The translations under genes were made by a program, and so were the position numbers. This document shows, piece after piece, positions 1-64,000 of a DNA stretch of 64,000 bases; within the stretch, counting starts at the first letter, position 1, and every line of letters begins with the position of its first letter. Below the pieces are notes generated by a model, which was not told the origin of the DNA, ran no database searches, and worked only from the letters and a program-made list of their open reading frames with translations. The DNA comes from Candidatus Zhuqueibacterota bacterium (lineage in GTDB: Bacteria > Zhuqueibacterota > Zhuqueibacteria > Thermofontimicrobiales > Thermofontimicrobiaceae), in NCBI GenBank assembly GCA_049322915.1, contig JBMOPW010000014.1:344983-408982 (forward strand), given 5' to 3'.

Positions 1-25
1 ATTTCGATATTTTTTTGTATGTTTT

Positions 26-50
26 GTGGACGGCCGCGACCGTCCACTAC
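26..50 (-). repeat. GTAG-type REP-like palindrome
   Basis: Minus strand reads GTAG-TGGACGG-tcgcgg-CCGTCCAC. The 8-bp perfect stem (26-33/40-47) with a GTAG foot lies downstream of the nucleotidase gene. Confidence 0.4.
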
Positions 51-175
51 GCGTAAGTCCAGTAAAAATATAGGCGATAAAATTTTAACTGGCCATTCAT
101 ATTTTTCAATGTTTTTGAAAGAGCTGATGACTGAATGCTGTTCGTCCACTACCGTTTAAAATGAATGCTCGCTCT

Positions 176-2074
176 TTACCGGCTCAACAGCATCTTTCGG
201 GCCATCACAACGTGGCCGGCTTTCAGGCGATAGAGATAGACGTCGCTGGCCACCTGGTCGCCGGCATTGTTTTTTCCATCCCAGTTCAACTGATAATTCC
301 CGGCAGTCTGGTGTTCATTGACCAAAGTCCGAATTTCCTGACCCAGCAGGTTGAAAATGGAAACGCGGACGTCACAGGCTTCAGGAATCACGTAGTAGAA
401 CGAGGTCGTGGGATTGAACGGATTGGGATAGTTCTGCGACAGATGGTAAGTCGATGGAGCTGTTGCCGGTTGTTTGCCATCCTCAACAGTTGTTTTGGCC
501 ACGTCGCGAATCCGAACCCCACCAGGCACATCGATGGGAGAATGCTTTTTGATGTGGTCTCGCACCACAGCGAATTCCGAATTGGCAATTTCCTGAACAT
601 TGTACACGGTGTCGATCCCGGTCAATTCGAGCATGGGGACCAGGTCGGAATTGATGGCGACGGTGTAGCGGGCATTGACATCCAGCGGCTGTCCGTTTAT
701 TCGGATAGAAGAATAATCCACGCGGGACCCCGGCTGATTGTTTGAATTGAATTCAAATGTCAGGCCCGATGCCTGCAGGAAGAATGTATCGGTGTATTCA
801 ATCAGGGCGACGGAAAATTCGAGCCCGGCGATGATGGAGATACCGTCAATTTCCAGCGTGGAGAGGGTGGAGCCGTATCCGGTGATGACATTCAGACCTT
901 CCGGCAATACCTGAAAAATATCGGCTGCTGTCAGGTCGCCGGGGTAGATGGCCTGGCGGATGAAACCGTTGGCGGCAAACGCGATATCCGTGTTCGCGGT
1001 GTCGCGGAGCGCGTCGGTGATGAGATTGCCGACTTTGCTGTCCTTGTACTCTCCTGCGCTGAACGCCTGTTCGTGCATGGTAGCCGCCTGAGCGAGTATC
1101 TGGCTGTACACCGGCCCATAGCGGATGTCGCTTTCGACGGTGGCAATAAGACCGTTGATCGTGGCTTCGGTGGAAGGCTCCGCCGGGATGGTGTCATCGA
1201 TGGGAATGATCTGATAATTCAAAACAGCGAAAGAAGAACCAGTCGCTTCGACGGTCATGCAGCCAACATGAGTGCCGCCCCAGTTCGCCTGAACGACATA
1301 GGTGAGTTCACCGGTGAAGGCATTGGGCACAGGCACAGGATTGGGGACGTAGGTGTGCGAGTGTCCGCCGACGATGATATCAATGCCCGGAACCATGGTC
1401 GCTAAAAGTTGATCGGAAAGAAAGCCCAAATGGCTCAGGCAAATGATGAGGTCGCAACCCTGGCTGTTCAGCTCGGTAACCACGCGCGCCGCGGCAACAG
1501 AATCGGACGTGAACACAATGGGCTCGGGATGAGCGATGGTGTTTGTCTCAGTAGTGGTCAGCCCGAAAATACCGACTTTGGTATTGCCGTAATCTTTGAT
1601 GATATAATCCTGAACCAGTGGATCGATGTCCGGGAAAGCGGAATAGTCCATATTTGCGCACAGTACCGGGAAAAGCGCCGGAAAGCCGGCCGTGGTCAGA
1701 ACGTGGACGAGAGTGCTGGGATAATAATTGAACTCGTGGTTTCCCAGAGTCATGGCGTCGAAGCCGAGCGCGGCCATGATCTGGAATTCCGGAACGCCGA
1801 AGAATTTGTTGAACATAAAGTCGCCGCCAAATACATCGCCGGCATGCAGCAGAATGGGATTGGGTGAGGACATTTTCAGCGATCCGATGGTGGAAGCGAT
1901 TCTGGCCATCCCGCCGATGGTTCCCACGCCGCTGGTATTTTTCGGCCCCCACGGCACGAGGTGAGAATGAGTGTCATTCACATGAATGATCGTCAGCGTA
2001 TCTGCCTGCCCGAATAGCGATGTGGCCAGAGCAAAACAGATAATGATTGAAAAAACAGTGAGCTTAAATTTCAT
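176..2074 (-). CDS. Secreted bifunctional metallophosphoesterase/5'-nucleotidase with T9SS-type CTD
   Basis: Signal peptide; calcineurin-like motifs DTHSH, AGD, GNHE, HLG, GHSH; 5'-nucleotidase C-domain; C-terminal QNYPNPFN...RKMLLSR; RBS AAGGAGG upstream. Confidence 0.9.
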   Translation of the reverse strand: MKFKLTVFSIIICFALATSLFGQADTLTIIHVNDTHSHLVPWGPKNTSGVGTIGGMARIASTIGSLKMSSPNPILLHAGDVFGGDFMFNKFFGVPEFQIMAALGFDAMTLGNHEFNYYPSTLVHVLTTAGFPALFPVLCANMDYSAFPDIDPLVQDYIIKDYGNTKVGIFGLTTTETNTIAHPEPIVFTSDSVAAARVVTELNSQGCDLIICLSHLGFLSDQLLATMVPGIDIIVGGHSHTYVPNPVPVPNAFTGELTYVVQANWGGTHVGCMTVEATGSSFAVLNYQIIPIDDTIPAEPSTEATINGLIATVESDIRYGPVYSQILAQAATMHEQAFSAGEYKDSKVGNLITDALRDTANTDIAFAANGFIRQAIYPGDLTAADIFQVLPEGLNVITGYGSTLSTLEIDGISIIAGLEFSVALIEYTDTFFLQASGLTFEFNSNNQPGSRVDYSSIRINGQPLDVNARYTVAINSDLVPMLELTGIDTVYNVQEIANSEFAVVRDHIKKHSPIDVPGGVRIRDVAKTTVEDGKQPATAPSTYHLSQNYPNPFNPTTSFYYVIPEACDVRVSIFNLLGQEIRTLVNEHQTAGNYQLNWDGKNNAGDQVASDVYLYRLKAGHVVMARKMLLSR

Positions 2075-2376
2075 AGCCCCTCCTTCGTTTGAAAAAAAAT
2101 TAACTGCGGAAGCGTGAAGCGCCGCAGCATGACTAAGATGAAACGCCCTTTTAATACTCTTTTCTGACGCGGATTTTGGGGTGGGATGAACAATTGCAGG
2201 GTATAAAATTCAATGACAAACAAGCCTGCATGCTTTTTTGAAAAGTAAATGTTTTTCGAAAATGATTGGCTTGATTCCGTCAAATGAGCGCGCGCAGTTC
2301 AATGCTGGATGGTTCCGATCCTGACGTGCTGAATACGTGTTCGACAAAATCGTTTTTCGCGCATCCCCCTGATTAG

Positions 2377-2561
2377 TCAGGGTCTGTCCGAAAACTGCTA
2401 ACAATGACCTCACCACAACCCTCTCCTAAAAGAAGAGGGAGAACAGATGTTCCCCTTCTTGCCCGCAGGGTAAGAAGAGGATTAGGGGATGATGTCTGAC
2501 GTAATGAGGTTTGAAAATATCAACCTCATAGCTAATTTAGGTGTTTTCGGACAGACATTGG
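2377..2561. mobile_element. MITE-like element with TTAG target duplication
   Basis: Perfect 14-bp IR GTCTGTCCGAAAAC (2382-2395/2543-2556), each 5 bp inside a TTAG direct repeat (2373-2376, 2562-2565). Interior contains CCCTCTCC...GAGGG palindromes. Confidence 0.65.
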
Positions 2562-2619
2562 TTAGTATCTGACAAATAATTTTCTGACCTTTTTGGGCAG
2601 AAAATTTTAATACTTTTTT

Positions 2620-2735
2620 AATAGAACACGGATAATCCACCAAACAAACGGCGGACGTACCGCACTGATGACACAGGTTTACCCATATAAAGAATCCGTG
2701 AAGATCAGCGTCATCCGCGTCATCAGTGTTCTATT
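2620..2735. repeat. Inverted repeat built of ~9-bp units (ATCCGCGTC-like)
   Basis: AATAGAACACGGAT (2620-2633) vs ATCAGTGTTCTATT (2722-2735), 13/14 match; tandem ATCCGTGAAG/ATCAGCGTC/ATCCGCGTC/ATCAGTGTT units; overlaps the stop codon of the TolB-like gene. Confidence 0.65.
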
Positions 2736-3735
2736 TCTTTTTTAGATCCGGCTTGTCCAGGTTAGGGTTCCAGGACGGAAATTCATCGGTGCAATCATCT
2801 CTGAAAGTGACCTGAGTGAGCCCGCTGCCATCTTTATTGATCAAAAATAAATACCGGGTCCTGGAAAAGAGAATTTTGCTCCCATCGGGCGACCAGACCG
2901 GATGCCAATCGGAATGTCCCTCAGTCAGGCGCGTGGCCGTGCGACTTTCCAGACCAAATGTCCACAACTCTTCAGTATAATCAAGAAACGCTTTGACAAA
3001 AGCCACCGTCTTTCCATCCGGAGAAATTGCAGGATGTTTGAAGGCGACGTTGCTGGATGACTGCTCGTCGGAATACAAAGGCGTCCGGGTCAGCGAGCTG
3101 AGACTCAACTGTAACAGTGTGGGTTTGCCACTGGAGTCCGAGTCGGCGAACAGAAGATGCTCACCATCCGGGTACCATGACGGGCGTGTCCGATTGACTT
3201 CTTCGACGTCCGTGAGATAAAAGGAAGAGTCATGTTCCAAATCGGCCAGCCAGAGGGAAGAGAAGGAATTCCGCTTCGACCAGAAGGCGATTTTCATTCC
3301 GTCCCTCGACCAGGCGCCGTAGCTGTCATCGAACAGAGAGGGCGAGACATTGTGCGCAATTAATGAATTGAGGTCCATGCTGTAAAGCTGCCACAGGAAG
3401 GTTCTGGTCTGGCCTTTGTAAACGAAGTATGAGAACAGGATTTCAGTGCCATCCGGCGAAAGCGCCAGATTGGACGGGATGTAAACGTCAAAATTTGTGA
3501 TCTGGCTGATGGATTGCGCGCTGGCGTCCAGTTGGATGAAGTAATAATTGTCCGGGAAATCGACGAGATTCCTTCTGAAAACGATTGTGCCCGAAAGCTG
3601 CTCAAACGGGATTTTTGTGTCCTCTTCAGATTTTACAGGCACTGGCTGGTCCGGAGCCCTGTCGCATTGCCAGAAAACACCGGCGCTCAATGTCAGGCAA
3701 AATGCCAATAGGATTTTGTTTGAAAGATTTTTCAT
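2731..3735 (-). CDS. TolB-like (PD40/WD40) beta-propeller protein, probable lipoprotein
   Basis: Repeated SPDG/WSRDG/WYPDG/WSPDG motifs. Start moved to MKNLSNK (3735) with GGAG RBS; hydrophobic signal ending in ...VFWQC. Confidence 0.8.
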   Translation of the reverse strand: MKNLSNKILLAFCLTLSAGVFWQCDRAPDQPVPVKSEEDTKIPFEQLSGTIVFRRNLVDFPDNYYFIQLDASAQSISQITNFDVYIPSNLALSPDGTEILFSYFVYKGQTRTFLWQLYSMDLNSLIAHNVSPSLFDDSYGAWSRDGMKIAFWSKRNSFSSLWLADLEHDSSFYLTDVEEVNRTRPSWYPDGEHLLFADSDSSGKPTLLQLSLSSLTRTPLYSDEQSSSNVAFKHPAISPDGKTVAFVKAFLDYTEELWTFGLESRTATRLTEGHSDWHPVWSPDGSKILFSRTRYLFLINKDGSGLTQVTFRDDCTDEFPSWNPNLDKPDLKKK

Positions 3736-3866
3736 AGGCCGCTCCAAAAAAATGATTGCGTCCCCCGATTGTGTCGCTTTGTGAAAACTATCTTGTGTCA
3801 TCATTTTCTACAAAATGCATGGCTCCGTGAAAAGGGACAAGGCCAGCGTTAATATTTGATTATCTT

Positions 3867-5225
3867 TTACACCAGGGGTTCCCTTTTTAATTTCAGGCCT
3901 TTATCGAAATAGTAATAAATTGGCAAACCGCTGAAAATAAGCACCGCGGCGGCGACTACGCCTTCCACGGGGAACGCTTTGTACGTGCCATAAATCAGAA
4001 AGAATTGCGTGAGAATCGCCAGGGTCGCCATGACCGGCCAGACAGGCGCAGTGTACGATGGCGAATAATCTGGCATTCTCCTGAGCCGAAAGATCGCTGC
4101 GTAGACAAGCGCATTCTGCAGGATGTAAGAAAGTGTGAAGTAGCCCAGCAGCGCCTCGATGTTGCCGACGAAGAGCAGGACAATTGCCAGCCCGGATTGC
4201 AGCAAAATCGAATAGTCCGGCGTGCGAAATCGGGGATGAACATGCGCGAACGGCGCGAAGAAAAGCCCGTCTTTGGCAATGGCATATTCGATTCTGGGCT
4301 GAACCATAATGCAGGCATTGGCTGCGCCCACCATGGAAATGAATGCTGCAATAGCTAAAAATGCGGCGGCCATATTGGCAAAAGCCGGCAGATGTTCAAA
4401 GGGATTGGCGAATGAGTCGACATAGGTCACTAATTTTTCATGCGGTACAATGGCGCTAGTCGCCAGTGCAATCAGCGTATAAGCCAGCATGATGCCAATG
4501 GCCGAGCCAATGAGCGCCCGCGGCAGATTTTTTTGTGGCTCTTTTATTTCGCCGGCCATGTACAGAATATTTGGGAAGCCGGCGTATGACCACGTTGTAG
4601 CCGCCACGCCGGCGAGAAGCAATGCCCATGTTCCGCCTATGGCGGTCGTTGCAACAGGGCTGGCGGACAGATTTCCTGAGTCAAGATAGAACATTCCCAG
4701 AACAACTATCAAAATCAGAGGCGATATTTTTGCAATTGTCAGCAGCACCTGCAGATTGCCTCCGGAGCGAACATCGCGGTAATGGACTGATGTCAGTATT
4801 GCGATGAGCGCCGCGGCAAATATTTTCCCGACAATCGTTCCGTCCAATGCCGGCCAAAAAATGGAAAGCGCAGAACTGGCGCTGAGAGCGATGATCGTGA
4901 TGGATGGCGTGTCGCTCGTCCAGAAGACAGTCCAGACATAGAGAAACGCTAACGGTTTGCTGCCAGCCTTGCGCAGGTAGAGGTAGCCAAATCCTTCCTG
5001 GGGATAGGCAGTGCCCATTTCAGCGAGAATGAGAATCTGGGGAATCCAGATGAGTCCGCCGATGAGCCATGCCAGAACTGCCAGCATGGGACTGCCAGTC
5101 TCCCGGACGACAATCGGCAGTGTGATGAAAACTCCGGAGCCAATCACAGTCCCGATGATGATGGCAAACGTGTGACCGGCGTGCAATTTGCGAGTGAGCT
5201 CAGCGATTGGCAAATCCTCCTTCAT
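3867..5225 (-). CDS. APC-family amino acid permease, FrlA (fructoselysine transporter)-like
   Basis: About 12 TM segments; GTVIGSGVF, YLRKAGSKPLAFL, WSYAG, GEIKEP, QPRIEYAIAKD and LLGYFTL closely follow E. coli FrlA as recalled from memory. Confidence 0.85.
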   Translation of the reverse strand: MKEDLPIAELTRKLHAGHTFAIIIGTVIGSGVFITLPIVVRETGSPMLAVLAWLIGGLIWIPQILILAEMGTAYPQEGFGYLYLRKAGSKPLAFLYVWTVFWTSDTPSITIIALSASSALSIFWPALDGTIVGKIFAAALIAILTSVHYRDVRSGGNLQVLLTIAKISPLILIVVLGMFYLDSGNLSASPVATTAIGGTWALLLAGVAATTWSYAGFPNILYMAGEIKEPQKNLPRALIGSAIGIMLAYTLIALATSAIVPHEKLVTYVDSFANPFEHLPAFANMAAAFLAIAAFISMVGAANACIMVQPRIEYAIAKDGLFFAPFAHVHPRFRTPDYSILLQSGLAIVLLFVGNIEALLGYFTLSYILQNALVYAAIFRLRRMPDYSPSYTAPVWPVMATLAILTQFFLIYGTYKAFPVEGVVAAAVLIFSGLPIYYYFDKGLKLKREPLV

Positions 5226-5286
5226 TCATATCGATTATTCAAACTTGCCGGTAAATAGATTTTTAATCCGCGAAAAAGAGCAGCGA

Positions 5287-5787
5287 TCATTGCGACAGAA
5301 TTTCAGCCGCCATGTGAAGCGCTTTGTCAGCAGCCATTAATCTAATTTTATGTCTCGTACCCGGGAACTGATACCGCCGCACCATCGCATTGGCGTTGAA
5401 CTTCACACCAATGAAAACGGTACCCACGGGTTTTTCGGGGGTACCGCCGCCGGGGCCGGCAATGCCGCTGACGGCAATGGCGAGGGTGGCGTTGGTTTCG
5501 CGGACAATTCCAGTCAGCATCTCAGCAACAACCGTTTCGCTCACTGCCCCGTCACGCATCAAAGTCTCCGGACTCACCTTCAGCCAATGAGTTTTCATCG
5601 CATTGCTATAGGAGACGACTCCCCCGATGAACACGCCGGACGAACCCGGCACATCGGTGATCAATTTTGAAATCAATCCGCCGGTGCACGATTCTGCCGT
5701 GGCTATTTTGATTTTCTGCTCCCGAAGAAATCGGACAAGCTGCGTGTAATTTTTGAATGATACCATAAAATGGCTCTGTCCTCCCAT
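5287..5787 (-). CDS. pncC: CinA C-terminal domain protein / NMN deamidase (PncC)
   Basis: ATAESCTGG, PGSS, YSN..K, GAVS, SGIAGPGGG, KPVGTV motifs. Start may be the ATG at 5766. Confidence 0.88.
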   Translation of the reverse strand: MGGQSHFMVSFKNYTQLVRFLREQKIKIATAESCTGGLISKLITDVPGSSGVFIGGVVSYSNAMKTHWLKVSPETLMRDGAVSETVVAEMLTGIVRETNATLAIAVSGIAGPGGGTPEKPVGTVFIGVKFNANAMVRRYQFPGTRHKIRLMAADKALHMAAEILSQ

Positions 5788-5822
5788 CCGTCATGTTGTG
5801 CCGAACCGTATTGGAGAAAGAA

Positions 5823-5862
5823 TGAAAAGGCAATTTCGCGGAGTGCAGAAATTGCCTTTTCA
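5823..5862 (-). terminator. Intrinsic terminator-like hairpin
   Basis: Perfect 15-bp IR TGAAAAGGCAATTTC/GAAATTGCCTTTTCA, about 25 bp after the stop at 5886. Confidence 0.7.
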
Positions 5863-5885
5863 ATTCCGTTGAAGTCGCAGCGATA

Positions 5886-8270
5886 CTACTTCATCAATAA
5901 TAATTTTTTAACAGTGTTAAACGTGTGCGCTTCCATTTTGACAAGGTAAAGACCGGTGGCTACGGTGCGACCCAAATCGTCGGTGCCATTCCAGGTGATG
6001 TTGTGATTCCCGATGGATAAATTTCTGTCCACCAGTGTTTTTACCTGCTGCCCCATTATGTTGTAAATCTTAATTGACACGCGACCTTCCAGCGCTGTGG
6101 TAAAAAGAATTCGGGTGACGGCATTGAAAGGATTGGGATAATTCTGGGACAGCGAGTATTGCAACGGGCGACCTGTCTCGGGATAGACGAGGACAGCAGC
6201 CGTAGTGTCGCCGGGCTCGCTCAATTTGATCGCATCCGCGCGGATGACGATCGAATCCTGAATGGTCGATCTCAACGAATCGACATTGAAATTCGATAAG
6301 GTTGTATCGTTTAAAATCTGAATCCAATTGGTGTTGCCCTCGGCGAACATGAAGCGCCCGGCATACCGCCAAATATTCCCGGTTGTCAGGCCGTTTTGAT
6401 TGATGTAAACAGTATCGGGCAGAGAGCCAAACGGCTGAATAATATAGGGCGCGCGCGACGAGCTGTTGCTGCTCGAAGGCGCTGAAGAAACGTAGACATC
6501 GTATTCCCGCGTTTCCGGGACATGGGGATAGTAGGTGACATACGCCCCATGATTGTGCAGCAAGTACGCGTACAGGCTGGACCCATTGATCGTGTTGACG
6601 GATGCGGAGACGCTCCAATTGCCCTGGCTGATTTCAACATCGGCGCTGTCCGAGTCGTCGGTGATGGCTTGTAAGCCGATGCCATTTCCCTGAAGAATGA
6701 TTCGTTGCACCGGTTCATCGATATCGTCAGTGAGAATAGTCAGCGTGTCCCGGTACGAAATGATGGATTTCGGCGAAAATGCAACGGTCACAATGGCGCT
6801 ATCCAATCCTGCGATGTTTACAGGAAACGTCGACGGTGCGGCCACATCGAAAAACTCGGAGTTAGTGGTCATGCTCGAAACGATGAGCGGCACTTTGCCG
6901 AGGTTATACACTTTGAAATTCCAGTTGGCAGTGGTTTCCTTGGTCACATCGGAAAAATAGTGATAATCATCGGAAAGCTCAATGTCGGCAACGGTCGAAA
7001 CAGTACTGAAACGCATTAAGTCAGTGCGCAAGTATCCGCCACCGCTACCGTCATTGACAACGTGAACAGAATTGAACGAACCTTCGAAGAAGTAATATGT
7101 GCCAATAAAACGCCAGATCGCTTCTGTATAACCTGAGTTATTTTGATTCAACCAAACAGAATCGGTGATGGCTCCGAATGGATAGACCTCGTAAAGGGCA
7201 TGAGTATTGGCATTCGCCGTACCGGGCAAAGCCATGTACACATTGTACTCGCCGCTTTCAGGAATGTCCGGAACAAATTCAGCGCGGGCATTGGGGTCGA
7301 GACAATACCGGCTCGATGAATTGGGGATTCCCTGGAAAATCGCCTTGCTGTCGCTGGTTGACCAGGTGCCGATGTGTTCCATGTAATTGGGCGCGCCGTT
7401 ATCATTGTTGATAATCACCGTGGTCGTGGTTCCCAGACCTGTCAGTGGTATGCTGATTTCCGGCTCGATGACGTCATCACTTACAATCACGAGTGTATCG
7501 TTGAATGTCTTTTCGAAATTGGGGACAAACTGAACCGAAACTTCAGCGTAATCCCGCGGCGAAATTTGGAGTGGAAAAGTTGTCCCAGCGATTGTATAAA
7601 TACCAGTGAGCGATGAAATATTCTGAACCGTGAGGTTAGTCCCTCCAATGTTATAAATCTTCAGTTTCCAGATCTTGCCTTCTCCTATATTTGTCGGACC
7701 GAAATCATAGAGCCTTCGCCAGACCGGATCGATTTTTTTATCTTCAGGGGATTTAATAAGCCGCACAGCATCCGAATAGAATGCATAGCCCACCAGGCTG
7801 GTAGAGTCATTTTCAACTTTGACATAGCTGTCGCTGCCCGGAATAAAATAATAAATACCGAGCATATTCCATGAAAATTTGTAGTAGTCCGGATCTTGAG
7901 CGCATTGGTAATAGTTTTGATCGAGGTACGTGGAGATAGGTTCTTCAACAGAAGAGTGGACGGTGTATTTGGCCCTGTCTCGGCCGCTGCCGATTCGCGG
8001 CAGATAAAAATAGACAGCGTAATGCCCCGGGGTTTCAATTGTGGGATTCCATTGCGCCCACTGTCCCCATGTGCCCATTCCAGGGATGCCGGTGATAATG
8101 CGAGCATCACCGTTAAAAGCGCCAGTGGAAACACTTGTCGTCCAAGGATCGGGGGATTCTGTGTAGCCGACATCCTTGTTATCGACGTACAATGTATCCG
8201 ATGGCGTTCCATACGCTGCGCCAAAGAGGAAAAGAACGATGATTGGAAAAAAATGTAAATAGTTTTTCAT
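5886..8270 (-). CDS. Secreted modular protein: three golvesin/xanthan-lyase CBM-like domains, two Ig-like (choice-of-anchor D/ASH-like) domains and a CTD
   Basis: Three repeats of W..S...A.W/F.P.....G.Y.VY.....A.Y.V......NQ......W..LG.Y.F......DA; two NxG..L.V....F.P....DTL.I.SDD repeats; CTD. Start MKNYLHF at 8270 with GGAGG RBS. Confidence 0.75.
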   Translation of the reverse strand: MKNYLHFFPIIVLFLFGAAYGTPSDTLYVDNKDVGYTESPDPWTTSVSTGAFNGDARIITGIPGMGTWGQWAQWNPTIETPGHYAVYFYLPRIGSGRDRAKYTVHSSVEEPISTYLDQNYYQCAQDPDYYKFSWNMLGIYYFIPGSDSYVKVENDSTSLVGYAFYSDAVRLIKSPEDKKIDPVWRRLYDFGPTNIGEGKIWKLKIYNIGGTNLTVQNISSLTGIYTIAGTTFPLQISPRDYAEVSVQFVPNFEKTFNDTLVIVSDDVIEPEISIPLTGLGTTTTVIINNDNGAPNYMEHIGTWSTSDSKAIFQGIPNSSSRYCLDPNARAEFVPDIPESGEYNVYMALPGTANANTHALYEVYPFGAITDSVWLNQNNSGYTEAIWRFIGTYYFFEGSFNSVHVVNDGSGGGYLRTDLMRFSTVSTVADIELSDDYHYFSDVTKETTANWNFKVYNLGKVPLIVSSMTTNSEFFDVAAPSTFPVNIAGLDSAIVTVAFSPKSIISYRDTLTILTDDIDEPVQRIILQGNGIGLQAITDDSDSADVEISQGNWSVSASVNTINGSSLYAYLLHNHGAYVTYYPHVPETREYDVYVSSAPSSSNSSSRAPYIIQPFGSLPDTVYINQNGLTTGNIWRYAGRFMFAEGNTNWIQILNDTTLSNFNVDSLRSTIQDSIVIRADAIKLSEPGDTTAAVLVYPETGRPLQYSLSQNYPNPFNAVTRILFTTALEGRVSIKIYNIMGQQVKTLVDRNLSIGNHNITWNGTDDLGRTVATGLYLVKMEAHTFNTVKKLLLMK

Positions 8271-8677
8271 CTGGGCCTCCTGATTTTTAGCCACTTTGTT
8301 ATGTCGGATTTGTATGAATGGTAAACGACCACGCCTTACCTGTATTCATTCACATGGATGGCAAAGGGCGATTCGTTGACATGACCAGCACAAGCACGGT
8401 TGTTAATATATTGAAACTTAGTTAAAAAATCAAGAGGATAAATTCTCAACGGAGATTTGAATTCAGAGGAAGGCGCAGAAAAGAAGAGCACGAAGAATTT
8501 TGCCGGTGCGATTGAATAGAAGCAAATGCACACTTGCGAAACAATGGTCGTGAGCCGTTGCTGGAGACTTTTTACGCCTTAATAATCACAGTAGAATTCT
8601 GGTTTGCGAAGTGTTTGCGATGACTCATGTGAGAAAGGATGAAGAGAATGTCTGTCCCTGTTTAAAGAAATTTCCTG

Positions 8678-8953
8678 TCAGGATGTTTTTTGAATGAGTT
8701 TTATAAACGGCAGAACAAAATATCGTGATAAACCTTCGTACTGAATGGGGTATGGAAATTCTGAATAAACCTTTGTCACTTCGAAATCGCCAAATGCTTT
8801 TTTGATTTCTTTGGAAGTCATGCCTTTGGGAACCTGAATTTGAATGGTGTCGGTCGTTTGAGACTTCCGAAGGATGATAATCCGTTTGTCCGTTTGAGCT
8901 TTCTCAAGTTCGGCAACGCTGACTTCCCTCTTGAACTTAATAAATTTTTCCAT
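8678..8953 (-). CDS. Small hypothetical protein
   Basis: 91-aa ORF with AAGGGA RBS-like sequence and plausible composition; no overlap with other genes. Confidence 0.6.
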   Translation of the reverse strand: MEKFIKFKREVSVAELEKAQTDKRIIILRKSQTTDTIQIQVPKGMTSKEIKKAFGDFEVTKVYSEFPYPIQYEGLSRYFVLPFIKLIQKTS

Positions 8954-9169
8954 GTATCAATCCCTTATCCTTTTTTGCTCTACATTTTACACTTCATAAT
9001 ATATGGAAATCATCGATTCACGTATTGATTGTTGTCACTTTTGATAGAATTTCAAGCAAATGGGTAGAATCATGCCGGCTCGGCTCCCCCAGTATACAAA
9101 ATAGAAATTAGAAAAACAAGTGACAAAATCATTATTAATGAAAGATAATAATTACGAAATTCGACTGAC

Positions 9170-9210
9170 AAAAAAAAGGAACAGCTCGTTTCTCAGCAGG
9201 AAACGAGCTG
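9170..9210 (-). terminator. Rho-independent terminator of the citrate lyase operon
   Basis: 11-bp stem CAGCTCGTTTC/GAAACGAGCTG followed on the minus strand by TTCC and a run of T. Confidence 0.75.
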
Positions 9211-9345
9211 GTACCTGAGGATGACGCTCGAATTCGGGAGCCAGTACACCGGCATAACCTTTCGAGGATTGATCCTGCTTTTTTATAGAGCCATTCCGTC
9301 CTGTCAACGATCTGGATCGCGTGAGAATCAAAGCTGTGTTCCGGC

Positions 9346-10902
9346 TTACAGCACCTGATAAATGCTGTCGAGAATGGTTCCGTCCACCCATTTGACAACA
9401 GCGACAACGGTATCGCCGTGTTTCGGTTTTTCCGGAGCGCCGCCGCACATGGCGTCAATATCTTTTTTCAGCGATAGGATCGAGCGAATCGGCAGGGAAG
9501 AATTTTTGGTCGCTTCAATCAAGTCTGTCCGTAATGGATTGATGGCGATTCCGCGTTCCGTCACGATCACGTCAATCAACTCGCCTGGCCCACACAAGGT
9601 AGTTACCTCATCGACGATGACCGGGATGCGATCCCGGAACGAAGGAATGGGCAGAATGGTGCATTTGGAGAACAAACAATTTTGCCAGCCGCCGATTCCG
9701 TGTAGCAATCGGCCGTCCGAGTGAGTAACGACATTGGCGTTGAAATGGACGTCGACTTCAGTGGCGCCCAGCACAACCACATCCACGATGGACGAGAAAT
9801 TGCCCTTGCCGTGATAATTGTAACTTGTGAATGGGCTGGTGTTGACGTGACGAGGATTTTCTCGCATGGAGCGAACGCCTTCCAGGTCAAACGTCTGTCC
9901 GTCCAGAATGTAGTCGGTGAGGCCCTCTTCCAGCATTTGAACGAGGTACTGAGTGCTGCCGCCTCGGACAAACCGGGCTTTGATGCCCATCTCTTTCATC
10001 ATATCCTTCAGGAAGATGGCGAAGGAGAGCGCCGTGCCGCCTGCGCCGGCTTGAAATGAAAATCCATTTTTCAGGATGCCGGCGTCTTTGACGAACTGAG
10101 CGGTCATTTCTGCAATGAGCAAACGATCCGGGCTTTTTGTTATTTGCGTGGTGCCGGAGATGATCTGGGACGGCTCGCCAACCTTGTCCATCTTCACCAC
10201 GTAATCCACATAATTTCCCTGAATTTGCCAGGGGACGCAGGGAAAATCAACAAGGTTATCGGTGACCACGATGACTTTGTCGGCGTACTGGGAATCAGCT
10301 AATGCAAAGCCTAACAATCCGCAGGCAGAAGGGCCGGTGACCCCATTGGCGTTGCCGAAAGGATCCGCAGTCGGCGCGGCAATCACCGCAATGTCGATGT
10401 GCACCTCACCGTCCTGCACAGCCTGATAGCGCCCGCCGTGAGAACGCAGCACTCCCAAACCGCGCATTTTTCCGGTGGAGCAGTAATCACCTAACGGCCC
10501 ATTCATGGATCCCTCGATATGATGCACCACGCCACTTTCCAGATGCCTGATAATTGGCGCATGGCAAGGGAACGACGCGCTGGGGAACCACATCAGGTCC
10601 TTCACGCCAATCTCGGCCGCAGCGTCAAAAATTTGATTGGCCACCAGATCGCCATTTCGAAAATGGTGATGGGTGGCGATTGTCATCCCGTCTTTGAGGC
10701 CGGCGCGCTCCAATGCTGTTTTGATATCCGGAACGAGTTTGTTCCCATCTGCCGGGAAATCGATGCACGATGCGATGGGCGGCGCTGCTTTTCTCCCGCC
10801 GGGTTTAAATTTGCCAACGCCCTGAAACGGAATCGCTGGCTTGCCATTGACTTCAGTGGGCACCAATCGGCCGGCGGCGTTTTTAACTAATTTATTTGCC
10901 AT
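9346..10902 (-). CDS. citF: Citrate lyase alpha subunit / citrate CoA-transferase
   Basis: HHHFRNGD, LRSHGGR, FQAGAGG, GATEVD.FNANV and DVIVTERGIAINP motifs. Start MANKLV with GGAG RBS, overlapping the upstream gene. Confidence 0.93.
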   Translation of the reverse strand: MANKLVKNAAGRLVPTEVNGKPAIPFQGVGKFKPGGRKAAPPIASCIDFPADGNKLVPDIKTALERAGLKDGMTIATHHHFRNGDLVANQIFDAAAEIGVKDLMWFPSASFPCHAPIIRHLESGVVHHIEGSMNGPLGDYCSTGKMRGLGVLRSHGGRYQAVQDGEVHIDIAVIAAPTADPFGNANGVTGPSACGLLGFALADSQYADKVIVVTDNLVDFPCVPWQIQGNYVDYVVKMDKVGEPSQIISGTTQITKSPDRLLIAEMTAQFVKDAGILKNGFSFQAGAGGTALSFAIFLKDMMKEMGIKARFVRGGSTQYLVQMLEEGLTDYILDGQTFDLEGVRSMRENPRHVNTSPFTSYNYHGKGNFSSIVDVVVLGATEVDVHFNANVVTHSDGRLLHGIGGWQNCLFSKCTILPIPSFRDRIPVIVDEVTTLCGPGELIDVIVTERGIAINPLRTDLIEATKNSSLPIRSILSLKKDIDAMCGGAPEKPKHGDTVVAVVKWVDGTILDSIYQVL

Positions 10903-12121
10903 TTTGTGCATCTCCTTCTCGCCAGTTTTCAGGTAATTTGCCGGTCTTTGTCGCTAAATGGATGGTGCGCATGGCGCGCTTCACCACCGGAGGATCGATC
11001 ATTTTACTTCCCAACGAAACAACACTCAGTCCGCGTGCTTCAGCTTCTTCAAAGGCTGCGACAATCTTTTTTGCCCGATCGATTTCTTCTGCGGCCGGAG
11101 CAAAGGCGTCATTGATCACCGGAATTTGCCGCGGATGAATACAGCCCTTGCCATCAAAGCCCAACGATTTGGCCTCTAAAACGCTCTGTCGGAGACCATC
11201 CATATCATTGACGTCCGAAAAAACGGTATCGATCGGCTGAATGCCGGCTGCGCGAGCCGCATTCACGACCTGGCTCCGCGCCCAGAAACTCTCACGACCT
11301 TCGAGGGTTCGCTGCGTTCCAATGTCTGCCGTGTAGTCTTCCAATCCGATCGTCAGCGCGACAATGTTCTTTGCAGCCGTGGCAATTTCATAGGCCTTGA
11401 TCGCGCCAAGTGCGCTCTCGATGATGGGCATGTAAAAAACTGACTGAGTTAAGTTCTCAGATTTGAGGATAGTGTGCACTTCGGCGTCGACGAGTTTCAC
11501 CTGCTCGGCGCTCTCACATTTGGGAATTAAAATGACATGAACATGATGCGGAACGATAAATTTCAAATCGTCAAGTCCACCGGGAATCTGATTGATGCGG
11601 ACCATCCGTTCCGCCTGGAAAAAATCGACCTGGCGAAGCGCATTGCGAACCAGCACCTGGGCGCTGTCTTTTTCCGCCAGAGCAACGCTGTCTTCAAGAT
11701 CGAGAATCACCCCATCCGGTTTATGAAGTCCGGCGTTGAGCATGAATTTGGGTTCATTGCCGGGGAGATACAACCGAGACCGGCGAAATCGGTCTCTCAC
11801 CGTAGGTCGCTGATTGGATTCGGGAATCGGAGGTAACCATTGCTTGTTATCGTCCATCTTCAAGCGGCGAATCGCACATTCCAGCCGCGCCATGAGGACA
11901 AATGGCAACGCGCCATTATCCTCCAATTCGACCGTTGCGTGTTTGATGTCAAAGAATTCCAACCCGTCTTTTACAGAGTCGTGAATGGAAGTCCCGTACA
12001 TCACCTGCACTTTGCTCTTGATATTCAGGTGAATCCCGCCGGAATCATTCGCCGTTATTTTTATCCAGCAATCTGACCTGACATCGGCGCCTTTTCTGCC
12101 TGCTTCGGCAGTTCTGATCAT
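10892..12121 (-). CDS. citE: Fused citrate lyase acyl-carrier-like domain (CitD) + citryl-CoA lyase (CitE)
   Basis: The N-terminal ~88 aa are CitD-like (AEAG...SDC.I...S.V...YG..I...D.GAL..V..ARLE); then RRSRLYLPG, DLEDSV, VRIN, IES, GKGCIHPRQ, MIDPPV. Confidence 0.88.
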   Translation of the reverse strand: MIRTAEAGRKGADVRSDCWIKITANDSGGIHLNIKSKVQVMYGTSIHDSVKDGLEFFDIKHATVELEDNGALPFVLMARLECAIRRLKMDDNKQWLPPIPESNQRPTVRDRFRRSRLYLPGNEPKFMLNAGLHKPDGVILDLEDSVALAEKDSAQVLVRNALRQVDFFQAERMVRINQIPGGLDDLKFIVPHHVHVILIPKCESAEQVKLVDAEVHTILKSENLTQSVFYMPIIESALGAIKAYEIATAAKNIVALTIGLEDYTADIGTQRTLEGRESFWARSQVVNAARAAGIQPIDTVFSDVNDMDGLRQSVLEAKSLGFDGKGCIHPRQIPVINDAFAPAAEEIDRAKKIVAAFEEAEARGLSVVSLGSKMIDPPVVKRAMRTIHLATKTGKLPENWREGDAQNGK

Positions 12122-12359
12122 GGCACAGCCCTCCTTAAACAGATTATGATGAGATCATTGTGATTCTATTTTGCCCAGATAATAAGAAAATTTTTCGTGA
12201 ATTCAAAATAGTTTTTTATGAACCTGCCCCACGGAATAATATTGGCCGACACTCTGTTGCGCCCTGTATATTCAAAGCAGTTAAGGCAAAAAAATAGCCG
12301 GAGCATGAACATTAAAAAAAATTAATCATCGCAGAATGTTAAAAATTATTATCTTTTTC

Positions 12360-12387
12360 TTGACAATTGATATTTTTTTATTATATT
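12360..12387 (+). promoter_or_regulatory. Sigma70-type promoter for the AT-rich island
   Basis: TTGACA (12360-12365), 16 bp, TATATT (12382-12387). Confidence 0.6.
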
Positions 12388-12701
12388 GAATACGACGCGC
12401 CTCATTTTTCCTTCAGCGACGAGCCTCATCTTGGAACGGTTTCATGGAAGCTGTTCATATTCTGGAAATTATCATTCATCAAAGGTAACTGATTAATCAT
12501 TGGTAGTGCGCAAACACCGCTAACAATCGTCCGGGATATTTATCTGAACTGACGCCTATTCGGGGACATACGTCCCAGCCATTGCCAGCGCTGGATGAAA
12601 ATCCAGCGAGATCAGGTCCAAATTTGCAAAAGTATAGTTAATAAATCGGTTCAAATGAAAAAAGCTCACTCTACTCTGATAGAATGGGAGGTGATATTTA
12701 G

Positions 12702-14435
12702 ATGAAAATTAGATATTCTTTGATGACAATTGTTTTTCTCTTAATATTTTCAGAGCTGTGTTTTGCCCAGTGGTCGACGGATGCATCACAAAATACACCA
12801 ATATGCACTGCTCCCAACAATCAATTTGCTCCCCAAATCGTGGTTGATGATAAAGGTAACTCCATCATTGTCTGGGAAGACGAAACCGATCCGATTGGAT
12901 ATCGCCATATTTATGCCCAACGACTTAATCGCTATGGCTGCAAAATGTGGGATGAACGGGGTGTACCGGTTTGTTCTGCACGAGAATATAAAAAAATAGC
13001 AGATGTAATAAGCGATGGAGAAGGAGGCGCAATTATTGTCTGGTTAGATTATAAAAATTGGTTCCATCCTGATCCTATTGAAGAGACCGATATTTATGCG
13101 CAGCGGATTGATAGTAGTGGAGTTATGCTTTGGAATTCAGACGGAGTGGATATATGTACAGCGGAAGGTAACCAATTCAACGCGAAAGCAATATCTGATA
13201 ACGATGGTGGAGTAATTGTCGTTTGGCAAGATGATCGATCTGAATACAATGGTGTCTATATACAACATGTTATTAATATCGGCCAAATATTATTGTCAGT
13301 CAATGGCAAACCTCTTAATTCTCAAGGAATTGTTGCTCGTTTTGGAGGGTATAATGTGGTTCATTCAGATTCAAATTCAATAATTATTTTTTATGCTTCA
13401 CGAAAAAATAATATCTCAATTTCGACCGCTCAAAAAATCAGGGAAAATGGCACATATGTTTGGTCAGAAAATGAAAAAATATTAGACATTAGTGGAAAGT
13501 GTATAAGCGATAACAATGAAGGGGCAATATTCGCTTACTTAGTGTATCAAAACGGAAATCCAATTGAACTACGTGCACAACGTATAACCAAAGAAGCAAT
13601 CGTAATCTGGCCCGAATTTGGAACTTCTATTAGTGAGCAGGTATTTCGCTATAGTAGATATGAACTGACAAAAGATGACCAATGTGGAGCTTTTATAGTA
13701 TGGATTTCGAACAATGATACGACTGAAGATAGTTTATATTTATATATTTCAAGAGTAGATAGTAGTGGACAATTATTATGGATAAAAAAATGTTTGGATA
13801 AGGTTTCCACGTGGTACGTGACTGAAGGCCATCATATTGTATGCGGTAATGAAGGTGAAGCAATTCTAAAATTTAAAATTGAAATTTCAGATACCCTTTG
13901 GAATCAAGTTATTCAAAAAATTGATCTCAGCGGAAATTTTTTATGGGGTAATAATGGGATCATCTATGTTGATCATAATCCCAAGAAAAGAGATATCGTA
14001 TGCGGCACTATGACCGGTGATGCATTTGGCGGCGCTATTATCGTTTGGGATGAATTTGGAGCGAATGGCTGGGATATTTATGCGCAGCAGGTGAGCAGTC
14101 GCGGGCAACTTGGCGACGTGGTTAGTTCAATTCATAGCTTGAATATTGAAATTAATCCTGATTATAATTTAGCACAAAGTTATCCAAATCCATTTAATTC
14201 ATTTATAAACATTTCATACTCATTTCAAAAGGGAGGTGATGTGACAATAAAACTATTTAACACAAATGGTCAACTCGTTAATACATTGGTAAACAAATAT
14301 CAAAAGGAGGGTAATTATGACATAAGCTGGAATGGAAGAAGTAGCAACGGTCAGAATGTTGTATCAGGTGTCTATTTTTATCAACTCAAAATTAATGAAT
14401 TTGCACAAACTAAAAAACTATTATTAATCCGATAA
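12702..14435 (+). CDS. Secreted repeat (beta-propeller-like) protein with CTD
   Basis: Signal peptide; about 7 repeats of SDG.GGAIIVW.D...DIYAQR.D..G...W..G; CTD QSYPNPFN...KKLLLIR; RBS GGAGG. Confidence 0.8.
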   Translation: MKIRYSLMTIVFLLIFSELCFAQWSTDASQNTPICTAPNNQFAPQIVVDDKGNSIIVWEDETDPIGYRHIYAQRLNRYGCKMWDERGVPVCSAREYKKIADVISDGEGGAIIVWLDYKNWFHPDPIEETDIYAQRIDSSGVMLWNSDGVDICTAEGNQFNAKAISDNDGGVIVVWQDDRSEYNGVYIQHVINIGQILLSVNGKPLNSQGIVARFGGYNVVHSDSNSIIIFYASRKNNISISTAQKIRENGTYVWSENEKILDISGKCISDNNEGAIFAYLVYQNGNPIELRAQRITKEAIVIWPEFGTSISEQVFRYSRYELTKDDQCGAFIVWISNNDTTEDSLYLYISRVDSSGQLLWIKKCLDKVSTWYVTEGHHIVCGNEGEAILKFKIEISDTLWNQVIQKIDLSGNFLWGNNGIIYVDHNPKKRDIVCGTMTGDAFGGAIIVWDEFGANGWDIYAQQVSSRGQLGDVVSSIHSLNIEINPDYNLAQSYPNPFNSFINISYSFQKGGDVTIKLFNTNGQLVNTLVNKYQKEGNYDISWNGRSSNGQNVVSGVYFYQLKINEFAQTKKLLLIR

Positions 14436-14444
14436 GGAGATGTT

Positions 14445-15590
14445 ATGTCAAAAATTAATTTTATTCTATTAAGCCTGGCTATTATTTTCTTAACCATCGA
14501 CATAGCCGTTTCACAAGCAAAAGTGAAACCATTAAAACAGCTACAACCTCAATATGAAAAAATTATTCATTTCGATAAAGACGATTATGCTTTAAAAGGG
14601 ATAAATCCTGATGACTATAAGGGAAGGGAAGGAGAGCTTATATATGGCGTCCAGGGGCTGTATGCAGGAGATAAATATATCACCGTCTGGGACACCAAAA
14701 ATGTCTTTGTTTTCGATATAACCACTTATGCTAATTTAGCGACGTTAACTCCTCCGCTATCTATAAACGATATCGTTGAAAGGGATGGCGTAATTTACTG
14801 TTTGGTTAGTTCCAGCAGGATAGATAATCGCATTTATGTTTATGATTCGTTCGACAGCTTCAGGGAATATATATTTGTGAGCCAGTTTCCAAATTTATCC
14901 GAGTATAAAGCCTTCCGCGAGCAATCTGCCCGAGAAAAATATGACCGCCAGAACAAAAGGATGAAACCAAGGCTGCAAAGGCTAATTGCTCCGCAGTTGC
15001 CCCGCGGAATGCATATCAGAACCCTTGATATCTCAGAGGGAAAAATTTATGCGAATATCGAGCTGAATTTCCTTAATATCGAACAGGATTTCAATATTGA
15101 AAATGACAACGGAAAATTCTATATGTTCACTAAACAGGATATTTTAAAAAAAGAACCAAAATTTTTTCCAGTTTTATTTAATGGAACGATATTATCATGC
15201 AACAGGAAAAAGCTTGATGATAATCATGTGAAATTAGAATTTCTCTTTACTGATCTAGAATATAATTTGATTAGAGAAAACGAAATCGTTTTGGAATCTA
15301 ATGATTATGTCGGGAAAATAGTGGATAATACCCCTGTTGGCATTATAGATGACCATATAATTTTAAGATGCCTCAGAGCTCATTTCGATAGGAATTATGA
15401 TGATGAGTTTATTTTAATAATTAATCTTAGCACAAAGGAAACCAAAACCATCGAGCTTCCCTATGTTATAAAAAATTTGAGCATTATGACGAATTATTTC
15501 CAGTATACTTCTTTTTCAAATTCATCTGCTTTTCTTATTTCATACAATTCAGACCTAAGTTTTGATATATTAAAAGTGGAGGTAAAGTAA
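14445..15590 (+). CDS. Exported hypothetical protein (signal peptide, no CTD, beta-rich)
   Basis: 381-aa ORF with AAGGAG RBS; 9 bp after the previous gene and 2 bp before the next; N-terminal signal peptide. Confidence 0.75.
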   Translation: MSKINFILLSLAIIFLTIDIAVSQAKVKPLKQLQPQYEKIIHFDKDDYALKGINPDDYKGREGELIYGVQGLYAGDKYITVWDTKNVFVFDITTYANLATLTPPLSINDIVERDGVIYCLVSSSRIDNRIYVYDSFDSFREYIFVSQFPNLSEYKAFREQSAREKYDRQNKRMKPRLQRLIAPQLPRGMHIRTLDISEGKIYANIELNFLNIEQDFNIENDNGKFYMFTKQDILKKEPKFFPVLFNGTILSCNRKKLDDNHVKLEFLFTDLEYNLIRENEIVLESNDYVGKIVDNTPVGIIDDHIILRCLRAHFDRNYDDEFILIINLSTKETKTIELPYVIKNLSIMTNYFQYTSFSNSSAFLISYNSDLSFDILKVEVK

Positions 15591-15592
15591 TT

Positions 15593-18500
15593 ATGAAAAC
15601 CAAATTGCAAATATTTCTTCTGCTCCTGATATTTCCCATGCTCTGCTTTTCCCAGGAAGTAAATCGAACTCGGCAAGAAGTAATCGATAGTATGGAAGAA
15701 TACATATGGTTTATTAATTGGGATTTTGATGAAAGTCACACCAATAAATGGCAAAACAATTATTATGACACCGATGGAGCTTATAACCATTCGACATTCC
15801 TTGGCTATGAAGGTTCCCAATATGGCGCACCCTATGGCTATGGCGTTAAAGATGATCTAACAATGTTAGACAATAAGATAACCGGAGAGGGTGTCCAGTA
15901 TGATTTATCACTAACAGAAGAACAATATATCTCATTGTACCCTGGTATTGCCTGGAGTGATAGCGCTGACCAAATAATAATTACATCGACTCGCTATTTA
16001 GAAAATGATTGGCTGACGATAGCAGTCGACGTGGATGATGAATATTCTGACTGGCAGTTGAAACTCTATCAGAAGGGCTTTGGATATGATAGCAACCAGG
16101 GAATGGTTTATGAAGTGAGAAATGAGATATGGCAATCTGGCTGGTTGACTGGCGATCAAACGCTGAACACCAGCCCAATCGAATATACCGGGAAATATTG
16201 CTTAATAATGGAGACCGGGGCTTTTTCTCTAACTGCCCAAATCACCTTAACAAAACCTCTGACAGTACCCGATGAAAATAATTACGCCTGCGGTTCGCAT
16301 TCCCATCATTATCACGTTTGCTCCCAACTGGGTATGCCACTTCCCAGCCAATGGGCCTTTGGGATCGATTGCTCTGGCTTTGTCTCATGGGGCTATGGTT
16401 TACCAATTGCAAGCTATGGTACAATCTGGTACGCCAATAACTTTTATTCTGTTGACTACGCGGAAGCACAAATGGCTGATTATCTGGTAAAATCAGGCGG
16501 CCATATGGTTATGATAAAAAATAAATCCGGTGATAACATCGATATCTATCATTCGGCAGGTACATTAGAATGGAGCTTTAAACCTGATGGTACTGAGATA
16601 GAATATAATAAGCATATTTACAGAGATTATATTTCTAAAGGTTATGATTCTAGAACCCCATGGAATCCAACTGGCATAGAAGATTATATTGCCATTACCG
16701 ATGGGCCAACGCTTTTAAACCAGGAAGAAACTCAGATGTATTACGCGAGATTTTTTGATGAATATCCTTATGGCGACAAAATTATGGGAAACTGGCATTG
16801 GAAATTAGTGGCCTGTTATGAAGGCGGTGAAATAATAATCGATACTTGTGATGGACCAGGTGAATATTCATCAACAGGCTTTCTCACTGTTCCTGATTTG
16901 GACACAATGGATTATAATTGGATTAGAAACGAACAAAATTCAATTGTGGGAAAAGTTAGACTCTCAGCAAGCGATAACAGTGGAAAAACCCATGGAACCG
17001 TACTTGACATTGAGATAATAGAGGATATCGAGACACCTGTAATTTCCAAATGCTATGGAGGTAATCAGAATGTAACGCTTTCTTTTACAGCGTTCGGAGC
17101 CACAACTTGCAATATTTATTATGATGTCGATTCAGGTCATCCTTATAATGGTAACGACGCCGATCAGGGATCATCCCCAATTTTATTCCAAGGAGATTCA
17201 GGAAAAATTACGCTCACTGGTTTGACAAATTGTACAACCTATTACTTTGCCATAGAGGCAAGTAATTATTACGAGCAAACAGAATATTCTCAAGAAAGAT
17301 ATGCAACACCAATAACTACATCAGGTAGATTAGCCCAAAATGAAACTTGGCCAGGAATAGGTAATCCTGATACAATTGTTGTATTAGGAAACGTAACTGT
17401 ACCTTCTGGAATTACGCTTACAATTGAATCAAATTCAGCAGTGGACGTAAATGAATATACTATGAATTCAACAGGAGGTACCATTAACCGGCAGGATAGC
17501 ATTATCTTTATTCCGGATGTGAGATTGTTTAATGTATCCTATGAAGAAATAACAGGCCAATACTCAGATCTACAGGAAGCATTAAATGATGCATCTTCCA
17601 GTGAAGAAGTTCACGTTTATTCAGATGTATCCATTAATGACAATATAAGTATCCCAAGTAATCGAACGCTGAAAATAATGCCTGGGAGTTCCCTGAAATT
17701 TGCCTGTGGAAAAGCACTTAACGTTTATGGTGAAATTTATGCCTATGGCCAGTGGAATAATCGCGTGGTATTCACCAGCATCGAACCATATACCCAGTGG
17801 GAGGGAATAAAATTTTATAGTAACAGCTATCAATACTCCTACATTTATCACTGTGAGATTTCAAATGCCAATTATGGTATTTATCTGGATCATCACGAAC
17901 CGATGAATTCATATCGGTATAATTATATCCACCATTGCAATTACGGTATATTCAGCCGCTATTCAGCGCCAGAAATTAAAGACAGCTATATCCAGGATAA
18001 CTACCTTTTTGGCGTTTATGTTATGTATGGCAATCCTGCCTTCCCCAGTTGGCACATCCGTATTGCAGAAAATGACATCAGAACAACGGACGAATACGAT
18101 GGTATATTTCTGTGGGAATCAGACGCTACAATTTGGGCGGACAATGATATCTTTGATAATCATCGCTATGGAGTGAATGCTTATACTTATAGTGACGTGA
18201 TATTGGTGAGTGCAGAAAGTGGCCTTAACAGCGTTCATTATAATCATGAAGGTCAACTTCATTTTTATGATCATTGTGATGGTCATGTGGGGCATTCTGG
18301 GTATTACAACACCTATGGCGCTACCAATCGAATATTAGGAAACAGTTACCGAGTCGTTGCAGAAGCAAGCAGCGATGTGTATGCCCGCAGAGTTTGGTGG
18401 GGAGTACATTGGTGGGGATGGAATCCGCCCGAAGGATTATTTTATAGCAGTGCTGGCAGCACGATAGATTCGAATTTCCCGTTGGAATATGATCCCCAGC

Positions 18501-19414
18501 CCAGTATGCTTGCTTCGACCACTCCTCCTAAAAACATAACTACAAAACTTGTTCACTCATCTTCCACAGCATCAACATCTGCTGATATTCCAAGACCAAT
18601 TCATAGAGCGATCCGTTATGTCTTTGAAGCTAAATATGATTCAGCGACGGCACTGTGCGATTCGGTAATCCGAGTTGACCCTGGTCATCAAGACGCCATC
18701 CACGCTCAATCATTATTGTGGCGTATCTCGAGGCGGACAAAAGGCAGTGATTTTTTTACTACACTTTCAACCAATGAACAGAAATACAATGATTTGGAAA
18801 TTGGAGCAGCAGCGCAGCGGATAAAAGGATTGCTTCTTGCGGGAGGAAAGGATTATCAATCAGCAGCTACGCAATTGGAGCGAGTATTAGCAGAGGCTAA
18901 GTACAATGGCACTTCCACTCATAAGCATGTGCTATTCGATTTGATTGATTTGTATCATTTCGACCTGAAGCAGGATGATGTGGCAAAGAAATATTTGGAA
19001 GAATTGACCTTACTTTTCCCCAAAGATGAAAGCGTAAAACTGGCTAATCTGATGATGGATGTTAAAACACAGGAATCTCCGAATCCAGGTTTAAATAAAC
19101 CAAATCAGGAAGTTATTGAGCCGGAAATTCCACAGGAATATTTCCTGCATCAATGTTACCCCAATCCATTTAATTCATCAACCACGATCCGTTTTCAATT
19201 GCCAGAGAGTAACCTTGTCACATTGGAAATCTATAATATGATGGGTCAAAAAATTAAAACATTGATCAATGGAGAATATAAAACTGGTGGCTTCCATCAG
19301 TCCCATTGGGATGGTCGAGATGAAGTTGGTAATTATGTTAGTTCGGGTATTTATGTATATTATTTCCGCGCCGGGAAATTCTTTGATTCAAAGAAATTGA
19401 TATTGATGAAGTAG
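15593..19414 (+). CDS. Secreted NlpC/P60-like hydrolase + FN3 + parallel beta-helix + TPR-like region + CTD
   Basis: PYGYG, GIDCSGFVS (Cys260), GGHMV (His304), IYHSAG (His320); FN3-like ITLTGLTNCTTYYFAIEASN; beta-helix (WEGIKF, NYGIY repeats); helical region; CTD. Confidence 0.8.
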   Translation: MKTKLQIFLLLLIFPMLCFSQEVNRTRQEVIDSMEEYIWFINWDFDESHTNKWQNNYYDTDGAYNHSTFLGYEGSQYGAPYGYGVKDDLTMLDNKITGEGVQYDLSLTEEQYISLYPGIAWSDSADQIIITSTRYLENDWLTIAVDVDDEYSDWQLKLYQKGFGYDSNQGMVYEVRNEIWQSGWLTGDQTLNTSPIEYTGKYCLIMETGAFSLTAQITLTKPLTVPDENNYACGSHSHHYHVCSQLGMPLPSQWAFGIDCSGFVSWGYGLPIASYGTIWYANNFYSVDYAEAQMADYLVKSGGHMVMIKNKSGDNIDIYHSAGTLEWSFKPDGTEIEYNKHIYRDYISKGYDSRTPWNPTGIEDYIAITDGPTLLNQEETQMYYARFFDEYPYGDKIMGNWHWKLVACYEGGEIIIDTCDGPGEYSSTGFLTVPDLDTMDYNWIRNEQNSIVGKVRLSASDNSGKTHGTVLDIEIIEDIETPVISKCYGGNQNVTLSFTAFGATTCNIYYDVDSGHPYNGNDADQGSSPILFQGDSGKITLTGLTNCTTYYFAIEASNYYEQTEYSQERYATPITTSGRLAQNETWPGIGNPDTIVVLGNVTVPSGITLTIESNSAVDVNEYTMNSTGGTINRQDSIIFIPDVRLFNVSYEEITGQYSDLQEALNDASSSEEVHVYSDVSINDNISIPSNRTLKIMPGSSLKFACGKALNVYGEIYAYGQWNNRVVFTSIEPYTQWEGIKFYSNSYQYSYIYHCEISNANYGIYLDHHEPMNSYRYNYIHHCNYGIFSRYSAPEIKDSYIQDNYLFGVYVMYGNPAFPSWHIRIAENDIRTTDEYDGIFLWESDATIWADNDIFDNHRYGVNAYTYSDVILVSAESGLNSVHYNHEGQLHFYDHCDGHVGHSGYYNTYGATNRILGNSYRVVAEASSDVYARRVWWGVHWWGWNPPEGLFYSSAGSTIDSNFPLEYDPQPSMLASTTPPKNITTKLVHSSSTASTSADIPRPIHRAIRYVFEAKYDSATALCDSVIRVDPGHQDAIHAQSLLWRISRRTKGSDFFTTLSTNEQKYNDLEIGAAAQRIKGLLLAGGKDYQSAATQLERVLAEAKYNGTSTHKHVLFDLIDLYHFDLKQDDVAKKYLEELTLLFPKDESVKLANLMMDVKTQESPNPGLNKPNQEVIEPEIPQEYFLHQCYPNPFNSSTTIRFQLPESNLVTLEIYNMMGQKIKTLINGEYKTGGFHQSHWDGRDEVGNYVSSGIYVYYFRAGKFFDSKKLILMK

Positions 19415-19468
19415 CAGAACTCACTCTTAACTTTACAACCGACTTTTTTCAATTATTTATAAAGAACT

Positions 19469-19544
19469 GTCATTCCCGAATATATTTAGCAGGAATCTCA
19501 AAAATATTATCAACGAGCGCTGTAGTGAATCATTCGGGAATGAC
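19469..19544. repeat. GTCATTCCCG-type REP-like inverted repeat
   Basis: Perfect 13-bp IR GTCATTCCCGAAT (19469-19481)/ATTCGGGAATGAC (19532-19544); a partial copy GTCATTCCCG occurs at about 30785. Confidence 0.6.
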
Positions 19545-19959
19545 GACTCCTGTAAAAAATGCAATTTGGTAAATAGGGACCGGTAATGAACTATTCAGAT
19601 CTCGTTATTAAAAAGGATGACAGAAGTGGCCTTTCGCTTATGTTAACGTCAATAAAATATTACGAAAGCATTTACTGGTTTGCATTCAGGAAAGTCAATT
19701 GTTGATCGGATGGCGATGCCTCTATCAGCCATCGGTTTATTTGGCATGCAAGCGAATTGCATGAAAGCGATACGCTCCATATTAAACAATTAGTTATTGC
19801 TAATGATTATTCCTATTTCAGAATTTCAGTTGATATGATTCGTGGAGATTTCTTTACCAGATATAAAATCTCAAAGAAACAAATATTTTACAACGCTATA
19901 GTATTTTAACTAAACGCTATGTACTGCCGTGTTCAACTCTACCCAGAAAGGATGAAAAC

Positions 19960-22900
19960 ATGCCACAAAGCAAAAAGTACTACTGGATCGTTACGCTGCT
20001 GTTCATTGTCGGACTTATGTGTTACCATCACACTGTGATGGCGCAGAATTTACAGGTTCGCGTGACCAAAAAACCGATACCGGGAGTGCCTCTTTCCAAA
20101 GGAAATTCGGCTCCGGTTCAACAATTACAGAGCGCGGATAATAAAGGAAAAAGCGCCGAAGCAGTGCCGCTGAAACAAGAAGCGCCGAATGATCCAAACC
20201 TGGGCGCTACGAAGATATCGCAAAGTTACCCTGTCGATCTGTTGAAGGTTCAAAAACCGTTCACCAAGCCAATGGATTATTCAGAGCAAACACAGTCTCA
20301 TAAACCAATTTTAAAAACCGGCAACGGCAAGCTTGACACCGAGCAAACACGTATTGTGAATAAATTGTCGGGCGCTCGGAATGAAGCTGACGTAAGTCCG
20401 TCGGACGAGATTGCTCCCACAAAGGGCAGTTTCACGATGAAAATCCCACTAAACAGGGATGGGCTTGAAGGGACGACAGACAATGGTTCATTTACACTAT
20501 CGAGTGGAACTATCAATCAAAGTATTCCTGATGGCGGTTACTATTGGTTAGGTATGGCCACGGCTACAGTGTTGCCAGCAGGCGCTGTTGTCACTGATTT
20601 AGAATACAGAATTCGAGTGGATGATTCAGGCGATGCTCAGACGTTCTATTGTGGGGATTACGAAATTTATCTTTCGACGGACGCAACGGGCGGAGCGAGC
20701 AGGTACCTGAGCATCTATTATCACCTGGGCGGACGGACGGACGGCGGGTTTGATGATGATACAGAAGACGATAGCGATATTTATCTCAACTGGCGTTCCA
20801 CATCGGAGTTCAACGGCGAGGACGCAAGTCAATTCTTTTTCGCCTGGGTGGAAGATAGTTGGTCTTCGGATTACGGAATATTGAATTATGTGGAATTCAA
20901 TGTATTCTGGGAGACACAAGGCTTGCCCAACTTGAGCGCCGATTTCACGCCGACTGGATGGTCTGGTCCCATTGTCGCTTCTTCAGTGTCCGGGACTAAT
21001 TCTGATGGGCCTGATTTGCAAGCTGGTCAGACCACCTATATCGATTTTGCGTTTGTCAACTGGGATGTCGATATTCCAGCTTCAACACGTTTCTATATTT
21101 ACCTCTACGATGGCTCGTCCTACATTCAAGGCTGGTACATGGATGGATTGGGCGCAAATTATTATGTCACCGTACAAGATTTTGTGTATACCTTCTCGGC
21201 TGGAAACCACACTTTGAACACATCTGTGGATGCCACTGATGTGGTGGCAGAATCAGACGAGTATGATAACGAGTATTCAAAGACATTTTATTGGGCTTCG
21301 GGCGGGTTACCAAACCTCATTGCCGCTTACACCCCGACTGGCTGGGATTATCCCATCGTCGCGTCGTCAGTCGCCGGGACGAATACCGCTGGCCCGAGTC
21401 TGAAGGCTGGCGAGACGACCTATATTGATTTTGCGATCATCAATCAGGATCAGGATATTCCATCCGGAACCACGTTCTGGGTCTATCTCTACGATGGGTC
21501 AACTTATTTACAGGGCTGGTACTGGGATGGCTTGCTCCAGGACTGGTACGGATATGTTGAAGATTATCAATCCATTTTCACAGCGGGATATCACACATTA
21601 GCGACAGAGGCTGATGCCACGGATGTTGTGGCAGAATCCGATGAATCTGACAATGAATATGCGCGTCAGTATTTCTGGGACTCAACGCCGGCCGGCGATC
21701 CGGATATTGATGTTCAGCCTTTGTCGATTACAATCAACGAGACGTCCGGGAATGCGAATGCCAACACCAAAAATTCCGGGTTGCGCAGTGACGAGTTTTC
21801 CATCGTTGCGCCCATTGATAGCAAATACATCGTCGGAACAGCGATTACCAAAAATGGCAACGAGGTGGTGAAGGTGATTGTCCCGGGAAAACCGCCTGAT
21901 AATTATCGCGCGCCTGCGGCGCAGATGTCGCTCGCCGCTGTAACGCTGCCCACAATGCCCGCATACGATTGGTCATTCGGCTGCTCTGCCACATCCGCTG
22001 CCATGATGGCCGGCTATTATGACAATGTCGGCTATACGAACATGTACACCGGACCGACAAATGGCGGCGTGATGCCAATGGATAATTCCTCATGGGGCGC
22101 CGTCTTTATCAACGGGGAAACGAGAAGTCAGTGCCCGTTGAGCGCCACGAGAAATACCGTGGATGGGCGAACGACGCGCGGCCATGTGGATGATTACTGG
22201 ATCAAATACGGCGAAGGAGGTCCTGATCCGTTCGTAACAAACGGCTGGACAGAACATACACAGGGTGAGTGCACCGGCGATTATATGGGAACCAACCAGG
22301 ATTATTGGGACAACACAGACGGTTCAACAACATTCTGGATGAACTTTGATGGCTCTCCGTTGTATGACTTTTCTGAATGTGAAACCTACTCGCCGCCTTC
22401 TCGGGATGGCTGCCACGGTATGCGCCTGTTTTTTGAATCCAGAGGCTATGTGGTCATTCAAAACTACACACAGCTCATCTATGGTTACAATGGCAACACG
22501 CTCGGTTTCACCTATCAGCAGTACAAAAGCGAAATCGATGCCGGCCGCCCGGTGATGATTCACGTGGAAGGGCATAGCATGGTCGGCGTCGGTTATGATA
22601 ATAGCAGCAGCACCATCTATATCCATGATACGTGGGATTATCAGACCCATACGATGACCTGGGGCGGCGACTATTCCGGTTTGCAGCATTGGGGAGTTTC
22701 AGTTGTGGAATTGGAACCTACTACAGGCCCGGGCGATTATTTCGTGATCTACAATATTGGCAGTGCCGTGTTGACGATAGATGGAATTTCCAACTCGAAA
22801 AGCTGGTTGACAACCAGCGCCTTCCCGGCCACACCATTCACCATCCAGCCGGGCGGCAATCAATCAGTGATCCTGAATGTCGATTGGAACCTGGTGGCTG

Positions 22901-24885
22901 CTCAGGATCAGGACCTGGTTGACATTCATTCCAATGATCCGGATGAAGCGGTTGTCTCGGTGACTGTCACTGCAAATCCGGCCGGATCGCCGGCGCTATC
23001 GGTGAGCCCGTCGAGCTATCATGCGCCAGTGAGCGGAGGGAGCCAGGTTGTCACAGTGGCAAACAGCGGCTCGGGCGGAACTTTCACGTGGACAGCCTCG
23101 CCGAGCAATACCTGGATCACGGTGAATCCAACGACCGGCGCTCCCGGCCAAACATTCACGTTATCCGTTCAGGCGAACTCGGGCGCTTCGCGATCGGGCG
23201 CAGTCACTGTCAGTGCGCCGGGAGCGGCTGACTCACCGCAAAGCGTGCAGGTGAATCAGGATGGTTCCGGCGACCAGGTGAATTTGTGGATCGACACCAA
23301 TCTTGGCGGCCCCCAGGGCGCGTCGATTACGATTCCCATTCATTGCAGCGATCTCACCGGCAAGTCCGTCTACTCATCGGATATTTCAATCAGCTATGAT
23401 CAAAACGTCCTGACTGCTGTTGACACAGATATTAGCGGGACAGTCCTTGCGGCTTCTGGCTGGAGCGCGCCGACAAAAAATATTACGCCGGGAAAAATTA
23501 CCATGGCCCTGGCCGGCAGTTCGCCATTGTCCGGCAGCGGTGATCTCGTTAAAATCGTGTTCACTATTAACGGCGCTACGGGCAGCAGCACATCCCTGCA
23601 TTTCGAAACTGCAATGATGAATGAAGGCCAGCCCCCTGTTTCCGGTACGGATGGATTTTTCACTGTCATGGAAACCCGATTCGACGTAACCGGCCGGGTC
23701 GGCTATTATTCCGATTCTGCCAAGCCAGTGGGTAATGTGAATGTGGCAGCCACCGGCGCTGAGAGCAAAACGGCGACCACCAATGCCTCCGGCGATTATG
23801 GGTTACTGGATTTGACTCAGGGCAATTATACCGTGACGCCACAGAAGAGCGGCGGGATCAATAATGCCGTCACAGCTTTCGACGCTTCCATCATTCTGCG
23901 CTTCTCTGTTGGTTTGTACACCTTAACTCCGTACGCGAAACTGGCTGCGGACGTCTCCGGGAATGGCGCCATCACGGCCTACGACGCCTCGTTCATTTTG
24001 CGGTACAGCGTTGGCGCTGTGACCAGTTTCCCGGTCGGAACAGACTGGACGTTCGTCCCGGGCGATTTCTCAATTTCTGACGCCAACTGGTCCACTGCTC
24101 CCCGCGGTCGTACGTACACCCCGCTGAGCGCAAATCAGGCCGGTCAGGATTTCGTCGGCATTTTGTACGGCGATGCTTCGGGCAACTGGACCGGGGCGAG
24201 GTTGTCCGGCGCTGGCGCGCAAGTCGAAATTGGGATAGATGAGATCAAGCGACAGAGCGAAGGGAGAATACTCGTTCCGCTGGAAGTGAATTTTTCAGAT
24301 GAGGCTTATTCCGGCAGTTTCACAGTAAACATGAACAGCGCCAACCTGACGTATGTGTCCAGCTCTCTGAGAAATGTCCAGGCGGACGAAGTCATGTGCG
24401 CTGGAAAAACAATTCATCAGGGCGCAACAATCGCGCTGGCGTCTGCCCATCCTCTGCATCAGAAAGGATTGGTGATCGATCTGGTGTTTGAAGCGACAGG
24501 GCCGGTCGATCTGGCTGCGCTGGGATTCGATTTCTCCGATATTACTGTGGATGATCACAGCACAAACCTCACGGTTGTGCGCGATCATTCCGGGCAGGAA
24601 ATTCCCGATGAATGGAAACTGGAACAGAATTATCCGAATCCATTTAATTCCGGCACAGTCATAAATTACCATGTCCCGCAATCATCCCACGTAGTCATTG
24701 AAGTCTACAATCTGCTGGGACAGCGGCTCAGTACCCTGGTGAATCAGGCTATGGAACCCGGTTCGTACCATGTCAATTGGAACGGGCTTGACGACGCAGG
24801 TAAATTTGTGGGAAGCGGCATTTATCTGTACAAGATGCGCGCTGGCAGTTTCACGCTGATGAAGAAAATGGTGCTGGTGCAGTAA
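19960..24885 (+). CDS. Secreted papain-like (C39/C10-like) peptidase with 2x CARDB, BACON-like, cohesin, dockerin and CTD
   Basis: Two CARDB repeats (PNL...VAESDE.DNEY); GCSATSAAM (Cys675), GHSM (His872), IHDTW (Asp890); cohesin-like GASITIPI...SYDQNVL; dockerin pair TAFDAS.ILR / ADVSGNGAITAYDAS; CTD. Confidence 0.82.
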   Translation: MPQSKKYYWIVTLLFIVGLMCYHHTVMAQNLQVRVTKKPIPGVPLSKGNSAPVQQLQSADNKGKSAEAVPLKQEAPNDPNLGATKISQSYPVDLLKVQKPFTKPMDYSEQTQSHKPILKTGNGKLDTEQTRIVNKLSGARNEADVSPSDEIAPTKGSFTMKIPLNRDGLEGTTDNGSFTLSSGTINQSIPDGGYYWLGMATATVLPAGAVVTDLEYRIRVDDSGDAQTFYCGDYEIYLSTDATGGASRYLSIYYHLGGRTDGGFDDDTEDDSDIYLNWRSTSEFNGEDASQFFFAWVEDSWSSDYGILNYVEFNVFWETQGLPNLSADFTPTGWSGPIVASSVSGTNSDGPDLQAGQTTYIDFAFVNWDVDIPASTRFYIYLYDGSSYIQGWYMDGLGANYYVTVQDFVYTFSAGNHTLNTSVDATDVVAESDEYDNEYSKTFYWASGGLPNLIAAYTPTGWDYPIVASSVAGTNTAGPSLKAGETTYIDFAIINQDQDIPSGTTFWVYLYDGSTYLQGWYWDGLLQDWYGYVEDYQSIFTAGYHTLATEADATDVVAESDESDNEYARQYFWDSTPAGDPDIDVQPLSITINETSGNANANTKNSGLRSDEFSIVAPIDSKYIVGTAITKNGNEVVKVIVPGKPPDNYRAPAAQMSLAAVTLPTMPAYDWSFGCSATSAAMMAGYYDNVGYTNMYTGPTNGGVMPMDNSSWGAVFINGETRSQCPLSATRNTVDGRTTRGHVDDYWIKYGEGGPDPFVTNGWTEHTQGECTGDYMGTNQDYWDNTDGSTTFWMNFDGSPLYDFSECETYSPPSRDGCHGMRLFFESRGYVVIQNYTQLIYGYNGNTLGFTYQQYKSEIDAGRPVMIHVEGHSMVGVGYDNSSSTIYIHDTWDYQTHTMTWGGDYSGLQHWGVSVVELEPTTGPGDYFVIYNIGSAVLTIDGISNSKSWLTTSAFPATPFTIQPGGNQSVILNVDWNLVAAQDQDLVDIHSNDPDEAVVSVTVTANPAGSPALSVSPSSYHAPVSGGSQVVTVANSGSGGTFTWTASPSNTWITVNPTTGAPGQTFTLSVQANSGASRSGAVTVSAPGAADSPQSVQVNQDGSGDQVNLWIDTNLGGPQGASITIPIHCSDLTGKSVYSSDISISYDQNVLTAVDTDISGTVLAASGWSAPTKNITPGKITMALAGSSPLSGSGDLVKIVFTINGATGSSTSLHFETAMMNEGQPPVSGTDGFFTVMETRFDVTGRVGYYSDSAKPVGNVNVAATGAESKTATTNASGDYGLLDLTQGNYTVTPQKSGGINNAVTAFDASIILRFSVGLYTLTPYAKLAADVSGNGAITAYDASFILRYSVGAVTSFPVGTDWTFVPGDFSISDANWSTAPRGRTYTPLSANQAGQDFVGILYGDASGNWTGARLSGAGAQVEIGIDEIKRQSEGRILVPLEVNFSDEAYSGSFTVNMNSANLTYVSSSLRNVQADEVMCAGKTIHQGATIALASAHPLHQKGLVIDLVFEATGPVDLAALGFDFSDITVDDHSTNLTVVRDHSGQEIPDEWKLEQNYPNPFNSGTVINYHVPQSSHVVIEVYNLLGQRLSTLVNQAMEPGSYHVNWNGLDDAGKFVGSGIYLYKMRAGSFTLMKKMVLVQ

Positions 24886-24914
24886 CAGCTATTGAAATAG
24901 TCAGTACATAACAC

Positions 24915-24960
24915 AAAGTCCTTCCGATGTGCAAATCAACTTCGGAAGGACTTTTTATTT
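24915..24960 (+). terminator. Rho-independent terminator
   Basis: 13-bp stem AAAGTCCTTCCGA/TCGGAAGGACTTT plus a T tract, 30 bp after the stop at 24885. Confidence 0.8.
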
Positions 24961-25091
24961 GTGAAATCATCAAATACGTTTATACTGGAGATCTCAGTTG
25001 ATCAGAAAATAGAATGATGGGACTGAGGACAGGAACTCAGGCAGCAGTCGCATTCTAACCGCGTTTCGATGAGGCTGGAAGAAGCTGCCGC

Positions 25092-28000
25092 TCAAATGTC
25101 TTTGTCGCCGAAATAGGTGTAAAAAACCGGCACGGCGATCAGACTGATGACCGTCGAGATACTGAGTCCGATGATCAATGTGATAGCCAGGGGTTGCTGC
25201 AATTCAGCGCCTTCGCCGAAGCCAAGCGCCATGGGAAATAAGCCCAGAACAGTGGTAATAAACGTCATGATGATAGGGCGAAATCGCTTTTTACTGGCCT
25301 CATCGATTGCTTCCAAAACAGTGGCGCCCTGTCTGCGGTGTTGATTGATAAAGTCGACTTTCACGATGGAATCGTTCACCGCGATGCCGGCGAGCACAAT
25401 CAACCCGATGAAGGAAATGACATTCAGTCCGATGCCGCTGAGCCAGAGAACGATGCTGAGAAAGGCGATGGTCAACGGCACATCCAGCAGGATGATGAAC
25501 GGATGCCTGAGCGATTCAAATTGCGCTGCCATAATCATGTAGATCAGCAGGATAGCGATGACCAGCGCAAAGACGAGGCTGCGGAATGAGCGGTGCACCT
25601 CTTCCTGCTCGCCGCCGATGACGATCTGGTAATCCGGCGGGATTTGTATTGGGTCAAGCGTGCGCGTAATGTCGCTGACTACGTCGCTGAGGCTTCGATT
25701 GGAAATGTTGGCTAACAGGCAGACCTGCCGGTTCTGGTCTTCATGGCGAATTTCACTGGGGCCCAGTGAGGGTGTGACAGTCACCAGTTCCCGCAGTGGG
25801 ATGGTGAGGTTATTTTCAGTGATGGCAAGGCTCAACAAATCGGCCAAATCGTCTCGCTGAGAGAGCTGCGGCCGAACCATCACGGAAATTTTACGGTCGA
25901 AATCCTTGAATTCCGTCGCCTGCAAACCGGCGAGTTGGTATTTGATGAATTCAGCGATGGTGGCTACGGTGAAGCCATAGCGGCTGGCTTTTTCCCTGTC
26001 GATTTCAATTCGGTACTCCGGCTGTCCTTCAATGTAGTCCGAGTGAAGGTCTTTCAATCCCGCAATGCCCGCGAGTCGTTGGGCGATGGAATCGGCCATG
26101 TCGCGACATGCGCTCAACTCGCTGCCGCGAAACTTAATGACAATCGGCGGGGTTGCCGTCCCTAAAATCTGTTGAAAAATATGTTCGCCGCTGTCGAATG
26201 TCAGAGTGCCGGCAGTCAAACCGGCAGCGTGAGATCGGAGTGCGGTAACCAAGTCGCCGGTGGAGCGGGCGCGTTTTTTTTTCAATTGGATCTGGAGTTT
26301 GGCGTGATTGATTCCTGCGTCTTCGGAAAATTGCGCCGCCTGATCTTCGCTCAGTCCGATGGCGGAAAATACCGCCGCGACATCGGGCTGGGACGTGAGC
26401 CATTTCTCGATCGTCGAAGCGGCGGCCTCGGTCGCTTCCAGCGTACTGCCAACCGGCAATTCCATGTTCACGGAAAATTCGCCCTGATCAACCAGTGGCA
26501 TCAACTGACGATTCATGAAACGAATGGATACCAGACCCAGAACAAAAAGGATGACCACGATGACGATGAATCGTCCCCGATAATTGAGGGAGAGTTGGAG
26601 CAGCCAGTGGTAACCAACCTCAGCGGATTCGTACTGCCGGTCGAACCAGTTGAAGATCGGTTGCATTCGCTTGTGAATTCGGGATGAAATCTTTTGCAGG
26701 GAAGACCTGAAAAAATCGGACAGGGCTCGGAGCAGTTGGCTCGCGCCAAAGCCGCTGTAAAAGGCCAACCAGAGGATGGGATTGACCAGCCATTTCCAGG
26801 GGCGACTGGAAATTTTTCGCGGCGACCCCGCTGTGGTGGGTTGTCGCTCCATTGTTCTGAGAAACGAATCCGGCTGGAATCGGCAGCTCATCATGGGAAG
26901 CAGCGTGAGCGCGACGACGAGAGAAGCGATCAGCGAGAAGGCAACGGTGATAGCCTGATCGTGGAAGAGCTGGCCGGCGACACCGTAGATGTAGACCACG
27001 GGAAGGAAAATCGCGATTGTGGTGAAGGTGGATGCAGAAATAGCCAGGGCCACTTCTTTGGCACCGAGGTACGCTGCCTCCATCATGGGCTTCCCTTCCT
27101 GCCGATGCCGGAAGATGTTTTCCAGCACAATAATGGCGTTGTCCACCAACATACCAACGCCCAGCGCCAGCCCTCCGATGGACATGATATTCAAACTGAT
27201 GCCTGAAAAATAAAGCAGGCCAAAAGTAGCCAGCACAGAAATAGGGATGGACAGGGAGATATTGAACGGATTTCTGAAATCGTGGAGGAAAACGAACAGC
27301 ACTAAAAACGATAGCAGCGCGCCGAGGTAGAGGTTTTGCATGACTGAGCTGATGGAACTGGAAATGAATCTGGCGCTGTTGTAAGCGACCGTGATTTGAA
27401 TATTCGGATTTTCGCGTCGTAACTGGTCTAATACCTCATCGATCAATTTACTGACAGCGACGGTATTGGCCCCGGCCTCCTTGCGCACAATCACCCCGAT
27501 GCTCTCATTGTTGTTGAAGCGCGTGATGCTCTGCCGATCACGAAAGCCGTCCACGACGCGGGCAATATCGCGAATCCGAATTTGCGAGCCATCATCCCGA
27601 TGCTGAATGACGACATTCTCGATCTCGGCTACGTCCTGAAATTCACTGATGGTTCGGAGGGAGTAGCGATAAAGGCCGCGCTTGATTGTCCCGCCGGTGA
27701 TGCTGTAATTGGCGAGCTTCAGCGCATTGGTCACCTGATTGGAACTGAGATGCAGCGCATGGAGCGCGCGCTGGTCAACATCAACCTGTATCTCCCGCTC
27801 CAGGCCGCCGGTCACAGTGGCCATCGCCACGCCTTTGATCTGTTCCAGGCGGCGCTTGAAGACATTGCGCGCAAGTTCTTTGAGATGGACGAGATTGCTG
27901 CCCGACAGCGAAATGGCCATGATGGGCTGATTTCGGGGATCGATGCGAAGGATGTTGGGCCGCTCAGCTTCCCGGGGCAGTGTCCAGCGAAGCTGATCCA

Positions 28001-28334
28001 GTTTCTCACGGATGCTCAGCGTGGCAAAATCCATGTGCGTGCCCCAGAGAAATTCAATGGTGACTAGCGATAATCCATTTTTGGAGACGGAATTTGTGCT
28101 CCGAATGCCCTCCACCGTGCCTATGGATTCTTCAATGGGGCGGGTGATTAACTCTTCAATCTCCCGGGGACCCATATCTTCCATCGTCGTCCAGATGGTC
28201 AATTTGGGATAGGATAGATCCGGCAGAAGGTCAACGCTCAGTTGAAACAGAGAAATAATTCCGATGAGACAGACTGCCACGAAAAACATCGTGGTCGAGA
28301 CAGGCCGATTGATGGATAGTTGAGATATATGCAT
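25092..28334 (-). CDS. RND efflux transporter permease subunit (AcrB/AcrD/AcrF family)
   Basis: 1080 aa; RPVST, GMLVDNAIIVLEN, MAAQFES, RFRPIIMT, PLA motifs. Confidence 0.93.
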   Translation of the reverse strand: MHISQLSINRPVSTTMFFVAVCLIGIISLFQLSVDLLPDLSYPKLTIWTTMEDMGPREIEELITRPIEESIGTVEGIRSTNSVSKNGLSLVTIEFLWGTHMDFATLSIREKLDQLRWTLPREAERPNILRIDPRNQPIMAISLSGSNLVHLKELARNVFKRRLEQIKGVAMATVTGGLEREIQVDVDQRALHALHLSSNQVTNALKLANYSITGGTIKRGLYRYSLRTISEFQDVAEIENVVIQHRDDGSQIRIRDIARVVDGFRDRQSITRFNNNESIGVIVRKEAGANTVAVSKLIDEVLDQLRRENPNIQITVAYNSARFISSSISSVMQNLYLGALLSFLVLFVFLHDFRNPFNISLSIPISVLATFGLLYFSGISLNIMSIGGLALGVGMLVDNAIIVLENIFRHRQEGKPMMEAAYLGAKEVALAISASTFTTIAIFLPVVYIYGVAGQLFHDQAITVAFSLIASLVVALTLLPMMSCRFQPDSFLRTMERQPTTAGSPRKISSRPWKWLVNPILWLAFYSGFGASQLLRALSDFFRSSLQKISSRIHKRMQPIFNWFDRQYESAEVGYHWLLQLSLNYRGRFIVIVVILFVLGLVSIRFMNRQLMPLVDQGEFSVNMELPVGSTLEATEAAASTIEKWLTSQPDVAAVFSAIGLSEDQAAQFSEDAGINHAKLQIQLKKKRARSTGDLVTALRSHAAGLTAGTLTFDSGEHIFQQILGTATPPIVIKFRGSELSACRDMADSIAQRLAGIAGLKDLHSDYIEGQPEYRIEIDREKASRYGFTVATIAEFIKYQLAGLQATEFKDFDRKISVMVRPQLSQRDDLADLLSLAITENNLTIPLRELVTVTPSLGPSEIRHEDQNRQVCLLANISNRSLSDVVSDITRTLDPIQIPPDYQIVIGGEQEEVHRSFRSLVFALVIAILLIYMIMAAQFESLRHPFIILLDVPLTIAFLSIVLWLSGIGLNVISFIGLIVLAGIAVNDSIVKVDFINQHRRQGATVLEAIDEASKKRFRPIIMTFITTVLGLFPMALGFGEGAELQQPLAITLIIGLSISTVISLIAVPVFYTYFGDKDI

Positions 28335-28363
28335 GAATTGCAGCAGGTTAAATTATAAGTTAC

Positions 28364-28947
28364 GTAATTGATCACAGGGGATCAAAAGTTGTATTTGTTT
28401 ACTTTGGACAGGATAACAGGATGATAATGATTTACCGGATTATTCTCTATCCGGTAATATCCTCACCTTTCTTTTTACTTCTACCTTATGTGGAGAGAAA
28501 TTCAGCAATAAGCCTACTGGTTTGATAGTGGCCGTTAGATAATTCACCAACTGGACTTCAAACTCCTTTACTATTTTTTCTACGGATTTCAATTCAATGA
28601 TGATCAGCTCGTCGACAATAATATCCGCTTTAAAATTGCCGACGACTACTCCTTCATAATAAACCTTTATGGGTTTTTGTCTTTCTACAGCAAATCCCAT
28701 TTTTTTTAATTCAATTGTCAGGGCATTTTCATAAACAGACTCCAAAAAACCAAATCCTAACATGTTATATACGTTGTAAGCACAGCCAATAATTTTTTCA
28801 GTCAAGCTTGCAAGTTCCATTACGCAGCCTCCTGTGATTTACACGATTATGTTTTGATTAACATGATAAAGAGCTAAAGTTAATTAATCCTGTCTATCCC
28901 AAACATCCTGTTATCCTGTCATTCTTAACTACCCTGTGATCGGTTAC
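28364..28947. mobile_element. Inverted-repeat-bounded cassette carrying the GxxExxY gene (IS66-like GTAA ends)
   Basis: Outer IR GTAATTGATCACAGGG (28364-28379)/CCCTGTGATCGGTTAC (28932-28947), 14/16; inner perfect 17-bp IR GACAGGATAACAGGATG (28407-28423/28904-28920); flanks TAAGTTAC/AAAGTTCT match 5/8 in register. Confidence 0.65.
28440..28820 (-). CDS. GxxExxY protein (PD-(D/E)XK nuclease family)
   Basis: LGFGFLESVYENAL, KADIIV..IIELKSV, QLVNYL, GLLLNF; GGAGG RBS; visibly more AT-rich than its neighbours. Confidence 0.93.
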   Translation of the reverse strand: MELASLTEKIIGCAYNVYNMLGFGFLESVYENALTIELKKMGFAVERQKPIKVYYEGVVVGNFKADIIVDELIIIELKSVEKIVKEFEVQLVNYLTATIKPVGLLLNFSPHKVEVKRKVRILPDRE

Positions 28948-29126
28948 AAAGTTCTAAGTTAATGGACAATCTTCCTGAGTTCAATTGACCGGCGGCTGCA
29001 TCAATCAAGGTTGGAATAAATGCCCCCGGCTGTTTGCCGTCGAGTTTCCCGCGTTCCGGCGCAGGTAGGGATTCCGCAAAATGTCAGAAAATCCTGAGTT
29101 AGCATAAGAGCGCATTGGGACCGGTT

Positions 29127-30401
29127 TCACTTGTCCTGACTGACGACGCGAACTTCAGCGTCGTGAGCCAGTGTATAGTGGCCGGACGTGATGACCCATT
29201 CACCGGGCTGGAGCGCCATTTTGGAGTTCAGAATTTCGACAAATTCTTCGTTTTCCAGACCGGTTTCAACATAATCCCATTTGGCCAATTTTTCATGTGC
29301 ATCATTTTCTCTGACAATGAAAATCAGGTTACGCTGATCCCGCGTCAAAATAGCCGTGCGCGGCACGAGCAGCCGCTCCTGAAAAATTTGAGCGTCCAGC
29401 TTTACATAGGCGAACATGCCACCTTTGATTTTATTGTCCGGATTATCGATCTCAACCGTGACGCGGCAGGTCTTGTTTTCCGGGTCGACCAGCGGATTGA
29501 TCGTGATGATTTTTCCATTGAAAGTTTCGCCCGGGAAAGCCGGCAATTGGATGGAGGCAGCGCGGCCGACTTTGACATGCTGAATTTCACTTTCAAGCAC
29601 GCCGACATACACGCGGATGCGCGACATATCCATCAGCTTCAGGCATTCCTGGCCGGCAGCGACAAATTGCCCGGCCTGGACAATGACATCCCCAACGGTT
29701 CCGGCAAAGGGGGCTTTCATTTCGCAGTAAGACAAATTCAATTTGGCGCGTTCAAAATTAATCAGCGACGATGAAAAACCAGTCTGACTGGCGACCATTT
29801 CCTCATGCCGAATGCCGGGAATGATCTGGGCGCTCTGATAATTCAACCGAATCCGTTCGTATGTCGGCTCGTCGATCTCACCGTTTTTGTATTGCAGCTG
29901 GGCCTGTTTCCATTCCAGGCTCAGTTGGTTCAATTTATTCACGGCGCTCGAATCAACCAACTCGGCTAATAACTTCCTGTCGACCTTTTTAATTTCAAAT
30001 TCTCCGCGCGATTTCAGCAATCGGTCGCGCGCCTCGGAGAGCGACAACTGGTATTCCCTGTCGTCGAGCTGCAGGAGAAGATCGCCGGCGCGGACATGCT
30101 GCCCTTCATAAGCCGGCAATTTCAGGATTTCACCGCTCACTTTCGGGCTGAGCGTAATCTGGCGAATGGCCTCGGTTTGCCCGGATGCTGAAACGCGAAT
30201 GACCAGGGTTCCCAGATGCGACGGTTCAGCTTCGACGAGAATGGGAGCTGCTTTTTCCTCAGCGGTTCCTGCAGCGGAGTTGGTTTGTTTCGTTTCTGAA
30301 TCGCTGGATTTGTTTTTTGGCAGTATGAATTTCACAGTGAGAAAAGCAAGGACGGCAAGAAACACTAATACAAAAATGGCAATAACAATTTTCTTGGACA
30401 T
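29127..30401 (-). CDS. RND efflux periplasmic adaptor (membrane fusion protein)
   Basis: N-terminal TM; VSGEI...EGQ.V..GDLL, KAPFAG.V, G.I..I.P.VDP...T, GMFA motifs. Confidence 0.92.
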   Translation of the reverse strand: MSKKIVIAIFVLVFLAVLAFLTVKFILPKNKSSDSETKQTNSAAGTAEEKAAPILVEAEPSHLGTLVIRVSASGQTEAIRQITLSPKVSGEILKLPAYEGQHVRAGDLLLQLDDREYQLSLSEARDRLLKSRGEFEIKKVDRKLLAELVDSSAVNKLNQLSLEWKQAQLQYKNGEIDEPTYERIRLNYQSAQIIPGIRHEEMVASQTGFSSSLINFERAKLNLSYCEMKAPFAGTVGDVIVQAGQFVAAGQECLKLMDMSRIRVYVGVLESEIQHVKVGRAASIQLPAFPGETFNGKIITINPLVDPENKTCRVTVEIDNPDNKIKGGMFAYVKLDAQIFQERLLVPRTAILTRDQRNLIFIVRENDAHEKLAKWDYVETGLENEEFVEILNSKMALQPGEWVITSGHYTLAHDAEVRVVSQDK

Positions 30402-30607
30402 TCGAGTTAACCCTGTGCGTTAGTGAGTTTTCCCGGGAGTAACAATGTAATGAGTGCTTATCGGATAGTTTGAATTGAGCTTCGGCGCCGTGATGCTGGC
30501 GTCGTTGAAAATGCGCGGAAAAAGTCTATGTACAAATTAAAAACAATTGGGAAAAAAGCAAGTTATTTTTCATCTGCCGAAAAATTTGTCGCACTGGCAG
30601 AGAATGC

Positions 30608-30641
30608 ACAAAGGTCAGGTGAACAACCGCCTGACCTTTGT
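30608..30641 (-). terminator. Hairpin / probable terminator after the S46 peptidase
   Basis: Perfect 12-bp IR ACAAAGGTCAGG/CCTGACCTTTGT; the U tract is weak. Confidence 0.5.
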
Positions 30642-30812
30642 ATTCATACAAGTTAATCTTCGAAAAACGCCCCTGGAAAATAGGGGCTTTGTGCAGGACT
30701 CCAATGCCACGAAGCCTGAATTATCCAGCCGATTCATCCTATGGCTTAAAATGAATGGCTGATAAAAGTGGCTATGCCGCAACGTCATTCCCGCGTGGCA
30801 GGTTCCAGTGGA

Positions 30813-32987
30813 CTATTCAGTCGCCACATTCATTTCTTTTAACAGATGAGTCGCTTTGCCCAATTTTTCCGTGATGAACAGGGCGTAGCGAACATCCACG
30901 CTGATGGTGCGCGTCAATTCCGGATTGAACTGAAAGTCGCTGGTCATGGACTCGTAATCGCCATCGAATACAACGCCGATCAATTCACCCTTTCCATTGA
31001 GCACCGGGCTGCCGGAATTCCCGCCGGTGATATCGGTATCATGCAGGAAATTCACCGGCACATCGTTCAGGTCGGCGTCGAAATACTGACCGAAATCTTT
31101 TTTCTGATAGAGCTCAGTCAATTCGACGGGATTGTCAAAGGGCTCCTCGCCGGTGTCTTTTTCAATGACGCCCTTTAAGGTGGTGTTCCAGTTGTAGGAC
31201 ACAGCGTCGCGGGGATTGTAACCCTTCACGTATCCATAGGTGAATCGCACGGTGCCATTGGCGTCCGGATAGAGGCTGCCCTTTTTCCATTCATAAATTC
31301 CCCGGATGAGCGAAGGCCGCAGCTTGAATACCGCGCCGACAAACGCCTCGTACTTATCATTCATTTCCTTGTTTTCCTCTTCCAGCTTCGCAGCGAGTTG
31401 AATGATGGGGTCGTTCAATGCATTGATTTCAGTTTCTGTTTTATCCATTAATTCCATAGCTCGGTCGAAATCTGTGAACACGGTTCGCGCGAAGATATCT
31501 TCCACGAAATTGTGAATTGCTTGGTTGAGATCATCGCCGCTTTTCCCGCCTGTCAGACCTTCCAACGCGCGAATTTTCTGATTGTCCGGCAGATTGGTCG
31601 CATCCATCAGAGTCATGGCCAGCAATTTTTTATTCGCCGGGATGTCGATCTGATCTCTGCCTGCGGTGAGTTGCTTTTTTATCCGCTCGATATTTTTCTC
31701 GGTATATCCGGGTTCCCGTTCACTTTCGTTTTTTTGTTTTTCGATGCTCCATTTGTAAATGAAGCGGGCATTGGCAAGCAGATCGCTGCTTCCTAAAATA
31801 TTCCCAAGCGATGTCTGCTTTTTATGATAGGTCCGAAGCTCATCATAGATGCGACCTAACTCCGGCAGAACACTCCCATATTTTTTATCCAACTCCGGAT
31901 TCTTTTTCAGGAATGCGGTGAATTCCGCTTCCTGTTTTTGTTTGCGCTCCAGAAGGCGCGACTTCTTTAACCCTTCCACCATCCCTTCGTTGTTCTTAAG
32001 CACATTGTTCAGTCCTTTGATCCGGGCGGCGTATTTGATTTGCAATTCGCGATTATCGCCGGCCAATTCTTCCAGCGCTTTGATGTTCTTTCTGAAAGTC
32101 TCAATCTGTTCCGGATAGGTTTCATTCTGCCACAGGTCAATTGAAAAAGAGCAGCGGTAGCGCATGGTGTTGCCGGGATAGCCAATGACCATCGTGAAGT
32201 CGTTTTCATTAACGCCGTCCAAAGAAACTTTCAGATATTTTTTGGGTTTGAATGGGACGTTCTTTTCGGAGTAATCAGCCGGCTTGCCATCAGGGCCGAC
32301 ATAGGCGCGCATGAAAGAAAAATCGCCGGTGTGGCGTGGCCACATCCAATTGTCGATGTCGCCGCCATATTCTCCAACAGAGCGCGGCGGTGCGTAGACG
32401 ATGCGGACATCTTTCAGCGTCAGATAGGTGAACAGATAGTAATGGGTGCCGCTCAACATTTCGACGATCTGGGCAGAGATGGTTTCGTCTTCTTCGTACT
32501 TCTTCAAAAGCTCGCGTTTGATATTTTCAATGGTTGTGTAGCGCTCGCCATAGGGCATGTCATCATTGACATGCTTCAAAATTTCGGCGGTCACGTCCTG
32601 AAATCCAGTGCAAATTCGCGCGTTGTAGCCTTTGGCCGGTAGCTCTTCTGCCAGCGTCGCCGCTAAAAATCCCTTGCGGATGAAATCCTGGTCAGCACTG
32701 CTCTGGCGCTGAATTGCGCCAAACGCGACATGGTGGTTGGTGATGATGAGACCCTGGTCAGAGACGAATGACCCTGTGCCGCCGCCAATCTGTACTATCG
32801 CATCCGCCAGACTGACGCCGTCAGGATTGTAAATTTGTTCCGGCGTCAGTTTCAGGCCATGCGCCTGCATTTGTTTCCAGGGAAGCTGTTTGAGGGAATT
32901 CAACAGCCACATCCCTTCGTCCGCATGAATGAGCGTGACGCTTAACAGACAGATCAGTACGATCTGAATGACCAGTTTTTTTTGCAT
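30813..32987 (-). CDS. S46 family dipeptidyl peptidase (DPP7-type)
   Basis: ADEGMW mature start, TNHHV, WMWPRHTGDF, DITGGNSGSPV. FDG (Gly, not Arg) at the S1 position suggests DPP7 rather than DPP11. Start MQKKLV at 32987 with GGAG RBS. Confidence 0.92.
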   Translation of the reverse strand: MQKKLVIQIVLICLLSVTLIHADEGMWLLNSLKQLPWKQMQAHGLKLTPEQIYNPDGVSLADAIVQIGGGTGSFVSDQGLIITNHHVAFGAIQRQSSADQDFIRKGFLAATLAEELPAKGYNARICTGFQDVTAEILKHVNDDMPYGERYTTIENIKRELLKKYEEDETISAQIVEMLSGTHYYLFTYLTLKDVRIVYAPPRSVGEYGGDIDNWMWPRHTGDFSFMRAYVGPDGKPADYSEKNVPFKPKKYLKVSLDGVNENDFTMVIGYPGNTMRYRCSFSIDLWQNETYPEQIETFRKNIKALEELAGDNRELQIKYAARIKGLNNVLKNNEGMVEGLKKSRLLERKQKQEAEFTAFLKKNPELDKKYGSVLPELGRIYDELRTYHKKQTSLGNILGSSDLLANARFIYKWSIEKQKNESEREPGYTEKNIERIKKQLTAGRDQIDIPANKKLLAMTLMDATNLPDNQKIRALEGLTGGKSGDDLNQAIHNFVEDIFARTVFTDFDRAMELMDKTETEINALNDPIIQLAAKLEEENKEMNDKYEAFVGAVFKLRPSLIRGIYEWKKGSLYPDANGTVRFTYGYVKGYNPRDAVSYNWNTTLKGVIEKDTGEEPFDNPVELTELYQKKDFGQYFDADLNDVPVNFLHDTDITGGNSGSPVLNGKGELIGVVFDGDYESMTSDFQFNPELTRTISVDVRYALFITEKLGKATHLLKEMNVATE

Positions 32988-33492
32988 ACAGTTGCTCCTA
33001 TGTTTGTGGGTTGGGTGAGTGATGACACAAAGAATTGACGATATGGAGAATTTGAATTGCATACTCGTATGGTGCTTGTGAGAGAAAAAAATTGGAAATT
33101 ATTCAGGTTAGCTGATTCAGAGTCCAGGGTTCAAATTTAGAATCATTTCATGATGTATATTTTGTAAAGGAATAGTCGTAACTGTACAGCCATTAAGCGG
33201 CTGGTTAGCTGACTGGTTGATTTTTGAACACCACGATCAATCGTGGGGTTGGTACAATTTTAAACCAACGCCATGCTTCAGCATGGTCACCTGAGTCGTT
33301 ACAAAAATTTGATGTATTTCCTACGGCGCAGTCGGGTAGAAGTTGCAGGGAAAAATTGGAGGACTGGGTACAAGTCGGAAATAACAACTGGCAGCAGGGC
33401 GGTCGAGGCGCGCGAATTCTGGCACACCATCGGAGCAGCAATGCGCGGCGCAGCGGACTCGGTTTCTTGCCGCTGATGGAAAGCCAATCGCG

Positions 33493-34041
33493 TTACAGGC
33501 GATCGATGATGCCGAATTGCCCGACTGCTTCACGGTAAGTTCGTTGCAGGTTATGCTGAAACCCGCTTCCAAATTCAAGTCGGTAGCGGCTGAAAATGCC
33601 GTCGGTGATTATTTTATTCAAAAAGGGCATGAGAACCGCTCCGATATAAATAGGCATCGGCTCCGGAAAGATGTCGGCGAATTCTTTCGTAAGTCCGACC
33701 ACTGAATAGGCTTTGCCGGGGATCAGATTGGAAAGGAAAATGGTGCCTGCACCTGGTTCATCGAAAATGAAAAAGCGGCCGGTCACCGAGCGCTTCCAGC
33801 TATGGATGACATCCAATTTGAAATCGGAGAAGCCGGAGGGATTTTTAATAATGAATTGGTCGATCAGGTTTGGCTGGGAGAATAGCGCGAGGTGGATGGA
33901 TTTCAACTGGTCGCTATCCAGGTCGTGCAATCCGTCGATGGTGAAAATGTGCGGTATGATTCGGCGCTGGTTATTGGTGAACAGCAGCAGATTGTAGTAC
34001 AATTCAAAGAAATAATTTGCTTCATCTTTGGATAGAATCAT
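33493..34041 (-). CDS. Hypothetical protein
   Basis: About 182 aa from MILSKDEA, 13 bp after the SEC-C gene; globular composition. Confidence 0.65.
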   Translation of the reverse strand: MILSKDEANYFFELYYNLLLFTNNQRRIIPHIFTIDGLHDLDSDQLKSIHLALFSQPNLIDQFIIKNPSGFSDFKLDVIHSWKRSVTGRFFIFDEPGAGTIFLSNLIPGKAYSVVGLTKEFADIFPEPMPIYIGAVLMPFLNKIITDGIFSRYRLEFGSGFQHNLQRTYREAVGQFGIIDRL

Positions 34042-34054
34042 AAGCACGTCTGGT

Positions 34055-34783
34055 TTATTTGCCGACGCCACAGCATTTTTTATATTTTTTACCGCTCCCG
34101 CACGGGCAGGGATCGTTGCGGCCAATGCGCGGTTCGTCGCGGCGATAGGTCTCTATTTTTTTCAATGCAAAAAGAGACGGATCGCTCGCGGAGACTTCGG
34201 CCGGGGTTTTGCCGCCCAATGTCGCGCGCGGAGTGGCCATCCATTGGTTGTTCAATTCCTGAAGCTGAACCTCATTGGGCATGGACGCGATGTCAATTCC
34301 CTGCTCCTGGCAATAGACACCAAAATCGGCGATCAACGCGCCCTGCGGGGATTCCATGATCTTTTTGACCTGATTCATATCGACGCCCCGGGGTAGCTTC
34401 ATGCTGCTGAGCGCTTCCATTTCAGAACTCAGTTGCGACAGATCGACCTGCGACAGGTCCACCGGCGCCTCTATCGCTTCTTCGACAGGAATCGCCTCTT
34501 CCGCGCTCTCGGTCACATCGAGCGTCTCCTCCACGCTCTCCGGCGGGGGGCCGACATGCCGCTGGATGGCTGAAAGAATGACAGTCAGTTTCTCGGCGTC
34601 CAGCTCCGCATTGTCCTGCCGGAGTTGCCCCACGATCCATGGAACGGTTTCGCCATCGGTTAATAATTCCCTGATGTCGTCCGCTTCGAATCGATCGATG
34701 GAAAATTGTTCGCAGAACTGGGTCAGTTGCTGCATCAATTCATTTAAACCTGGCTCGAATGTTGGAAGGTTTGTCAGATCCAT
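34055..34783 (-). CDS. SEC-C motif protein
   Basis: C-terminal [18 protein letters not shown], preceded by W..TP...LGGKTPAE. Confidence 0.85.
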
Positions 34784-34792
34784 AGTAGTACC

Positions 34793-35305
34793 CTAATTGT
34801 CCGTGATCAACGTTGATTCAGGAGATTGGCGAAATGTGAGAATCCCCAACAAGATAGCGCCGCAGGTGATGAAAATATCAGCGGCATTGAATACCGGCCA
34901 ACTGAAACGATCATAGTAATGCAGGTGAATGAAGTCGATAACATACCCCCGCGCCAACCGCTCCAACAGATTGCCCAGCGCGCCGGAAAATATTAGCGTC
35001 AGCGACACCAGCCACCAGAGCGATTGATGGCGCACCTGCCAGGTGAGGACGGTCAGAAATATCATCGCGACCAGCGACAGCGAGTAGATGAGCCATTTCC
35101 GCAGGCCTGATTCCAGGGAGTGCAGCATGCTGAACGCAATCGCCTCGTTTTCTGTGTAGCGCAATTCGACAAAATTCTCGATGATCGTGACGGGCCGGGC
35201 GTATTCCAGCCGTTGTTTCGCCAGCCATTTGGTCGAAAGGTCGCAACTGGTGCAGAAGATGAGGATGGCCAATAAGAGTAAAATCTTTATTGTTCGTTTG
35301 TTCAA
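34793..35305 (-). CDS. lspA: Lipoprotein signal peptidase II
   Basis: D..TK, N...AFS, GALGN, VIDFI, WPVFNAAD; four TM segments; probable TTG start at 35305 with AAGGA RBS. Confidence 0.88.
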   Translation of the reverse strand: MNKRTIKILLLLAILIFCTSCDLSTKWLAKQRLEYARPVTIIENFVELRYTENEAIAFSMLHSLESGLRKWLIYSLSLVAMIFLTVLTWQVRHQSLWWLVSLTLIFSGALGNLLERLARGYVIDFIHLHYYDRFSWPVFNAADIFITCGAILLGILTFRQSPESTLITDN

Positions 35306-35525
35306 ATCATTTTCCTTCGCAGGTTCGAATGTATATTTAATGCGTTGCTTCGGAGTTATTCCTGGTTCGTGCGCTGCAATGTACAAAAAAAAATCCAAAA
35401 AATCAATACTGTAAATTGCCGGAAACATGCTCGCCAGCCAGCGGGCATCAGTTGAAACTCGCGGATAGCGATGCGGCATATCAGCGCTGGCATCGCCGGA
35501 TTGATCAGCTACAAGTCACACGAAT

Positions 35526-36191
35526 TCATGCGCCGGCTTGTTTGTTGAACCGGCACAGAGCCGAAAGGGGACACGCCTCGCAGCGGGGCTTTCGGGCCAG
35601 GCAAATTGTCCGGCCCAACGCTAACAGATTGAGGTGCAGTGAGTACGATTTACCACCGGGCACGAGAGGCCGCATCATCCAGAACGTTTTCTCCGCCGAA
35701 GTCCCGGCCGGAACAAGCCCAACGCGCTGACAAATCCGATGCACGTGCGTATCCACCGGAAAAATATCCACCTGACATGAAAACAGCAGCACCACGGAAA
35801 TTGTCTTCACACCCACGCCTTTTAATTGACAGAATTTTTCAATGGCCTCGTCCGGGTTCATGCCGCAGAGACCATCCAGGCTGAAGCCGCCGTATTCCCC
35901 CTTTATCCATGTGAGGATTTCCTGAATGCGCTGACTTTTTTGTCGGGCCAGACCGCCGGGACGAATCGCCTCTTCCACCTCTTTGGCGTCGGCTGTCATC
36001 ACGCCTTCCCAGGTTGGAAATTTCTCCTTCAGTCGCGAATAGGCCGTGTCGCGGTTTTTATCATTGGTGCTCTGCGAAAGAACGGTCAGGATCAGATTGC
36101 TGAGTGGATCCATCGGAGCGTCTCTCCCCGGAATCCCGAATTTCTTCTCCAGCGCGGTCACAATATCGATGGCGAGATCTCTCAAATCCAA
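35526..36191 (-). CDS. nth: Endonuclease III-family HhH-GPD DNA glycosylase with 4Fe-4S cluster
   Basis: LSQST, LKGVGVKT, FPVDTHVHR, C-x6-C-x2-C-x5-C (ICLARKPRCEACPLSALC). Confidence 0.88.
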   Translation of the reverse strand: MDLRDLAIDIVTALEKKFGIPGRDAPMDPLSNLILTVLSQSTNDKNRDTAYSRLKEKFPTWEGVMTADAKEVEEAIRPGGLARQKSQRIQEILTWIKGEYGGFSLDGLCGMNPDEAIEKFCQLKGVGVKTISVVLLFSCQVDIFPVDTHVHRICQRVGLVPAGTSAEKTFWMMRPLVPGGKSYSLHLNLLALGRTICLARKPRCEACPLSALCRFNKQAGA

Positions 36192-36313
36192 CGTGTTGAA
36201 TTCCTTCCTCTGTAAATGCTGTCCGAACGATCCGTTGACATCTTCTTGTAGCTTCGTGACTTGCTTCCTAGTGGCAAGAATACATGCCTGCTGAAGATGC
36301 TGTTTTTCTCGTC

Positions 36314-36344
36314 GCTGAAAGCTGAGAGCTGAAAGCTAATAGCT
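36314..36344. repeat. Heptamer tandem repeat (GCTGAAA-like)
   Basis: gctgaaa gctgaga gctgaaa gctaata gct, immediately after the L7Ae stop codon. Confidence 0.55.
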
Positions 36345-36352
36345 TTTTTAAA

Positions 36353-36637
36353 TTATTGAAATTCCAGTTTCAAGCCGGCAGCCAGGTTCCTGTCGGTGAC
36401 AGCGACAGTAGCGACCGTTTCGTGTCCGCACATTTCGCCCAGCGCATCTTTTGTCGAGAAAAGGATCATGGGGATATTCAGTCGCCGGCAGTCGAATTCG
36501 ATTTGCTGCTTCAATTTGTCCGGCGCGTCCAGGGCGACGATGGCCAGCGCGATGCGTTTCTTTCTGAGTAGCAGTTGAACCGCCGATTTTCCAATGATGA
36601 GGGTTCCGGCTTTTTGCGCCAGGTGCAGCAATGACAT
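36353..36637 (-). CDS. ylxQ: L7Ae/L30e-family RNA-binding protein (YlxQ-like)
   Basis: LLHLAQKAG.LI.G..AV, A.DA, K..LG..CG motifs. Alternative TTG start at 36655. Confidence 0.8.
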   Translation of the reverse strand: MSLLHLAQKAGTLIIGKSAVQLLLRKKRIALAIVALDAPDKLKQQIEFDCRRLNIPMILFSTKDALGEMCGHETVATVAVTDRNLAAGLKLEFQ

Positions 36638-36644
36638 GATTTTT

Positions 36645-36914
36645 TCATTGTTCAAGTAAGTTGATCCATTGATATATTTCCCGGTAAAGCGACCGGGGGA
36701 CTTCGCAGCGGAACGAGGCATTGAATCCCCGTTTTTTCTCAGCCATCTGAACACAGGCTCGCCTGGGACAGACATAGGCGCCACGACCAGGTTTGTCCTG
36801 GTTTTCATCGATTTCGAATTGGCCGGTTTTTGTTTTGACAATCCGGAGCAATTCAGATTTATGTCTGGCCTGACGGCATCCCACGCAGACTCTGTGCCAG
36901 TTTGGCTGCGCCAT
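36645..36914 (-). CDS. ylxR: YlxR/DUF448 (RnpM) family RNA-binding protein
   Basis: RVCVGC...K.ELLRIV, PGRGAYVC...C motifs. Confidence 0.9.
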   Translation of the reverse strand: MAQPNWHRVCVGCRQARHKSELLRIVKTKTGQFEIDENQDKPGRGAYVCPRRACVQMAEKKRGFNASFRCEVPRSLYREIYQWINLLEQ

Positions 36915-36925
36915 TCCTGCCTCGC

Positions 36926-39900
36926 TTAGCGAAGATAAATTAATTTGACTGTGTTCGAACGCATCAGGCGATTCGCCTGATGCATTTGCACCTGAGCAAA
37001 GTACACGCCGCTGCCGCAGGACTGGCCATGCGTATCCCGGCCATCCCAGAAAATTTTATGCACGCCCGGGGCAACAATATTCACCGGGATACTCACCACG
37101 ACCTGTCCCCGCAGATTGTAAACCGCCAACCGCGCATCGCCCGGCAGACTCGCTTCGATTTCAATGACTGTGACGGCATTGAAGGGATTGGGGACGTTGG
37201 GCCGAATTCGCAGCGACTGAACCGGCGCATGGCTGGCGCTTTTTCCCTCAACAATTTCGGAAGCGGCCCGCGACTGAATGCAAATATCATCGATGAACCA
37301 GCCGGCCATAGGCCTGGTCTGACTGGAGTCTGTTGCTAATCGAAAACGCAGCAGCAGAGAATCATCGCCGACGCCTGCAAATGGGTCTAAATCCACGAAC
37401 ACCTGACGCCAGTCATCCTGCGTCCCGCTCAAAGCCTCGCCGATGAACTGCCAGTTAGCCCCGCCATCCAGGCTGATCTCGGTGAAGCCGAAATCAACGC
37501 CGGCCTCGATATCATACTTTGTCCGGAAATGAAGGACGAATTGGTACAGCGAAGACCGTGGAATGGCGCCGTCTGCGTAAAGACTGGCGTTGGAATCGTT
37601 GGGATAGGGCGCGCCCGGCCCGGTCGAGATGCAATAGCTGCCGGAAAATGCTTCATTATCATCGAGCGCCCACGAGTCAGAATCCGAGCGCCACAGCGTG
37701 AGGCCATGCTCGAAATTTTCAAAACCGACGGCATAGGATTGAATGTCCGAGACGGCGCGGTTCGGAACAGTAGCGGCGTCGTACGCGGACACGTAATAGC
37801 GCACCGTATCCCCGACAGGAATCCCGGCCGGAATGGCGCCGCTGAACCAATGCGGCTCGGCCAGCGTCAGCGGCAGACTGTCGGCCCCGGTCGCGGCCGC
37901 CCAATGAAGCCATACCGAATTGGGAGCGACTGCAAGATTGTCCTCCACAAAAACGCGAATGGGTCGGGATGCCTTTTGCAGAAAGATATCAGGAAGCGGA
38001 CTGAAAAGAATGGTCGGCGCCGTCTGATCCGATCCCAACAAAAATATGAACGGCGCTGCCTCGCCGGTGACCGGCAGTGTGTGCTGATAATAGGGTGACT
38101 TCATTCCAAAATAATAGCGAACTTCGCCGACAGGAGAATTCAGTCGGATAAATTTCTGGAACTGCGAAAGGCTGACCGGAGACATGGGTGATTCTTCGTA
38201 ATCACTCATGGCGTCGGTCTTCCAGAAGAGGGAGAGCGAATTGATATCCGAGACGCGCGGCGAAAGGTCCACGGTGAAGCAGATCGAGTCTGGCGAAGTC
38301 TCGCTGTCCGCCAGGGGCGTGTGAAGCATTGGCCCCATTGCATTGAGAATCCTTTCCATCAGCTCCCGGCGGATTCTCGACGGGGCAGTTGGATCCGCGT
38401 TGCGGGAAGCATCGGCGGCCTCAAATCCGAACCCGAGGTTCAGTACGCGATGCGACTTTTCGAAAAACACACCAGCGCCCCTGTCCGAATCGTACCGGAA
38501 GCAGGAGACCGCATCCGGCATGGGTTCCAGCCAATCCGGGAATTGGAAATGGGGAGGGATATCCGGCTGGTAAATGGTGAACTCCAGCCCCTGGCCCGGC
38601 GTGCCGGGGATTCCCTGAACCAAAGCCGATCGGCTGTGATCTTCGCGGTAGTCGCTGTGCAGGTAGTGTTGATAAAAATCCACGCTCGATTCGGAGAACT
38701 GGTTATTGCCGTCTCCGCCCGGATCCGCCAGGTCCCAGCCGATATCCTGCCCGGAGAGGAACAGATGACCTCCCTGATTCAGATAATCCTGAAGCGCCAT
38801 GCGGTCTTCCGGAGACAGGCTGGGAAAAGCCCACTCGCAGAACCAGATCACCGTTGGAAAGTGGCTCAGAGTCCGGGCCGGCGGAGTACCCAGCCGGGAA
38901 TGATCCCAGATCAGAAATGGGACGTTGAGCGAGGAAAGCGCGGTGGAATAAAAGCCCTCCACGTTTCGATAGCCATCATCGTCGTCGACCAGCAGCACAG
39001 CGCGTTTGCCGATCATCACGGAGATGGTGTCGCTGCCAACCTTGCCCTGGTCGGTGCGATGCTGGCAGAGTAACTGTGCGACGTGCGGCTCAGCGTTGGA
39101 CGAAATGGCAAAGCGCAGGATATTGTGCACGGCAAAAACGGTATCCGGGGGAATCTGATTCAGTCGCGAGTAGCCTTCGGTGATGCGGATCTGGTCATCG
39201 CTGGTGGTGAGCGTCACTTCGAGAAAAGACGCCGGGCTGATCGAGTAATTCCGAAACCACAGATCGAGTCCAATTTCTTCTCCCCGCTCGATGAGAAAAT
39301 TGCCGTTGCCCCATACCGCATCGGATACGGCCGCTTTGAAGAACTCGATGTTAGCCGGGATTTCATCCTGGACGTCTTCGGTCAATGCGCGATAGGCATT
39401 GACCCGGCCGGCGCCCAACAAATTGGTATAGCCGGGATTGACCGGGTCGATTGGGTCGGCGGTCAAAATCAATTGCCGTTTCAATTGCAGGGCATTGAAT
39501 GTGGGGAACTGGCTTTTCATCAGTCCCAGTACACCAGCCACGACAGGGCTGGCCATGGAACTGCCGGACATCTCTCCGTAGCTGCCGCGGTCGACGGGGA
39601 TGGTGCTCAAAATTCCGGGCCTGCCTGTGCTCTTGTCGCCGCCGGGAGCGGACAGGTCAATGAATGTCCCATAAGTGGCGTAGCTGGCTTTTTCATCGCG
39701 ATCGTTCACAGCAGCCACGGCCACCACGTGGACATAGCTGGCCGGGTAAAAATTGGCGTTCATGTTGGTATTGCCGCCGGCAGCGATGATGATGCAACCC
39801 CGATGAGCGGCGTAGTCGATGATGTCCTGTTCGAACTGGGAGTATGCGCCGGACCGTCCCCAGCTCAGATTGATGATATGCGCGCCATTATCCGCCGCGT

Positions 39901-40699
39901 AAACAATGCCCTCGTACCCGCTGGAGATCTGATAGGTATCATTGTCAGCCGCGACTTTGATCGGCAAAATGGAGCAGTTCCAGCCTGCGCCGGCAACGCC
40001 GGTAATATTGTCGGTCACGGCCGAGGCGATGCCTGCGGTGTGAGTCCCGTGGACGGCGATGCCGGATGGATCTGTTCCGTGACCCGGATTATTGTCGTTA
40101 TCGCCGAAATCCCAGCCGTAAAAGTCATCGGTGTAGCCATTGCCGTCATCGTCAACTCCGGCGCTGCCCGACGCTTCCACCAGGTTGATTCGAATGTTGG
40201 CGGCTAAATCCGGATGATGAAAATCGGTGCCGTTATCGACAATGGCAATGACGGTCGATTCAGAGCCTTTTTGAATGTCCCAGCCCATGAATAGTCCGAT
40301 CTGTTCCAGATGTGACTGGCGCGAAACCAATGTATCGTTGGGAATTGTCCCTTCGACGTAGGAAATATATGTGGGTTCGACATATTCAAAAATATGTGAA
40401 TCGAAAATGCCTGCGGCGAATTCTTCCGGGGGAATGGATTTCGGGAACACGATTTTGTAAAATCGGGAAAGGTCGGGGTGTTCCGTGGCCTGGAAAATTT
40501 TCCCGATGGCAGAAATCGGCAGGTTGTGACCGGGCGCTGCTGATAACTGATTCAGCATCGAAATACTTTTACCGGCCTTCACCTTTGCGACAACGGTCCC
40601 CGGGACAGTCCTGTCCCCCTGATATGGCTGCGAGTCCCTTGCCATTCCATGCCGGAACAGGAATAAAAATACCTGGGCGATTATAAATACTCTTTTCAT
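36926..40699 (-). CDS. Secreted S8 subtilisin-like serine protease, multidomain, with CTD
   Basis: Triad motifs VDNG, HGTHTAG, SGSSMASP; DDDGNGY.DD..GWDF insert; downstream alpha/beta, Ig-like and jelly-roll (GWFIDDI) domains; NVPNPFN CTD. Confidence 0.92.
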   Translation of the reverse strand: MKRVFIIAQVFLFLFRHGMARDSQPYQGDRTVPGTVVAKVKAGKSISMLNQLSAAPGHNLPISAIGKIFQATEHPDLSRFYKIVFPKSIPPEEFAAGIFDSHIFEYVEPTYISYVEGTIPNDTLVSRQSHLEQIGLFMGWDIQKGSESTVIAIVDNGTDFHHPDLAANIRINLVEASGSAGVDDDGNGYTDDFYGWDFGDNDNNPGHGTDPSGIAVHGTHTAGIASAVTDNITGVAGAGWNCSILPIKVAADNDTYQISSGYEGIVYAADNGAHIINLSWGRSGAYSQFEQDIIDYAAHRGCIIIAAGGNTNMNANFYPASYVHVVAVAAVNDRDEKASYATYGTFIDLSAPGGDKSTGRPGILSTIPVDRGSYGEMSGSSMASPVVAGVLGLMKSQFPTFNALQLKRQLILTADPIDPVNPGYTNLLGAGRVNAYRALTEDVQDEIPANIEFFKAAVSDAVWGNGNFLIERGEEIGLDLWFRNYSISPASFLEVTLTTSDDQIRITEGYSRLNQIPPDTVFAVHNILRFAISSNAEPHVAQLLCQHRTDQGKVGSDTISVMIGKRAVLLVDDDDGYRNVEGFYSTALSSLNVPFLIWDHSRLGTPPARTLSHFPTVIWFCEWAFPSLSPEDRMALQDYLNQGGHLFLSGQDIGWDLADPGGDGNNQFSESSVDFYQHYLHSDYREDHSRSALVQGIPGTPGQGLEFTIYQPDIPPHFQFPDWLEPMPDAVSCFRYDSDRGAGVFFEKSHRVLNLGFGFEAADASRNADPTAPSRIRRELMERILNAMGPMLHTPLADSETSPDSICFTVDLSPRVSDINSLSLFWKTDAMSDYEESPMSPVSLSQFQKFIRLNSPVGEVRYYFGMKSPYYQHTLPVTGEAAPFIFLLGSDQTAPTILFSPLPDIFLQKASRPIRVFVEDNLAVAPNSVWLHWAAATGADSLPLTLAEPHWFSGAIPAGIPVGDTVRYYVSAYDAATVPNRAVSDIQSYAVGFENFEHGLTLWRSDSDSWALDDNEAFSGSYCISTGPGAPYPNDSNASLYADGAIPRSSLYQFVLHFRTKYDIEAGVDFGFTEISLDGGANWQFIGEALSGTQDDWRQVFVDLDPFAGVGDDSLLLRFRLATDSSQTRPMAGWFIDDICIQSRAASEIVEGKSASHAPVQSLRIRPNVPNPFNAVTVIEIEASLPGDARLAVYNLRGQVVVSIPVNIVAPGVHKIFWDGRDTHGQSCGSGVYFAQVQMHQANRLMRSNTVKLIYLR

Positions 40700-40817
40700 T
40701 GATATGAGAATTTATGGTCATTACGAAAATTTCGTTCTTTGTAATTTGTTTAAACGAAACGGAATTACAAAGGTTCATCGGCCAGTGAAGCGATGGCGCG
40801 TGGAAGGCCGTTATCGG

Positions 40818-41027
40818 CTACCGGATCAAAATCATTTTGATGCTCCTGGAAAAATCACCGGCCTGAATGCGGCAGAAATAGACGCCGCTGGGACAATCGC
40901 CGGCGTCCCAGATTTTTGCATAGGAATTGGCTGACTGCTTTTCATTGACCAGCTCGGCAACTTGCTGGCCTCTGATGTTGTAAATACCCACCTGCACCCG
41001 GGCCGGTTCGGTTATGGTGTAGCGGAT
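40818..41027. repeat. CTD-coding repeat, copy 1
   Basis: 210 bp with only 2 mismatches to 43036-43245. Confidence 0.9.
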
Positions 41028-42956
41028 GCAGGTTTCGGCATTGAATGGATTAGGGTAGTTTTGGCTTAGAATAAAAAGTGACGGTGAAATCTCAATTGCA
41101 CAATTTTCAATAGAATTGATGGGAGTAAAATATCGGAGTGCATTCCCGACGACGCTTGTTATATTGGGTTCTGTCCAATAATCACCCGGCTGTGCTTGCA
41201 GGCAAAGTTGATCAAAGGACAAGAAAACAGTGGATGAATGAGGACCAAATTTATGAATTCCCATTGCCCTTCCCTGGGCAGAATCGGTGAAGCAAACCGT
41301 TGCCGCATCCGTCGGAATAAAGGCGTCCGCCCAATTGGTAAAGCCCAACTCATACTTACAATTTAAATAAAGCTTCAGGCTATCGCCTATAAACTCAGCC
41401 AATTCACCGCTAATCCAGTCATTTTTTACAGGGTTGATCGGAAACGGATCAGTCGCGATATCGTGTCCTGCGCCTCCAATATATTCAATGCCCAAATATT
41501 TATAATGCCAATCGTCCGGGGCGAATGTAGTGTCATCTTCCATTTCCCAACCGCCGCAGAGAAATCCTGCCCAATCCTGGGACGACCAAAACAGGCATCT
41601 GTACTTGGACTCCAATTCCCCTGATTCAAACCAGGCGCCAACAACGTCATCGTTCATCCATGCCGGCGAGTATGCATCTATCTGAACGAGATAGTTGTAT
41701 TGATTAATTAAGTCCGGTGTGAGTGGTCCGTCGGTTAATCCAATCCATGCATCGTAGGAATATGGCGTCCCATATTGATCTACCCACAGATTGTCATAGT
41801 AGGGATGGAGAATAATGGACGCATCATAGGATGTCCCGTCATCGTTATAAAATACTAACAGTTCATGCATCTTCTTGAAATAGCGAAATGAATATGCACC
41901 GCTATTCGCGACATGTCCACTTTTATCGACCGCTTGAAACTCATAGGTCAGTACATCGCCGGGGTCCATGTAACCAGCAGGTAAAACGGCCTCCCACGTT
42001 CCTTCTATATCTGTACCACTGACCAGGTACATTTTCAAAGTGGAATAATCCCCATCATTTATCTTATAGAAAAGTCTGGCAGAGTCTATTCCTGCCTTGT
42101 CTGGTGATTGTGCATCTAAATCCCAAATGTGACATCTCAATGGCTTTGGATTAGAATTAAGAACGGTACCGTAGGTTTCGGGATTTAGCCACGGTACAGG
42201 GGGATATCCAAATATTTCAACGACAATCAGCCAGGCGCAGGAGTAATTTCGAACCACCCATTGTGGTTCAAAGTCTCCCCAACCTAACTGATAATACTTG
42301 GCTAAACGCAAACCATCATTTTCTCCATTATAGGCCATGGCTTCATTCCCCATGTAATTGCCACCATACGGAACAATAGAAATTATGAATCCTTCACCAG
42401 GATCAAATACATCGCTACCCATTTCAGTCCACACTCGTTCTCCATCAATAATGGGCACAGAAACATTGCCCCACAATTTTTCACCTAAAATTGAGTCATA
42501 GCCAAGAGAATCTTTAACTGGGCAACCACCATTGTTCCATTTTTCGGTCGGAAAGTACCATGGATGCACTCGTTTGTGTATCATTAAATGGAATCCCTCT
42601 GCAATAGGGATACTGCCCCATGCATGCCCGGTAATTCCCACGGCACGAATGTAAAGAGAAGCTGATAATTCATAGTAGGATGAAAGGGTATCGCCGGACA
42701 TGACTCCAAAGTTCGTGTCATAAGTAGGGTAATGTGAAATTGTGTCTGGAACTCCGAGTTGAAAATTAGATAGAGAATTTTGAAGAGAAATTGTTTCATT
42801 ATTCAATAATTGTTTTAACTGCTTCTTTGAAATGGGAATCACATCGCTTTTTACACCCGGCGTGGTTGGTTTCAGAATGGCATATTTTTGAGCAGACAAA
42901 TTTGAAGCGAAGAAGAAAATGGGTAATAAAACAATACTCGTAATAAATATTTTCAT
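40818..42956 (-). CDS. Secreted CTD protein of unknown function, paralog A
   Basis: Signal peptide, AQKYAILKPTT N-terminus, FWSSQDW motif, CTD; GGAGG RBS; homologous to the three genes upstream of it. Confidence 0.85.
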   Translation of the reverse strand: MKIFITSIVLLPIFFFASNLSAQKYAILKPTTPGVKSDVIPISKKQLKQLLNNETISLQNSLSNFQLGVPDTISHYPTYDTNFGVMSGDTLSSYYELSASLYIRAVGITGHAWGSIPIAEGFHLMIHKRVHPWYFPTEKWNNGGCPVKDSLGYDSILGEKLWGNVSVPIIDGERVWTEMGSDVFDPGEGFIISIVPYGGNYMGNEAMAYNGENDGLRLAKYYQLGWGDFEPQWVVRNYSCAWLIVVEIFGYPPVPWLNPETYGTVLNSNPKPLRCHIWDLDAQSPDKAGIDSARLFYKINDGDYSTLKMYLVSGTDIEGTWEAVLPAGYMDPGDVLTYEFQAVDKSGHVANSGAYSFRYFKKMHELLVFYNDDGTSYDASIILHPYYDNLWVDQYGTPYSYDAWIGLTDGPLTPDLINQYNYLVQIDAYSPAWMNDDVVGAWFESGELESKYRCLFWSSQDWAGFLCGGWEMEDDTTFAPDDWHYKYLGIEYIGGAGHDIATDPFPINPVKNDWISGELAEFIGDSLKLYLNCKYELGFTNWADAFIPTDAATVCFTDSAQGRAMGIHKFGPHSSTVFLSFDQLCLQAQPGDYWTEPNITSVVGNALRYFTPINSIENCAIEISPSLFILSQNYPNPFNAETCIRYTITEPARVQVGIYNIRGQQVAELVNEKQSANSYAKIWDAGDCPSGVYFCRIQAGDFSRSIKMILIR

Positions 42957-43035
42957 CGCGCTTTTCCTCCATTTTTAGGTAGGTCTTAGTTTTGAAAGAG
43001 GGTCTCCATCCGGGAGCTGAAGACCATTTTAGGCG

Positions 43036-43281
43036 CTACCGGATCAAAATCATTTTGATGCTCCTGGAAAAATCACCGGCCTGAATGCGGCAGAAATAGA
43101 CGCCGCTGGGACAATCGCCGGCATCCCAGATTTTTGCATAGGAATTGGCTGACTGCTTTTCATTGACCAGCTCGGCAACTTGCTGGCCTCTGATGTTGTA
43201 AATACCCACCTGCACCCGGGCCGGCTCGGTTATGGTGTAGCGGATTGTCGTTTCCGCATTGAATGGATTGGGGTAGTTTTG
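43036..43281. repeat. CTD-coding repeat, copy 2
   Basis: Near-identical to 40818-41063 and to about 45280-45476. Confidence 0.9.
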
Positions 43282-45150
43282 GATAAGGTTATATTCCTGA
43301 TTTTCAAATATAGCTTTCTGTCCCAAAGAAGTGTTTGAAAAAAACCAGTCCAGCGCATCGTTGACGATACTAACACTATTGGGTTCTGTCCAGTAATCAC
43401 TTGGTTGTGTGGTGAGGCAGGCAGGATCGAAAGTTAAAAACACAGTTTTACTGTTTGCATATTGTTTGTAAATTCCCATTGTCCTGCCCATTTCAGAATC
43501 CATAAAACATGTAATTGCTCCCTCGTCTTTGATAAATGCGTCAGCCAAATCCTCCCAACCCAGGTTGGACGAATTCAGATAAAGTTGAAGGGAATCACCA
43601 AGAAAAGCAGCAAGACGTTGGCTGATAGTGCTTTTAGACGCCGGCTTAATGTGAAAGGGATCAGCAGCAATATCGTGCCCGGCGCCGCCAATGTATTGCA
43701 TGCCAATATATTTATTGTGCCAGTCATCCGGAGCGAACGTGGTGTCATTTTCAATTTCTTTACCGCCGCACAATTTGCTTGCCCATTCCTGCGACGACCA
43801 GAAGTAACATCTGTTCCCTGATTCCAGCCAGGCGCCAATGACATCATCGTTCATTGTTGCCGGCGAGTACGCATCAAGTTGAATGAGATAATTATACGGA
43901 TATATCAATTCAGCGGTGAGAGGCCCATCCGTTAATCCGACCCATAAATCATAGGATAATGCGGCGCCATCGTGAAACCAGAGATTGTCATAGACAGATG
44001 AAACGACCCAGGAGCCATAGGAATTCTCATCGGCGTTATAAAAAACAAGTACTTCATTTCGTTTCGTAAAATATCGGAAGGAATTTTTCTGGGATTTCCC
44101 GACTCTGCCCTCTTTATCGGTGGCCCTGAACCAGTATGTCAGGTTGTCCCCTGGATTCATGTAGCCAGCCGGCAGCACAATTCCCCAGTAGCCGTCTTCG
44201 GTTGTGCCGCTGACGAGTTGCATGTCTAAAGTCGCGGTAGTTCCATTATTTATTTGATAATGAAAAGTGGCGGATTCGATACCATAGGTTTCCGGCAGTT
44301 GCGGATCATACGCAGTGATATGGCATTGCATCATTTTTGTATTGGAATTGAGTACGCTGCCATAGTTCATCGGGATTAATTTTGGAGTTGGGTAAAATTC
44401 AACAACAATTTTCCATGTGCAGGAAAAACCGCGAACGACCCATTGGGGCGCATGCTCATGCCGTCCCTCATGGTAATATTTGGTTAATTGTGCATCCAAT
44501 TTCGATCCTTGATAGGTATCGACATAGGTTCCCATAGAGCCATCGCCAAAGGGCGCCACAGATACGACAAAGCCGTCGCCTTCACTGTTGGGAGTTGCTC
44601 CGAGAGCGCTCATATCTGACCAGAAATACTCTCCCTCTTCAATGGGGACAGGCAGATCGCCCCACATTTTTTCTCCCAGCATCGTGTTGTAATTGAGCGC
44701 TTCTTTGAGATAGCAGGCTTTGTCAACATTCCATAAGTCCGGCGGAAAGAACCAGGGATGCGCTGGTTTATGAATCATCAAATAATAACCACTGGCGATC
44801 ACTTCATTTCCCCAGCTATCGGCAATGATTCCGATAGCGTGAATATAGCACGATCCGGGCGGTTCGTAATATGAAGAAAGCGTATCCCCGGGCCCGACGC
44901 CAAGATTGTATCCGAATGTGTTGCAATGCCACAGCGTATCCAGGTCGGTGAACTGAAAATTGCTTTGATCGAGGGGCAAAGGCGTCCTGTTTTTTTGCAG
45001 CAGCATCGTCACCTGTTTTTCTGAAATGGGGATGATGTCGCTTGGAATCCCGGGCGTGGTTGGCTTGAGCATGCCGTAAATTTGAGCGGAGAGATCAGAA
45101 GCAAGGCCAATAATGAGAATGAAAACAAGACTCATGAAATATTTTTTCAT
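43036..45150 (-). CDS. Secreted CTD protein of unknown function, paralog B
   Basis: Same architecture as paralog A (AQIYGMLKPTT, FWSSQEW, CTD); GAGG RBS. Confidence 0.85.
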   Translation of the reverse strand: MKKYFMSLVFILIIGLASDLSAQIYGMLKPTTPGIPSDIIPISEKQVTMLLQKNRTPLPLDQSNFQFTDLDTLWHCNTFGYNLGVGPGDTLSSYYEPPGSCYIHAIGIIADSWGNEVIASGYYLMIHKPAHPWFFPPDLWNVDKACYLKEALNYNTMLGEKMWGDLPVPIEEGEYFWSDMSALGATPNSEGDGFVVSVAPFGDGSMGTYVDTYQGSKLDAQLTKYYHEGRHEHAPQWVVRGFSCTWKIVVEFYPTPKLIPMNYGSVLNSNTKMMQCHITAYDPQLPETYGIESATFHYQINNGTTATLDMQLVSGTTEDGYWGIVLPAGYMNPGDNLTYWFRATDKEGRVGKSQKNSFRYFTKRNEVLVFYNADENSYGSWVVSSVYDNLWFHDGAALSYDLWVGLTDGPLTAELIYPYNYLIQLDAYSPATMNDDVIGAWLESGNRCYFWSSQEWASKLCGGKEIENDTTFAPDDWHNKYIGMQYIGGAGHDIAADPFHIKPASKSTISQRLAAFLGDSLQLYLNSSNLGWEDLADAFIKDEGAITCFMDSEMGRTMGIYKQYANSKTVFLTFDPACLTTQPSDYWTEPNSVSIVNDALDWFFSNTSLGQKAIFENQEYNLIQNYPNPFNAETTIRYTITEPARVQVGIYNIRGQQVAELVNEKQSANSYAKIWDAGDCPSGVYFCRIQAGDFSRSIKMILIR

Positions 45151-45230
45151 CGCACTTACCTCTTTTCAGTGTGAAAGTTAAATTATATGAACTGGTCACC
45201 AGGTCAGAAATGGTGACCGTCCTGATTCGC

Positions 45231-47432
45231 TCAGCGAATCAAAATCATTTTGATGCTATTTGAAAATTCCCCGGCGTTGATGCGGCAGAAATAGACGCCG
45301 CTGGGACAAGCGCCGGCGTCCCAGATTTTTGCATAGGAATTGGCTGACTGCTTTTCATTGACCAGCTCGGCAACTTGCTGGCCTCTGATGTTGTAAATAC
45401 CCACCTGCACCCGGGCCGGCTCGGTAATGGTGTAGCGAATTGTCGTTTCCGCATTGAATGGATTGGGGTAGTTTTGTTCGAGTTGAAAGTGAGTCGCCGC
45501 AGCCGGCTCAGGGTAACAGGCGACGGATACCGGCGTGCCAAACCAGGTCAACGCGGCGTTGAGGATGCTGTAGACATCGGTCTCGATGTGGTAGGCGCCG
45601 GTTGATTCATCGTAATTGGGCGCCATGTCCGGGTAGGCAGTGTCCAGCGCAAGCTGGTCAAAGGTGAGAAACACAGTTTTATTGCCGGCGTACTCGTTGT
45701 GAACGCCCACGACTTTTTTCCCGGTCCCATCGAAAAAGCAGGCGCTGGCAGTCCCGGCGTCGGACACGGAAATCGCATCGATGAAATTGGGAAAATCGAG
45801 TTCGTAGTAGGGATGGTAATAGAGCACGAGCGAATCGCCCAGAAACGTATCGATGGGCCCGCTGAGAAAATCGGCCGAATCCGGAACGATTTTGAACGGA
45901 TCCATCTGCGTATCGATCCCGCTGATATTTATATCCTGCGGCCCGATCCGTTGAATTCCCAGATACATGGCATGCCAGTCATCCTCTGCAAAGACCGAGT
46001 CTCGCCCGGCGTTGAGACAATACCCCCATTCCTGGGATGACCAGAATAGGCGCCGGCTGCCGCTCGCCAACCAGGCGCCGATGACATCGTCGTTCAGCGT
46101 GGCCGGCGTGAATCCATCCACCTGGACAATATCATTGTAAAGTGCAACCAGGCCTTCGGTGAGAGGCCCGTCCTTTGCGCCGCTCCAGACGTCATAAAGA
46201 TGCTCGCTTCCGGAGAAATAGAGCGACTGCAGGGATTCTGAATAGTCAGAAATATCATTGAAAAAAGCCAGCAGTTTATACCGTTTCAGGAAGCAGAGGA
46301 AGGAATGCTCCCCGGACGTGGCTGTCTGGCCGGCTCTGTCGGTCGCGCTGAAATAAAAGTACAGCGTCTCCCCGGGATGGATGTAGCCGTTGGGCAGGTC
46401 GGCGCGCCAGTTGCCGTTGGTGGCAGTCCCGGCGTAGCGATGCATGTCTATTGAATTGTAAGAACCGTCGTTCAATCTGAAATGGAGCCTGGCGCTGGCA
46501 ACGCCGGCTCGCGCCGAATCAGCCGCATCGTAATCCTGAATGGTGCAGGTGAGCGCTTTGGCAGAGGCGTCGATCACGGTGTAAACAGGGAGAGTCGGCG
46601 TAATCGCCGGCGGTGAATTTTCAGCATATTCCACAACAGCGAACATCTGCCACGTGTAATGGCGAATGTACCAGCCCCATTCTCCGGCTGGCCCTCCGCC
46701 CGGATTGGCGTCGGTATTGTCGTAAAATTTGAGCCCGGGATAGGGCGGGCCATAGTCCGCGGTCGCCAGGATATCCTGCCGGCCCCGGGACGACCAATCA
46801 CGACCGGCCACTGTATAGACAATGGCAAACCGCTCTCCGGCGTTGATGACCGGCTCGGCTTCAAAATCGGCCAGCGCCACTTTGAGCCAGTAGTTATCGT
46901 TAGGGATGGAGACAGAAACGCCGGTCGCGCCGCCCCACATCAGCTCTTTCAGAGGATCGTAACTCCAATCGCTGCCTTTCCAGGAGCCATCGCTGCTGGT
47001 GGTCCCGCAGGCTTCCTGGCCCGTGCCGTAATAGCCGATCCAGCCGGATTCGTCGACCGCGACATCGGGAATGCCCTCTGGGAAGTCGGTTTTGTACAAT
47101 TGCAGCGCGCCGTAGTTGTGATAGCCGCAGCGATAAAAATAGATCCAGACTTCTTTGACAGTGCAGGTCGCCGCTGACTCGAACCATTCGAAAAAGACAT
47201 CCTGACTCCATCCGCCAATGAGGTAATTGTAATCGCCGGGATAAGGCCCCAGCGTGTCAATGGCATCGTTCTTGAAATGGAGTAACTCGGACGTGGCAGC
47301 GATCGTCGGTGAGTGACGCAGTGGGTGTATTTCGCTGGAGTGAGGCCGCAACAGGCCAGTGTGCTGAGATTGTGAAGCGATCGGGCAAAGCAAAAGTGCA
47401 AACAGACTTACCGTTTTTATCTTGATTTTCAT
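45231..47432 (-). CDS. Secreted CTD protein of unknown function, paralog C (most divergent)
   Basis: Shares the Ig-like and FWSSQEW domains and the CTD; the N-domain is divergent; start MKIKIK at 47432 with GGAG RBS. Confidence 0.85.
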   Translation of the reverse strand: MKIKIKTVSLFALLLCPIASQSQHTGLLRPHSSEIHPLRHSPTIAATSELLHFKNDAIDTLGPYPGDYNYLIGGWSQDVFFEWFESAATCTVKEVWIYFYRCGYHNYGALQLYKTDFPEGIPDVAVDESGWIGYYGTGQEACGTTSSDGSWKGSDWSYDPLKELMWGGATGVSVSIPNDNYWLKVALADFEAEPVINAGERFAIVYTVAGRDWSSRGRQDILATADYGPPYPGLKFYDNTDANPGGGPAGEWGWYIRHYTWQMFAVVEYAENSPPAITPTLPVYTVIDASAKALTCTIQDYDAADSARAGVASARLHFRLNDGSYNSIDMHRYAGTATNGNWRADLPNGYIHPGETLYFYFSATDRAGQTATSGEHSFLCFLKRYKLLAFFNDISDYSESLQSLYFSGSEHLYDVWSGAKDGPLTEGLVALYNDIVQVDGFTPATLNDDVIGAWLASGSRRLFWSSQEWGYCLNAGRDSVFAEDDWHAMYLGIQRIGPQDINISGIDTQMDPFKIVPDSADFLSGPIDTFLGDSLVLYYHPYYELDFPNFIDAISVSDAGTASACFFDGTGKKVVGVHNEYAGNKTVFLTFDQLALDTAYPDMAPNYDESTGAYHIETDVYSILNAALTWFGTPVSVACYPEPAAATHFQLEQNYPNPFNAETTIRYTITEPARVQVGIYNIRGQQVAELVNEKQSANSYAKIWDAGACPSGVYFCRINAGEFSNSIKMILIR
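45280..45476. repeat. CTD-coding repeat, copy 3
   Basis: Near-identical core (ATGCGGCAGAAATAGACG...GGGTAGTTTTG); the last ~50 bp of the gene have diverged. Confidence 0.85.
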
Positions 47433-47605
47433 GTGACCAACTCCCAATGTCGGTTTTGTTTTCTATCAACAAAACGAGCGTCAGGCTGAGAGCAGTGTAG
47501 CATGGCAGGAACTCATTTTCCTCAGGTCCAGCGCCCGCCGGCGCTTTTGGTGGGAAGATTTTTGTTTCGATTGCAAAATCACTGACTTCCAGAATCATTT
47601 CGGCT

Positions 47606-47645
47606 AAAAAAAACCGTTGAGGAGATACCGCCCTCCTCAACGGTT
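47606..47645 (-). terminator. Rho-independent terminator after paralog D
   Basis: 13-bp stem AACCGTTGAGGAG/CTCCTCAACGGTT followed by a T run on the minus strand. Confidence 0.85.
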
Positions 47646-47681
47646 AACAAATTCACTTACCCTATAAAACGAGATCAAAGA

Positions 47682-49823
47682 TTAGCGCAACAGCATCATC
47701 TTCATTGTTTTGCTGAAGTCACCAGCATCGATACGATAGAAGTAAACACCGCTTGCCATATCTTTGGCATTCCATGTAACATGGTAAGTTGCAGGAGCTT
47801 TATGTTCGTTCACCAAATCAGCGACTTTCTGGCCCAGGACGTTGTAAACGCTAAGTTTCACGAGACCTGGCTGAGAAATGCTGTAGGTAATTTTGGTTTC
47901 CGGATTGAACGGATTGGGATAGTTCTGATTCAGGCTGTAGCTTGTGACGACACCAGGAGTGGTCTCTTCAACATCGCTGCCTAAGCCGAACCACAACAGG
48001 GATTTTCCAATGATACTGGAAACATTGGGCTCTGTCCACCAATAGCCTGGTGCTGTATCCAGGGTTAAAGGATCGAAGGTCAGGAACACTGTCTTCGAGC
48101 TTGCTTGTTCTGTGTGGAGACCCATGGTTCTGCCCTGAGCTGAATCTGTGAAGCATACAACAGCGTGGGAAGCAGCAGTCACGGCGTCACCCCAGTTTGT
48201 CCAGCCAAGTTCATAATTGGTGTTGATGTACAGGGTCAAACTGTCAGCCAGGAACGCAGCCAGGTCGCCGGTAATTCCATCGCCGGCAGCCGGGACAACC
48301 GGGAATGGATCAGCAGCAACGTCATGGCCTGCGCCACCGACGTATTCCAGACCCATGTACATATTGTGCCAATCATCAGCGGCAAAGGTGGAGTCATTAG
48401 CAGCACCCCAGCCACCGCAGAAGTAGCCGGCCCATTCCTGAGAAGACCAGAACAGGTTTTTGTTGCCAGCGGCAAACCAGGCGCCAAACACGTCGTCGTT
48501 GAGCGTGGCCGGTCCAAATACGTCTAATTGGACAATATAATTATACTGGTCAATCAGCGTGCTGCTGACAGGACCATCGGCAAGGCCAACCCACACATCG
48601 TAGGTATATGGAGTGCCATCCGCGGCTAACCACAGATTGTCATAGTAGGGATGGAGAATGATAGACGCATCGTACGATGTGCCGTCATCATTGTAGAACA
48701 CCAGCAATTCGGTTGTTTTGGCGAAGAAACCGTAGGAGTTTTCCGGGCTTGTGGTGGCCATTCCAGCTTTATCGGTTGCATCCCAGTAAAAGGTCACAAT
48801 ATCACCGGGGGTGATAAGATTCGCCGGAACGGTGGCTTCCCACATACCATCTGTGTCTGCTCCACTTGCTAACGCAGCAGCGACAGCGGTGTAAGCGCCA
48901 TCATTGACTTTGTAGTACATATTGACGGTGGCAGCGCCAGCCTGAGCCGGGTCATTGGCGTCGATGTCAGTAACATGAACTGCAAGCGTTCTGGCATCGG
49001 CTGACAACACGGTGGAATAGGTAGTCGGAGTAACCGTCGGAGCCGTGTTCTGGTAGAATTCAACCACTAACAACCAGGTACACTGGTAGTTACGAGCCAC
49101 AAATTGAGCCTGATGGCCGCTCCATCCAGCCTGATAGAATTTCGCAACGCGAGGGACATCGCTCACGCCAGTATAGTTCTGGGCGTCTGTGCCCATATAA
49201 GCGTTGGATTCGCCAAACGGAACCACAGAAACGACAAAGCCTTCACCCTCGCTATCGGGTTCATAGCCTAAGAAAATCATTTCTGTCCATACTCTTTGTC
49301 CGTCAACAACGGAAGCAGGGAAATCACCCCACATTTTCTCGCCCAACAGAGTGGCATAGCCCAATGAGTCTTTGGTCGGGCATCCAGCGCCGGACCATTT
49401 TGCATCAGCAAAATCCCAGCCATTAGCAGCTTTGTGGATCATTAAATTGAAACCGCTGGCAATGGGATTGCTGGTGCCCCATAGCTGTCCAACAATACCG
49501 ATGGCTTTGATGAAGCATGCGGCTGACGGTTCGTAATACGAAGAGTTCGTATCATTGACCGCGACGCCCCAGTTCACATCGGTTGTGGTGCTATGGGCAA
49601 TGGTATCAATAACACCCATGTGGGTGGCGTTGAACACCAAGTTTGCGTTCAAATCATTTTTCATTAATTGATCGAGTTGCTTTTTGGAAATTGGAATGGC
49701 TTCGCTTTTTACGCCTTTGGTGGTGGGTTTCAGGATGGCGTATTTTTGGGCGAATACGCTTGTAGTAAACGCTACAAGTAAAACTAAAACTAATAGCAAT
49801 GTGTACCTTTTCATAAATTCCAT
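47682..49823 (-). CDS. Secreted CTD protein of unknown function, paralog D (first in the array)
   Basis: Signal peptide, AQKYAILKPTT, FWSSQEW, and a distinct CTD; start at 49823 or 49814 (GGAGG RBS fits 49814). Confidence 0.88.
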   Translation of the reverse strand: MEFMKRYTLLLVLVLLVAFTTSVFAQKYAILKPTTKGVKSEAIPISKKQLDQLMKNDLNANLVFNATHMGVIDTIAHSTTTDVNWGVAVNDTNSSYYEPSAACFIKAIGIVGQLWGTSNPIASGFNLMIHKAANGWDFADAKWSGAGCPTKDSLGYATLLGEKMWGDFPASVVDGQRVWTEMIFLGYEPDSEGEGFVVSVVPFGESNAYMGTDAQNYTGVSDVPRVAKFYQAGWSGHQAQFVARNYQCTWLLVVEFYQNTAPTVTPTTYSTVLSADARTLAVHVTDIDANDPAQAGAATVNMYYKVNDGAYTAVAAALASGADTDGMWEATVPANLITPGDIVTFYWDATDKAGMATTSPENSYGFFAKTTELLVFYNDDGTSYDASIILHPYYDNLWLAADGTPYTYDVWVGLADGPVSSTLIDQYNYIVQLDVFGPATLNDDVFGAWFAAGNKNLFWSSQEWAGYFCGGWGAANDSTFAADDWHNMYMGLEYVGGAGHDVAADPFPVVPAAGDGITGDLAAFLADSLTLYINTNYELGWTNWGDAVTAASHAVVCFTDSAQGRTMGLHTEQASSKTVFLTFDPLTLDTAPGYWWTEPNVSSIIGKSLLWFGLGSDVEETTPGVVTSYSLNQNYPNPFNPETKITYSISQPGLVKLSVYNVLGQKVADLVNEHKAPATYHVTWNAKDMASGVYFYRIDAGDFSKTMKMMLLR

Positions 49824-49967
49824 CCTCCAGCTAATTTAAGGATTGTCTTTTAATAAACTTCCGTTCTAAAAGATGTTACTTCGGTGGAACGAATTTTCTT
49901 TCCCTGCAACCTCCTTTCATAGGGTAAGGAAAAAAAAGTGGGTAAGTGATAATTTTAAAGGCTGTTT

Positions 49968-49996
49968 AATCTAAATAAATTTTTTTAAAATTGCAA
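49968..49996 (-). promoter_or_regulatory. Putative sigma70 promoter for paralog D
   Basis: Minus strand TTGCAA, 17 bp, TAGATT in an AT-rich tract. Confidence 0.45.
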
Positions 49997-50570
49997 CAAA
50001 AAAGTAAAGTTTTTTTATGCAAATTTTATGTAATCATGGACTCACGCCCGGGCACGACATTTCTACAAATTTGATGCCTGAAAAAATGAGTGTGACAGAC
50101 GGGTATAACTTAAATAAAATTAAGAGAAGAAAATTCAGGAAATGCTCCCGGCGAACCGGGTTATGCAACGTTGTTCATAGATGTGTAGAAAGAATTTGCA
50201 CATGATTGTATCATGGTTTTCATGCGATGCGACTCGAAATTATAAGGGTCAATCGGCAGTGTACTGCCAACATCATGGCGTTCAACAGTCGGCGTTTTTC
50301 TACAGGCCCGGAAATGGAGTCGCATCAGGAGAGAATGAGCCCGGTGACAGGTAGTCTGGTCGTCGCTGATGAATCATGTCGTGATTCCGAACGGTCAGCT
50401 ATCTGTCGTCTTTACAAGATTACACATGGCAGGTGACGACTGACCGGGATCGGCTCTTCCCTGCCATGCTGGTTCCGGACGGCGGCCATTGCGATGCAAC
50501 AGAAGGGCCGGGTGGTAAAACTTCACAACCCTGATACATGCGACACACTGCCAATTCTCCGGATGAACGG

Positions 50571-51059
50571 TTACAGCAGTTTTATCTTTTTGATGATGCG
50601 TTTCAGGGATCGACCGAATTTCGCCTGCCGAATTTCCAGTCGTCGCTCCTGTCCCTCGCCGATGCTTTTTGTTTCGATGCCGTCGAAGTCCTTCAAATAG
50701 TCGTGGACAATAAATCGCTCGAAGTTATCGAGATACGGCAGCATGATGGTCTCTCCGCTGGCCAGCACTTTATCCGCTGCATCTTTGGCCAATTTTTTGA
50801 GATTCCCGACCGGGAACACTTTTAGCACATAGCTCTCACCCCGGCGATACGTCTTGGTGACGTATTCCGGTTTTGAATCAAAAAAGCCATGAATTTTCTT
50901 GCGTTCAAATCCATTCAGATTTTCGATGCTGACTGGCTCCAATGTATCGCGGAGCCTTTTTTGGGCATCGATCAGAATCTGGTCAATTTTGGCCAGGCTT
51001 TCCCTGGATGGCTCACTTCGTTTCCCCCTGAAAGAGGAATTTCTTTGTTGATTTTTCAT
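50571..51059 (-). CDS. Tandem R3H-domain protein
   Basis: LNGFERKKIH and LDNFERFIVH...ETKSIGEGQERR; the second resembles the Jag/EloR C-terminal R3H. Confidence 0.8.
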   Translation of the reverse strand: MKNQQRNSSFRGKRSEPSRESLAKIDQILIDAQKRLRDTLEPVSIENLNGFERKKIHGFFDSKPEYVTKTYRRGESYVLKVFPVGNLKKLAKDAADKVLASGETIMLPYLDNFERFIVHDYLKDFDGIETKSIGEGQERRLEIRQAKFGRSLKRIIKKIKLL

Positions 51060-51064
51060 AGTCG

Positions 51065-52492
51065 TCAAAGCGCTATACCTGATTTCAATTTTAATTTATG
51101 AATTAATAGCTCGTGTATATTGCCAAATGCCCCGTTGCTCATGATCAGAATGTGATCACCCGGACGCGCATGGCCCGCAAGATAATCGACTATTTCCGGA
51201 ACAGATGGCACGTAGTGAGCTTCGTGATTTCTGAGTTGTATTTTTTTGATCAGCGATGATATTGAAAGGCGCTTCTCCTGTTTGACTTTCTCCGGCAGAT
51301 GCAGCGGCGCAAGGATTGTGACATCGGCATCGTCGAACGCGGCAGCATACTGATCTTCCATGATTTTGTTTTTTGCTGTGGCCGTGCGCGGTTCGTACAC
51401 CGCCCAGATTTTTTTATTCGGATAGCGACAGCGCAAACCGTTGATCGTGGATTTCACCTTGGTTGGATGATGGGCGAAATCGTCGTAAATGGAAATATCG
51501 TTGATGACCGCCTTCACCTCGAGCCGCTTTAAAATGTTCTGAAACAGCGGCAGTCCCTGAATAATCTTGTCTGCGGGCAATCCGTAGAAATGGGTTGCGC
51601 CCACTGCCGCTAATGCGTTACTGATGTTGTGATAGCCGGTGAGCGGCATGGACACCGAGGCGAAGAGCGCATTGTTTTTGAAAATATCGAATGTTGTCTG
51701 ATCCGGGGAAAACTGTATGTTTTCGGCGCGCCAGAAAGCGTCGTTGTTGACGCCAAAGGTCTGGACCGGCGCGAGCGAGTACGGGATCAGTTCCGCCAAT
51801 ACCGGGTCGGCCGCGTTGGCCAGCAACAGCCCATTGCCCGGGATGAGATTGATGAAGCGTCGAAACGCTAATTTGTAAACGTCGAAATTATCGTAAATAT
51901 CGGCATGGTCGAATTCAATGTTATTGATGATGGCTACTTCAGGGAGATAGTGAAAATACTTAGCAGCCTTGTCGAAAAAGGCGGTATCGTATTCATCGCC
52001 TTCCACCACGAATAAATTGGATGCCCCCACTTTGAAGCCCTGATTGAAATTTCGGGGGATGCCGCCGATGAGAAAGCCGGGGTCAGCGCCGCCGAATTCC
52101 AGCAGCCAGGCGGTGAGGGAACTGGTCGTTGTCTTCCCGTGCGTGCCGGCAACGACGATGTTGTTTTTGCCGAGAAGAAAAAAATCCTTCAGTGCGGCAG
52201 CCATGGAAGTGTACGGAATTTTTTCATTCAGCACGGTCTCCACTTCCGGATTGCCTCGGGACATGGCATTGCCGATAATGACCAAATCCGGGCGGGACGA
52301 TAAATGTTCAGGCTTAAATCCCTCGAATATTTTAATACCCTGCGACTCCAGAAACGTGCTCATCGGAGGGTAGACATGGTCATCGGACCCGCTGACCTGA
52401 TAGCCCTGCGATTTCAGCATCGCCGCGAGCGAGCCCATCGCTGTGCCGCATATCGCGATGAAATAGATGTGTTTAATTTCGCGCGTTCGCAT
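51065..52492 (-). CDS. mpl: UDP-MurNAc:L-Ala-gamma-D-Glu-mDAP ligase (murein peptide ligase)
   Basis: ICGTAMG, VYPPMS, GTHGKTTT, EGDEYDTAFFDK, NIEFDHADIY, DDFAHHPT, MSNGAFG. Confidence 0.92.
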   Translation of the reverse strand: MRTREIKHIYFIAICGTAMGSLAAMLKSQGYQVSGSDDHVYPPMSTFLESQGIKIFEGFKPEHLSSRPDLVIIGNAMSRGNPEVETVLNEKIPYTSMAAALKDFFLLGKNNIVVAGTHGKTTTSSLTAWLLEFGGADPGFLIGGIPRNFNQGFKVGASNLFVVEGDEYDTAFFDKAAKYFHYLPEVAIINNIEFDHADIYDNFDVYKLAFRRFINLIPGNGLLLANAADPVLAELIPYSLAPVQTFGVNNDAFWRAENIQFSPDQTTFDIFKNNALFASVSMPLTGYHNISNALAAVGATHFYGLPADKIIQGLPLFQNILKRLEVKAVINDISIYDDFAHHPTKVKSTINGLRCRYPNKKIWAVYEPRTATAKNKIMEDQYAAAFDDADVTILAPLHLPEKVKQEKRLSISSLIKKIQLRNHEAHYVPSVPEIVDYLAGHARPGDHILIMSNGAFGNIHELLIHKLKLKSGIAL

Positions 52493-52500
52493 GTCTCGAA

Positions 52501-53025
52501 TCAATTTCCAATCGTTAAAAGAATGTCCAGCAAATCCTGTTCAATGCTCACCATCGGATTTTCCACAATTCGGCCCAATTCTTTGTCGCCCTGAAAAACG
52601 ATGAATGTCGGCACGAATTCTATCTGGTTTTTTTCAGCCAGTCCTTCCAGATCCCGTTTGGTTCGGTCCAATCCAATCAGGGAATAGCCGAGATTGCTGT
52701 TACCTGTCTGTTCCATGATTTTCAGGAATCGCGGAACCTGGCGTTGGCAATCCGGGCACCATGTCCCTAAAAATACCACAATAGTTGCCGCATGCGGAAA
52801 TTTTCTTAATTGAAGAATGACCGCTTCATCCGGCTGATACATATCGCATTCGGATTGATATTCGGGGAGTTGCTTCAAGAGTTGTTCGGCCGACAATTTT
52901 CCGGTCAGAATAATTTTATTGGATTGCGGAGCAGGGCGTGAATTTGAAGTGCCTTTTATTGGTCCTGAGCAGGTGACGAAGACCGCAGCCAGAATCAACA
53001 TGACGTATGAATGGAATGTCTCCAC
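52501..53025 (-). CDS. Thioredoxin-family protein (WCPDC), probable lipoprotein
   Basis: FLGTWCPDC, VPTF, ELGRIVE; N-terminal hydrophobic stretch ending in VTC. Confidence 0.85.
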   Translation of the reverse strand: METFHSYVMLILAAVFVTCSGPIKGTSNSRPAPQSNKIILTGKLSAEQLLKQLPEYQSECDMYQPDEAVILQLRKFPHAATIVVFLGTWCPDCQRQVPRFLKIMEQTGNSNLGYSLIGLDRTKRDLEGLAEKNQIEFVPTFIVFQGDKELGRIVENPMVSIEQDLLDILLTIGN

Positions 53026-53287
53026 GGCTATCCCGGATTAATATGGTTCGTATTGGCTTCGCAGTATGAGGGAACGCCCGCATCATTCGGGCGGATCGAA
53101 TCGGTTACTTAGAGCTGCGTTGAATTATCGAGTATGTCCATAAAAAACCACTGCATTGCGCCGGAAGGATTGCGACAGTCAAGGCAGTCGTCGAAATCCA
53201 TGTTTCAATCCGCTCACTGACGGACGTTTCGGCGTGGTACAGCGCCATGCAGGTGAAAGTTTAAAATGCATGTCAAAAAAATTCTGA

Positions 53288-53360
53288 CCCACGAAATACA
53301 CAAAAATCCACGCACATTGGACTTACATAACATCCGTGTGTTTTCGTGTTTTTCGTGGGC
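53288..53360. repeat. Inverted repeat of ~9-bp CACGAAA units
   Basis: CCCACGAAATACACAAAAATCCACG opposite CGTGTGTTTTCGTGTTTTTCGTGGG, downstream of rodZ. Confidence 0.6.
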
Positions 53361-53402
53361 AGATTTTGATTGGAACATACGGTTCAGATTTTCACAAGGT
53401 AT

Positions 53403-54221
53403 TTAAAGTGAACTGCTCTGTATCCCATCCTTGTTCAGCAACAGGGTAACGACCTCACCTTTTTCGCCCAATTGGCCAAGATCTACACCATTCAAGTACA
53501 GTCGGATTCCACCGCCATTCCCAATGCGAAGCAGGTATTTTTCTTCCGCTTCCCAGTTCGCATTGCTTCCTGTATCGAAAATATAATCTTTGGCAGCACT
53601 GTCATCAACGGCAATTTGTACCCATGTTTTCTCGAGTGTTTTTACTTCCAGCGAGAGCTTTTTATTCATCGTAAACAGCTTGCTGGCAATGGACATTGCC
53701 GATGTGTCCAGGTTGTTTTTATGGATTGTATTTCCCAGCGCCGTACCGGTTGAATCTGATAGGTACGCTGCCTGGTCTGTGTCCCCATTCATCAAAGAGA
53801 AGAGGATGAATATGACACTGACAAGTCCCACTCCCAACCAGATGAATTTTTTCTGGCGGAGATAGGGCCCAATGGATGTCCTGACTTTGGCAATTGCATC
53901 AGGTTGTTTTTTTGGTGAAGACGCGATTTGAACTTCGTTTTCTAAAAGGGTATCGGTTCTTGTCTTCCCCCTGGAAATGATTGCATCATACTCGACCAAA
54001 ATTTTTTGAGCGTCCTTGCCCAGCTCTTTCACATATACTTTCAGAAAGTTCCGGACGAAAAGTTCCGGCAGATAATCAAACCTGCCACCTTCCATGTGCT
54101 TGAGAAAGTTGATGTTAATTTTAGTCTGACTTGCTACTTTTTCCAAAGACAATTTTTTTAATTCACGTAACCTTCTTAGATTCTCACCCAGTTGCATCAA
54201 CTCTTTTTCCTTTTCCTCCAA
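53403..54221 (-). CDS. rodZ: RodZ-like protein (HTH, TM, DUF4115)
   Basis: LGENLRRLRE...VAS.TKI....L..ME.G.F..LP; a single TM; TWVQI..D, LRIGNGGGI.L.LNG; TTG start with GGAGG RBS. Confidence 0.85.
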   Translation of the reverse strand: MEEKEKELMQLGENLRRLRELKKLSLEKVASQTKININFLKHMEGGRFDYLPELFVRNFLKVYVKELGKDAQKILVEYDAIISRGKTRTDTLLENEVQIASSPKKQPDAIAKVRTSIGPYLRQKKFIWLGVGLVSVIFILFSLMNGDTDQAAYLSDSTGTALGNTIHKNNLDTSAMSIASKLFTMNKKLSLEVKTLEKTWVQIAVDDSAAKDYIFDTGSNANWEAEEKYLLRIGNGGGIRLYLNGVDLGQLGEKGEVVTLLLNKDGIQSSSL

Positions 54222-54316
54222 TTTTTTCCTTCCTCCTCAAAAAGGATTTTTTACCCATGCAACAGTTTAAAAAAATGAATGGCTACCAAAAATAGTATGC
54301 TCTTTGTTTTTTACGA

Positions 54317-54913
54317 TCACCTCCTGTCTGTTAGTATTCTTTTTAACGCAAGGTACAGTTTTGTCACCGGCAAACCCATGACATTGTAATAGCAGCCGTT
54401 GATGGATTGGACGAACACTGCGCCTTCATCCTGAATTCCATAGGAACCGGCTTTGTCCCGCGGCTGACCGGAGTCGATATATTTTTCAATTTCCGACGTT
54501 TCCAGGTCACGAAATCGAACATCGGTGACTTCATAATCCGAGTGAATTTTGTGATCCGGCATTGTGATGATGGAAAATCCCGTATACACCTGATGCCGGG
54601 CGCCGCTCAGCATGCTGAGCATTTTATAACTGTCCGCAGCATGGATTGGTTTACCCAAAACCTGTCCGTTCATCACCACGACAGAATCCGCGCCGATGAT
54701 AATTCCCTCCGGGATATTTTTCGCCACCTCTTCCGCTTTGCGCGTGGCGAGCGTTTGCACCAATTCAATGGGCGCTAACGCAGAACAATCGTTTTCATCA
54801 ATACTGCTGGTACAGACCTCGAAATGAGACACAACTTTTTTGATCAGCTCTATTCTACGCGGCGATTGAGATGCTAACACGATTCGAATAGACGCCGTAT
54901 TTAAAAATGCCAT
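54317..54913 (-). CDS. maf: Maf-family nucleoside triphosphate pyrophosphatase
   Basis: LASQSPRR, IGADSVV, LGKP, DKAGSYGIQ, G.YYNVMGLP. Confidence 0.93.
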   Translation of the reverse strand: MAFLNTASIRIVLASQSPRRIELIKKVVSHFEVCTSSIDENDCSALAPIELVQTLATRKAEEVAKNIPEGIIIGADSVVVMNGQVLGKPIHAADSYKMLSMLSGARHQVYTGFSIITMPDHKIHSDYEVTDVRFRDLETSEIEKYIDSGQPRDKAGSYGIQDEGAVFVQSINGCYYNVMGLPVTKLYLALKRILTDRR

Positions 54914-55335
54914 AAAAAAATTCTTGTGTTACGGAGATGAAAAAAAGCGAGTTTTTCAACCGTTATTTCTACTTCAACTGATAAAAAAACTCTATTCGGA
55001 TCCGGATTTCCATCGATCATTTAATGGGCGAAAAATTCAGTGTTAAAAAACGGGTCTTAGTAAAAATCAACGAGTTTTTCCCGATGAAAAAGGCATTAAA
55101 TTTTTCGCTGCAACACAATTACTATATACTTATTTTTTATACAAAAATCAAGTAAAAAATTTAAAGAAATTTAGTGCATATCTGAGCGAAATTCTGAAGG
55201 TCGGCGGCGATGTTGCCCTGCTGAATTTTGAAGCGATGGCAACATGAAGGCAAGGATGATTGTAAATGCAATGATAGCGTTCCGCTGAACCAGCATCCGG
55301 CGCATGAATAATCAGAATGATAGGATGGAAATTCA

Positions 55336-55495
55336 GTGACTATTCGGCTGCGAAGCACAAAGAAAAAGAAATCGAAAAGTATGAGCTGTGAGAAGCTGAA
55401 TTTGGTTTTAAAAAAAGTTGAATAAGAAATTTACATCTTCGTGTAACTTGGTGATCCAGAGTCTTTGCGGTAAGAAAAGATGCCTGAATAGTGAC
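55336..55495. mobile_element. 160-bp MITE with IS66-like ends and a perfect 8-bp TSD
   Basis: Ends GTGACTATTCGG/CTGAATAGTGAC (10/12 IR); GAAATTCA duplicated at 55328-55335 and 55496-55503; degenerate CTTCGTGT/CACAAAG units inside. Confidence 0.75.
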
Positions 55496-55514
55496 GAAAT
55501 TCAGACGCCGAATT

Positions 55515-56060
55515 TCATCGCTCGATTCCATCTCTGGCCGGAGTGCCCTGATGATAGTAATGTTTCACTTCCACCATTTCTGTAACCAGGTCCGCAATAT
55601 CCACTAATTGCTGGGGCGCGTAGCGGCCGGTCAGCACCAACTCCATGGCGTCGGGCCGGGACTGGACCAGTGCGATGACCCGGTCAAGTGGGATCAATTT
55701 GAAATACAGCGCCACATTGATTTCATCGAGAATGATGATGTCAAATTCACCGGAGTTCATGGCCCTGGTCGCTGCCGAAAGGCCTGCGTCCGCTAACCGA
55801 ATATCTTCATCCGTTGGCTTATCGACGTGGACAAAGGTGTCCTTCCCGAACTGCTCGATGGTAATTTCCGGAATCCGTCCGGCAGTGACGAGTTCACCGT
55901 AGGGTTGGCCTTTCATGAATTGGGCGATGTACGTCCGAAGACCCCGACCGGCCGCGCGAAACGCCAGACCCAGCGCTGCGCTCGTCTTGCCTTTCCCGTT
56001 GCCTGTATAGATATGGACCCGCCCGGTCGAAAGATGCGCTTTCGAAATGTCTGCCTGCAT
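55515..56060 (-). CDS. btuR: ATP:cob(I)alamin adenosyltransferase, CobA/BtuR type
   Basis: IYTGNGKGKTSAALG, QFMKG, ILDE, ELVLTGR, ADLVTEM...KH; real start MQADISK at 56060. Confidence 0.92.
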   Translation of the reverse strand: MQADISKAHLSTGRVHIYTGNGKGKTSAALGLAFRAAGRGLRTYIAQFMKGQPYGELVTAGRIPEITIEQFGKDTFVHVDKPTDEDIRLADAGLSAATRAMNSGEFDIIILDEINVALYFKLIPLDRVIALVQSRPDAMELVLTGRYAPQQLVDIADLVTEMVEVKHYYHQGTPARDGIER

Positions 56061-56244
56061 GCTTTTTCTCTGATGAGTATTATTGAGCGGATTGTCGGAG
56101 CGATGAACTGGGACAATCCATTGGAACTGCCGACGGCATTCGGATGACTTGCGTTCGAATGCATTGAAAGCTGCCGATTCCCGCATTTCAAAACGATTGG
56201 CAATCGGCGTTACTGCAACGCGCGGCCCGAAGACAGTCGTTCTG

Positions 56245-56940
56245 TTATCGTTCGCCCAGATAGTATTTGAGCGAGATGCCAATGGTGAAATACGTGTCGT
56301 AGCGGTTTTCTCTGGTGTCCAAAGTCTTTCCGTCCGCGTCGACATAAGTGGTTAACGTTTGGCCTGTTGTATGCAGGAGCATGAATTGGCTGACGAATCC
56401 CACTAACAGATTTTCGCTGAAGGCATCGGTATAAATTCCGGCTTCAATCAATCCGCCAGGTCCGTGACGTTTCCGGGGGCGCTTCAATTCGCCGTAATAG
56501 GGATCGGAAAGCTTGGTCTGAAACCAATAATAGGCCACTCCGGCGCCCACATAGGCGTCCAACTGATCCTTCACCTGAAAGCGGTAACGCGTGGTGAGGG
56601 GAAATCCGTACACATTTACGACCTCCTGTTCCAGCGTGGGGTAGTAACTGTAGGGATCGATTACAGTCACCCACTCCGGATCGTGCGGCGACGAATTCCC
56701 AAAATCAAACGCCAGGTGCGCAATCTCCAGGTTTTTGGTCAACTGATAACCGAGGCCAAATCGCAGCGCAAAGCCGGTGAGAACATCGTCGCCCGTTCCG
56801 GCCATGGGAATCCGAAGTCCAAAGAGAAACTCGCTCGTGAATTTATTGGGATGCTCAAAATTGGAGACCTTCATTTGAGCGGATAAATTTATAAAAAAAC
56901 AGAGAATCACTGAGACAATAATGAGCGGTAATTTTTTCAT
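56245..56940 (-). CDS. Outer-membrane beta-barrel protein
   Basis: Signal peptide; amphipathic strands (RFGLGYQ, YVGAGVAY, FTIGISLKYY). Confidence 0.75.
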   Translation of the reverse strand: MKKLPLIIVSVILCFFINLSAQMKVSNFEHPNKFTSEFLFGLRIPMAGTGDDVLTGFALRFGLGYQLTKNLEIAHLAFDFGNSSPHDPEWVTVIDPYSYYPTLEQEVVNVYGFPLTTRYRFQVKDQLDAYVGAGVAYYWFQTKLSDPYYGELKRPRKRHGPGGLIEAGIYTDAFSENLLVGFVSQFMLLHTTGQTLTTYVDADGKTLDTRENRYDTYFTIGISLKYYLGER

Positions 56941-57386
56941 GTTGACACCTTAAAAAAAATTATAGAGTCATCTGTATAGCGCTATCTGGTTTAGGATTCA
57001 TTCAGCTGTACGAGCATGACTTAAAAGATAGTGATGATGCGCAGCAGCGATTTGAAACCATCGGGATGGTTCACAAAAAATTTGGACTGGATTTGGCCTG
57101 CCGTCACATCATTGGGTGAAATAAATATAGCGCGAACCGTCGCAAATTGCAAGCGAAAAAATAGTGTCATTTTAGACGGTGGGATGCATGAAAAGTTGGC
57201 TGGAAATTTTCTCCCAACCGCACCAGCGATGGCAGCGTGGGTGTTGCCAGAGACGGAATGTTCGGAGAATCGATTTAATTCTATGGTCAAAAAATAAAAA
57301 TGTCACGCGCCTGGAAATTTTAAAAACAAAGATGCGTGACATGAATATCGGATTTTATGGTGATCAATCAGGAGGATCAAATCGAT

Positions 57387-59738
57387 TTAGCCGCACTCAG
57401 AATAACCGCAAGCGCGGCATACCATACACCCACCCTCGTGCTCGATCTGTCCGCCGCATTCCGGACAGGCGCCTCCGCTGGTGGTGTAAATGGACGGATC
57501 GTCCTGCATGTTGAGATATTTGCCAATGGCTTTGGACACGGCATCGGCGCACGAGAGGACTTTTTCGTTGCCCAATCCGCTTGGTTTGTGGCACGTGATG
57601 CCCATGAGCGATTTGCGGACTTCATCCGGGGAGACGCCATTGCGCCAGGCTAATGAGATGAGACGACCAATGGCTTCGGATTGGCTGGCGGCGCAGCCGC
57701 CGGCTTTTCCGATTGTATTGAATAATTCGATAGGCCCCTGTTCGTCCTCGTTGATGGTGATGTAAATCGAACCACAGCCGGTGCGAAGGCGCAATGTTTT
57801 TCCGGTCAATACCGATGGCCTGTTTCTTCTGATAGGTTCGACGGTGACGACCTTCGGAGCAGTTGCCGACTTGCCTTTGTTCAACACCTGAACATCGCGG
57901 CTGCCATCGCGATAAATGGTCACGCCTTTGCAGCCCAACTCGTAGGCGCGTCGATAGGCATCATTCACATCCTGCAATGTGGCGTCATTGGGAAAATTGA
58001 CCGTCTTGGAAACGGCATTGTCCGTATATTTTTGAAATGCAGCCTGCATCTGAATATGCCATTCCGGAGAGATGTCGTGGGACGTGATGAAAACCTGGCG
58101 TACGTGTTCGGGTATATCATTGAAGTCCTGAATGCTTCCCTTTTCGGCGACGCGTTTCATCAGATCATCGCTGTAAAAACCCTCATCACGGGCGACTTGC
58201 TCGAACAATGGGTAGACTTCCAGCAGCTTGTCATCATCCATCACATTGCGGACAAAGCTCAGTGCGAACAGCGGTTCGATGCCTGAAGAGCAGCCGGCAA
58301 TGATGCTGATGGTGCCGGTCGGCGCGATGGTCGTTCGTGTGGCGTTGCGATATTCCGGGCCATCCGGAAAGTAGACGCTCTTTTCATAATTGGGAAATGG
58401 ACCGCGCTCAGCGGCTAATTCCTGTGATTGCCGATTAGCTTCCTGAAAGATAAACTTCATGATGTCGCGTGCCGTTTGGATGGCGTCCTCGCTGTTGTAA
58501 GGAATGCCCAATTTGATCAGCATGTCGGCGAAGCCCATTATTCCGAGACCGATCTTCCGATTGCCTCTGGTCATTTTTTCGATCTCGGGCAGAGGAAATT
58601 TATTTTTATCAATGACATTGTCCAGAAACAGCACCGCCGTCCGGATCGTCCTGCGCAGCTTGTCGAAATTGATGCTTTTATTTTCTACCATCAGCGACAG
58701 GTTGATAGAACCTAAATTACAGCTTTCATAGGGCAGCAGGGGTTGCTCGCCGCAGGGATTGGTGCTTTCGATCTGACCAATTTGCGGCGTTGGATTGTCA
58801 AGATTAATTTTATCCAGAAATACGATACCCGGATCTCCATTTTTCCAGGCCATGGTAACAATTTTATCGAAGACGTCGCGCGCTTTCAGCCTGCCGGAGG
58901 GCAGCTTGGTGCGGGGATTTATCAGATCATATTCGTCATTATTTTTCAGCGCCTGCATAAACGTATCCGTGATGCCAACGGAGATGTTGAAATTGTTCAG
59001 CGCGTCATTATCCTGCTTGCAGGTGATGAAATCCAGAACATCCGGATGATCCACGCGGAGTATGGCCATGTTGGCGCCACGGCGAGTGCCGCCCTGTTTG
59101 ATGGCCTCTGTGGCCGCATCAAAAACTTTCATGAACGAGATCGGTCCGCTGGAAACTCCTTTTGTGGATTGGACAATATCCCGATTGGGTCGAATGCGGG
59201 AGAAGGAAAATCCGGTTCCACCGCCGCTTTTATGAATCAGGGCGGTGTGCTTGATGGTCTCGAATATGCTTTCCATGGAATCTTCCACTGGCAGCACAAA
59301 ACAGGCAGAGAGCTGTCCCAGTTTTCTGCCGGCATTCATCAGGGTCGGCGAATTGGGGAGGAATTCCAGTGAGGCCATGGCTTGGTAGAACAGTTCCTCG
59401 GCGCTGGCTAAATCGGCGTTTTCGTCATAAATGCTATTGGCCGACGCGATGAATTTCGCGATACGTCTGAACATCTGTTCGGGCGTCTCCACGACTTTGC
59501 CATTTTTATCTTTTATTAAATATCGCCGTTCCAACACTTTCAATGCATTTTCGGACAGCACTGGCTTTAGATCAGGTTTCATTTCAACAGGTTCAGTTTC
59601 TTTGTGGAAAGGTTTTTCCGATGAGATTTTCAATTGGATGCTTTTTGAGTTGTCGTTTGTGACGGATGCGGTGGAGTCGATTTCCAATTCATCAAACAAG
59701 TTTATCGTGCTCGATTCACCGATGTAAATTTTGGGCAT
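57387..59738 (-). CDS. nrdJ: Class II (adenosylcobalamin-dependent) ribonucleotide reductase with TSCPD domain and Zn ribbon
   Basis: PNSPTLMNAG, SACFV, QGGTRRGANM, TNPCGEQ, IAPTGTIS, KGVTIYRDGS, C-terminal CPECG...CRACGYSEC; start 59738 with GAGGTG RBS (alternative MKPDL). Confidence 0.92.
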   Translation of the reverse strand: MPKIYIGESSTINLFDELEIDSTASVTNDNSKSIQLKISSEKPFHKETEPVEMKPDLKPVLSENALKVLERRYLIKDKNGKVVETPEQMFRRIAKFIASANSIYDENADLASAEELFYQAMASLEFLPNSPTLMNAGRKLGQLSACFVLPVEDSMESIFETIKHTALIHKSGGGTGFSFSRIRPNRDIVQSTKGVSSGPISFMKVFDAATEAIKQGGTRRGANMAILRVDHPDVLDFITCKQDNDALNNFNISVGITDTFMQALKNNDEYDLINPRTKLPSGRLKARDVFDKIVTMAWKNGDPGIVFLDKINLDNPTPQIGQIESTNPCGEQPLLPYESCNLGSINLSLMVENKSINFDKLRRTIRTAVLFLDNVIDKNKFPLPEIEKMTRGNRKIGLGIMGFADMLIKLGIPYNSEDAIQTARDIMKFIFQEANRQSQELAAERGPFPNYEKSVYFPDGPEYRNATRTTIAPTGTISIIAGCSSGIEPLFALSFVRNVMDDDKLLEVYPLFEQVARDEGFYSDDLMKRVAEKGSIQDFNDIPEHVRQVFITSHDISPEWHIQMQAAFQKYTDNAVSKTVNFPNDATLQDVNDAYRRAYELGCKGVTIYRDGSRDVQVLNKGKSATAPKVVTVEPIRRNRPSVLTGKTLRLRTGCGSIYITINEDEQGPIELFNTIGKAGGCAASQSEAIGRLISLAWRNGVSPDEVRKSLMGITCHKPSGLGNEKVLSCADAVSKAIGKYLNMQDDPSIYTTSGGACPECGGQIEHEGGCMVCRACGYSECG

Positions 59739-59818
59739 AGCACACCTCAGCCTCATGGTTGTTGAAAAGCATAAAGTTACGAATATTAACTGATTTTTCT
59801 TGTTCACGTTGGCCACTC

Positions 59819-59847
59819 AATATACAATGCTGGGATGAAATTGTCAA
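59819..59847 (-). promoter_or_regulatory. Sigma70 promoter for nrdJ
   Basis: Minus strand TTGACA (59847-59842), 17 bp, TATATT (59824-59819). Confidence 0.75.
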
Positions 59848-59863
59848 GGAAAATTTGGAAGAA

Positions 59864-59911
59864 AGTCTATATTTTGTATTGACTCAAATCAATAAATACA
59901 ATATCTTGATA
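59864..59911. promoter_or_regulatory. Tandem NrdR boxes
   Basis: AGTCTATATTTTGTAT (59864-59879) and ATACAATATCTTGATA (59896-59911), 32 bp apart, resembling acaCwAtATaTwGtgt, upstream of an RNR gene. Confidence 0.7.
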
Positions 59912-59962
59912 TTTAAAGAAGTTGGAGATTAAAGTTAAAAAAGATTCATTTTGAAAATTCCC

Positions 59963-59991
59963 TTGACTTGAAATCAAATAATATTTATATT
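59963..59991 (+). promoter_or_regulatory. Sigma70 promoter for the rib operon
   Basis: TTGACT, 17 bp, TATATT, 55 bp upstream of ribD. Confidence 0.7.
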
Positions 59992-60046
59992 AGGCAAATT
60001 TAACAACGTGGAAATATTTCAGGTTAAACGATCTCTTTGAGGATGT

Positions 60047-61147
60047 GTGACTGAGAAACAGATTTTGAAAAAGGTGCTGCAGTTGGCCAGAAAGGGCAGA
60101 GGCAGAGTCAGCCCGAATCCGATGGTGGGATCGATCATTATCAAAGACGGTGAAATTGTCGGGCAAGGTTATCACCGCTGTTTCGGAAAAGATCACGCAG
60201 AAGTTGAAGCGCTCAAAGATGCCGGGGAGCGCGCGAAAGGCGCGACCCTGTACGTGAACCTCGAACCGTGCTGTCATCACGGCAAAACGCCGCCGTGCAC
60301 CGACGCCATCATTCGGGCCGGGATAAAAAAAGTGGTGGTCGGTATGGTCGATCCCAATCCCCTGGTCAACCAGGGCGGTATTAAGATTTTGCGCAGCCAC
60401 GGGATAGACGTCGTGACCGGCGTGGAGGAACAGGCGTGTCTGAATTTGAATCGGGCGTTCGTGAAGTACATTCAGACCGGCCTGCCCTGCGTGACCGTCA
60501 AATTTGCGCAGACCATCGACGGGCGAATCGCCACAAAAACCGGCCATTCCCAGTGGATATCGTCGTTTAAATCGCGGGTTGAAGCCCACCGCATTCGCAG
60601 CGAGAACGACGCTATCATTGTTGGAATCCACACTGTAAAAGCGGATGATCCGCAGCTCACCGTCCGGCACGTTCGCGGCGTCAATCCGTTCCGAATTGTG
60701 CTGGATAGCCATCTGAAAATTCCTCTCACCAGCAAGCTGCTGACGGATGAATTTGTCTCCAAAACAATCATTGCCACGATTGAAACAGAGTCCCCGGTGA
60801 TCGACGCATTGAAACAGCGAGGCGCGCACGTGTGGCCCATCCAAAGCGATTCTCAGGGACGAATTTCCCTGCCGCATCTGCTTCAGAAAATCGGGCAGGC
60901 GCGCATGAGTTCGGTGATGGTCGAGGGCGGCGCGCAGGTGGTCACCTCGTTTCTGAAAGGAAAATTAGCGGATCGAATCATCATTGCTGTCGCGCCAAAA
61001 ATTTTGGGCAGCGGCATTGATTCCGTGGCGGAACTCGATGTGCTGACTGTAGACGAGGGAGTGCTGCTGGAAAATGTCTCTGTCAAAAAAATAGCCGGCG
61101 ATTTGCTCGTCTCCGCGGATTTGAAGTATAACAAGGACGCGAAATAA
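60047..61147 (+). CDS. ribD: Bifunctional pyrimidine deaminase/reductase
   Basis: PNPMVG, HAE, LEPCCH..KTPPC, DGRIA, DDPQL, VEGG. Confidence 0.95.
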   Translation: MTEKQILKKVLQLARKGRGRVSPNPMVGSIIIKDGEIVGQGYHRCFGKDHAEVEALKDAGERAKGATLYVNLEPCCHHGKTPPCTDAIIRAGIKKVVVGMVDPNPLVNQGGIKILRSHGIDVVTGVEEQACLNLNRAFVKYIQTGLPCVTVKFAQTIDGRIATKTGHSQWISSFKSRVEAHRIRSENDAIIVGIHTVKADDPQLTVRHVRGVNPFRIVLDSHLKIPLTSKLLTDEFVSKTIIATIETESPVIDALKQRGAHVWPIQSDSQGRISLPHLLQKIGQARMSSVMVEGGAQVVTSFLKGKLADRIIIAVAPKILGSGIDSVAELDVLTVDEGVLLENVSVKKIAGDLLVSADLKYNKDAK

Positions 61148-61151
61148 GACC

Positions 61152-61787
61152 ATGTTCACTGGCATCATCGAAGAAATTGGCACGGTTCGAAACGTGCAGC
61201 GCCGCGGGTCCGGGATCATTCTCGAAATTGGTACGACGATCCTTTTGGATGATTTGAAAGTGGATCAAAGTGTGTCCGTGAATGGCGTGTGCCTCACCGC
61301 GACCGCTGTGAGCGATTCATCTTTCACCGCGGATGCAGTCGCTGAGACATTGGCGAAATCGACGCTGCAGCATGTGAAAAAAAATGATCGCGTCAATCTG
61401 GAACGGGCGCTGCGATTTCCGGATCGGCTGGGAGGACATCTGGTTCAGGGACATGTGGACGGAGTAGGCGTGATCCGAAATTTTGTACACCAGCCCCAGG
61501 GCAGCACGCTTGTCGTGGAAATCCCCGGCGATTTACAGCGATATACAATCCCGAAAGGATCCATTGCCATGGATGGGGTGAGTTTGACCATTGCGGAAAA
61601 GTCATCCAATGTGCTCACTGTGGCGGTCATCCCCCACACGCGACAGCGTACCGTGTTCCAATTTAAAAAAGTCGGGGATGAAGTGAATATCGAAGTCGAT
61701 CTACTAGCCAAATATGTTGAGCAATTCCTGACCAAACAGGGCGAAACAAAAATCACCCTCGATTGGTTAAAGCAGCAAGGTTTTTAG
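61152..61787 (+). CDS. ribE: Riboflavin synthase (alpha chain)
   Basis: MFTGIIEE, NGVCLT, VNLERA, GGHLVQGHVD, DGVSLT, IPHT. Confidence 0.95.
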   Translation: MFTGIIEEIGTVRNVQRRGSGIILEIGTTILLDDLKVDQSVSVNGVCLTATAVSDSSFTADAVAETLAKSTLQHVKKNDRVNLERALRFPDRLGGHLVQGHVDGVGVIRNFVHQPQGSTLVVEIPGDLQRYTIPKGSIAMDGVSLTIAEKSSNVLTVAVIPHTRQRTVFQFKKVGDEVNIEVDLLAKYVEQFLTKQGETKITLDWLKQQGF

Positions 61788-61822
61788 CCTGCATTATTCA
61801 TAGTATTATTAAAGGAGGCTGG

Positions 61823-61952
61823 CTAACCTGAATGGTACTCTTTTTAGAATAAATGTATAAAAACTGAGTTTCAAAATAGCTTAGCCTTTAGTTAATTGAA
61901 AATCTGAATGTTGACTCAAATTCTGAGCAAGTTCATGAATAATTCAGGTTAG
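61823..61952. repeat. Short inverted-repeat-bounded intergenic insert
   Basis: Perfect 11-bp IR CTAACCTGAAT/ATTCAGGTTAG around an AT-rich interior; ATTCAGGTTAG also occurs at 33101-33111. Confidence 0.4.
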
Positions 61953-62034
61953 AGGACAATGGCAAGGATAAAGATGTTGTGAGCGATGCAACTGAATGAA
62001 AAACACGGTATGAAAATTAGATGAAAGAAGCATC

Positions 62035-63258
62035 ATGCATACGTTTAACACCATAGAGCAAGCAATTGAAGATTATCGGGATGGGAAAATTCTCATCGTT
62101 GTGGATGATGAGGACAGGGAGAACGAAGGCGATTTTATCATGGCCGCGACAAAGATCACACCGGAAAAAGTGAATTTCATGGCGAAATACGGGCGCGGAC
62201 TGATTTGCGTCCCAATGACCGAAGAACGGCTGGAGGAACTGGAATTGCACTCCATGGTTCAGCACAATACGGCGCTGCACGGGACGCAGTTCACCGTGTC
62301 TGTAGATGCTGCAAAGAATATCGCCACTGGCATCTCCGCTCTGGACAGGGCGCACACGATAAAACTGTTGGTCGACCCGGTGACCCGCCCGAATGATCTG
62401 GCCCGTCCCGGACATATTTTTCCCATCAAAGCAGAGCCGGGCGGCGTGCTCAGCCGGGCCGGCCACACCGAAGCTGCAATCGATTTGGCGCGACTCTCCG
62501 GGTTGTATGCCGCAGGGGTGTTGTGCGAAATTATGGATGACGACGGCACCATGGCCAAGGTGCCGGAATTGATGAAAGTCGCACACAAACACGATCTGAA
62601 AATAATTACCATTCGGGATTTGATCGCCTACCGGCACCGAACAGAACATTTGGTCGAGCGAAAGGCGGTCACCAAATTTCCAACCAAGTATGGAAATTTC
62701 ACACTGTATTTGTACAAAAGCGCTATCGACGAACATCATCATCTGGCTGTGGTGAAAGGTGATGTGAGCAATGGCGAGCCGGTGATTGTGCGCGTCCATT
62801 CGCAATGCCTGACCGGCGATATTTTGGGATCGCTCCGATGCGATTGTGGCGATCAACTTCACAAGGCCATGGAGATCATCGAAAAAGAGGGCCGTGGAGT
62901 GCTGCTCTACATGCGCCAGGAGGGACGGGGCATTGGTTTATCCAATAAAATTTTAGCCTATCAGTTGCAGGACAATGGCAGAGACACTGTGGAAGCGAAT
63001 GAGGAGTTGGGTTTCAAGCCGGATCTGCGTGACTATGGAATTGGCGCTCAAATTTTATCCGACCTCGGCATCAAGAAAATCCGACTGCTCACGAACAATC
63101 CTAAAAAAATCGTTGGATTGAAAGGCTATGGGCTGGAAGTTGTGGAGAGAATTCCTGTGGAAATTCCACCCAATGAATGCAATGCCCATTATTTGCAAAC
63201 CAAGCGGGACAAGTTGGGCCATTTGATTCTGAATGGTGATTCTAAATTCTGCGACTGA
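62035..63258 (+). CDS. ribBA: Bifunctional DHBP synthase / GTP cyclohydrolase II
   Basis: [32 protein letters not shown]...[16 protein letters not shown]. Confidence 0.96.
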
Positions 63259-63475
63259 GAGTGTCGCATCAGCCCATATCACTGCCGGCAATTCTTAGTG
63301 GAGACCGCGTTGATGCGGAGCGTATTGTGAGAAGCGTCAGCGGAATGCGCCGGGGTTTCAGACGTTCGATCAACGTAGCGGAGATGTATCGTGATGTTTG
63401 AGCAAGTGCAATCTGCCGTATTCGATGGGCGCGCTCTGCGCATGAATGATGTTTATACTTAGCGATGGAGGTTTT

Positions 63476-63940
63476 ATGCCTACAATATATCAGGGCAAAC
63501 TGCTGGGCAAGAACAAGAAATTCGGTATTGTGGTGAGCCGGTTCAACGAGTTCATTTCCTCAAAATTACTGGCCGGCGCGCTGGATTGCTTTCAGCGGCA
63601 TGATGTGAGCGACGACGACATCGATATTGCCTGGGTGCCGGGTTCATTCGAAATACCGCTCACCGCGCTGCGAATGGCGCAGAGCAAAAAATATGGTGCT
63701 GTCCTCTGCCTCGGTGCGGTCATTCGCGGAGCAACGCCGCACTTCGATTATATCGCCGCTGAAGTGTCCAAAGGCATTGCTCAGGTAAACATGCAGACGG
63801 GTGTGCCCACTGTGTACGGAGTTATCACGGCCGATACGATTGAACAGGCAATTGAACGCGCCGGAACCAAGGCCGGCAATAAAGGCTGGGACGGCGCCAT
63901 GACTGCGCTGGAGATGGTAGACCTCTTCAACAAAATGTAA
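63476..63940 (+). CDS. ribH: 6,7-dimethyl-8-ribityllumazine synthase
   Basis: [37 protein letters not shown]; start MPTIYQG with GGAGG RBS. Confidence 0.96.
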
Positions 63941-64000
63941 TCGTTTATTTTTCAAAAAATGAAGGCGTCGTTCGCTGATCCGATCGGATTGATGATGACC

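What the first reader, a model, noticed from the sequence alone, without database searches (positions are those of the whole stretch)
28364..28947. GxxExxY nuclease gene packaged as a nested inverted-repeat cassette inside an RND operon
Seen: a 584-bp AT-rich unit between the adaptor and permease genes. It has an outer 16-bp IR starting GTAA (14/16), an inner perfect 17-bp IR built of 8-9-bp ACAGGAT units, more ~9-bp units before the RBS (28837-28869), a hairpin over the stop codon (28432-28457), and flanks matching 5/8 in register. The protein keeps the D...ExK nuclease motif and has no transposase features. Established: IS66 ends start GTAA and make 8-bp TSDs; GxxExxY is a PD-(D/E)XK family of unknown role. 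Inference: a minimal mobile unit in which a repeat-flanked nuclease gene spreads, either by its own activity or inside an IS66-type MITE. The two arms could pair in the mRNA and loop the cassette out, tolerating insertion within operons. Gene-less relatives occur at 2620, 53288 and 55336.
Basis: partly seen in the sequence, partly recalled or inferred. Interest (0 to 1): 0.75.

Follow-up and report, generated by a model that had tools for sequence, protein, structure and literature searches.

The report
Hairpin-bracketed nuclease gene cassette in operon
A small nuclease gene sits inside a pump operon, wrapped between mirror-image runs of a 7-base repeat, and the same package recurs in bacteria of many phyla and resembles the selfish inserts known from ribosomal RNA genes.

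Summary
Window 28364-28947 holds a 126-aa GxxExxY / PD-(D/E)XK gene (28440-28820, minus strand) between an RND adaptor and permease. It is AT-rich and bracketed by nested inverted repeats built of ACAGGAT units.

The cassette is one member of a widespread package. In 81 loci of this protein subfamily (56-69% identical, record titles naming more than 15 phyla), 65 carry tandem (G)ACAGGAT arrays upstream and their reverse complement downstream. The arrays have an 8-9 bp period and usually three units. Of 103 array pairs, 58 hold the gene, 45 are gene-less hairpins and none holds another gene.

The genes are mostly co-directional with their neighbours, always lower in GC than their flanks, and under strong purifying selection. 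I found no target-site duplications, so the IS66/MITE reading fails. More distant GxxExxY genes carry other repeat units. One lies between fabD and fabG in one Sphingomonas, and the site is empty in a congener.

The closest known thing is the ORF-bearing 23S rRNA intervening sequence. Its stem carries tandem GACAGAT heptamers and is cut by RNase III.

Best reading: a promoterless, IVS-like selfish hairpin cassette. The mechanism of spread remains inferred.

The parts
28440..28820 (-). GxxExxY / PD-(D/E)XK nuclease gene, 126 aa (stop codon 28440-28442)
   Evidence: ORF. PF13366 E 1.6e-39. TIGR04256 E 5.7e-41. AF2 model pLDDT 91.4. Foldseek best matches are PD-(D/E)XK nucleases: Cas4 SSO0001, lambda exonuclease, Hjc.
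28887..28920 (-). 5' (upstream, gene sense) heptamer array: three ACAGGAT units (plus-strand ATCCTGT at 28887-28893, 28905-28911, 28913-28919) with the terminal G at 28920
   Evidence: Sequence. IR I1. Exact 15-mer match. Same array type in 65 of 81 related loci.
28407..28423 (-). 3' (downstream, gene sense) heptamer array: two units (plus-strand ACAGGAT at 28408-28414 and 28416-28422), reverse complement of the 5' array
   Evidence: Perfect 17-nt core.
28432..28457 (-). Local hairpin across the stop codon (ACCGGAT 28434-28440 / ATCCGGT 28449-28455), made of one forward and one reverse variant unit
   Evidence: Sequence. Fold: 9-bp stem, z -2.4. A similar forward unit, loop and reverse unit after the stop appear in many related cassettes.
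28364..28379 (.). Outer IR, left arm (contains a degenerate unit CACAGGG)
   Evidence: IR I2, 16 nt, 88%. An outer unit of this type on both sides is found in only 1 of 85 elements, this one.
28932..28947 (.). Outer IR, right arm
   Evidence: It closes the predicted RNA stem together with the inner arms.
28821..28886 (-). Leader with GGAGG ribosome-binding site (28828-28832) and two degenerate reverse-type units (28841-28847, 28861-28867)
   Evidence: Sequence. A related leader (ATCCnGT-TAATCAAAA...ATCAnAACCTnAAGGAGG) recurs in about 14 of the 32 related cassettes whose leaders I aligned, counted by eye.
29127..30401 (-). Upstream operon gene: RND membrane-fusion (adaptor) protein
   Evidence: PF16576 / PF13437.
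25092..28334 (-). Downstream operon gene: RND permease (AcrB family). It starts 792 nt after the adaptor stop.
   Evidence: PF00873 E 2.9e-241. Coordinates.

Best explanation
The unit is one copy of a widespread, promoterless 'hairpin cassette'. A GxxExxY PD-(D/E)XK nuclease gene with its own ribosome-binding site sits in the loop of a long hairpin. The stem is made of inverted tandem arrays of the heptamer (G)ACAGGAT.

The cassette has been inserted between the adaptor and permease genes in their orientation and is transcribed by read-through. In the transcript the two arrays, and here an extra outer arm, pair into an interrupted stem of about 45 bp. By analogy with the ORF-bearing 23S rRNA intervening sequence, whose stem carries tandem GACAGAT heptamers, RNase III would cut this stem. 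That would free the cassette RNA and uncouple the flanking cistrons, so the insertion is tolerated.

The nuclease is under selection and travels with its own repeat type. I infer that it recognises the arrays as hairpin or cruciform DNA, or as duplex, and is the factor that keeps or spreads the cassette. Gene-less hairpins would be its deletion derivatives or non-autonomous copies.

Shown here: the architecture, its conservation across phyla, co-orientation with neighbours, low GC, purifying selection, absence of TSDs, an empty site in a congener for a distant member, and the predicted fold.

Inferred: RNase III processing here (about 0.5), and that the nuclease acts on the arrays and drives spread (about 0.4).
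For: Flank IRs: score >=28 in 49 of 72 GxxExxY genes against 7 of 427 neighbouring ORFs. Two of those 7 are themselves GxxExxY genes and at least two more lie between heptamer hairpin elements.

Arrays: 285 ACAGGAT array clusters in 813,967 bp against 8 in a shuffle. The canonical layout is seen in 65 of 81 loci, arrays on both sides in 73 of 81, none in 1 of 81. Of 103 adjacent +/- pairs, 58 hold the gene, 45 hold nothing, and none encloses another whole ORF. Unit spacing is 9 bp (207 cases) or 8 bp (68 cases), and 113 of 157 arms have three units.

Constraint on the units: in four orthologous cassettes, 0 of 35 unit positions vary against 13 of 38 leader positions (Fisher 8e-5).

Setting: the upstream neighbour is on the same strand in 59 of 70 loci, and both neighbours are in 45 of 64. 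Gene GC is below flank GC in 72 of 72. There is no excess of promoter or terminator matches in the window.

Selection and spread: dN/dS is 0.04-0.15 in all 18 pairs with finite dS, and cross-phylum pairs are 82-86% identical.

Fold: the window RNA fold closes with the outer and inner arms, z -4.35.

Repeat type follows cargo: more distant GxxExxY genes carry other units, namely CACAGAGGA, CACAGAGA, CGCGGAT, ACACGGATTCG, CGCGAAG and CACGAAT. A PF05635 (23S rRNA IVS protein) gene next to the GxxExxY cassette in L022 has its own inverted TCAGA-type units.

Published parallel: the Coxiella 23S rRNA IVS has three tandem GACAGAT heptamers before its ORF and a stem of inverted repeats, and RNase III cuts at the first repeat (PMC4990558, passages read).

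Empty site: fabD-GxxExxY-fabG in one Sphingomonas against fabD-33 nt-fabG in another.

Deletion derivative: one copy in L012 keeps only 29 codons between intact arms.
Against: - No experiment or transcript data bear on this locus.
- The test for RNA-level selection was inconclusive. Arm mismatches that give G:U in the sense strand number 23 against 17 A:C.
- Sixteen of 81 loci depart from the canonical layout. In some the gene lies between complete hairpins rather than inside one (L058, L059, L079, L080), and three plasmid copies have direct rather than inverted repeats.
- At 56% identity one plasmid copy (L081) lacks ACAGGAT arrays, so repeat type does not follow protein identity strictly.
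- The four Cloacimonadota-type loci share one insertion site, which shows long vertical retention rather than recent movement.
- Nothing shows that the protein binds or cuts the arrays.
Confidence: 0.55

Rival explanations
1. The heptamer hairpins are the mobile unit (REP/REPIN- or MITE-like). An enzyme encoded elsewhere moves them, for example a Y1 transposase of the RAYT or IS200/IS605 kind. GxxExxY is only a frequent passenger kept for some benefit to itself or to the host.
For: - Gene-less hairpins are abundant: 45 of 103 pairs. They occur about once per kb in L062 and L071 and in tandem runs in L050, L054 and L073.
- There is no TSD, and each end can fold into its own small hairpin, as at the ends of IS200/IS605-type elements (the latter recalled).
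- REPIN-RAYT systems have a gene flanked by inverted REPs (listing and abstract starts only).
Against: - None of 103 pairs holds any gene other than GxxExxY.
- The same heptamer accompanies this protein subfamily in record titles naming more than 15 phyla, and other subfamilies have other units.
- The protein is under strong purifying selection.
- I did not look for Y1 transposase genes in the loci, so their absence is not shown.
Confidence: 0.2
2. The gene is a resident, host-useful small nuclease. The arrays are regulatory sites rather than ends of a mobile element, for example operators for the protein itself or GGA-type sites for an RNA-binding regulator such as CsrA. The shared architecture would then reflect common regulation.
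For: - Purifying selection is strong.
- The site is retained across four related species.
- The unit sequence is conserved more than the leader and more than pairing alone would need.
- ACAGGAU resembles the core of the CsrA SELEX consensus. The consensus is recalled; only shows that the term is in print.
Against: - Insertions lie between unrelated genes in conserved operons: fabD/fabG, radA/FAD protein, RND adaptor/permease.
- A congener has the empty site.
- Gene GC is below flank GC in 72 of 72 loci.
- Cross-phylum identity is 82-86%.
- Gene-less copies and deletion derivatives exist.
- Several copies occur within single MAGs or loci (L004/L066, L060, L012).
Confidence: 0.15
3. One reading: the cassette is an IS66-type MITE, with ends starting GTAA and an 8-bp TSD, that carries a passenger nuclease gene and is moved by an IS66 transposase.
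For: The outer 16-bp IR of this copy starts GTAA.
Against: - An 8-bp TSD is found in 0 of 85 elements, and flank similarity equals that of permuted partners.
- GTAA lies outside both arms in 2 of 85 elements. The outer arm type occurs in 1 of 85, this copy only.
- The consensus termini are TTnGACAGGAT.
Confidence: 0.04

Closest known systems
ORF-bearing intervening sequence (IVS) of 23S rRNA genes (S23p / PF05635 type, e.g. Coxiella, Leptospira)
   Same: - A small ORF lies in the loop of a long stem made of inverted repeats.
- Tandem heptamers (GACAGAT x3) sit at the 5' arm just before the ORF, one base away from GACAGGAT.
- The sense strand is carried in the host transcript.
- The IVS is described as a selfish element of unknown mobility, and RNase III cuts in the stem at the first repeat (PMC4990558, passages read).
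- In L022 a PF05635 gene with its own inverted heptamer-like units lies directly beside a GxxExxY cassette.
   Different: - The host site is an mRNA operon, not helix 25 or 45 of 23S rRNA. Rfam finds no rRNA in the window or in 11 loci.
- The cargo is a PD-(D/E)XK nuclease, not a four-helix bundle.
- The cargo here is under strong purifying selection, whereas the paper reports decay of the Coxiella ORF.
- RNase III cleavage is untested here.
REPIN-RAYT systems
   Same: A single small gene is flanked by inverted copies of a short repeat. Many gene-less inverted doublets that form hairpins occur in the same genomes.
   Different: - The protein is a PD-(D/E)XK nuclease, not a Y1/HUH transposase.
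- The genes are multi-copy and found across phyla with signs of horizontal transfer. The abstracts seen describe RAYTs as single-copy and mostly vertically inherited.
- The repeats are tandem heptamer arrays.
Correia repeat enclosed elements (Neisseria MITEs) and similar operon-embedded MITEs
   Same: These are IR-bounded elements co-transcribed with neighbouring genes. Their paired arms can bind RNase III and be cleaved by it (abstract start of PMC2649163).
   Different: Correia elements carry no gene and are confined to Neisseria. As recalled, they have a TA target duplication, whereas no TSD is seen here.
Free-standing homing endonuclease genes, including PD-(D/E)XK types such as I-Ssp6803I (recalled)
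   Same: A small nuclease gene with a patchy, presence/absence distribution, lying in otherwise conserved gene orders.
   Different: It occupies many different sites rather than one cognate site, is bracketed by its own repeats, and has no intron or intein. No target cleavage is known.

Membership tests
GxxExxY protein (TIGR04256) / PDDEXK_3 (PF13366) | Profile match above the curated cut-off | tested here: met
   139.5 bits against a cut-off of 35. 135.3 bits against a cut-off of 22.
GxxExxY protein (TIGR04256) / PDDEXK_3 (PF13366) | GxxExxY motif and D...ExK catalytic residues | tested here: met
   G24-F-L-E27-S-V-Y30, D66 and E76-L-K78 in the translation. E27, Y30 and K78 are invariant and G24, D66 and E76 nearly invariant in 44 sequences.
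GxxExxY protein (TIGR04256) / PDDEXK_3 (PF13366) | Restriction-endonuclease-like fold | tested here: met
   AF2 pLDDT 91.4. Best PDB matches are Cas4 SSO0001 (E 4e-4), lambda exonuclease, Hjc and the splicing endonuclease. No solved relative is found by sequence.
23S rRNA intervening sequence (ORF-bearing) | Inserted in helix 25 or 45 of a 23S rRNA gene | tested here: not met
   It lies between two protein genes. There is no rRNA match in the window.
23S rRNA intervening sequence (ORF-bearing) | ORF enclosed by a stem of inverted repeats, with tandem heptamers at the 5' arm | tested here: met
   for the stem. Units GACAGGAT here against GACAGAT in the published IVS.
23S rRNA intervening sequence (ORF-bearing) | Excision from the transcript by RNase III | not testable with these tools
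   Only a predicted stem is available.
23S rRNA intervening sequence (ORF-bearing) | Cargo of the S23p / PF05635 family | tested here: not met
   The cargo is PF13366.
IS66-derived MITE | 8-bp target-site duplication | tested here: not met
   0 of 85 elements. The window flanks match 5/8 only.
IS66-derived MITE | Terminal IRs starting GTAA and shared with a parent IS66 | tested here: inconclusive
   This copy's outer IR starts GTAA, but only 2 of 85 elements have GTAA outside both arms. The genome could not be searched for a parent IS66.
REPIN-RAYT | Associated gene is a Y1 (HUH) transposase | tested here: not met
   The gene is a PD-(D/E)XK nuclease.
REPIN-RAYT | Gene flanked by inverted repeats that also occur as gene-less hairpin doublets | tested here: met
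   65 of 81 loci have the canonical layout. There are 45 gene-less pairs.
Integron gene cassette | Single attC site downstream of a promoterless ORF, in an array next to an integrase | tested here: not met
   The repeats lie on both sides of the ORF, and the neighbours are pump genes. The rest of the window was not scanned for an integrase.

The most novel reading that the evidence does not exclude
GxxExxY cassettes and the S23p-type rRNA intervening sequences are two cargo versions of one undescribed class of autonomous mobile element. In this class a small protein is packaged between inverted arrays of its own cognate heptamer and recognises those arrays. The nuclease version inserts into, or converts, hairpin sites without target duplication. 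RNA-level excision of the paired arms lets the element live inside operons and rRNA genes. On this reading, the long-unexplained origin and spread of rRNA IVSs would be the rRNA-landing subset of a pan-bacterial element family.
Probability: 0.3. Interest if true: 0.9.

Novelty: new variant of a known kind. Interest (0 to 1): 0.8.

Why it matters
GxxExxY is a very large family of unknown role. One search scored 7,985 of 8,000 candidates at E <= 0.001, and 16,198 cluster representatives at 50% identity match.

The genes of this subfamily come as a fixed package with a conserved DNA/RNA element, and other subfamilies carry other units. That gives the family a concrete, testable substrate.

The package also ties these genes to the rRNA intervening sequences, whose mode of spread has stayed open since their discovery. 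It further explains why small, low-GC genes interrupt conserved operons such as fabD-fabG or RND pumps without apparent harm.

I found no description of this package in print. The term 'GxxExxY' is held by 3 papers. I read passages of one, saw only the listing of another, and none of what I saw bears on it. 'PDDEXK_3' is held by 1 paper, which lists the function as unknown. The 15-mer of the array is held by 0 papers. These searches cover only the held library. Family descriptions in InterPro or NCBIfam could not be read and may mention it.

Tried and rejected
- IS66/MITE with TSD: rejected.
- Own promoter or intrinsic terminator in the cassette: 3 promoter-like sites against 2.8 expected, and 0 terminators.
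- Known RNA family: none at gathering score in the window or in 11 loci.
- Solved relative by sequence: none better than E 0.4.
- Defence or phage families: PADLOC gives only weak Cas4 matches (E 0.004). PHROGs gives none. No tblastn match in 50,697 phage records.
- G:U against A:C asymmetry, to tell RNA pairing from DNA pairing: 23 against 17, inconclusive.
- Generic search of the window for tandem 7-mers with an 8-10 bp period: 2 found against 0-2 in 20 shuffles. One of the two lies in the 2620 element, so there is no enrichment.
- The 55336 'relative': no structure.
- Other cargo inside ACAGGAT pairs: none in 103 pairs. Of the 201 small ORFs in the loci, I scanned with Pfam the 23 that lie within 200 nt of an array. 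They are ordinary neighbours except one PF05635 gene, which has its own repeat type.
- Empty adaptor-permease site in relatives: not examined.
Full report
**What is at the coordinates.** Window 28364-28947 lies between the stop of a HlyD-type RND adaptor gene (29127..30401, minus strand) and the start of an AcrB-type permease gene (25092..28334, minus strand). The two pump genes are 792 nt apart. As far as I recall, such pairs are usually adjacent or overlapping.

The gap holds one ORF, 28440..28820 on the same strand, 126 aa. It matches PF13366 PDDEXK_3 (E 1.6e-39) and TIGR04256 GxxExxY (E 5.7e-41). It keeps G24xxE27xxY30 and D66...E76-x-K78. These positions are invariant or nearly invariant in an alignment of 44 homologues.

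An AlphaFold model built on that alignment is confident (pLDDT 91.4). Its nearest solved folds are generic PD-(D/E)XK nucleases: Cas4 SSO0001 at E 4e-4, then lambda exonuclease, Hjc and the archaeal splicing endonuclease. No solved relative is detectable by sequence.

GC falls to 0.33-0.37 in the unit from about 0.50-0.55 in the pump genes. The closest protein in the databases is 99% identical and named by its source as from a Candidatus Zhuqueibacterota MAG.

**The repeats are real.** The outer IR is 28364-28379 / 28932-28947 (16 nt, 88%). The inner IR is 28407-28442 / 28885-28920 (36 nt, 81%) and has a perfect 17-nt core.

In gene orientation the layout runs as follows:
- outer arm;
- three ACAGGAT units;
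- a leader with two degenerate reverse-type units and a GGAGG ribosome-binding site;
- the ORF;
- a 9-bp hairpin across the stop codon, made of one forward and one reverse variant unit;
- two ATCCTGT units;
- outer arm.

The transcript strand of 28350-28960 folds so that the outer and inner arms close the whole unit, at -160.3 kcal/mol and z -4.35 against 20 shuffles. The promoter and terminator scan of 28200-29300 gives nothing above shuffles. Rfam gives nothing in the window.

**It is a family trait, not a local oddity.** It kept 80 loci at 56-69% identity, whose record titles name more than 15 phyla. The window's own genome was not among them.

Comparing 200 nt upstream with the reverse complement of 200 nt downstream gave z > 4 against 100 shuffles in 52 of the 72 genes with complete flanks, the window included. 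As a natural control I ran the same score on 427 neighbouring ORFs. It reached 28 in 7 of them, against 49 of 72 GxxExxY genes. Two of the 7 are themselves GxxExxY genes and at least two more lie between heptamer hairpin elements.

The arms are nearly always the same sequence, TTnGACAGGAT(n)ACAGGATnnACAGGAT upstream and its reverse complement downstream. Arrays of two or more such units, each with at most one mismatch, number 285 in the 813,967 bp examined and 8 in a shuffle.

Across the 81 loci:
- 65 have the canonical layout;
- 73 have arrays on both sides;
- 7 have an array on one side only;
- 1 (L067) has none.

Units start 9 bp apart (207 cases) or 8 bp apart (68 cases), and 113 of 157 arms have three units. 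The G before the first unit (96%) and the T run before it were not part of the search pattern and are conserved all the same.

**Gene-less copies and derivatives.** There are 103 adjacent forward/reverse array pairs. Fifty-eight hold a GxxExxY gene or fragment. Forty-five hold only 6-274 nt, plus one 1,126-nt case that looks like chance. None encloses another complete gene.

Some genomes carry many gene-less copies, about one per kb in L062 and L071 and tandem runs in L050, L054 and L073. In L012 one copy keeps only the first 29 codons between intact arms. This shows that hairpins can arise from cassettes by internal deletion.

**Borders and setting.** On 85 elements the complementarity extends 0-13 nt beyond the first unit, and the termini read TTnGACAGGAT...ATCCTGTCnAA. 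No target-site duplication is seen. None of the 85 has an 8-bp repeat at the borders, and the longest shared flank word (mean 3.3) equals that of permuted partners (3.15 +/- 0.11).

GTAA lies outside both arms in 2 of 85 elements. An outer CACAGGG-type unit on both sides occurs in 1 of 85, the window copy. Some extra outer IR is present in 10 of 84 elements against 1 of 84 with permuted partners. The IS66 reading is therefore not supported.

With crude ORF calls (longest non-overlapping ORFs of at least 100 aa), the upstream neighbour is co-directional in 59 of 70 loci and both neighbours are in 45 of 64. The gene's GC is below that of its flanks in 72 of 72 loci (mean -0.11), yet tracks host GC (r 0.88).

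The protein is under strong purifying selection. dN/dS is 0.04-0.15 in all 18 pairs with finite dS. Pairs from different phyla reach 82-86% identity, which points to horizontal transfer.

Four loci (L013, L034, L053, L055) share one insertion site, so a cassette can also be inherited vertically for a long time. In these four, 0 of 35 heptamer-unit positions vary against 13 of 38 leader positions (Fisher 8e-5). The unit sequence itself is therefore constrained, not only its pairing.

**Distant relatives carry other units.** Eight plasmid or chromid records hold GxxExxY genes at 36-56% identity. In all annotated cases the gene sits co-directionally between unrelated genes.

The flanks I found in these and two further distant copies are:

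| Record | Flanking units | Arrangement |
|---|---|---|
| Bacteroides | CACAGAGGA | inverted |
| Bernardetia | CACAGAGA | inverted |
| Treponema | ACACGGATTCG, one copy each side | inverted |
| Gemmatirosa | CGCGGAT x3 | complete hairpin downstream |
| Sphingomonas | CGCGAAG-type | upstream only |
| Distant paralogue in L006 | TTCACGAAT | upstream only |
| Fusobacteria, Persicobacter, Prevotella | various | direct rather than inverted |

Repeat packaging is therefore general and the unit differs between subfamilies. The rule is not strict, because the 56%-identical Fusobacteria copy lacks ACAGGAT.

In Sphingomonas parapaucimobilis the gene lies between fabD and fabG. In S. paeninsulae the same two genes are 33 nt apart with nothing between them. 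This is a direct presence/absence difference inside a conserved operon, though for a distant family member, not for the window's subfamily.

**Link to what is known.** Passages of PMC4990558 describe the 23S rRNA intervening sequence of Coxiella. It is a 428-nt selfish element whose stem is formed by inverted repeats. It encloses an ORF (S23p, four-helix bundle) preceded by three tandem GACAGAT heptamers, and RNase III cuts at the start of the first repeat. That is the same design, with a heptamer one base away from GACAGGAT.

In locus L022 a PF05635 (23S rRNA IVS protein) gene (E 4.7e-41) lies directly upstream of the GxxExxY cassette. It is itself bracketed by inverted TCAGA(A/T)-type units (28 nt, 75%), while the GxxExxY gene beside it has ACAGGAT units. 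In L057, gene-less hairpins built of CACAGAT units flank a DsbA-like ORF.

These observations suggest one class of heptamer-armed hairpin cassettes with cargo-specific units.

Other comparators:
- REPIN-RAYT systems have a gene flanked by inverted REPs and gene-less doublets, but a Y1 transposase, and are single-copy and vertical. I saw only the listing and abstract starts.
- Correia elements have arms that bind RNase III and are cut by it. I saw only the abstract start.

I found nothing in print on the package itself. The searches cover only the held library. Database family descriptions could not be read.

**How it most likely works.** I commit to an IVS-like selfish cassette.

Shown here:
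- the architecture, its conservation and its co-orientation with neighbours;
- the lack of its own promoter signal in this copy;
- the predicted closing stem;
- selection on both protein and units;
- insertion polymorphism in a distant member;
- decay into hairpins.

Inferred:
- read-through transcription from the pump operon;
- pairing of the arms and cleavage by RNase III, which would free the cassette RNA and uncouple adaptor and permease messages (about 0.5);
- the nuclease recognising its own arrays and thereby maintaining or spreading the cassette (about 0.4).

Proteins of 250-270 aa with two GxxExxY stretches exist. They hint that the protein works as a dimer, which would suit two-fold symmetric arms. 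This is an inference only.

The test meant to separate RNA from DNA pairing was inconclusive (G:U 23 against A:C 17 in the sense strand).

**The three 'gene-less relatives' in the window.** None has ACAGGAT arrays.
- 2615-2740 is a modest hairpin with three 9-bp-period units resembling the CGCGGAT type seen in Gemmatirosa.
- 53284-53362 is a strong hairpin of CACGAAA-like units, resembling those beside the distant paralogue in L006.
- 55330-55475 has no structure.

The first two may be hairpin elements of other unit types. This remains unproven.

**Limits.** The loci are a top-80 sample of one subfamily. ORF calls in the loci are mechanical. The shuffles used in scripts preserve mononucleotide content only. 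No transcript or biochemical data exist. The orthologous pump locus in relatives was not examined.

Noticed in passing
L022:5339-5790 and 5868-6407: A PF05635 (23S rRNA IVS protein) gene bracketed by its own inverted TCAGA(A/T)-type units lies directly upstream of a GxxExxY cassette with ACAGGAT units. Two cargo types, each with its own repeat, sit side by side.
   Followed up: partly
L088:1462-1930 versus L089:1336-1372: Sphingomonas parapaucimobilis has a GxxExxY gene between fabD and fabG, whereas S. paeninsulae has the two genes 33 nt apart. The fabG reading frame in L089 also seems to shift after about 18 codons.
   Followed up: partly
window 2615-2740: An intergenic hairpin (z -3.1) whose right arm has three 9-bp-period units ATCAGCG / ATCCGCG / ATCAGTG. 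It resembles the CGCGGAT hairpin beside a Gemmatirosa GxxExxY gene.
   Followed up: partly
window 53284-53362: A strong intergenic hairpin (about 29 interrupted pairs, z -5.8) made of CACGAAA-like units. Similar units lie upstream of a distant GxxExxY paralogue in L006.
   Followed up: partly
window 28973-28990: A second, weaker copy of the outer right arm (CCTGAGTTCAATTGAC-like) lies 26 nt beyond the first. It sits in the 179-nt non-coding stretch between the cassette and the adaptor stop, and IR I5 pairs it with 28366-28378.
   Followed up: no
L057:7930-8660: Two gene-less hairpin elements built of CACAGAT / CGCAGAT units flank a DsbA-like ORF. The heptamer is close to that of the published rRNA IVS.
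   Followed up: partly
L012:1068-1248 and 5229-6423: A deletion derivative keeps 29 codons between intact arms. Separately, there is a tandem duplication of a whole cassette together with a piece of host flank.
   Followed up: partly
L050:6406-6783; L054:10643-10854; L073:6406-6525; L059:5488-6994: Runs of gene-less hairpins or single arms occur with regular periods (125, 94 and 34 bp). L059 has three near-identical 260-bp elements around the gene.
   Followed up: no
proteins P0122-P0126, P0155, P0171: Proteins of 250-390 aa carry two GxxExxY stretches, that is, fused tandem copies.
   Followed up: no
heptamer unit, all loci: ACAGGAU resembles the core of the CsrA SELEX consensus (the consensus is recalled; the term is in 23 papers). 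The upstream arrays would present two or three such sites on the transcript.
   Followed up: no
window 19960-24885: A 1,641-aa protein on the opposite strand combines cohesin, dockerin, BACON, CARDB, a peptidase C39-like domain and a type IX secretion sorting tail (some matches below the Pfam cut-offs). It ends 207 nt from the 3' end of the permease gene.
   Followed up: no

Follow-up and report, generated by a model that had tools for sequence, protein, structure and literature searches.

What task do four large, similar secreted proteins encoded side by side perform for the cell that makes them? The array consists of same-strand paralogs of 704–738 aa on the minus strand of the 64,000-nucleotide stretch of DNA analysed here (the window), as seen in the ORF list and the alignment. 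The sequence-only reading took the first of them, D, for the principal S-layer, sheath or filament subunit, with C, B and A as minor variant subunits and a protease as companion. Our analysis points elsewhere: we tentatively favour, at a little short of an even chance, that proteins of the D family are anchored at the cell surface, lack catalytic activity and serve as binding or adaptor proteins in extracellular proteolysis and the uptake of peptides. The features on which the argument draws are collected in Table 1.

Table 1 Features of the locus, with positions in the window; residue numbers refer to the protein named.
Feature	Position	Strand	Details and basis
Subtilase, 1257 aa, downstream of A	36926..40699	-	Peptidase_S8 + CTD; profile matches
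Parts of the subtilase			S8 catalytic 148-431; GIFT-like alpha/beta ~565-790; Ig-like ~908-990; MAM-like jelly roll 1055-1142; CTD
253-nt repeat	40817..41069		CTD-coding 3' end of A
Gene A	40818..42956	-	ORF, 712 aa
Gene B	43036..45150	-	ORF, 704 aa
Gene C	45231..47447	-	ORF, 738 aa from TTG
Intrinsic terminator-like hairpin after D	47612..47645	-	14-bp stem, 6-nt loop, T run
Gene D	47682..49823	-	ORF, 713 aa from first ATG
Domain layout of D			signal peptide 1-24; low-confidence linker 25-65; jelly roll 69-256; Ig-like 259-368; GATase1/GIFT-like 372-615; linker 616-639; CTD 642-712
D, type A T9SS C-terminal sorting domain (CTD)	47685..47921	-	PF18962 35.8 bits; TIGR04183 43.9 bits
D, alpha/beta domain, class I glutamine-amidotransferase-like (GIFT-like) fold	47979..48710	-	structure prediction
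D, Ig-like domain	48720..49049	-	structure match + hhalign
D, N-terminal jelly-roll beta sandwich	49056..49619	-	structure matches
Spacer upstream of D, presumed promoter region	49824..50570	-	747 bp, AT-rich stretch

The AlphaFold model of D (pLDDT 81) contains a helix at residues 3–24, beta strands at 71–256, a beta sandwich at 263–366, an alpha/beta part at 373–612 and a further beta sandwich at 642–712. All four copies carry a type A T9SS sorting domain (PF18962, 35.8–39.5 bits against a curated cut-off of 27; TIGR04183, 41–44.6 bits against 23), and it alone is recognised in them by Pfam and NCBIfam. Because this domain is present and the genome encodes SprA and two PorU, assignment of the four paralogs to T9SS-dependent surface or secreted cargo is supported. 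Identity to D is 53% for A, 47% for B and 38% for C, the most divergent, and the invariant columns of the four-paralog alignment include YDxW.G..DGP, NDDV.GAW, FWSSQ(E/D)W, DDWH..Y.G and TVFL(T/S)FD. D contains 11.3% Ala and 9.0% Thr, against 6.3% and 4.9% in A; its codon index gives no signal of exceptional expression, but the index carries no information in this genome, where the median of the ribosomal reference (0.737) falls below that of the genome (0.751). The true start of D is probably the second ATG, at 49814, in line with its RBS spacing and with an ESM Atlas record that begins at residue 4; that of C is probably the ATG at 47432.

Shine-Dalgarno-like sequences lie upstream of the starts of D and A (both GGAGGA), C (GGGAG) and B (AGAGG), and the C/B, B/A and A/subtilase gaps hold weak hairpins only. 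The terminator of D is the strongest among 24 terminator-like sites of the scanned region, so transcription of C, B, A and the subtilase may be separate from that of D. The sequence-only reading described the array well: the co-oriented paralogs of about 710 aa, the order of signal peptide, beta-rich N-domain, Ig-like domain, alpha/beta domain and CTD, all five quoted motifs, the T9SS dependence, the Ala/Thr-rich composition of D, the strong terminator and the intact RBSs with weak hairpins between C, B and A are all borne out. Its putative promoter of D was not confirmed: sigma-70-like sites show no excess (18 observed, 16.3 expected from shuffles), TAnnTTTG is absent upstream of all five genes (the four paralogs and the subtilase), and no consensus promoter was found in the spacer upstream of D.

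The N-terminal jelly roll is the part that varies most among the paralogs. Its VIA matches are phage baseplate or tail-tip (receptor-binding) proteins and capsid jelly rolls (Z 12–13.7; 9euj_G at Z 13.7 with rmsd 3.3 over 150 aligned residues, 8h2i_bG at Z 12.9, 9d93_Pa at Z 12.8), with 5–11% identity, a likeness at the level of the fold. The Ig-like domain matches that of PPAD (4ytb; VIA Z 12.7, rmsd 2.3, 98 aligned residues, 17% identity). D thus shares its Ig-like and type A sorting domains with Porphyromonas gingivalis cargo of the PPAD/gingipain type, built from a catalytic domain, an Ig-like domain and a CTD, but it has no deiminase or peptidase domain, and its Ig-like domain lies in mid-protein rather than directly before the CTD.

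Modelled alone, the alpha/beta domain reaches pLDDT 94 and pTM 0.93. VIA-wide, its matches include 5xb7_A (Z 14.3), 3rht_A (Z 14.2), 2gk3_A (STM3548, Z 13.9), the N-terminal domain of IFT52 (5fms_A, Z 11.9), OST48 (6s7o_G, Z 11.9) and the GIFT domain of S1P (8uw8_A, Z 10.3); the last five of these and the GH42 middle domain are GIFT or non-catalytic GATase1-like domains, of the same fold over about 200 of the 244 residues (Z 10–14.8). The ESM Atlas neighbours (TM 0.63–0.79) comprise unnamed segments of S8 and M6 peptidases that are T9SS cargo, segments of GH18 enzymes, and the GH42 middle domain, which marks the domain as a recurrent accessory module. On the other hand, no relevant match was returned for any of 20 alpha/beta domains of the family searched against Pfam at E<=1 (one stray CHASE8 match), so the domain has no sequence match to the Pfam models of the GIFT/GATase1-like families. 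It further differs from these in being joined to a jelly roll and an Ig-like domain, in its presumably extracellular, T9SS-exported location and in a conserved Asp/Trp pattern of its own.

Like its structural relatives, the domain lacks the catalytic triad. In an alignment of 115 family members Cys and His stay below 60% in every column (C557 40/115, H486 46/115), and S460 and S461 are found in 57/115 and 52/115. What is conserved is D409, W411, G417, Y427, W449, D477, G491, D501, D546 (in all 115), D584 and W596, and position 463 is acidic (E/D) in 111. The Cys-His-Glu triad is therefore lost and an acidic and aromatic patch is kept, in concordance with the earlier statement that no catalytic motif is recognisable. 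No catalytic family is matched by sequence.

This patch bears on the first alternative, namely a type of enzyme that has yet to be described (a glycosidase, an esterase or an amidase, for instance), in which the GATase1-like domain would hold a new carboxylate/aromatic active site and the jelly roll and Ig-like domain would bind substrate, as in GH2-type enzymes. We consider this unlikely. The conserved Asp, Glu/Asp, Trp and Tyr residues (D409, E/D463, D477, D501, D546 and D584 with W411, Y427, W449 and W596) and the N-terminal position of the three-domain unit in longer fused proteins speak for such a reading, and GH2 enzymes rank first in Foldseek for the whole model of D (E 4e-8), albeit at TM only 0.17–0.24; this rank reflects the arrangement of jelly roll and Ig-like domain. 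The missing catalytic family match, the lack of a conserved nucleophile-type residue and the non-catalytic nature of the nearest folds (3rht, GH42 middle domain, IFT52, OST48) argue against it. The acidic residues could form an unrecognised active site or merely a structural Ca site; the latter has a parallel in the GIFT subdomain of S1P, for which PMC11231238 describes a putative Ca in an acidic pocket.

The neighbouring protease is tied to the family more strongly than sequence alone had indicated. Both the alpha/beta and the Ig-like domain of D find homologous counterparts in the subtilase by hhalign (residues 555–800, prob 90.4%, E 1.4e-6, 194 columns; residues 890–992, prob 92.6%, E 4.5e-7). 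In 10 of 22 related genome loci, counting one cut by a contig end, a subtilase of 1227–1320 aa follows in the same orientation no more than 5 kb downstream, and the pair, which persists in families at only 27–29% identity (kept down to 28%), also occurs in two distinct metagenome loci, L050 (= L049) and L053. The other 12 loci have no adjoining subtilase, four of them being limited by contig ends; the 12 include the four f4-family loci L017, L038, L039 and L040, of which L039 ends 0.7 kb downstream.

Such a partnership might mean that D-family proteins are dedicated trans-acting regulators or maturation factors of the subtilase, acting by way of the GIFT-like and Ig-like modules that both proteins carry, in the manner of SPRING or a pro-domain on site-1 protease. 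A precedent exists in S1P, an S8 protease that carries a GIFT-like domain as the subtilase does here; according to PMC11231238 its GIFT subdomain packs against the catalytic domain and keeps the oxyanion hole stable, and a separate protein licenses the activity of S1P. The conserved gene pair, the homologous modules and the structural match of the S1P GIFT part to the domain of D fit this idea. It is nevertheless quite doubtful: the 12 loci without a subtilase, among them the four of the f4 family, the C25 and M14 peptidases that adjoin other members and the GIFT-like domain that the subtilase already has all speak against it, and four diverged copies for a single protease are hard to account for.

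The history of the family speaks against a structural subunit. At least 150 representatives (50% identity clusters) match at 228–1098 bits, most across the full 712-position profile, and they occur in KSB1-type bacteria and other FCB-group MAGs. The labels that sources give them do not go beyond 'T9SS type A sorting domain-containing protein' and 'hypothetical protein', so the family, though widespread, is unnamed, in line with the sequence-only reading. In fused forms the three-domain unit stands at the N-terminus of longer cohesin/dockerin or FG-GAP proteins. A scan of the phylum gave matches in 24 of 167 genomes, usually one or two copies in each; because most relatives are single-copy, the array of four is the product of amplification of one ancestral gene at the level of the genus. 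A quick tree places D, A and B together in one genus-level clade, which makes the supposed minor subunits recent duplicates. The partner of D in this tree is the leading gene of the three tandem copies in a same-genus genome (L016), and single-copy relatives are nearest to the clade of these two; C has an ortholog in that genome as well, and A, the sister branch of the B pair, lacks a counterpart in L016.

Tannerella forsythia TfsA and TfsB are tandem paralogous T9SS S-layer proteins, and on their model D would be the major exported subunit, C, B and A minor variants and the subtilase their processing enzyme. We judge this improbable. The tandem paralogous CTD proteins, the strong terminator after D alone, the distinct Ala/Thr-rich composition of D and the likeness of the alpha/beta domain to the GH42 middle domain, an oligomerisation domain, are in its favour. 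However, the D family differs from TfsA/TfsB in its kinds of domain, its descent from a single copy and its genomic surroundings; its domains are of kinds seen as accessory modules of secreted hydrolases, its three-domain unit also heads the long fused proteins, and its conserved neighbours, peptidases and a TonB-dependent receptor cassette, point to nutrient acquisition. Of the surface structure in the sequence-only reading, the T9SS-exported surface or secreted cargo is supported, and the major S-layer, sheath or filament subunit with its minor variants is not.

These neighbours are a C25 peptidase (L047), M14 carboxypeptidases (L031, L045) and, in 5 of 20 compared loci from three deeper families, a cassette of a TonB-dependent receptor (CarboxypepD_reg-Plug-barrel layout), a ~1030-aa CTD protein, a barrel of the PorV/PorQ family (166 bits, cut-off 90) and a D-family gene. 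The orthologous cassette in this genome adjoins an OPT oligopeptide transporter and a C25 peptidase. In the host's own family no TonB receptor adjoins the D/subtilase pair, whose upstream neighbours are MurC and Jag homologues. Since relatives adjoin secreted proteases and an outer-membrane importer, capturing protein food is more likely than building a surface layer. That the proteins are instead generic adhesins or biofilm-matrix proteins with incidental neighbours is improbable, since the same large subtilase recurs beside genes at only 27–29% identity and this is hard to ascribe to chance, even though jelly-roll and Ig-like domains are common among adhesins, the sequencing run that holds this stretch (possibly the source sample itself) is labelled a biofilm metagenome, and CTD neighbours can arise by chance because the genome has at least 150 CTD-bearing ORFs.

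Under the favoured binding or adaptor role, the proteins would leave through Sec, with a signal peptide predicted to end directly before a Gln, and would cross the outer membrane via T9SS, guided by the type A CTD, to be displayed on or released from the surface. The variable jelly roll may then capture a polymeric substrate, and the Ig-like and GIFT-like modules, also carried by the subtilase, may place the protein beside that protease. Peptides released by proteolysis would be taken up, and four diverged copies could widen the substrate range. Nutrient-utilisation loci of Bacteroidota encode accessory surface binding proteins of the SusD/E/F type, and RagAB is a peptide importer. The D-family gene likewise stands beside a TonB-dependent receptor (in the three families) and secreted hydrolases; D differs in not being a lipoprotein and lacking the SusD/RagB fold, its export and anchoring would use the T9SS CTD, and its cassette includes the PorV/PorQ-like barrel.

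Further copies of the 253-nt repeat lie at 43035-43287 (B, 96%) and 45230-45482 (C, 89%); because these copies are far closer to each other than the remaining gene sequence, we read them as the probable outcome of gene conversion that has acted on the sorting domains of A, B and C and has passed over D.

The four paralogs are co-oriented on the minus strand, as the sequence-only reading had them, with C, B and A being 38%, 47% and 53% identical to the first gene, D, and the motifs quoted in that reading all sit in invariant columns of the paralog alignment. D exceeds A in both Ala and Thr, in line with the Ala/Thr-rich composition ascribed to it. The expected ribosome-binding sites are present as Shine-Dalgarno-like sequences 5' of D, C, B and A, and D is indeed followed by a strong terminator (14-bp stem, 47645-47612, then a T run), while only weak hairpins separate the later genes. 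The proposed promoter of D is unconfirmed, with sigma-70-like sites occurring at chance level, and a consensus scan shows that the TAnnTTTG motif is absent upstream of D, C, B, A and the subtilase, the Peptidase_S8 gene that lies 3' of the array. The true starts of D and C are likely the second ATG (49814) and the ATG at 47432, respectively.

Features of the array, of the D model (D residue numbering) and of the loci compared
Feature	Position	Strand	Remark
D	47682-49823	-	713 aa
C	45231-47447	-	738 aa
B	43036-45150	-	704 aa
A	40818-42956	-	712 aa
Subtilase ORF after the array	36926-40699	-	1257 aa
N-terminal helix of D	residues 3-24		model; hydrophobic
Low-confidence stretch of D	residues 25-65		model
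Beta-rich N-domain of D	residues about 69-256		model
Beta sandwich of D	residues 259-368		model
Alpha/beta domain of D	residues 372-615		model
Low-confidence linker of D	between alpha/beta domain and CTD		model
CTD sandwich of D	residues 642-712		model
Low-GC stretch genes	12702-14435, 14445-15590, 15593-19414	+	two of the three are CTD proteins; one of the three has a beta-helix
Loci with linked subtilase	L014, L016, L018, L032, L036, L041, L042, L044, L045, L047		L042 cut by contig end
Example PorV/PorQ-family places (contigs of this genome, G000)	C2:9887-14066 (L057 5831-10070), C11:12084-13570, C35:206772-208307		

In all four paralogs Pfam and NCBIfam recognise the type A T9SS C-terminal sorting domain (CTD) alone, which upholds both the view of an unknown family and that of T9SS cargo (PF18962, 35.8-39.5 bits, cut-off 27; TIGR04183, 41-44.6 bits, cut-off 23). 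A PDB sequence search with the four paralogs also returned a CTD match only (8glj_D, E 0.054) together with noise. As marks of a putative Sec signal peptide, the paralog sequences show an AxA-like site before Gln and the D model a hydrophobic N-terminal helix. Because the same genome encodes the translocon SprA (712.8 bits, cut-off 200) and two PorU sortases (868.7 and 818.5 bits, cut-off 420), export of the paralogs through the T9SS is well grounded at the level of sequence. The genome further holds 30 PorV/PorQ-family matches over the NCBIfam cut-off and at least 150 CTD-bearing ORFs.

We then turn to the fold of D. The AlphaFold model (34 family members in the alignment, pLDDT 81) contains the same parts as the layout proposed from sequence, namely N-domain, Ig-like domain, alpha/beta domain and CTD. 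The N-domain resembles jelly rolls of phage baseplate, tail-tip and capsid proteins (9euj_G, Z 13.7, 150 aligned; also 8h2i_bG, 9d93_Pa and 8zdp_v), and the middle sandwich resembles the Ig-like domain of PPAD (4ytb, Z 12.7, rmsd 2.3). For the alpha/beta domain the matches point to a predicted flavodoxin-like GATase1 fold, that of class I glutamine amidotransferases: 3rht_A aligns over 200-201 residues (Z 14.2-14.8, rmsd 3.1-3.5), the GATase domains of GMP synthetase and anthranilate synthase reach Z 11-11.7, and realignment from the whole-D model gives the GH42 middle domain 5xb7 (Z 14.7) and 2gk3/3soz (Z about 14), with IFT52 and OST48 among its further matches.

A separate model of D residues 362-622 (115 sequences, pLDDT 94, pTM 0.93) was scanned against 48,161 chains. 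This unbiased scan agrees with the whole-D model, its matches including 5xb7_A (Z 14.3), 3rht_A (14.2), 2gk3_A (13.9), a ThuA-like protein (12.7), IFT52 (5fms_A, 11.9, 198 aligned), OST48 (6s7o_G, 11.9) and site-1 protease (S1P; 8uw8_A, 10.3), so that the modelled domain resembles solved GIFT domains, a non-catalytic GATase1-like fold. According to PMC11231238, the matching region of S1P is termed the GIFT subdomain, packs on the S8 catalytic domain, stabilises the oxyanion hole and carries a putative calcium in an acidic pocket. The GH42 matches span the middle domain only and the GH2 matches have TM 0.17-0.24; unlike these glycoside hydrolases, D lacks the catalytic TIM barrel, which does not appear in the secondary structure of its model, and the paralogs have no Pfam GH match. 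None of 20 alpha/beta domain sequences matches the relevant Pfam models (e.g. PF09822 ABC_transp_aux) at E<=1; a more remote homology to these families may exist.

To assess catalysis we compared 115 aligned members of the domain: neither Cys nor His is conserved in any column (C557 in 40, H486 in 46 and H570 in 32 of the 115). Therefore the Cys-His-Glu amidotransferase triad is absent, in keeping with the earlier remark that no catalytic motif is recognisable. The positions after strand 4 are Ser in 57 and Ala in 31 members, then Gly in 56 and Ser in 52. The Ser/His pair of the four paralogs is not a family-wide feature, and a Ser-His-Asp triad (S460/S461, H486) was dropped since these residues are not conserved across the wider family. 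What is conserved is acidic and aromatic: D409, W411, G417, Y427, P438, W449, E/D463 and D477, then G491, D501, D546 (115 of 115), F580, D584, W596 and W611. Judged from the alignment, these residues may serve to bind a ligand or Ca, or may form an active site of a kind not yet recognised. A new enzyme working through the acidic patch would draw on the last of these options; we consider it rather unlikely.

The most telling result comes from the gene neighbourhood, assessed by synteny in related genomes, a check suggested with the sequence-only reading, whose proposed structure also included a protease. Linkage of a D-family gene to a subtilase was found at 10 of 22 loci, counting only subtilases of 1227-1320 aa on the same strand, at most 5 kb downstream, that match the window's enzyme in both its catalytic and its long non-catalytic part. 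Some of the linked loci belong to families in which the D-type protein shares just 27-29% identity with D, and the metagenome loci L050 (identical in sequence to L049) and L053 also carry a subtilase after a D-type gene. The other 12 loci lack one, four of them having less than 3 kb of downstream sequence; in the f4 family it is missing from all four loci (L039 with only 0.7 kb downstream).

Pfam and NCBIfam find Peptidase_S8 (149 bits), a MAM-like domain and a CTD in the subtilase. By hhalign, homology to the D alpha/beta domain covers subtilase residues 555-800 (probability 90.4%, E 1.4e-6, 194 columns) and homology to the D Ig-like domain covers residues 890-992 (92.6%, E 4.5e-7), and the D N-domain shows no relation to any non-catalytic subtilase segment (probability <=0.2%). 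The modules common to subtilase and paralogs thus suggest that in the subtilase a GIFT-like domain comes after the S8 catalytic one. This S8, beta-sandwich and GIFT-like layout is that of eukaryotic site-1 protease in PMC11231238, whereas the subtilase is extended by the Ig-like domain, the MAM-like domain and the CTD. An ESM Atlas feature search, whose scores all fall below 0.9 and serve as leads only, indicates a 326-member cluster of S8 T9SS cargo, commonest in Calditrichota, in which the same GIFT-like module occurs unnamed. The shared modules and the linkage are also what one would look to if the paralogs were regulators of the subtilase acting in trans; complex prediction for S8 145-790 with D 265-614 (score 0.00, mark 0.32) counts neither way on binding, and we hold such a role to be improbable.

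Other peptidases adjoin the family too. At L047 D and the subtilase are separated by a C25 peptidase, at L045 an M14 carboxypeptidase adjoins the subtilase, and at L031 (7522-11814, -) and L048 (2-4018, +) there are long D-family forms (1430 aa and at least 1338 aa), each with an M14 carboxypeptidase of ~975 aa downstream that has MAM and CTD domains and takes the place of the subtilase. In the window itself, which is rich throughout in genes related to proteolysis, an S46 (DPP7/11-type) peptidase (30813-33062, -) and an AcrB/HlyD-type efflux pair (25092-30401, -) lie a few kb 3' of the array.

We tentatively favour, at somewhat short of an even chance, a role for the paralogs in protein harvesting, as surface proteins that bind or act as adaptors and do not catalyse. 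The grounds are the assigned folds, the absence of the triad, the GATase1-like module that recurs in T9SS peptidases and glycosidases, and the fact that peptidases and an outer-membrane importer are found linked to the family again and again. The substrate would be met by the variable jelly roll, and gene duplication would diversify the substrates captured. The sequence-only reading had instead seen an S-layer or filament, with D as its major subunit. An S-layer protein of T9SS bacteria, as TfsA/TfsB are, would be expected to be very abundant and to self-assemble into a lattice. The codon index is highest for D (0.761, 66th percentile of 4206 crude ORFs) and lower for C (0.739, 32nd), B (0.733, 26th) and A (0.720, 15th), with the subtilase at 0.758 (62nd); the 27 ribosomal and EF reference genes have a median of 0.737, under the genome median of 0.751, so this index does not track expression here. 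The sequencing runs that share words with the window are one DNA run (0.99 of the words), which may be the source sample, and a cave metagenome (0.10), with no RNA run among them. We regard the S-layer or filament as very unlikely, and an unrelated adhesin, a role that would leave the repeated peptidase linkage aside, has just as little probability.

The importer just referred to belongs to a gene cassette in which D is the fourth gene at 5 of 20 loci compared (L038, L040, L044, L046 and L047, from three deeper families). The cassette opens with a TonB-dependent receptor (CarboxypepD_reg, Plug, barrel). Next come a protein of ~1030 aa with a C-terminus like the PorZ CTD, a barrel of the PorV/PorQ family (166 bits, cut-off 90) and then D. 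This genome's own ortholog of the cassette (60% identity) is without a D gene and adjoins an OPT oligopeptide transporter and a C25 peptidase. By coordinates, 19 of the 30 PorV/PorQ-family genes directly follow a large ORF (621-1398 aa) at a distance of up to about 200 bp. The last ~140 residues of these ORFs match the ~1030-aa cassette protein with its PorZ-like CTD, and a TonB-dependent receptor precedes such a pair in the one example examined. Receptor, CTD protein and PorV-like barrel look like a repeated module.

The cassette and these 19 genes lead us to a speculative idea, to which we give a low probability: in FCB phyla beyond the classical Bacteroidota, the D family would be part of a system that corresponds to the SusCD utilisome but is built on the T9SS. 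In such a system, dedicated PorV/PorQ-like barrels would hold surface proteins by their CTDs, in place of lipid anchors; these proteins would serve the TonB-dependent receptor, and D-family binders with S1P-like, C25 and M14 peptidases would feed protein to it. On this reading, the 19 of 30 genes would suggest repeated use of the scheme in this genome.

The family reaches well beyond the window. A word-indexed search finds 32 full-length relatives under the source labels Calditrichaeota or KSB1. An exhaustive profile search reveals a much larger family: with one representative taken per 50% cluster, the 150 best score 228-1098 bits, and most of these are 700-790 aa long and align over their full length. 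At looser thresholds the ubiquitous CTD and Ig-like parts inflate the counts. The source names are generic, and some MAGs are labelled Bacteroidota or Gemmatimonadota. In fused forms the three-domain unit is N-terminal and is followed by cohesin, dockerin, HYDIN-type Ig or BNR modules. On another contig of this genome (C44:116688-121886, +; L013 6689-11887), after a GldG-like ABC-transport accessory gene cluster, a 1732-aa protein opens with the putative signal peptide, jelly roll and Ig-like unit of the paralogs (profile residues 1-368, E 3e-49) and goes on with 12 FG-GAP repeats, ASPIC/UnbV, dockerin, cohesin and CTD.

Across the phylum D-family matches occur in 24 of 167 genomes, 10 of 13 within the window's own family, mostly as one or two copies. 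A same-genus genome has three tandem copies, orthologs of D, C and B. A quick maximum-likelihood tree unites D, A and B in a clade at genus level (SH-aLRT 99) and places C with its ortholog on a longer, older branch. The usual one or two copies and the genus-level clade indicate that the array arose recently, by amplification from one ancestral gene. A, B and C share 89-96% DNA identity over their final 253 nt, the remaining parts being far more diverged. We take this to reflect gene conversion of the sorting domain within the trio, with D excluded from the exchange. A 145-nt stretch of A (41720-41864) is 77% identical to D 48566-48710, encodes the same peptide block, ELLVFYNDDGTSYDASIILHPYYDNLW, and looks like a second patch of exchange between paralogs.

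In kind, a D-family protein is a multi-domain T9SS cargo built from known folds. By profile searches the family, with its jelly-roll and GATase1/GIFT-like modules, falls outside Pfam and NCBIfam coverage, and literature listings and abstracts yielded nothing on it, nor a paper on both KSB1 and type IX secretion. KSB1-type and related uncultured FCB bacteria have very large T9SS secretomes, mostly labelled just 'sorting domain-containing protein', which a widespread unnamed three-domain unit helps to organise through its genetic ties to a site-1-protease-like subtilase, to C25 and M14 peptidases and to a TonB-receptor/PorV-like cassette. The three linkages together offer a testable handle on protein harvesting by these bacteria, and they come with the definition of a secreted, triad-less GATase1/GIFT-like module missed by current domain libraries. 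Should the paralogs prove to be substrate-specific binders, the array would record a recent adaptive diversification of substrate range.

Elsewhere in the window, 12001-20000 has a GC content of 0.35-0.40, compared with 0.45-0.57 in the rest, and may be an acquired island. At 19960-24885 (+) lies a gene for a 1641-aa T9SS cargo with CARDB, a C39-like peptidase domain, BACON, cohesin, dockerin and CTD. Since cohesin/dockerin pairs are found in this cargo and also in fused D-family proteins, their presence hints at a cellulosome-like assembly on the surface.
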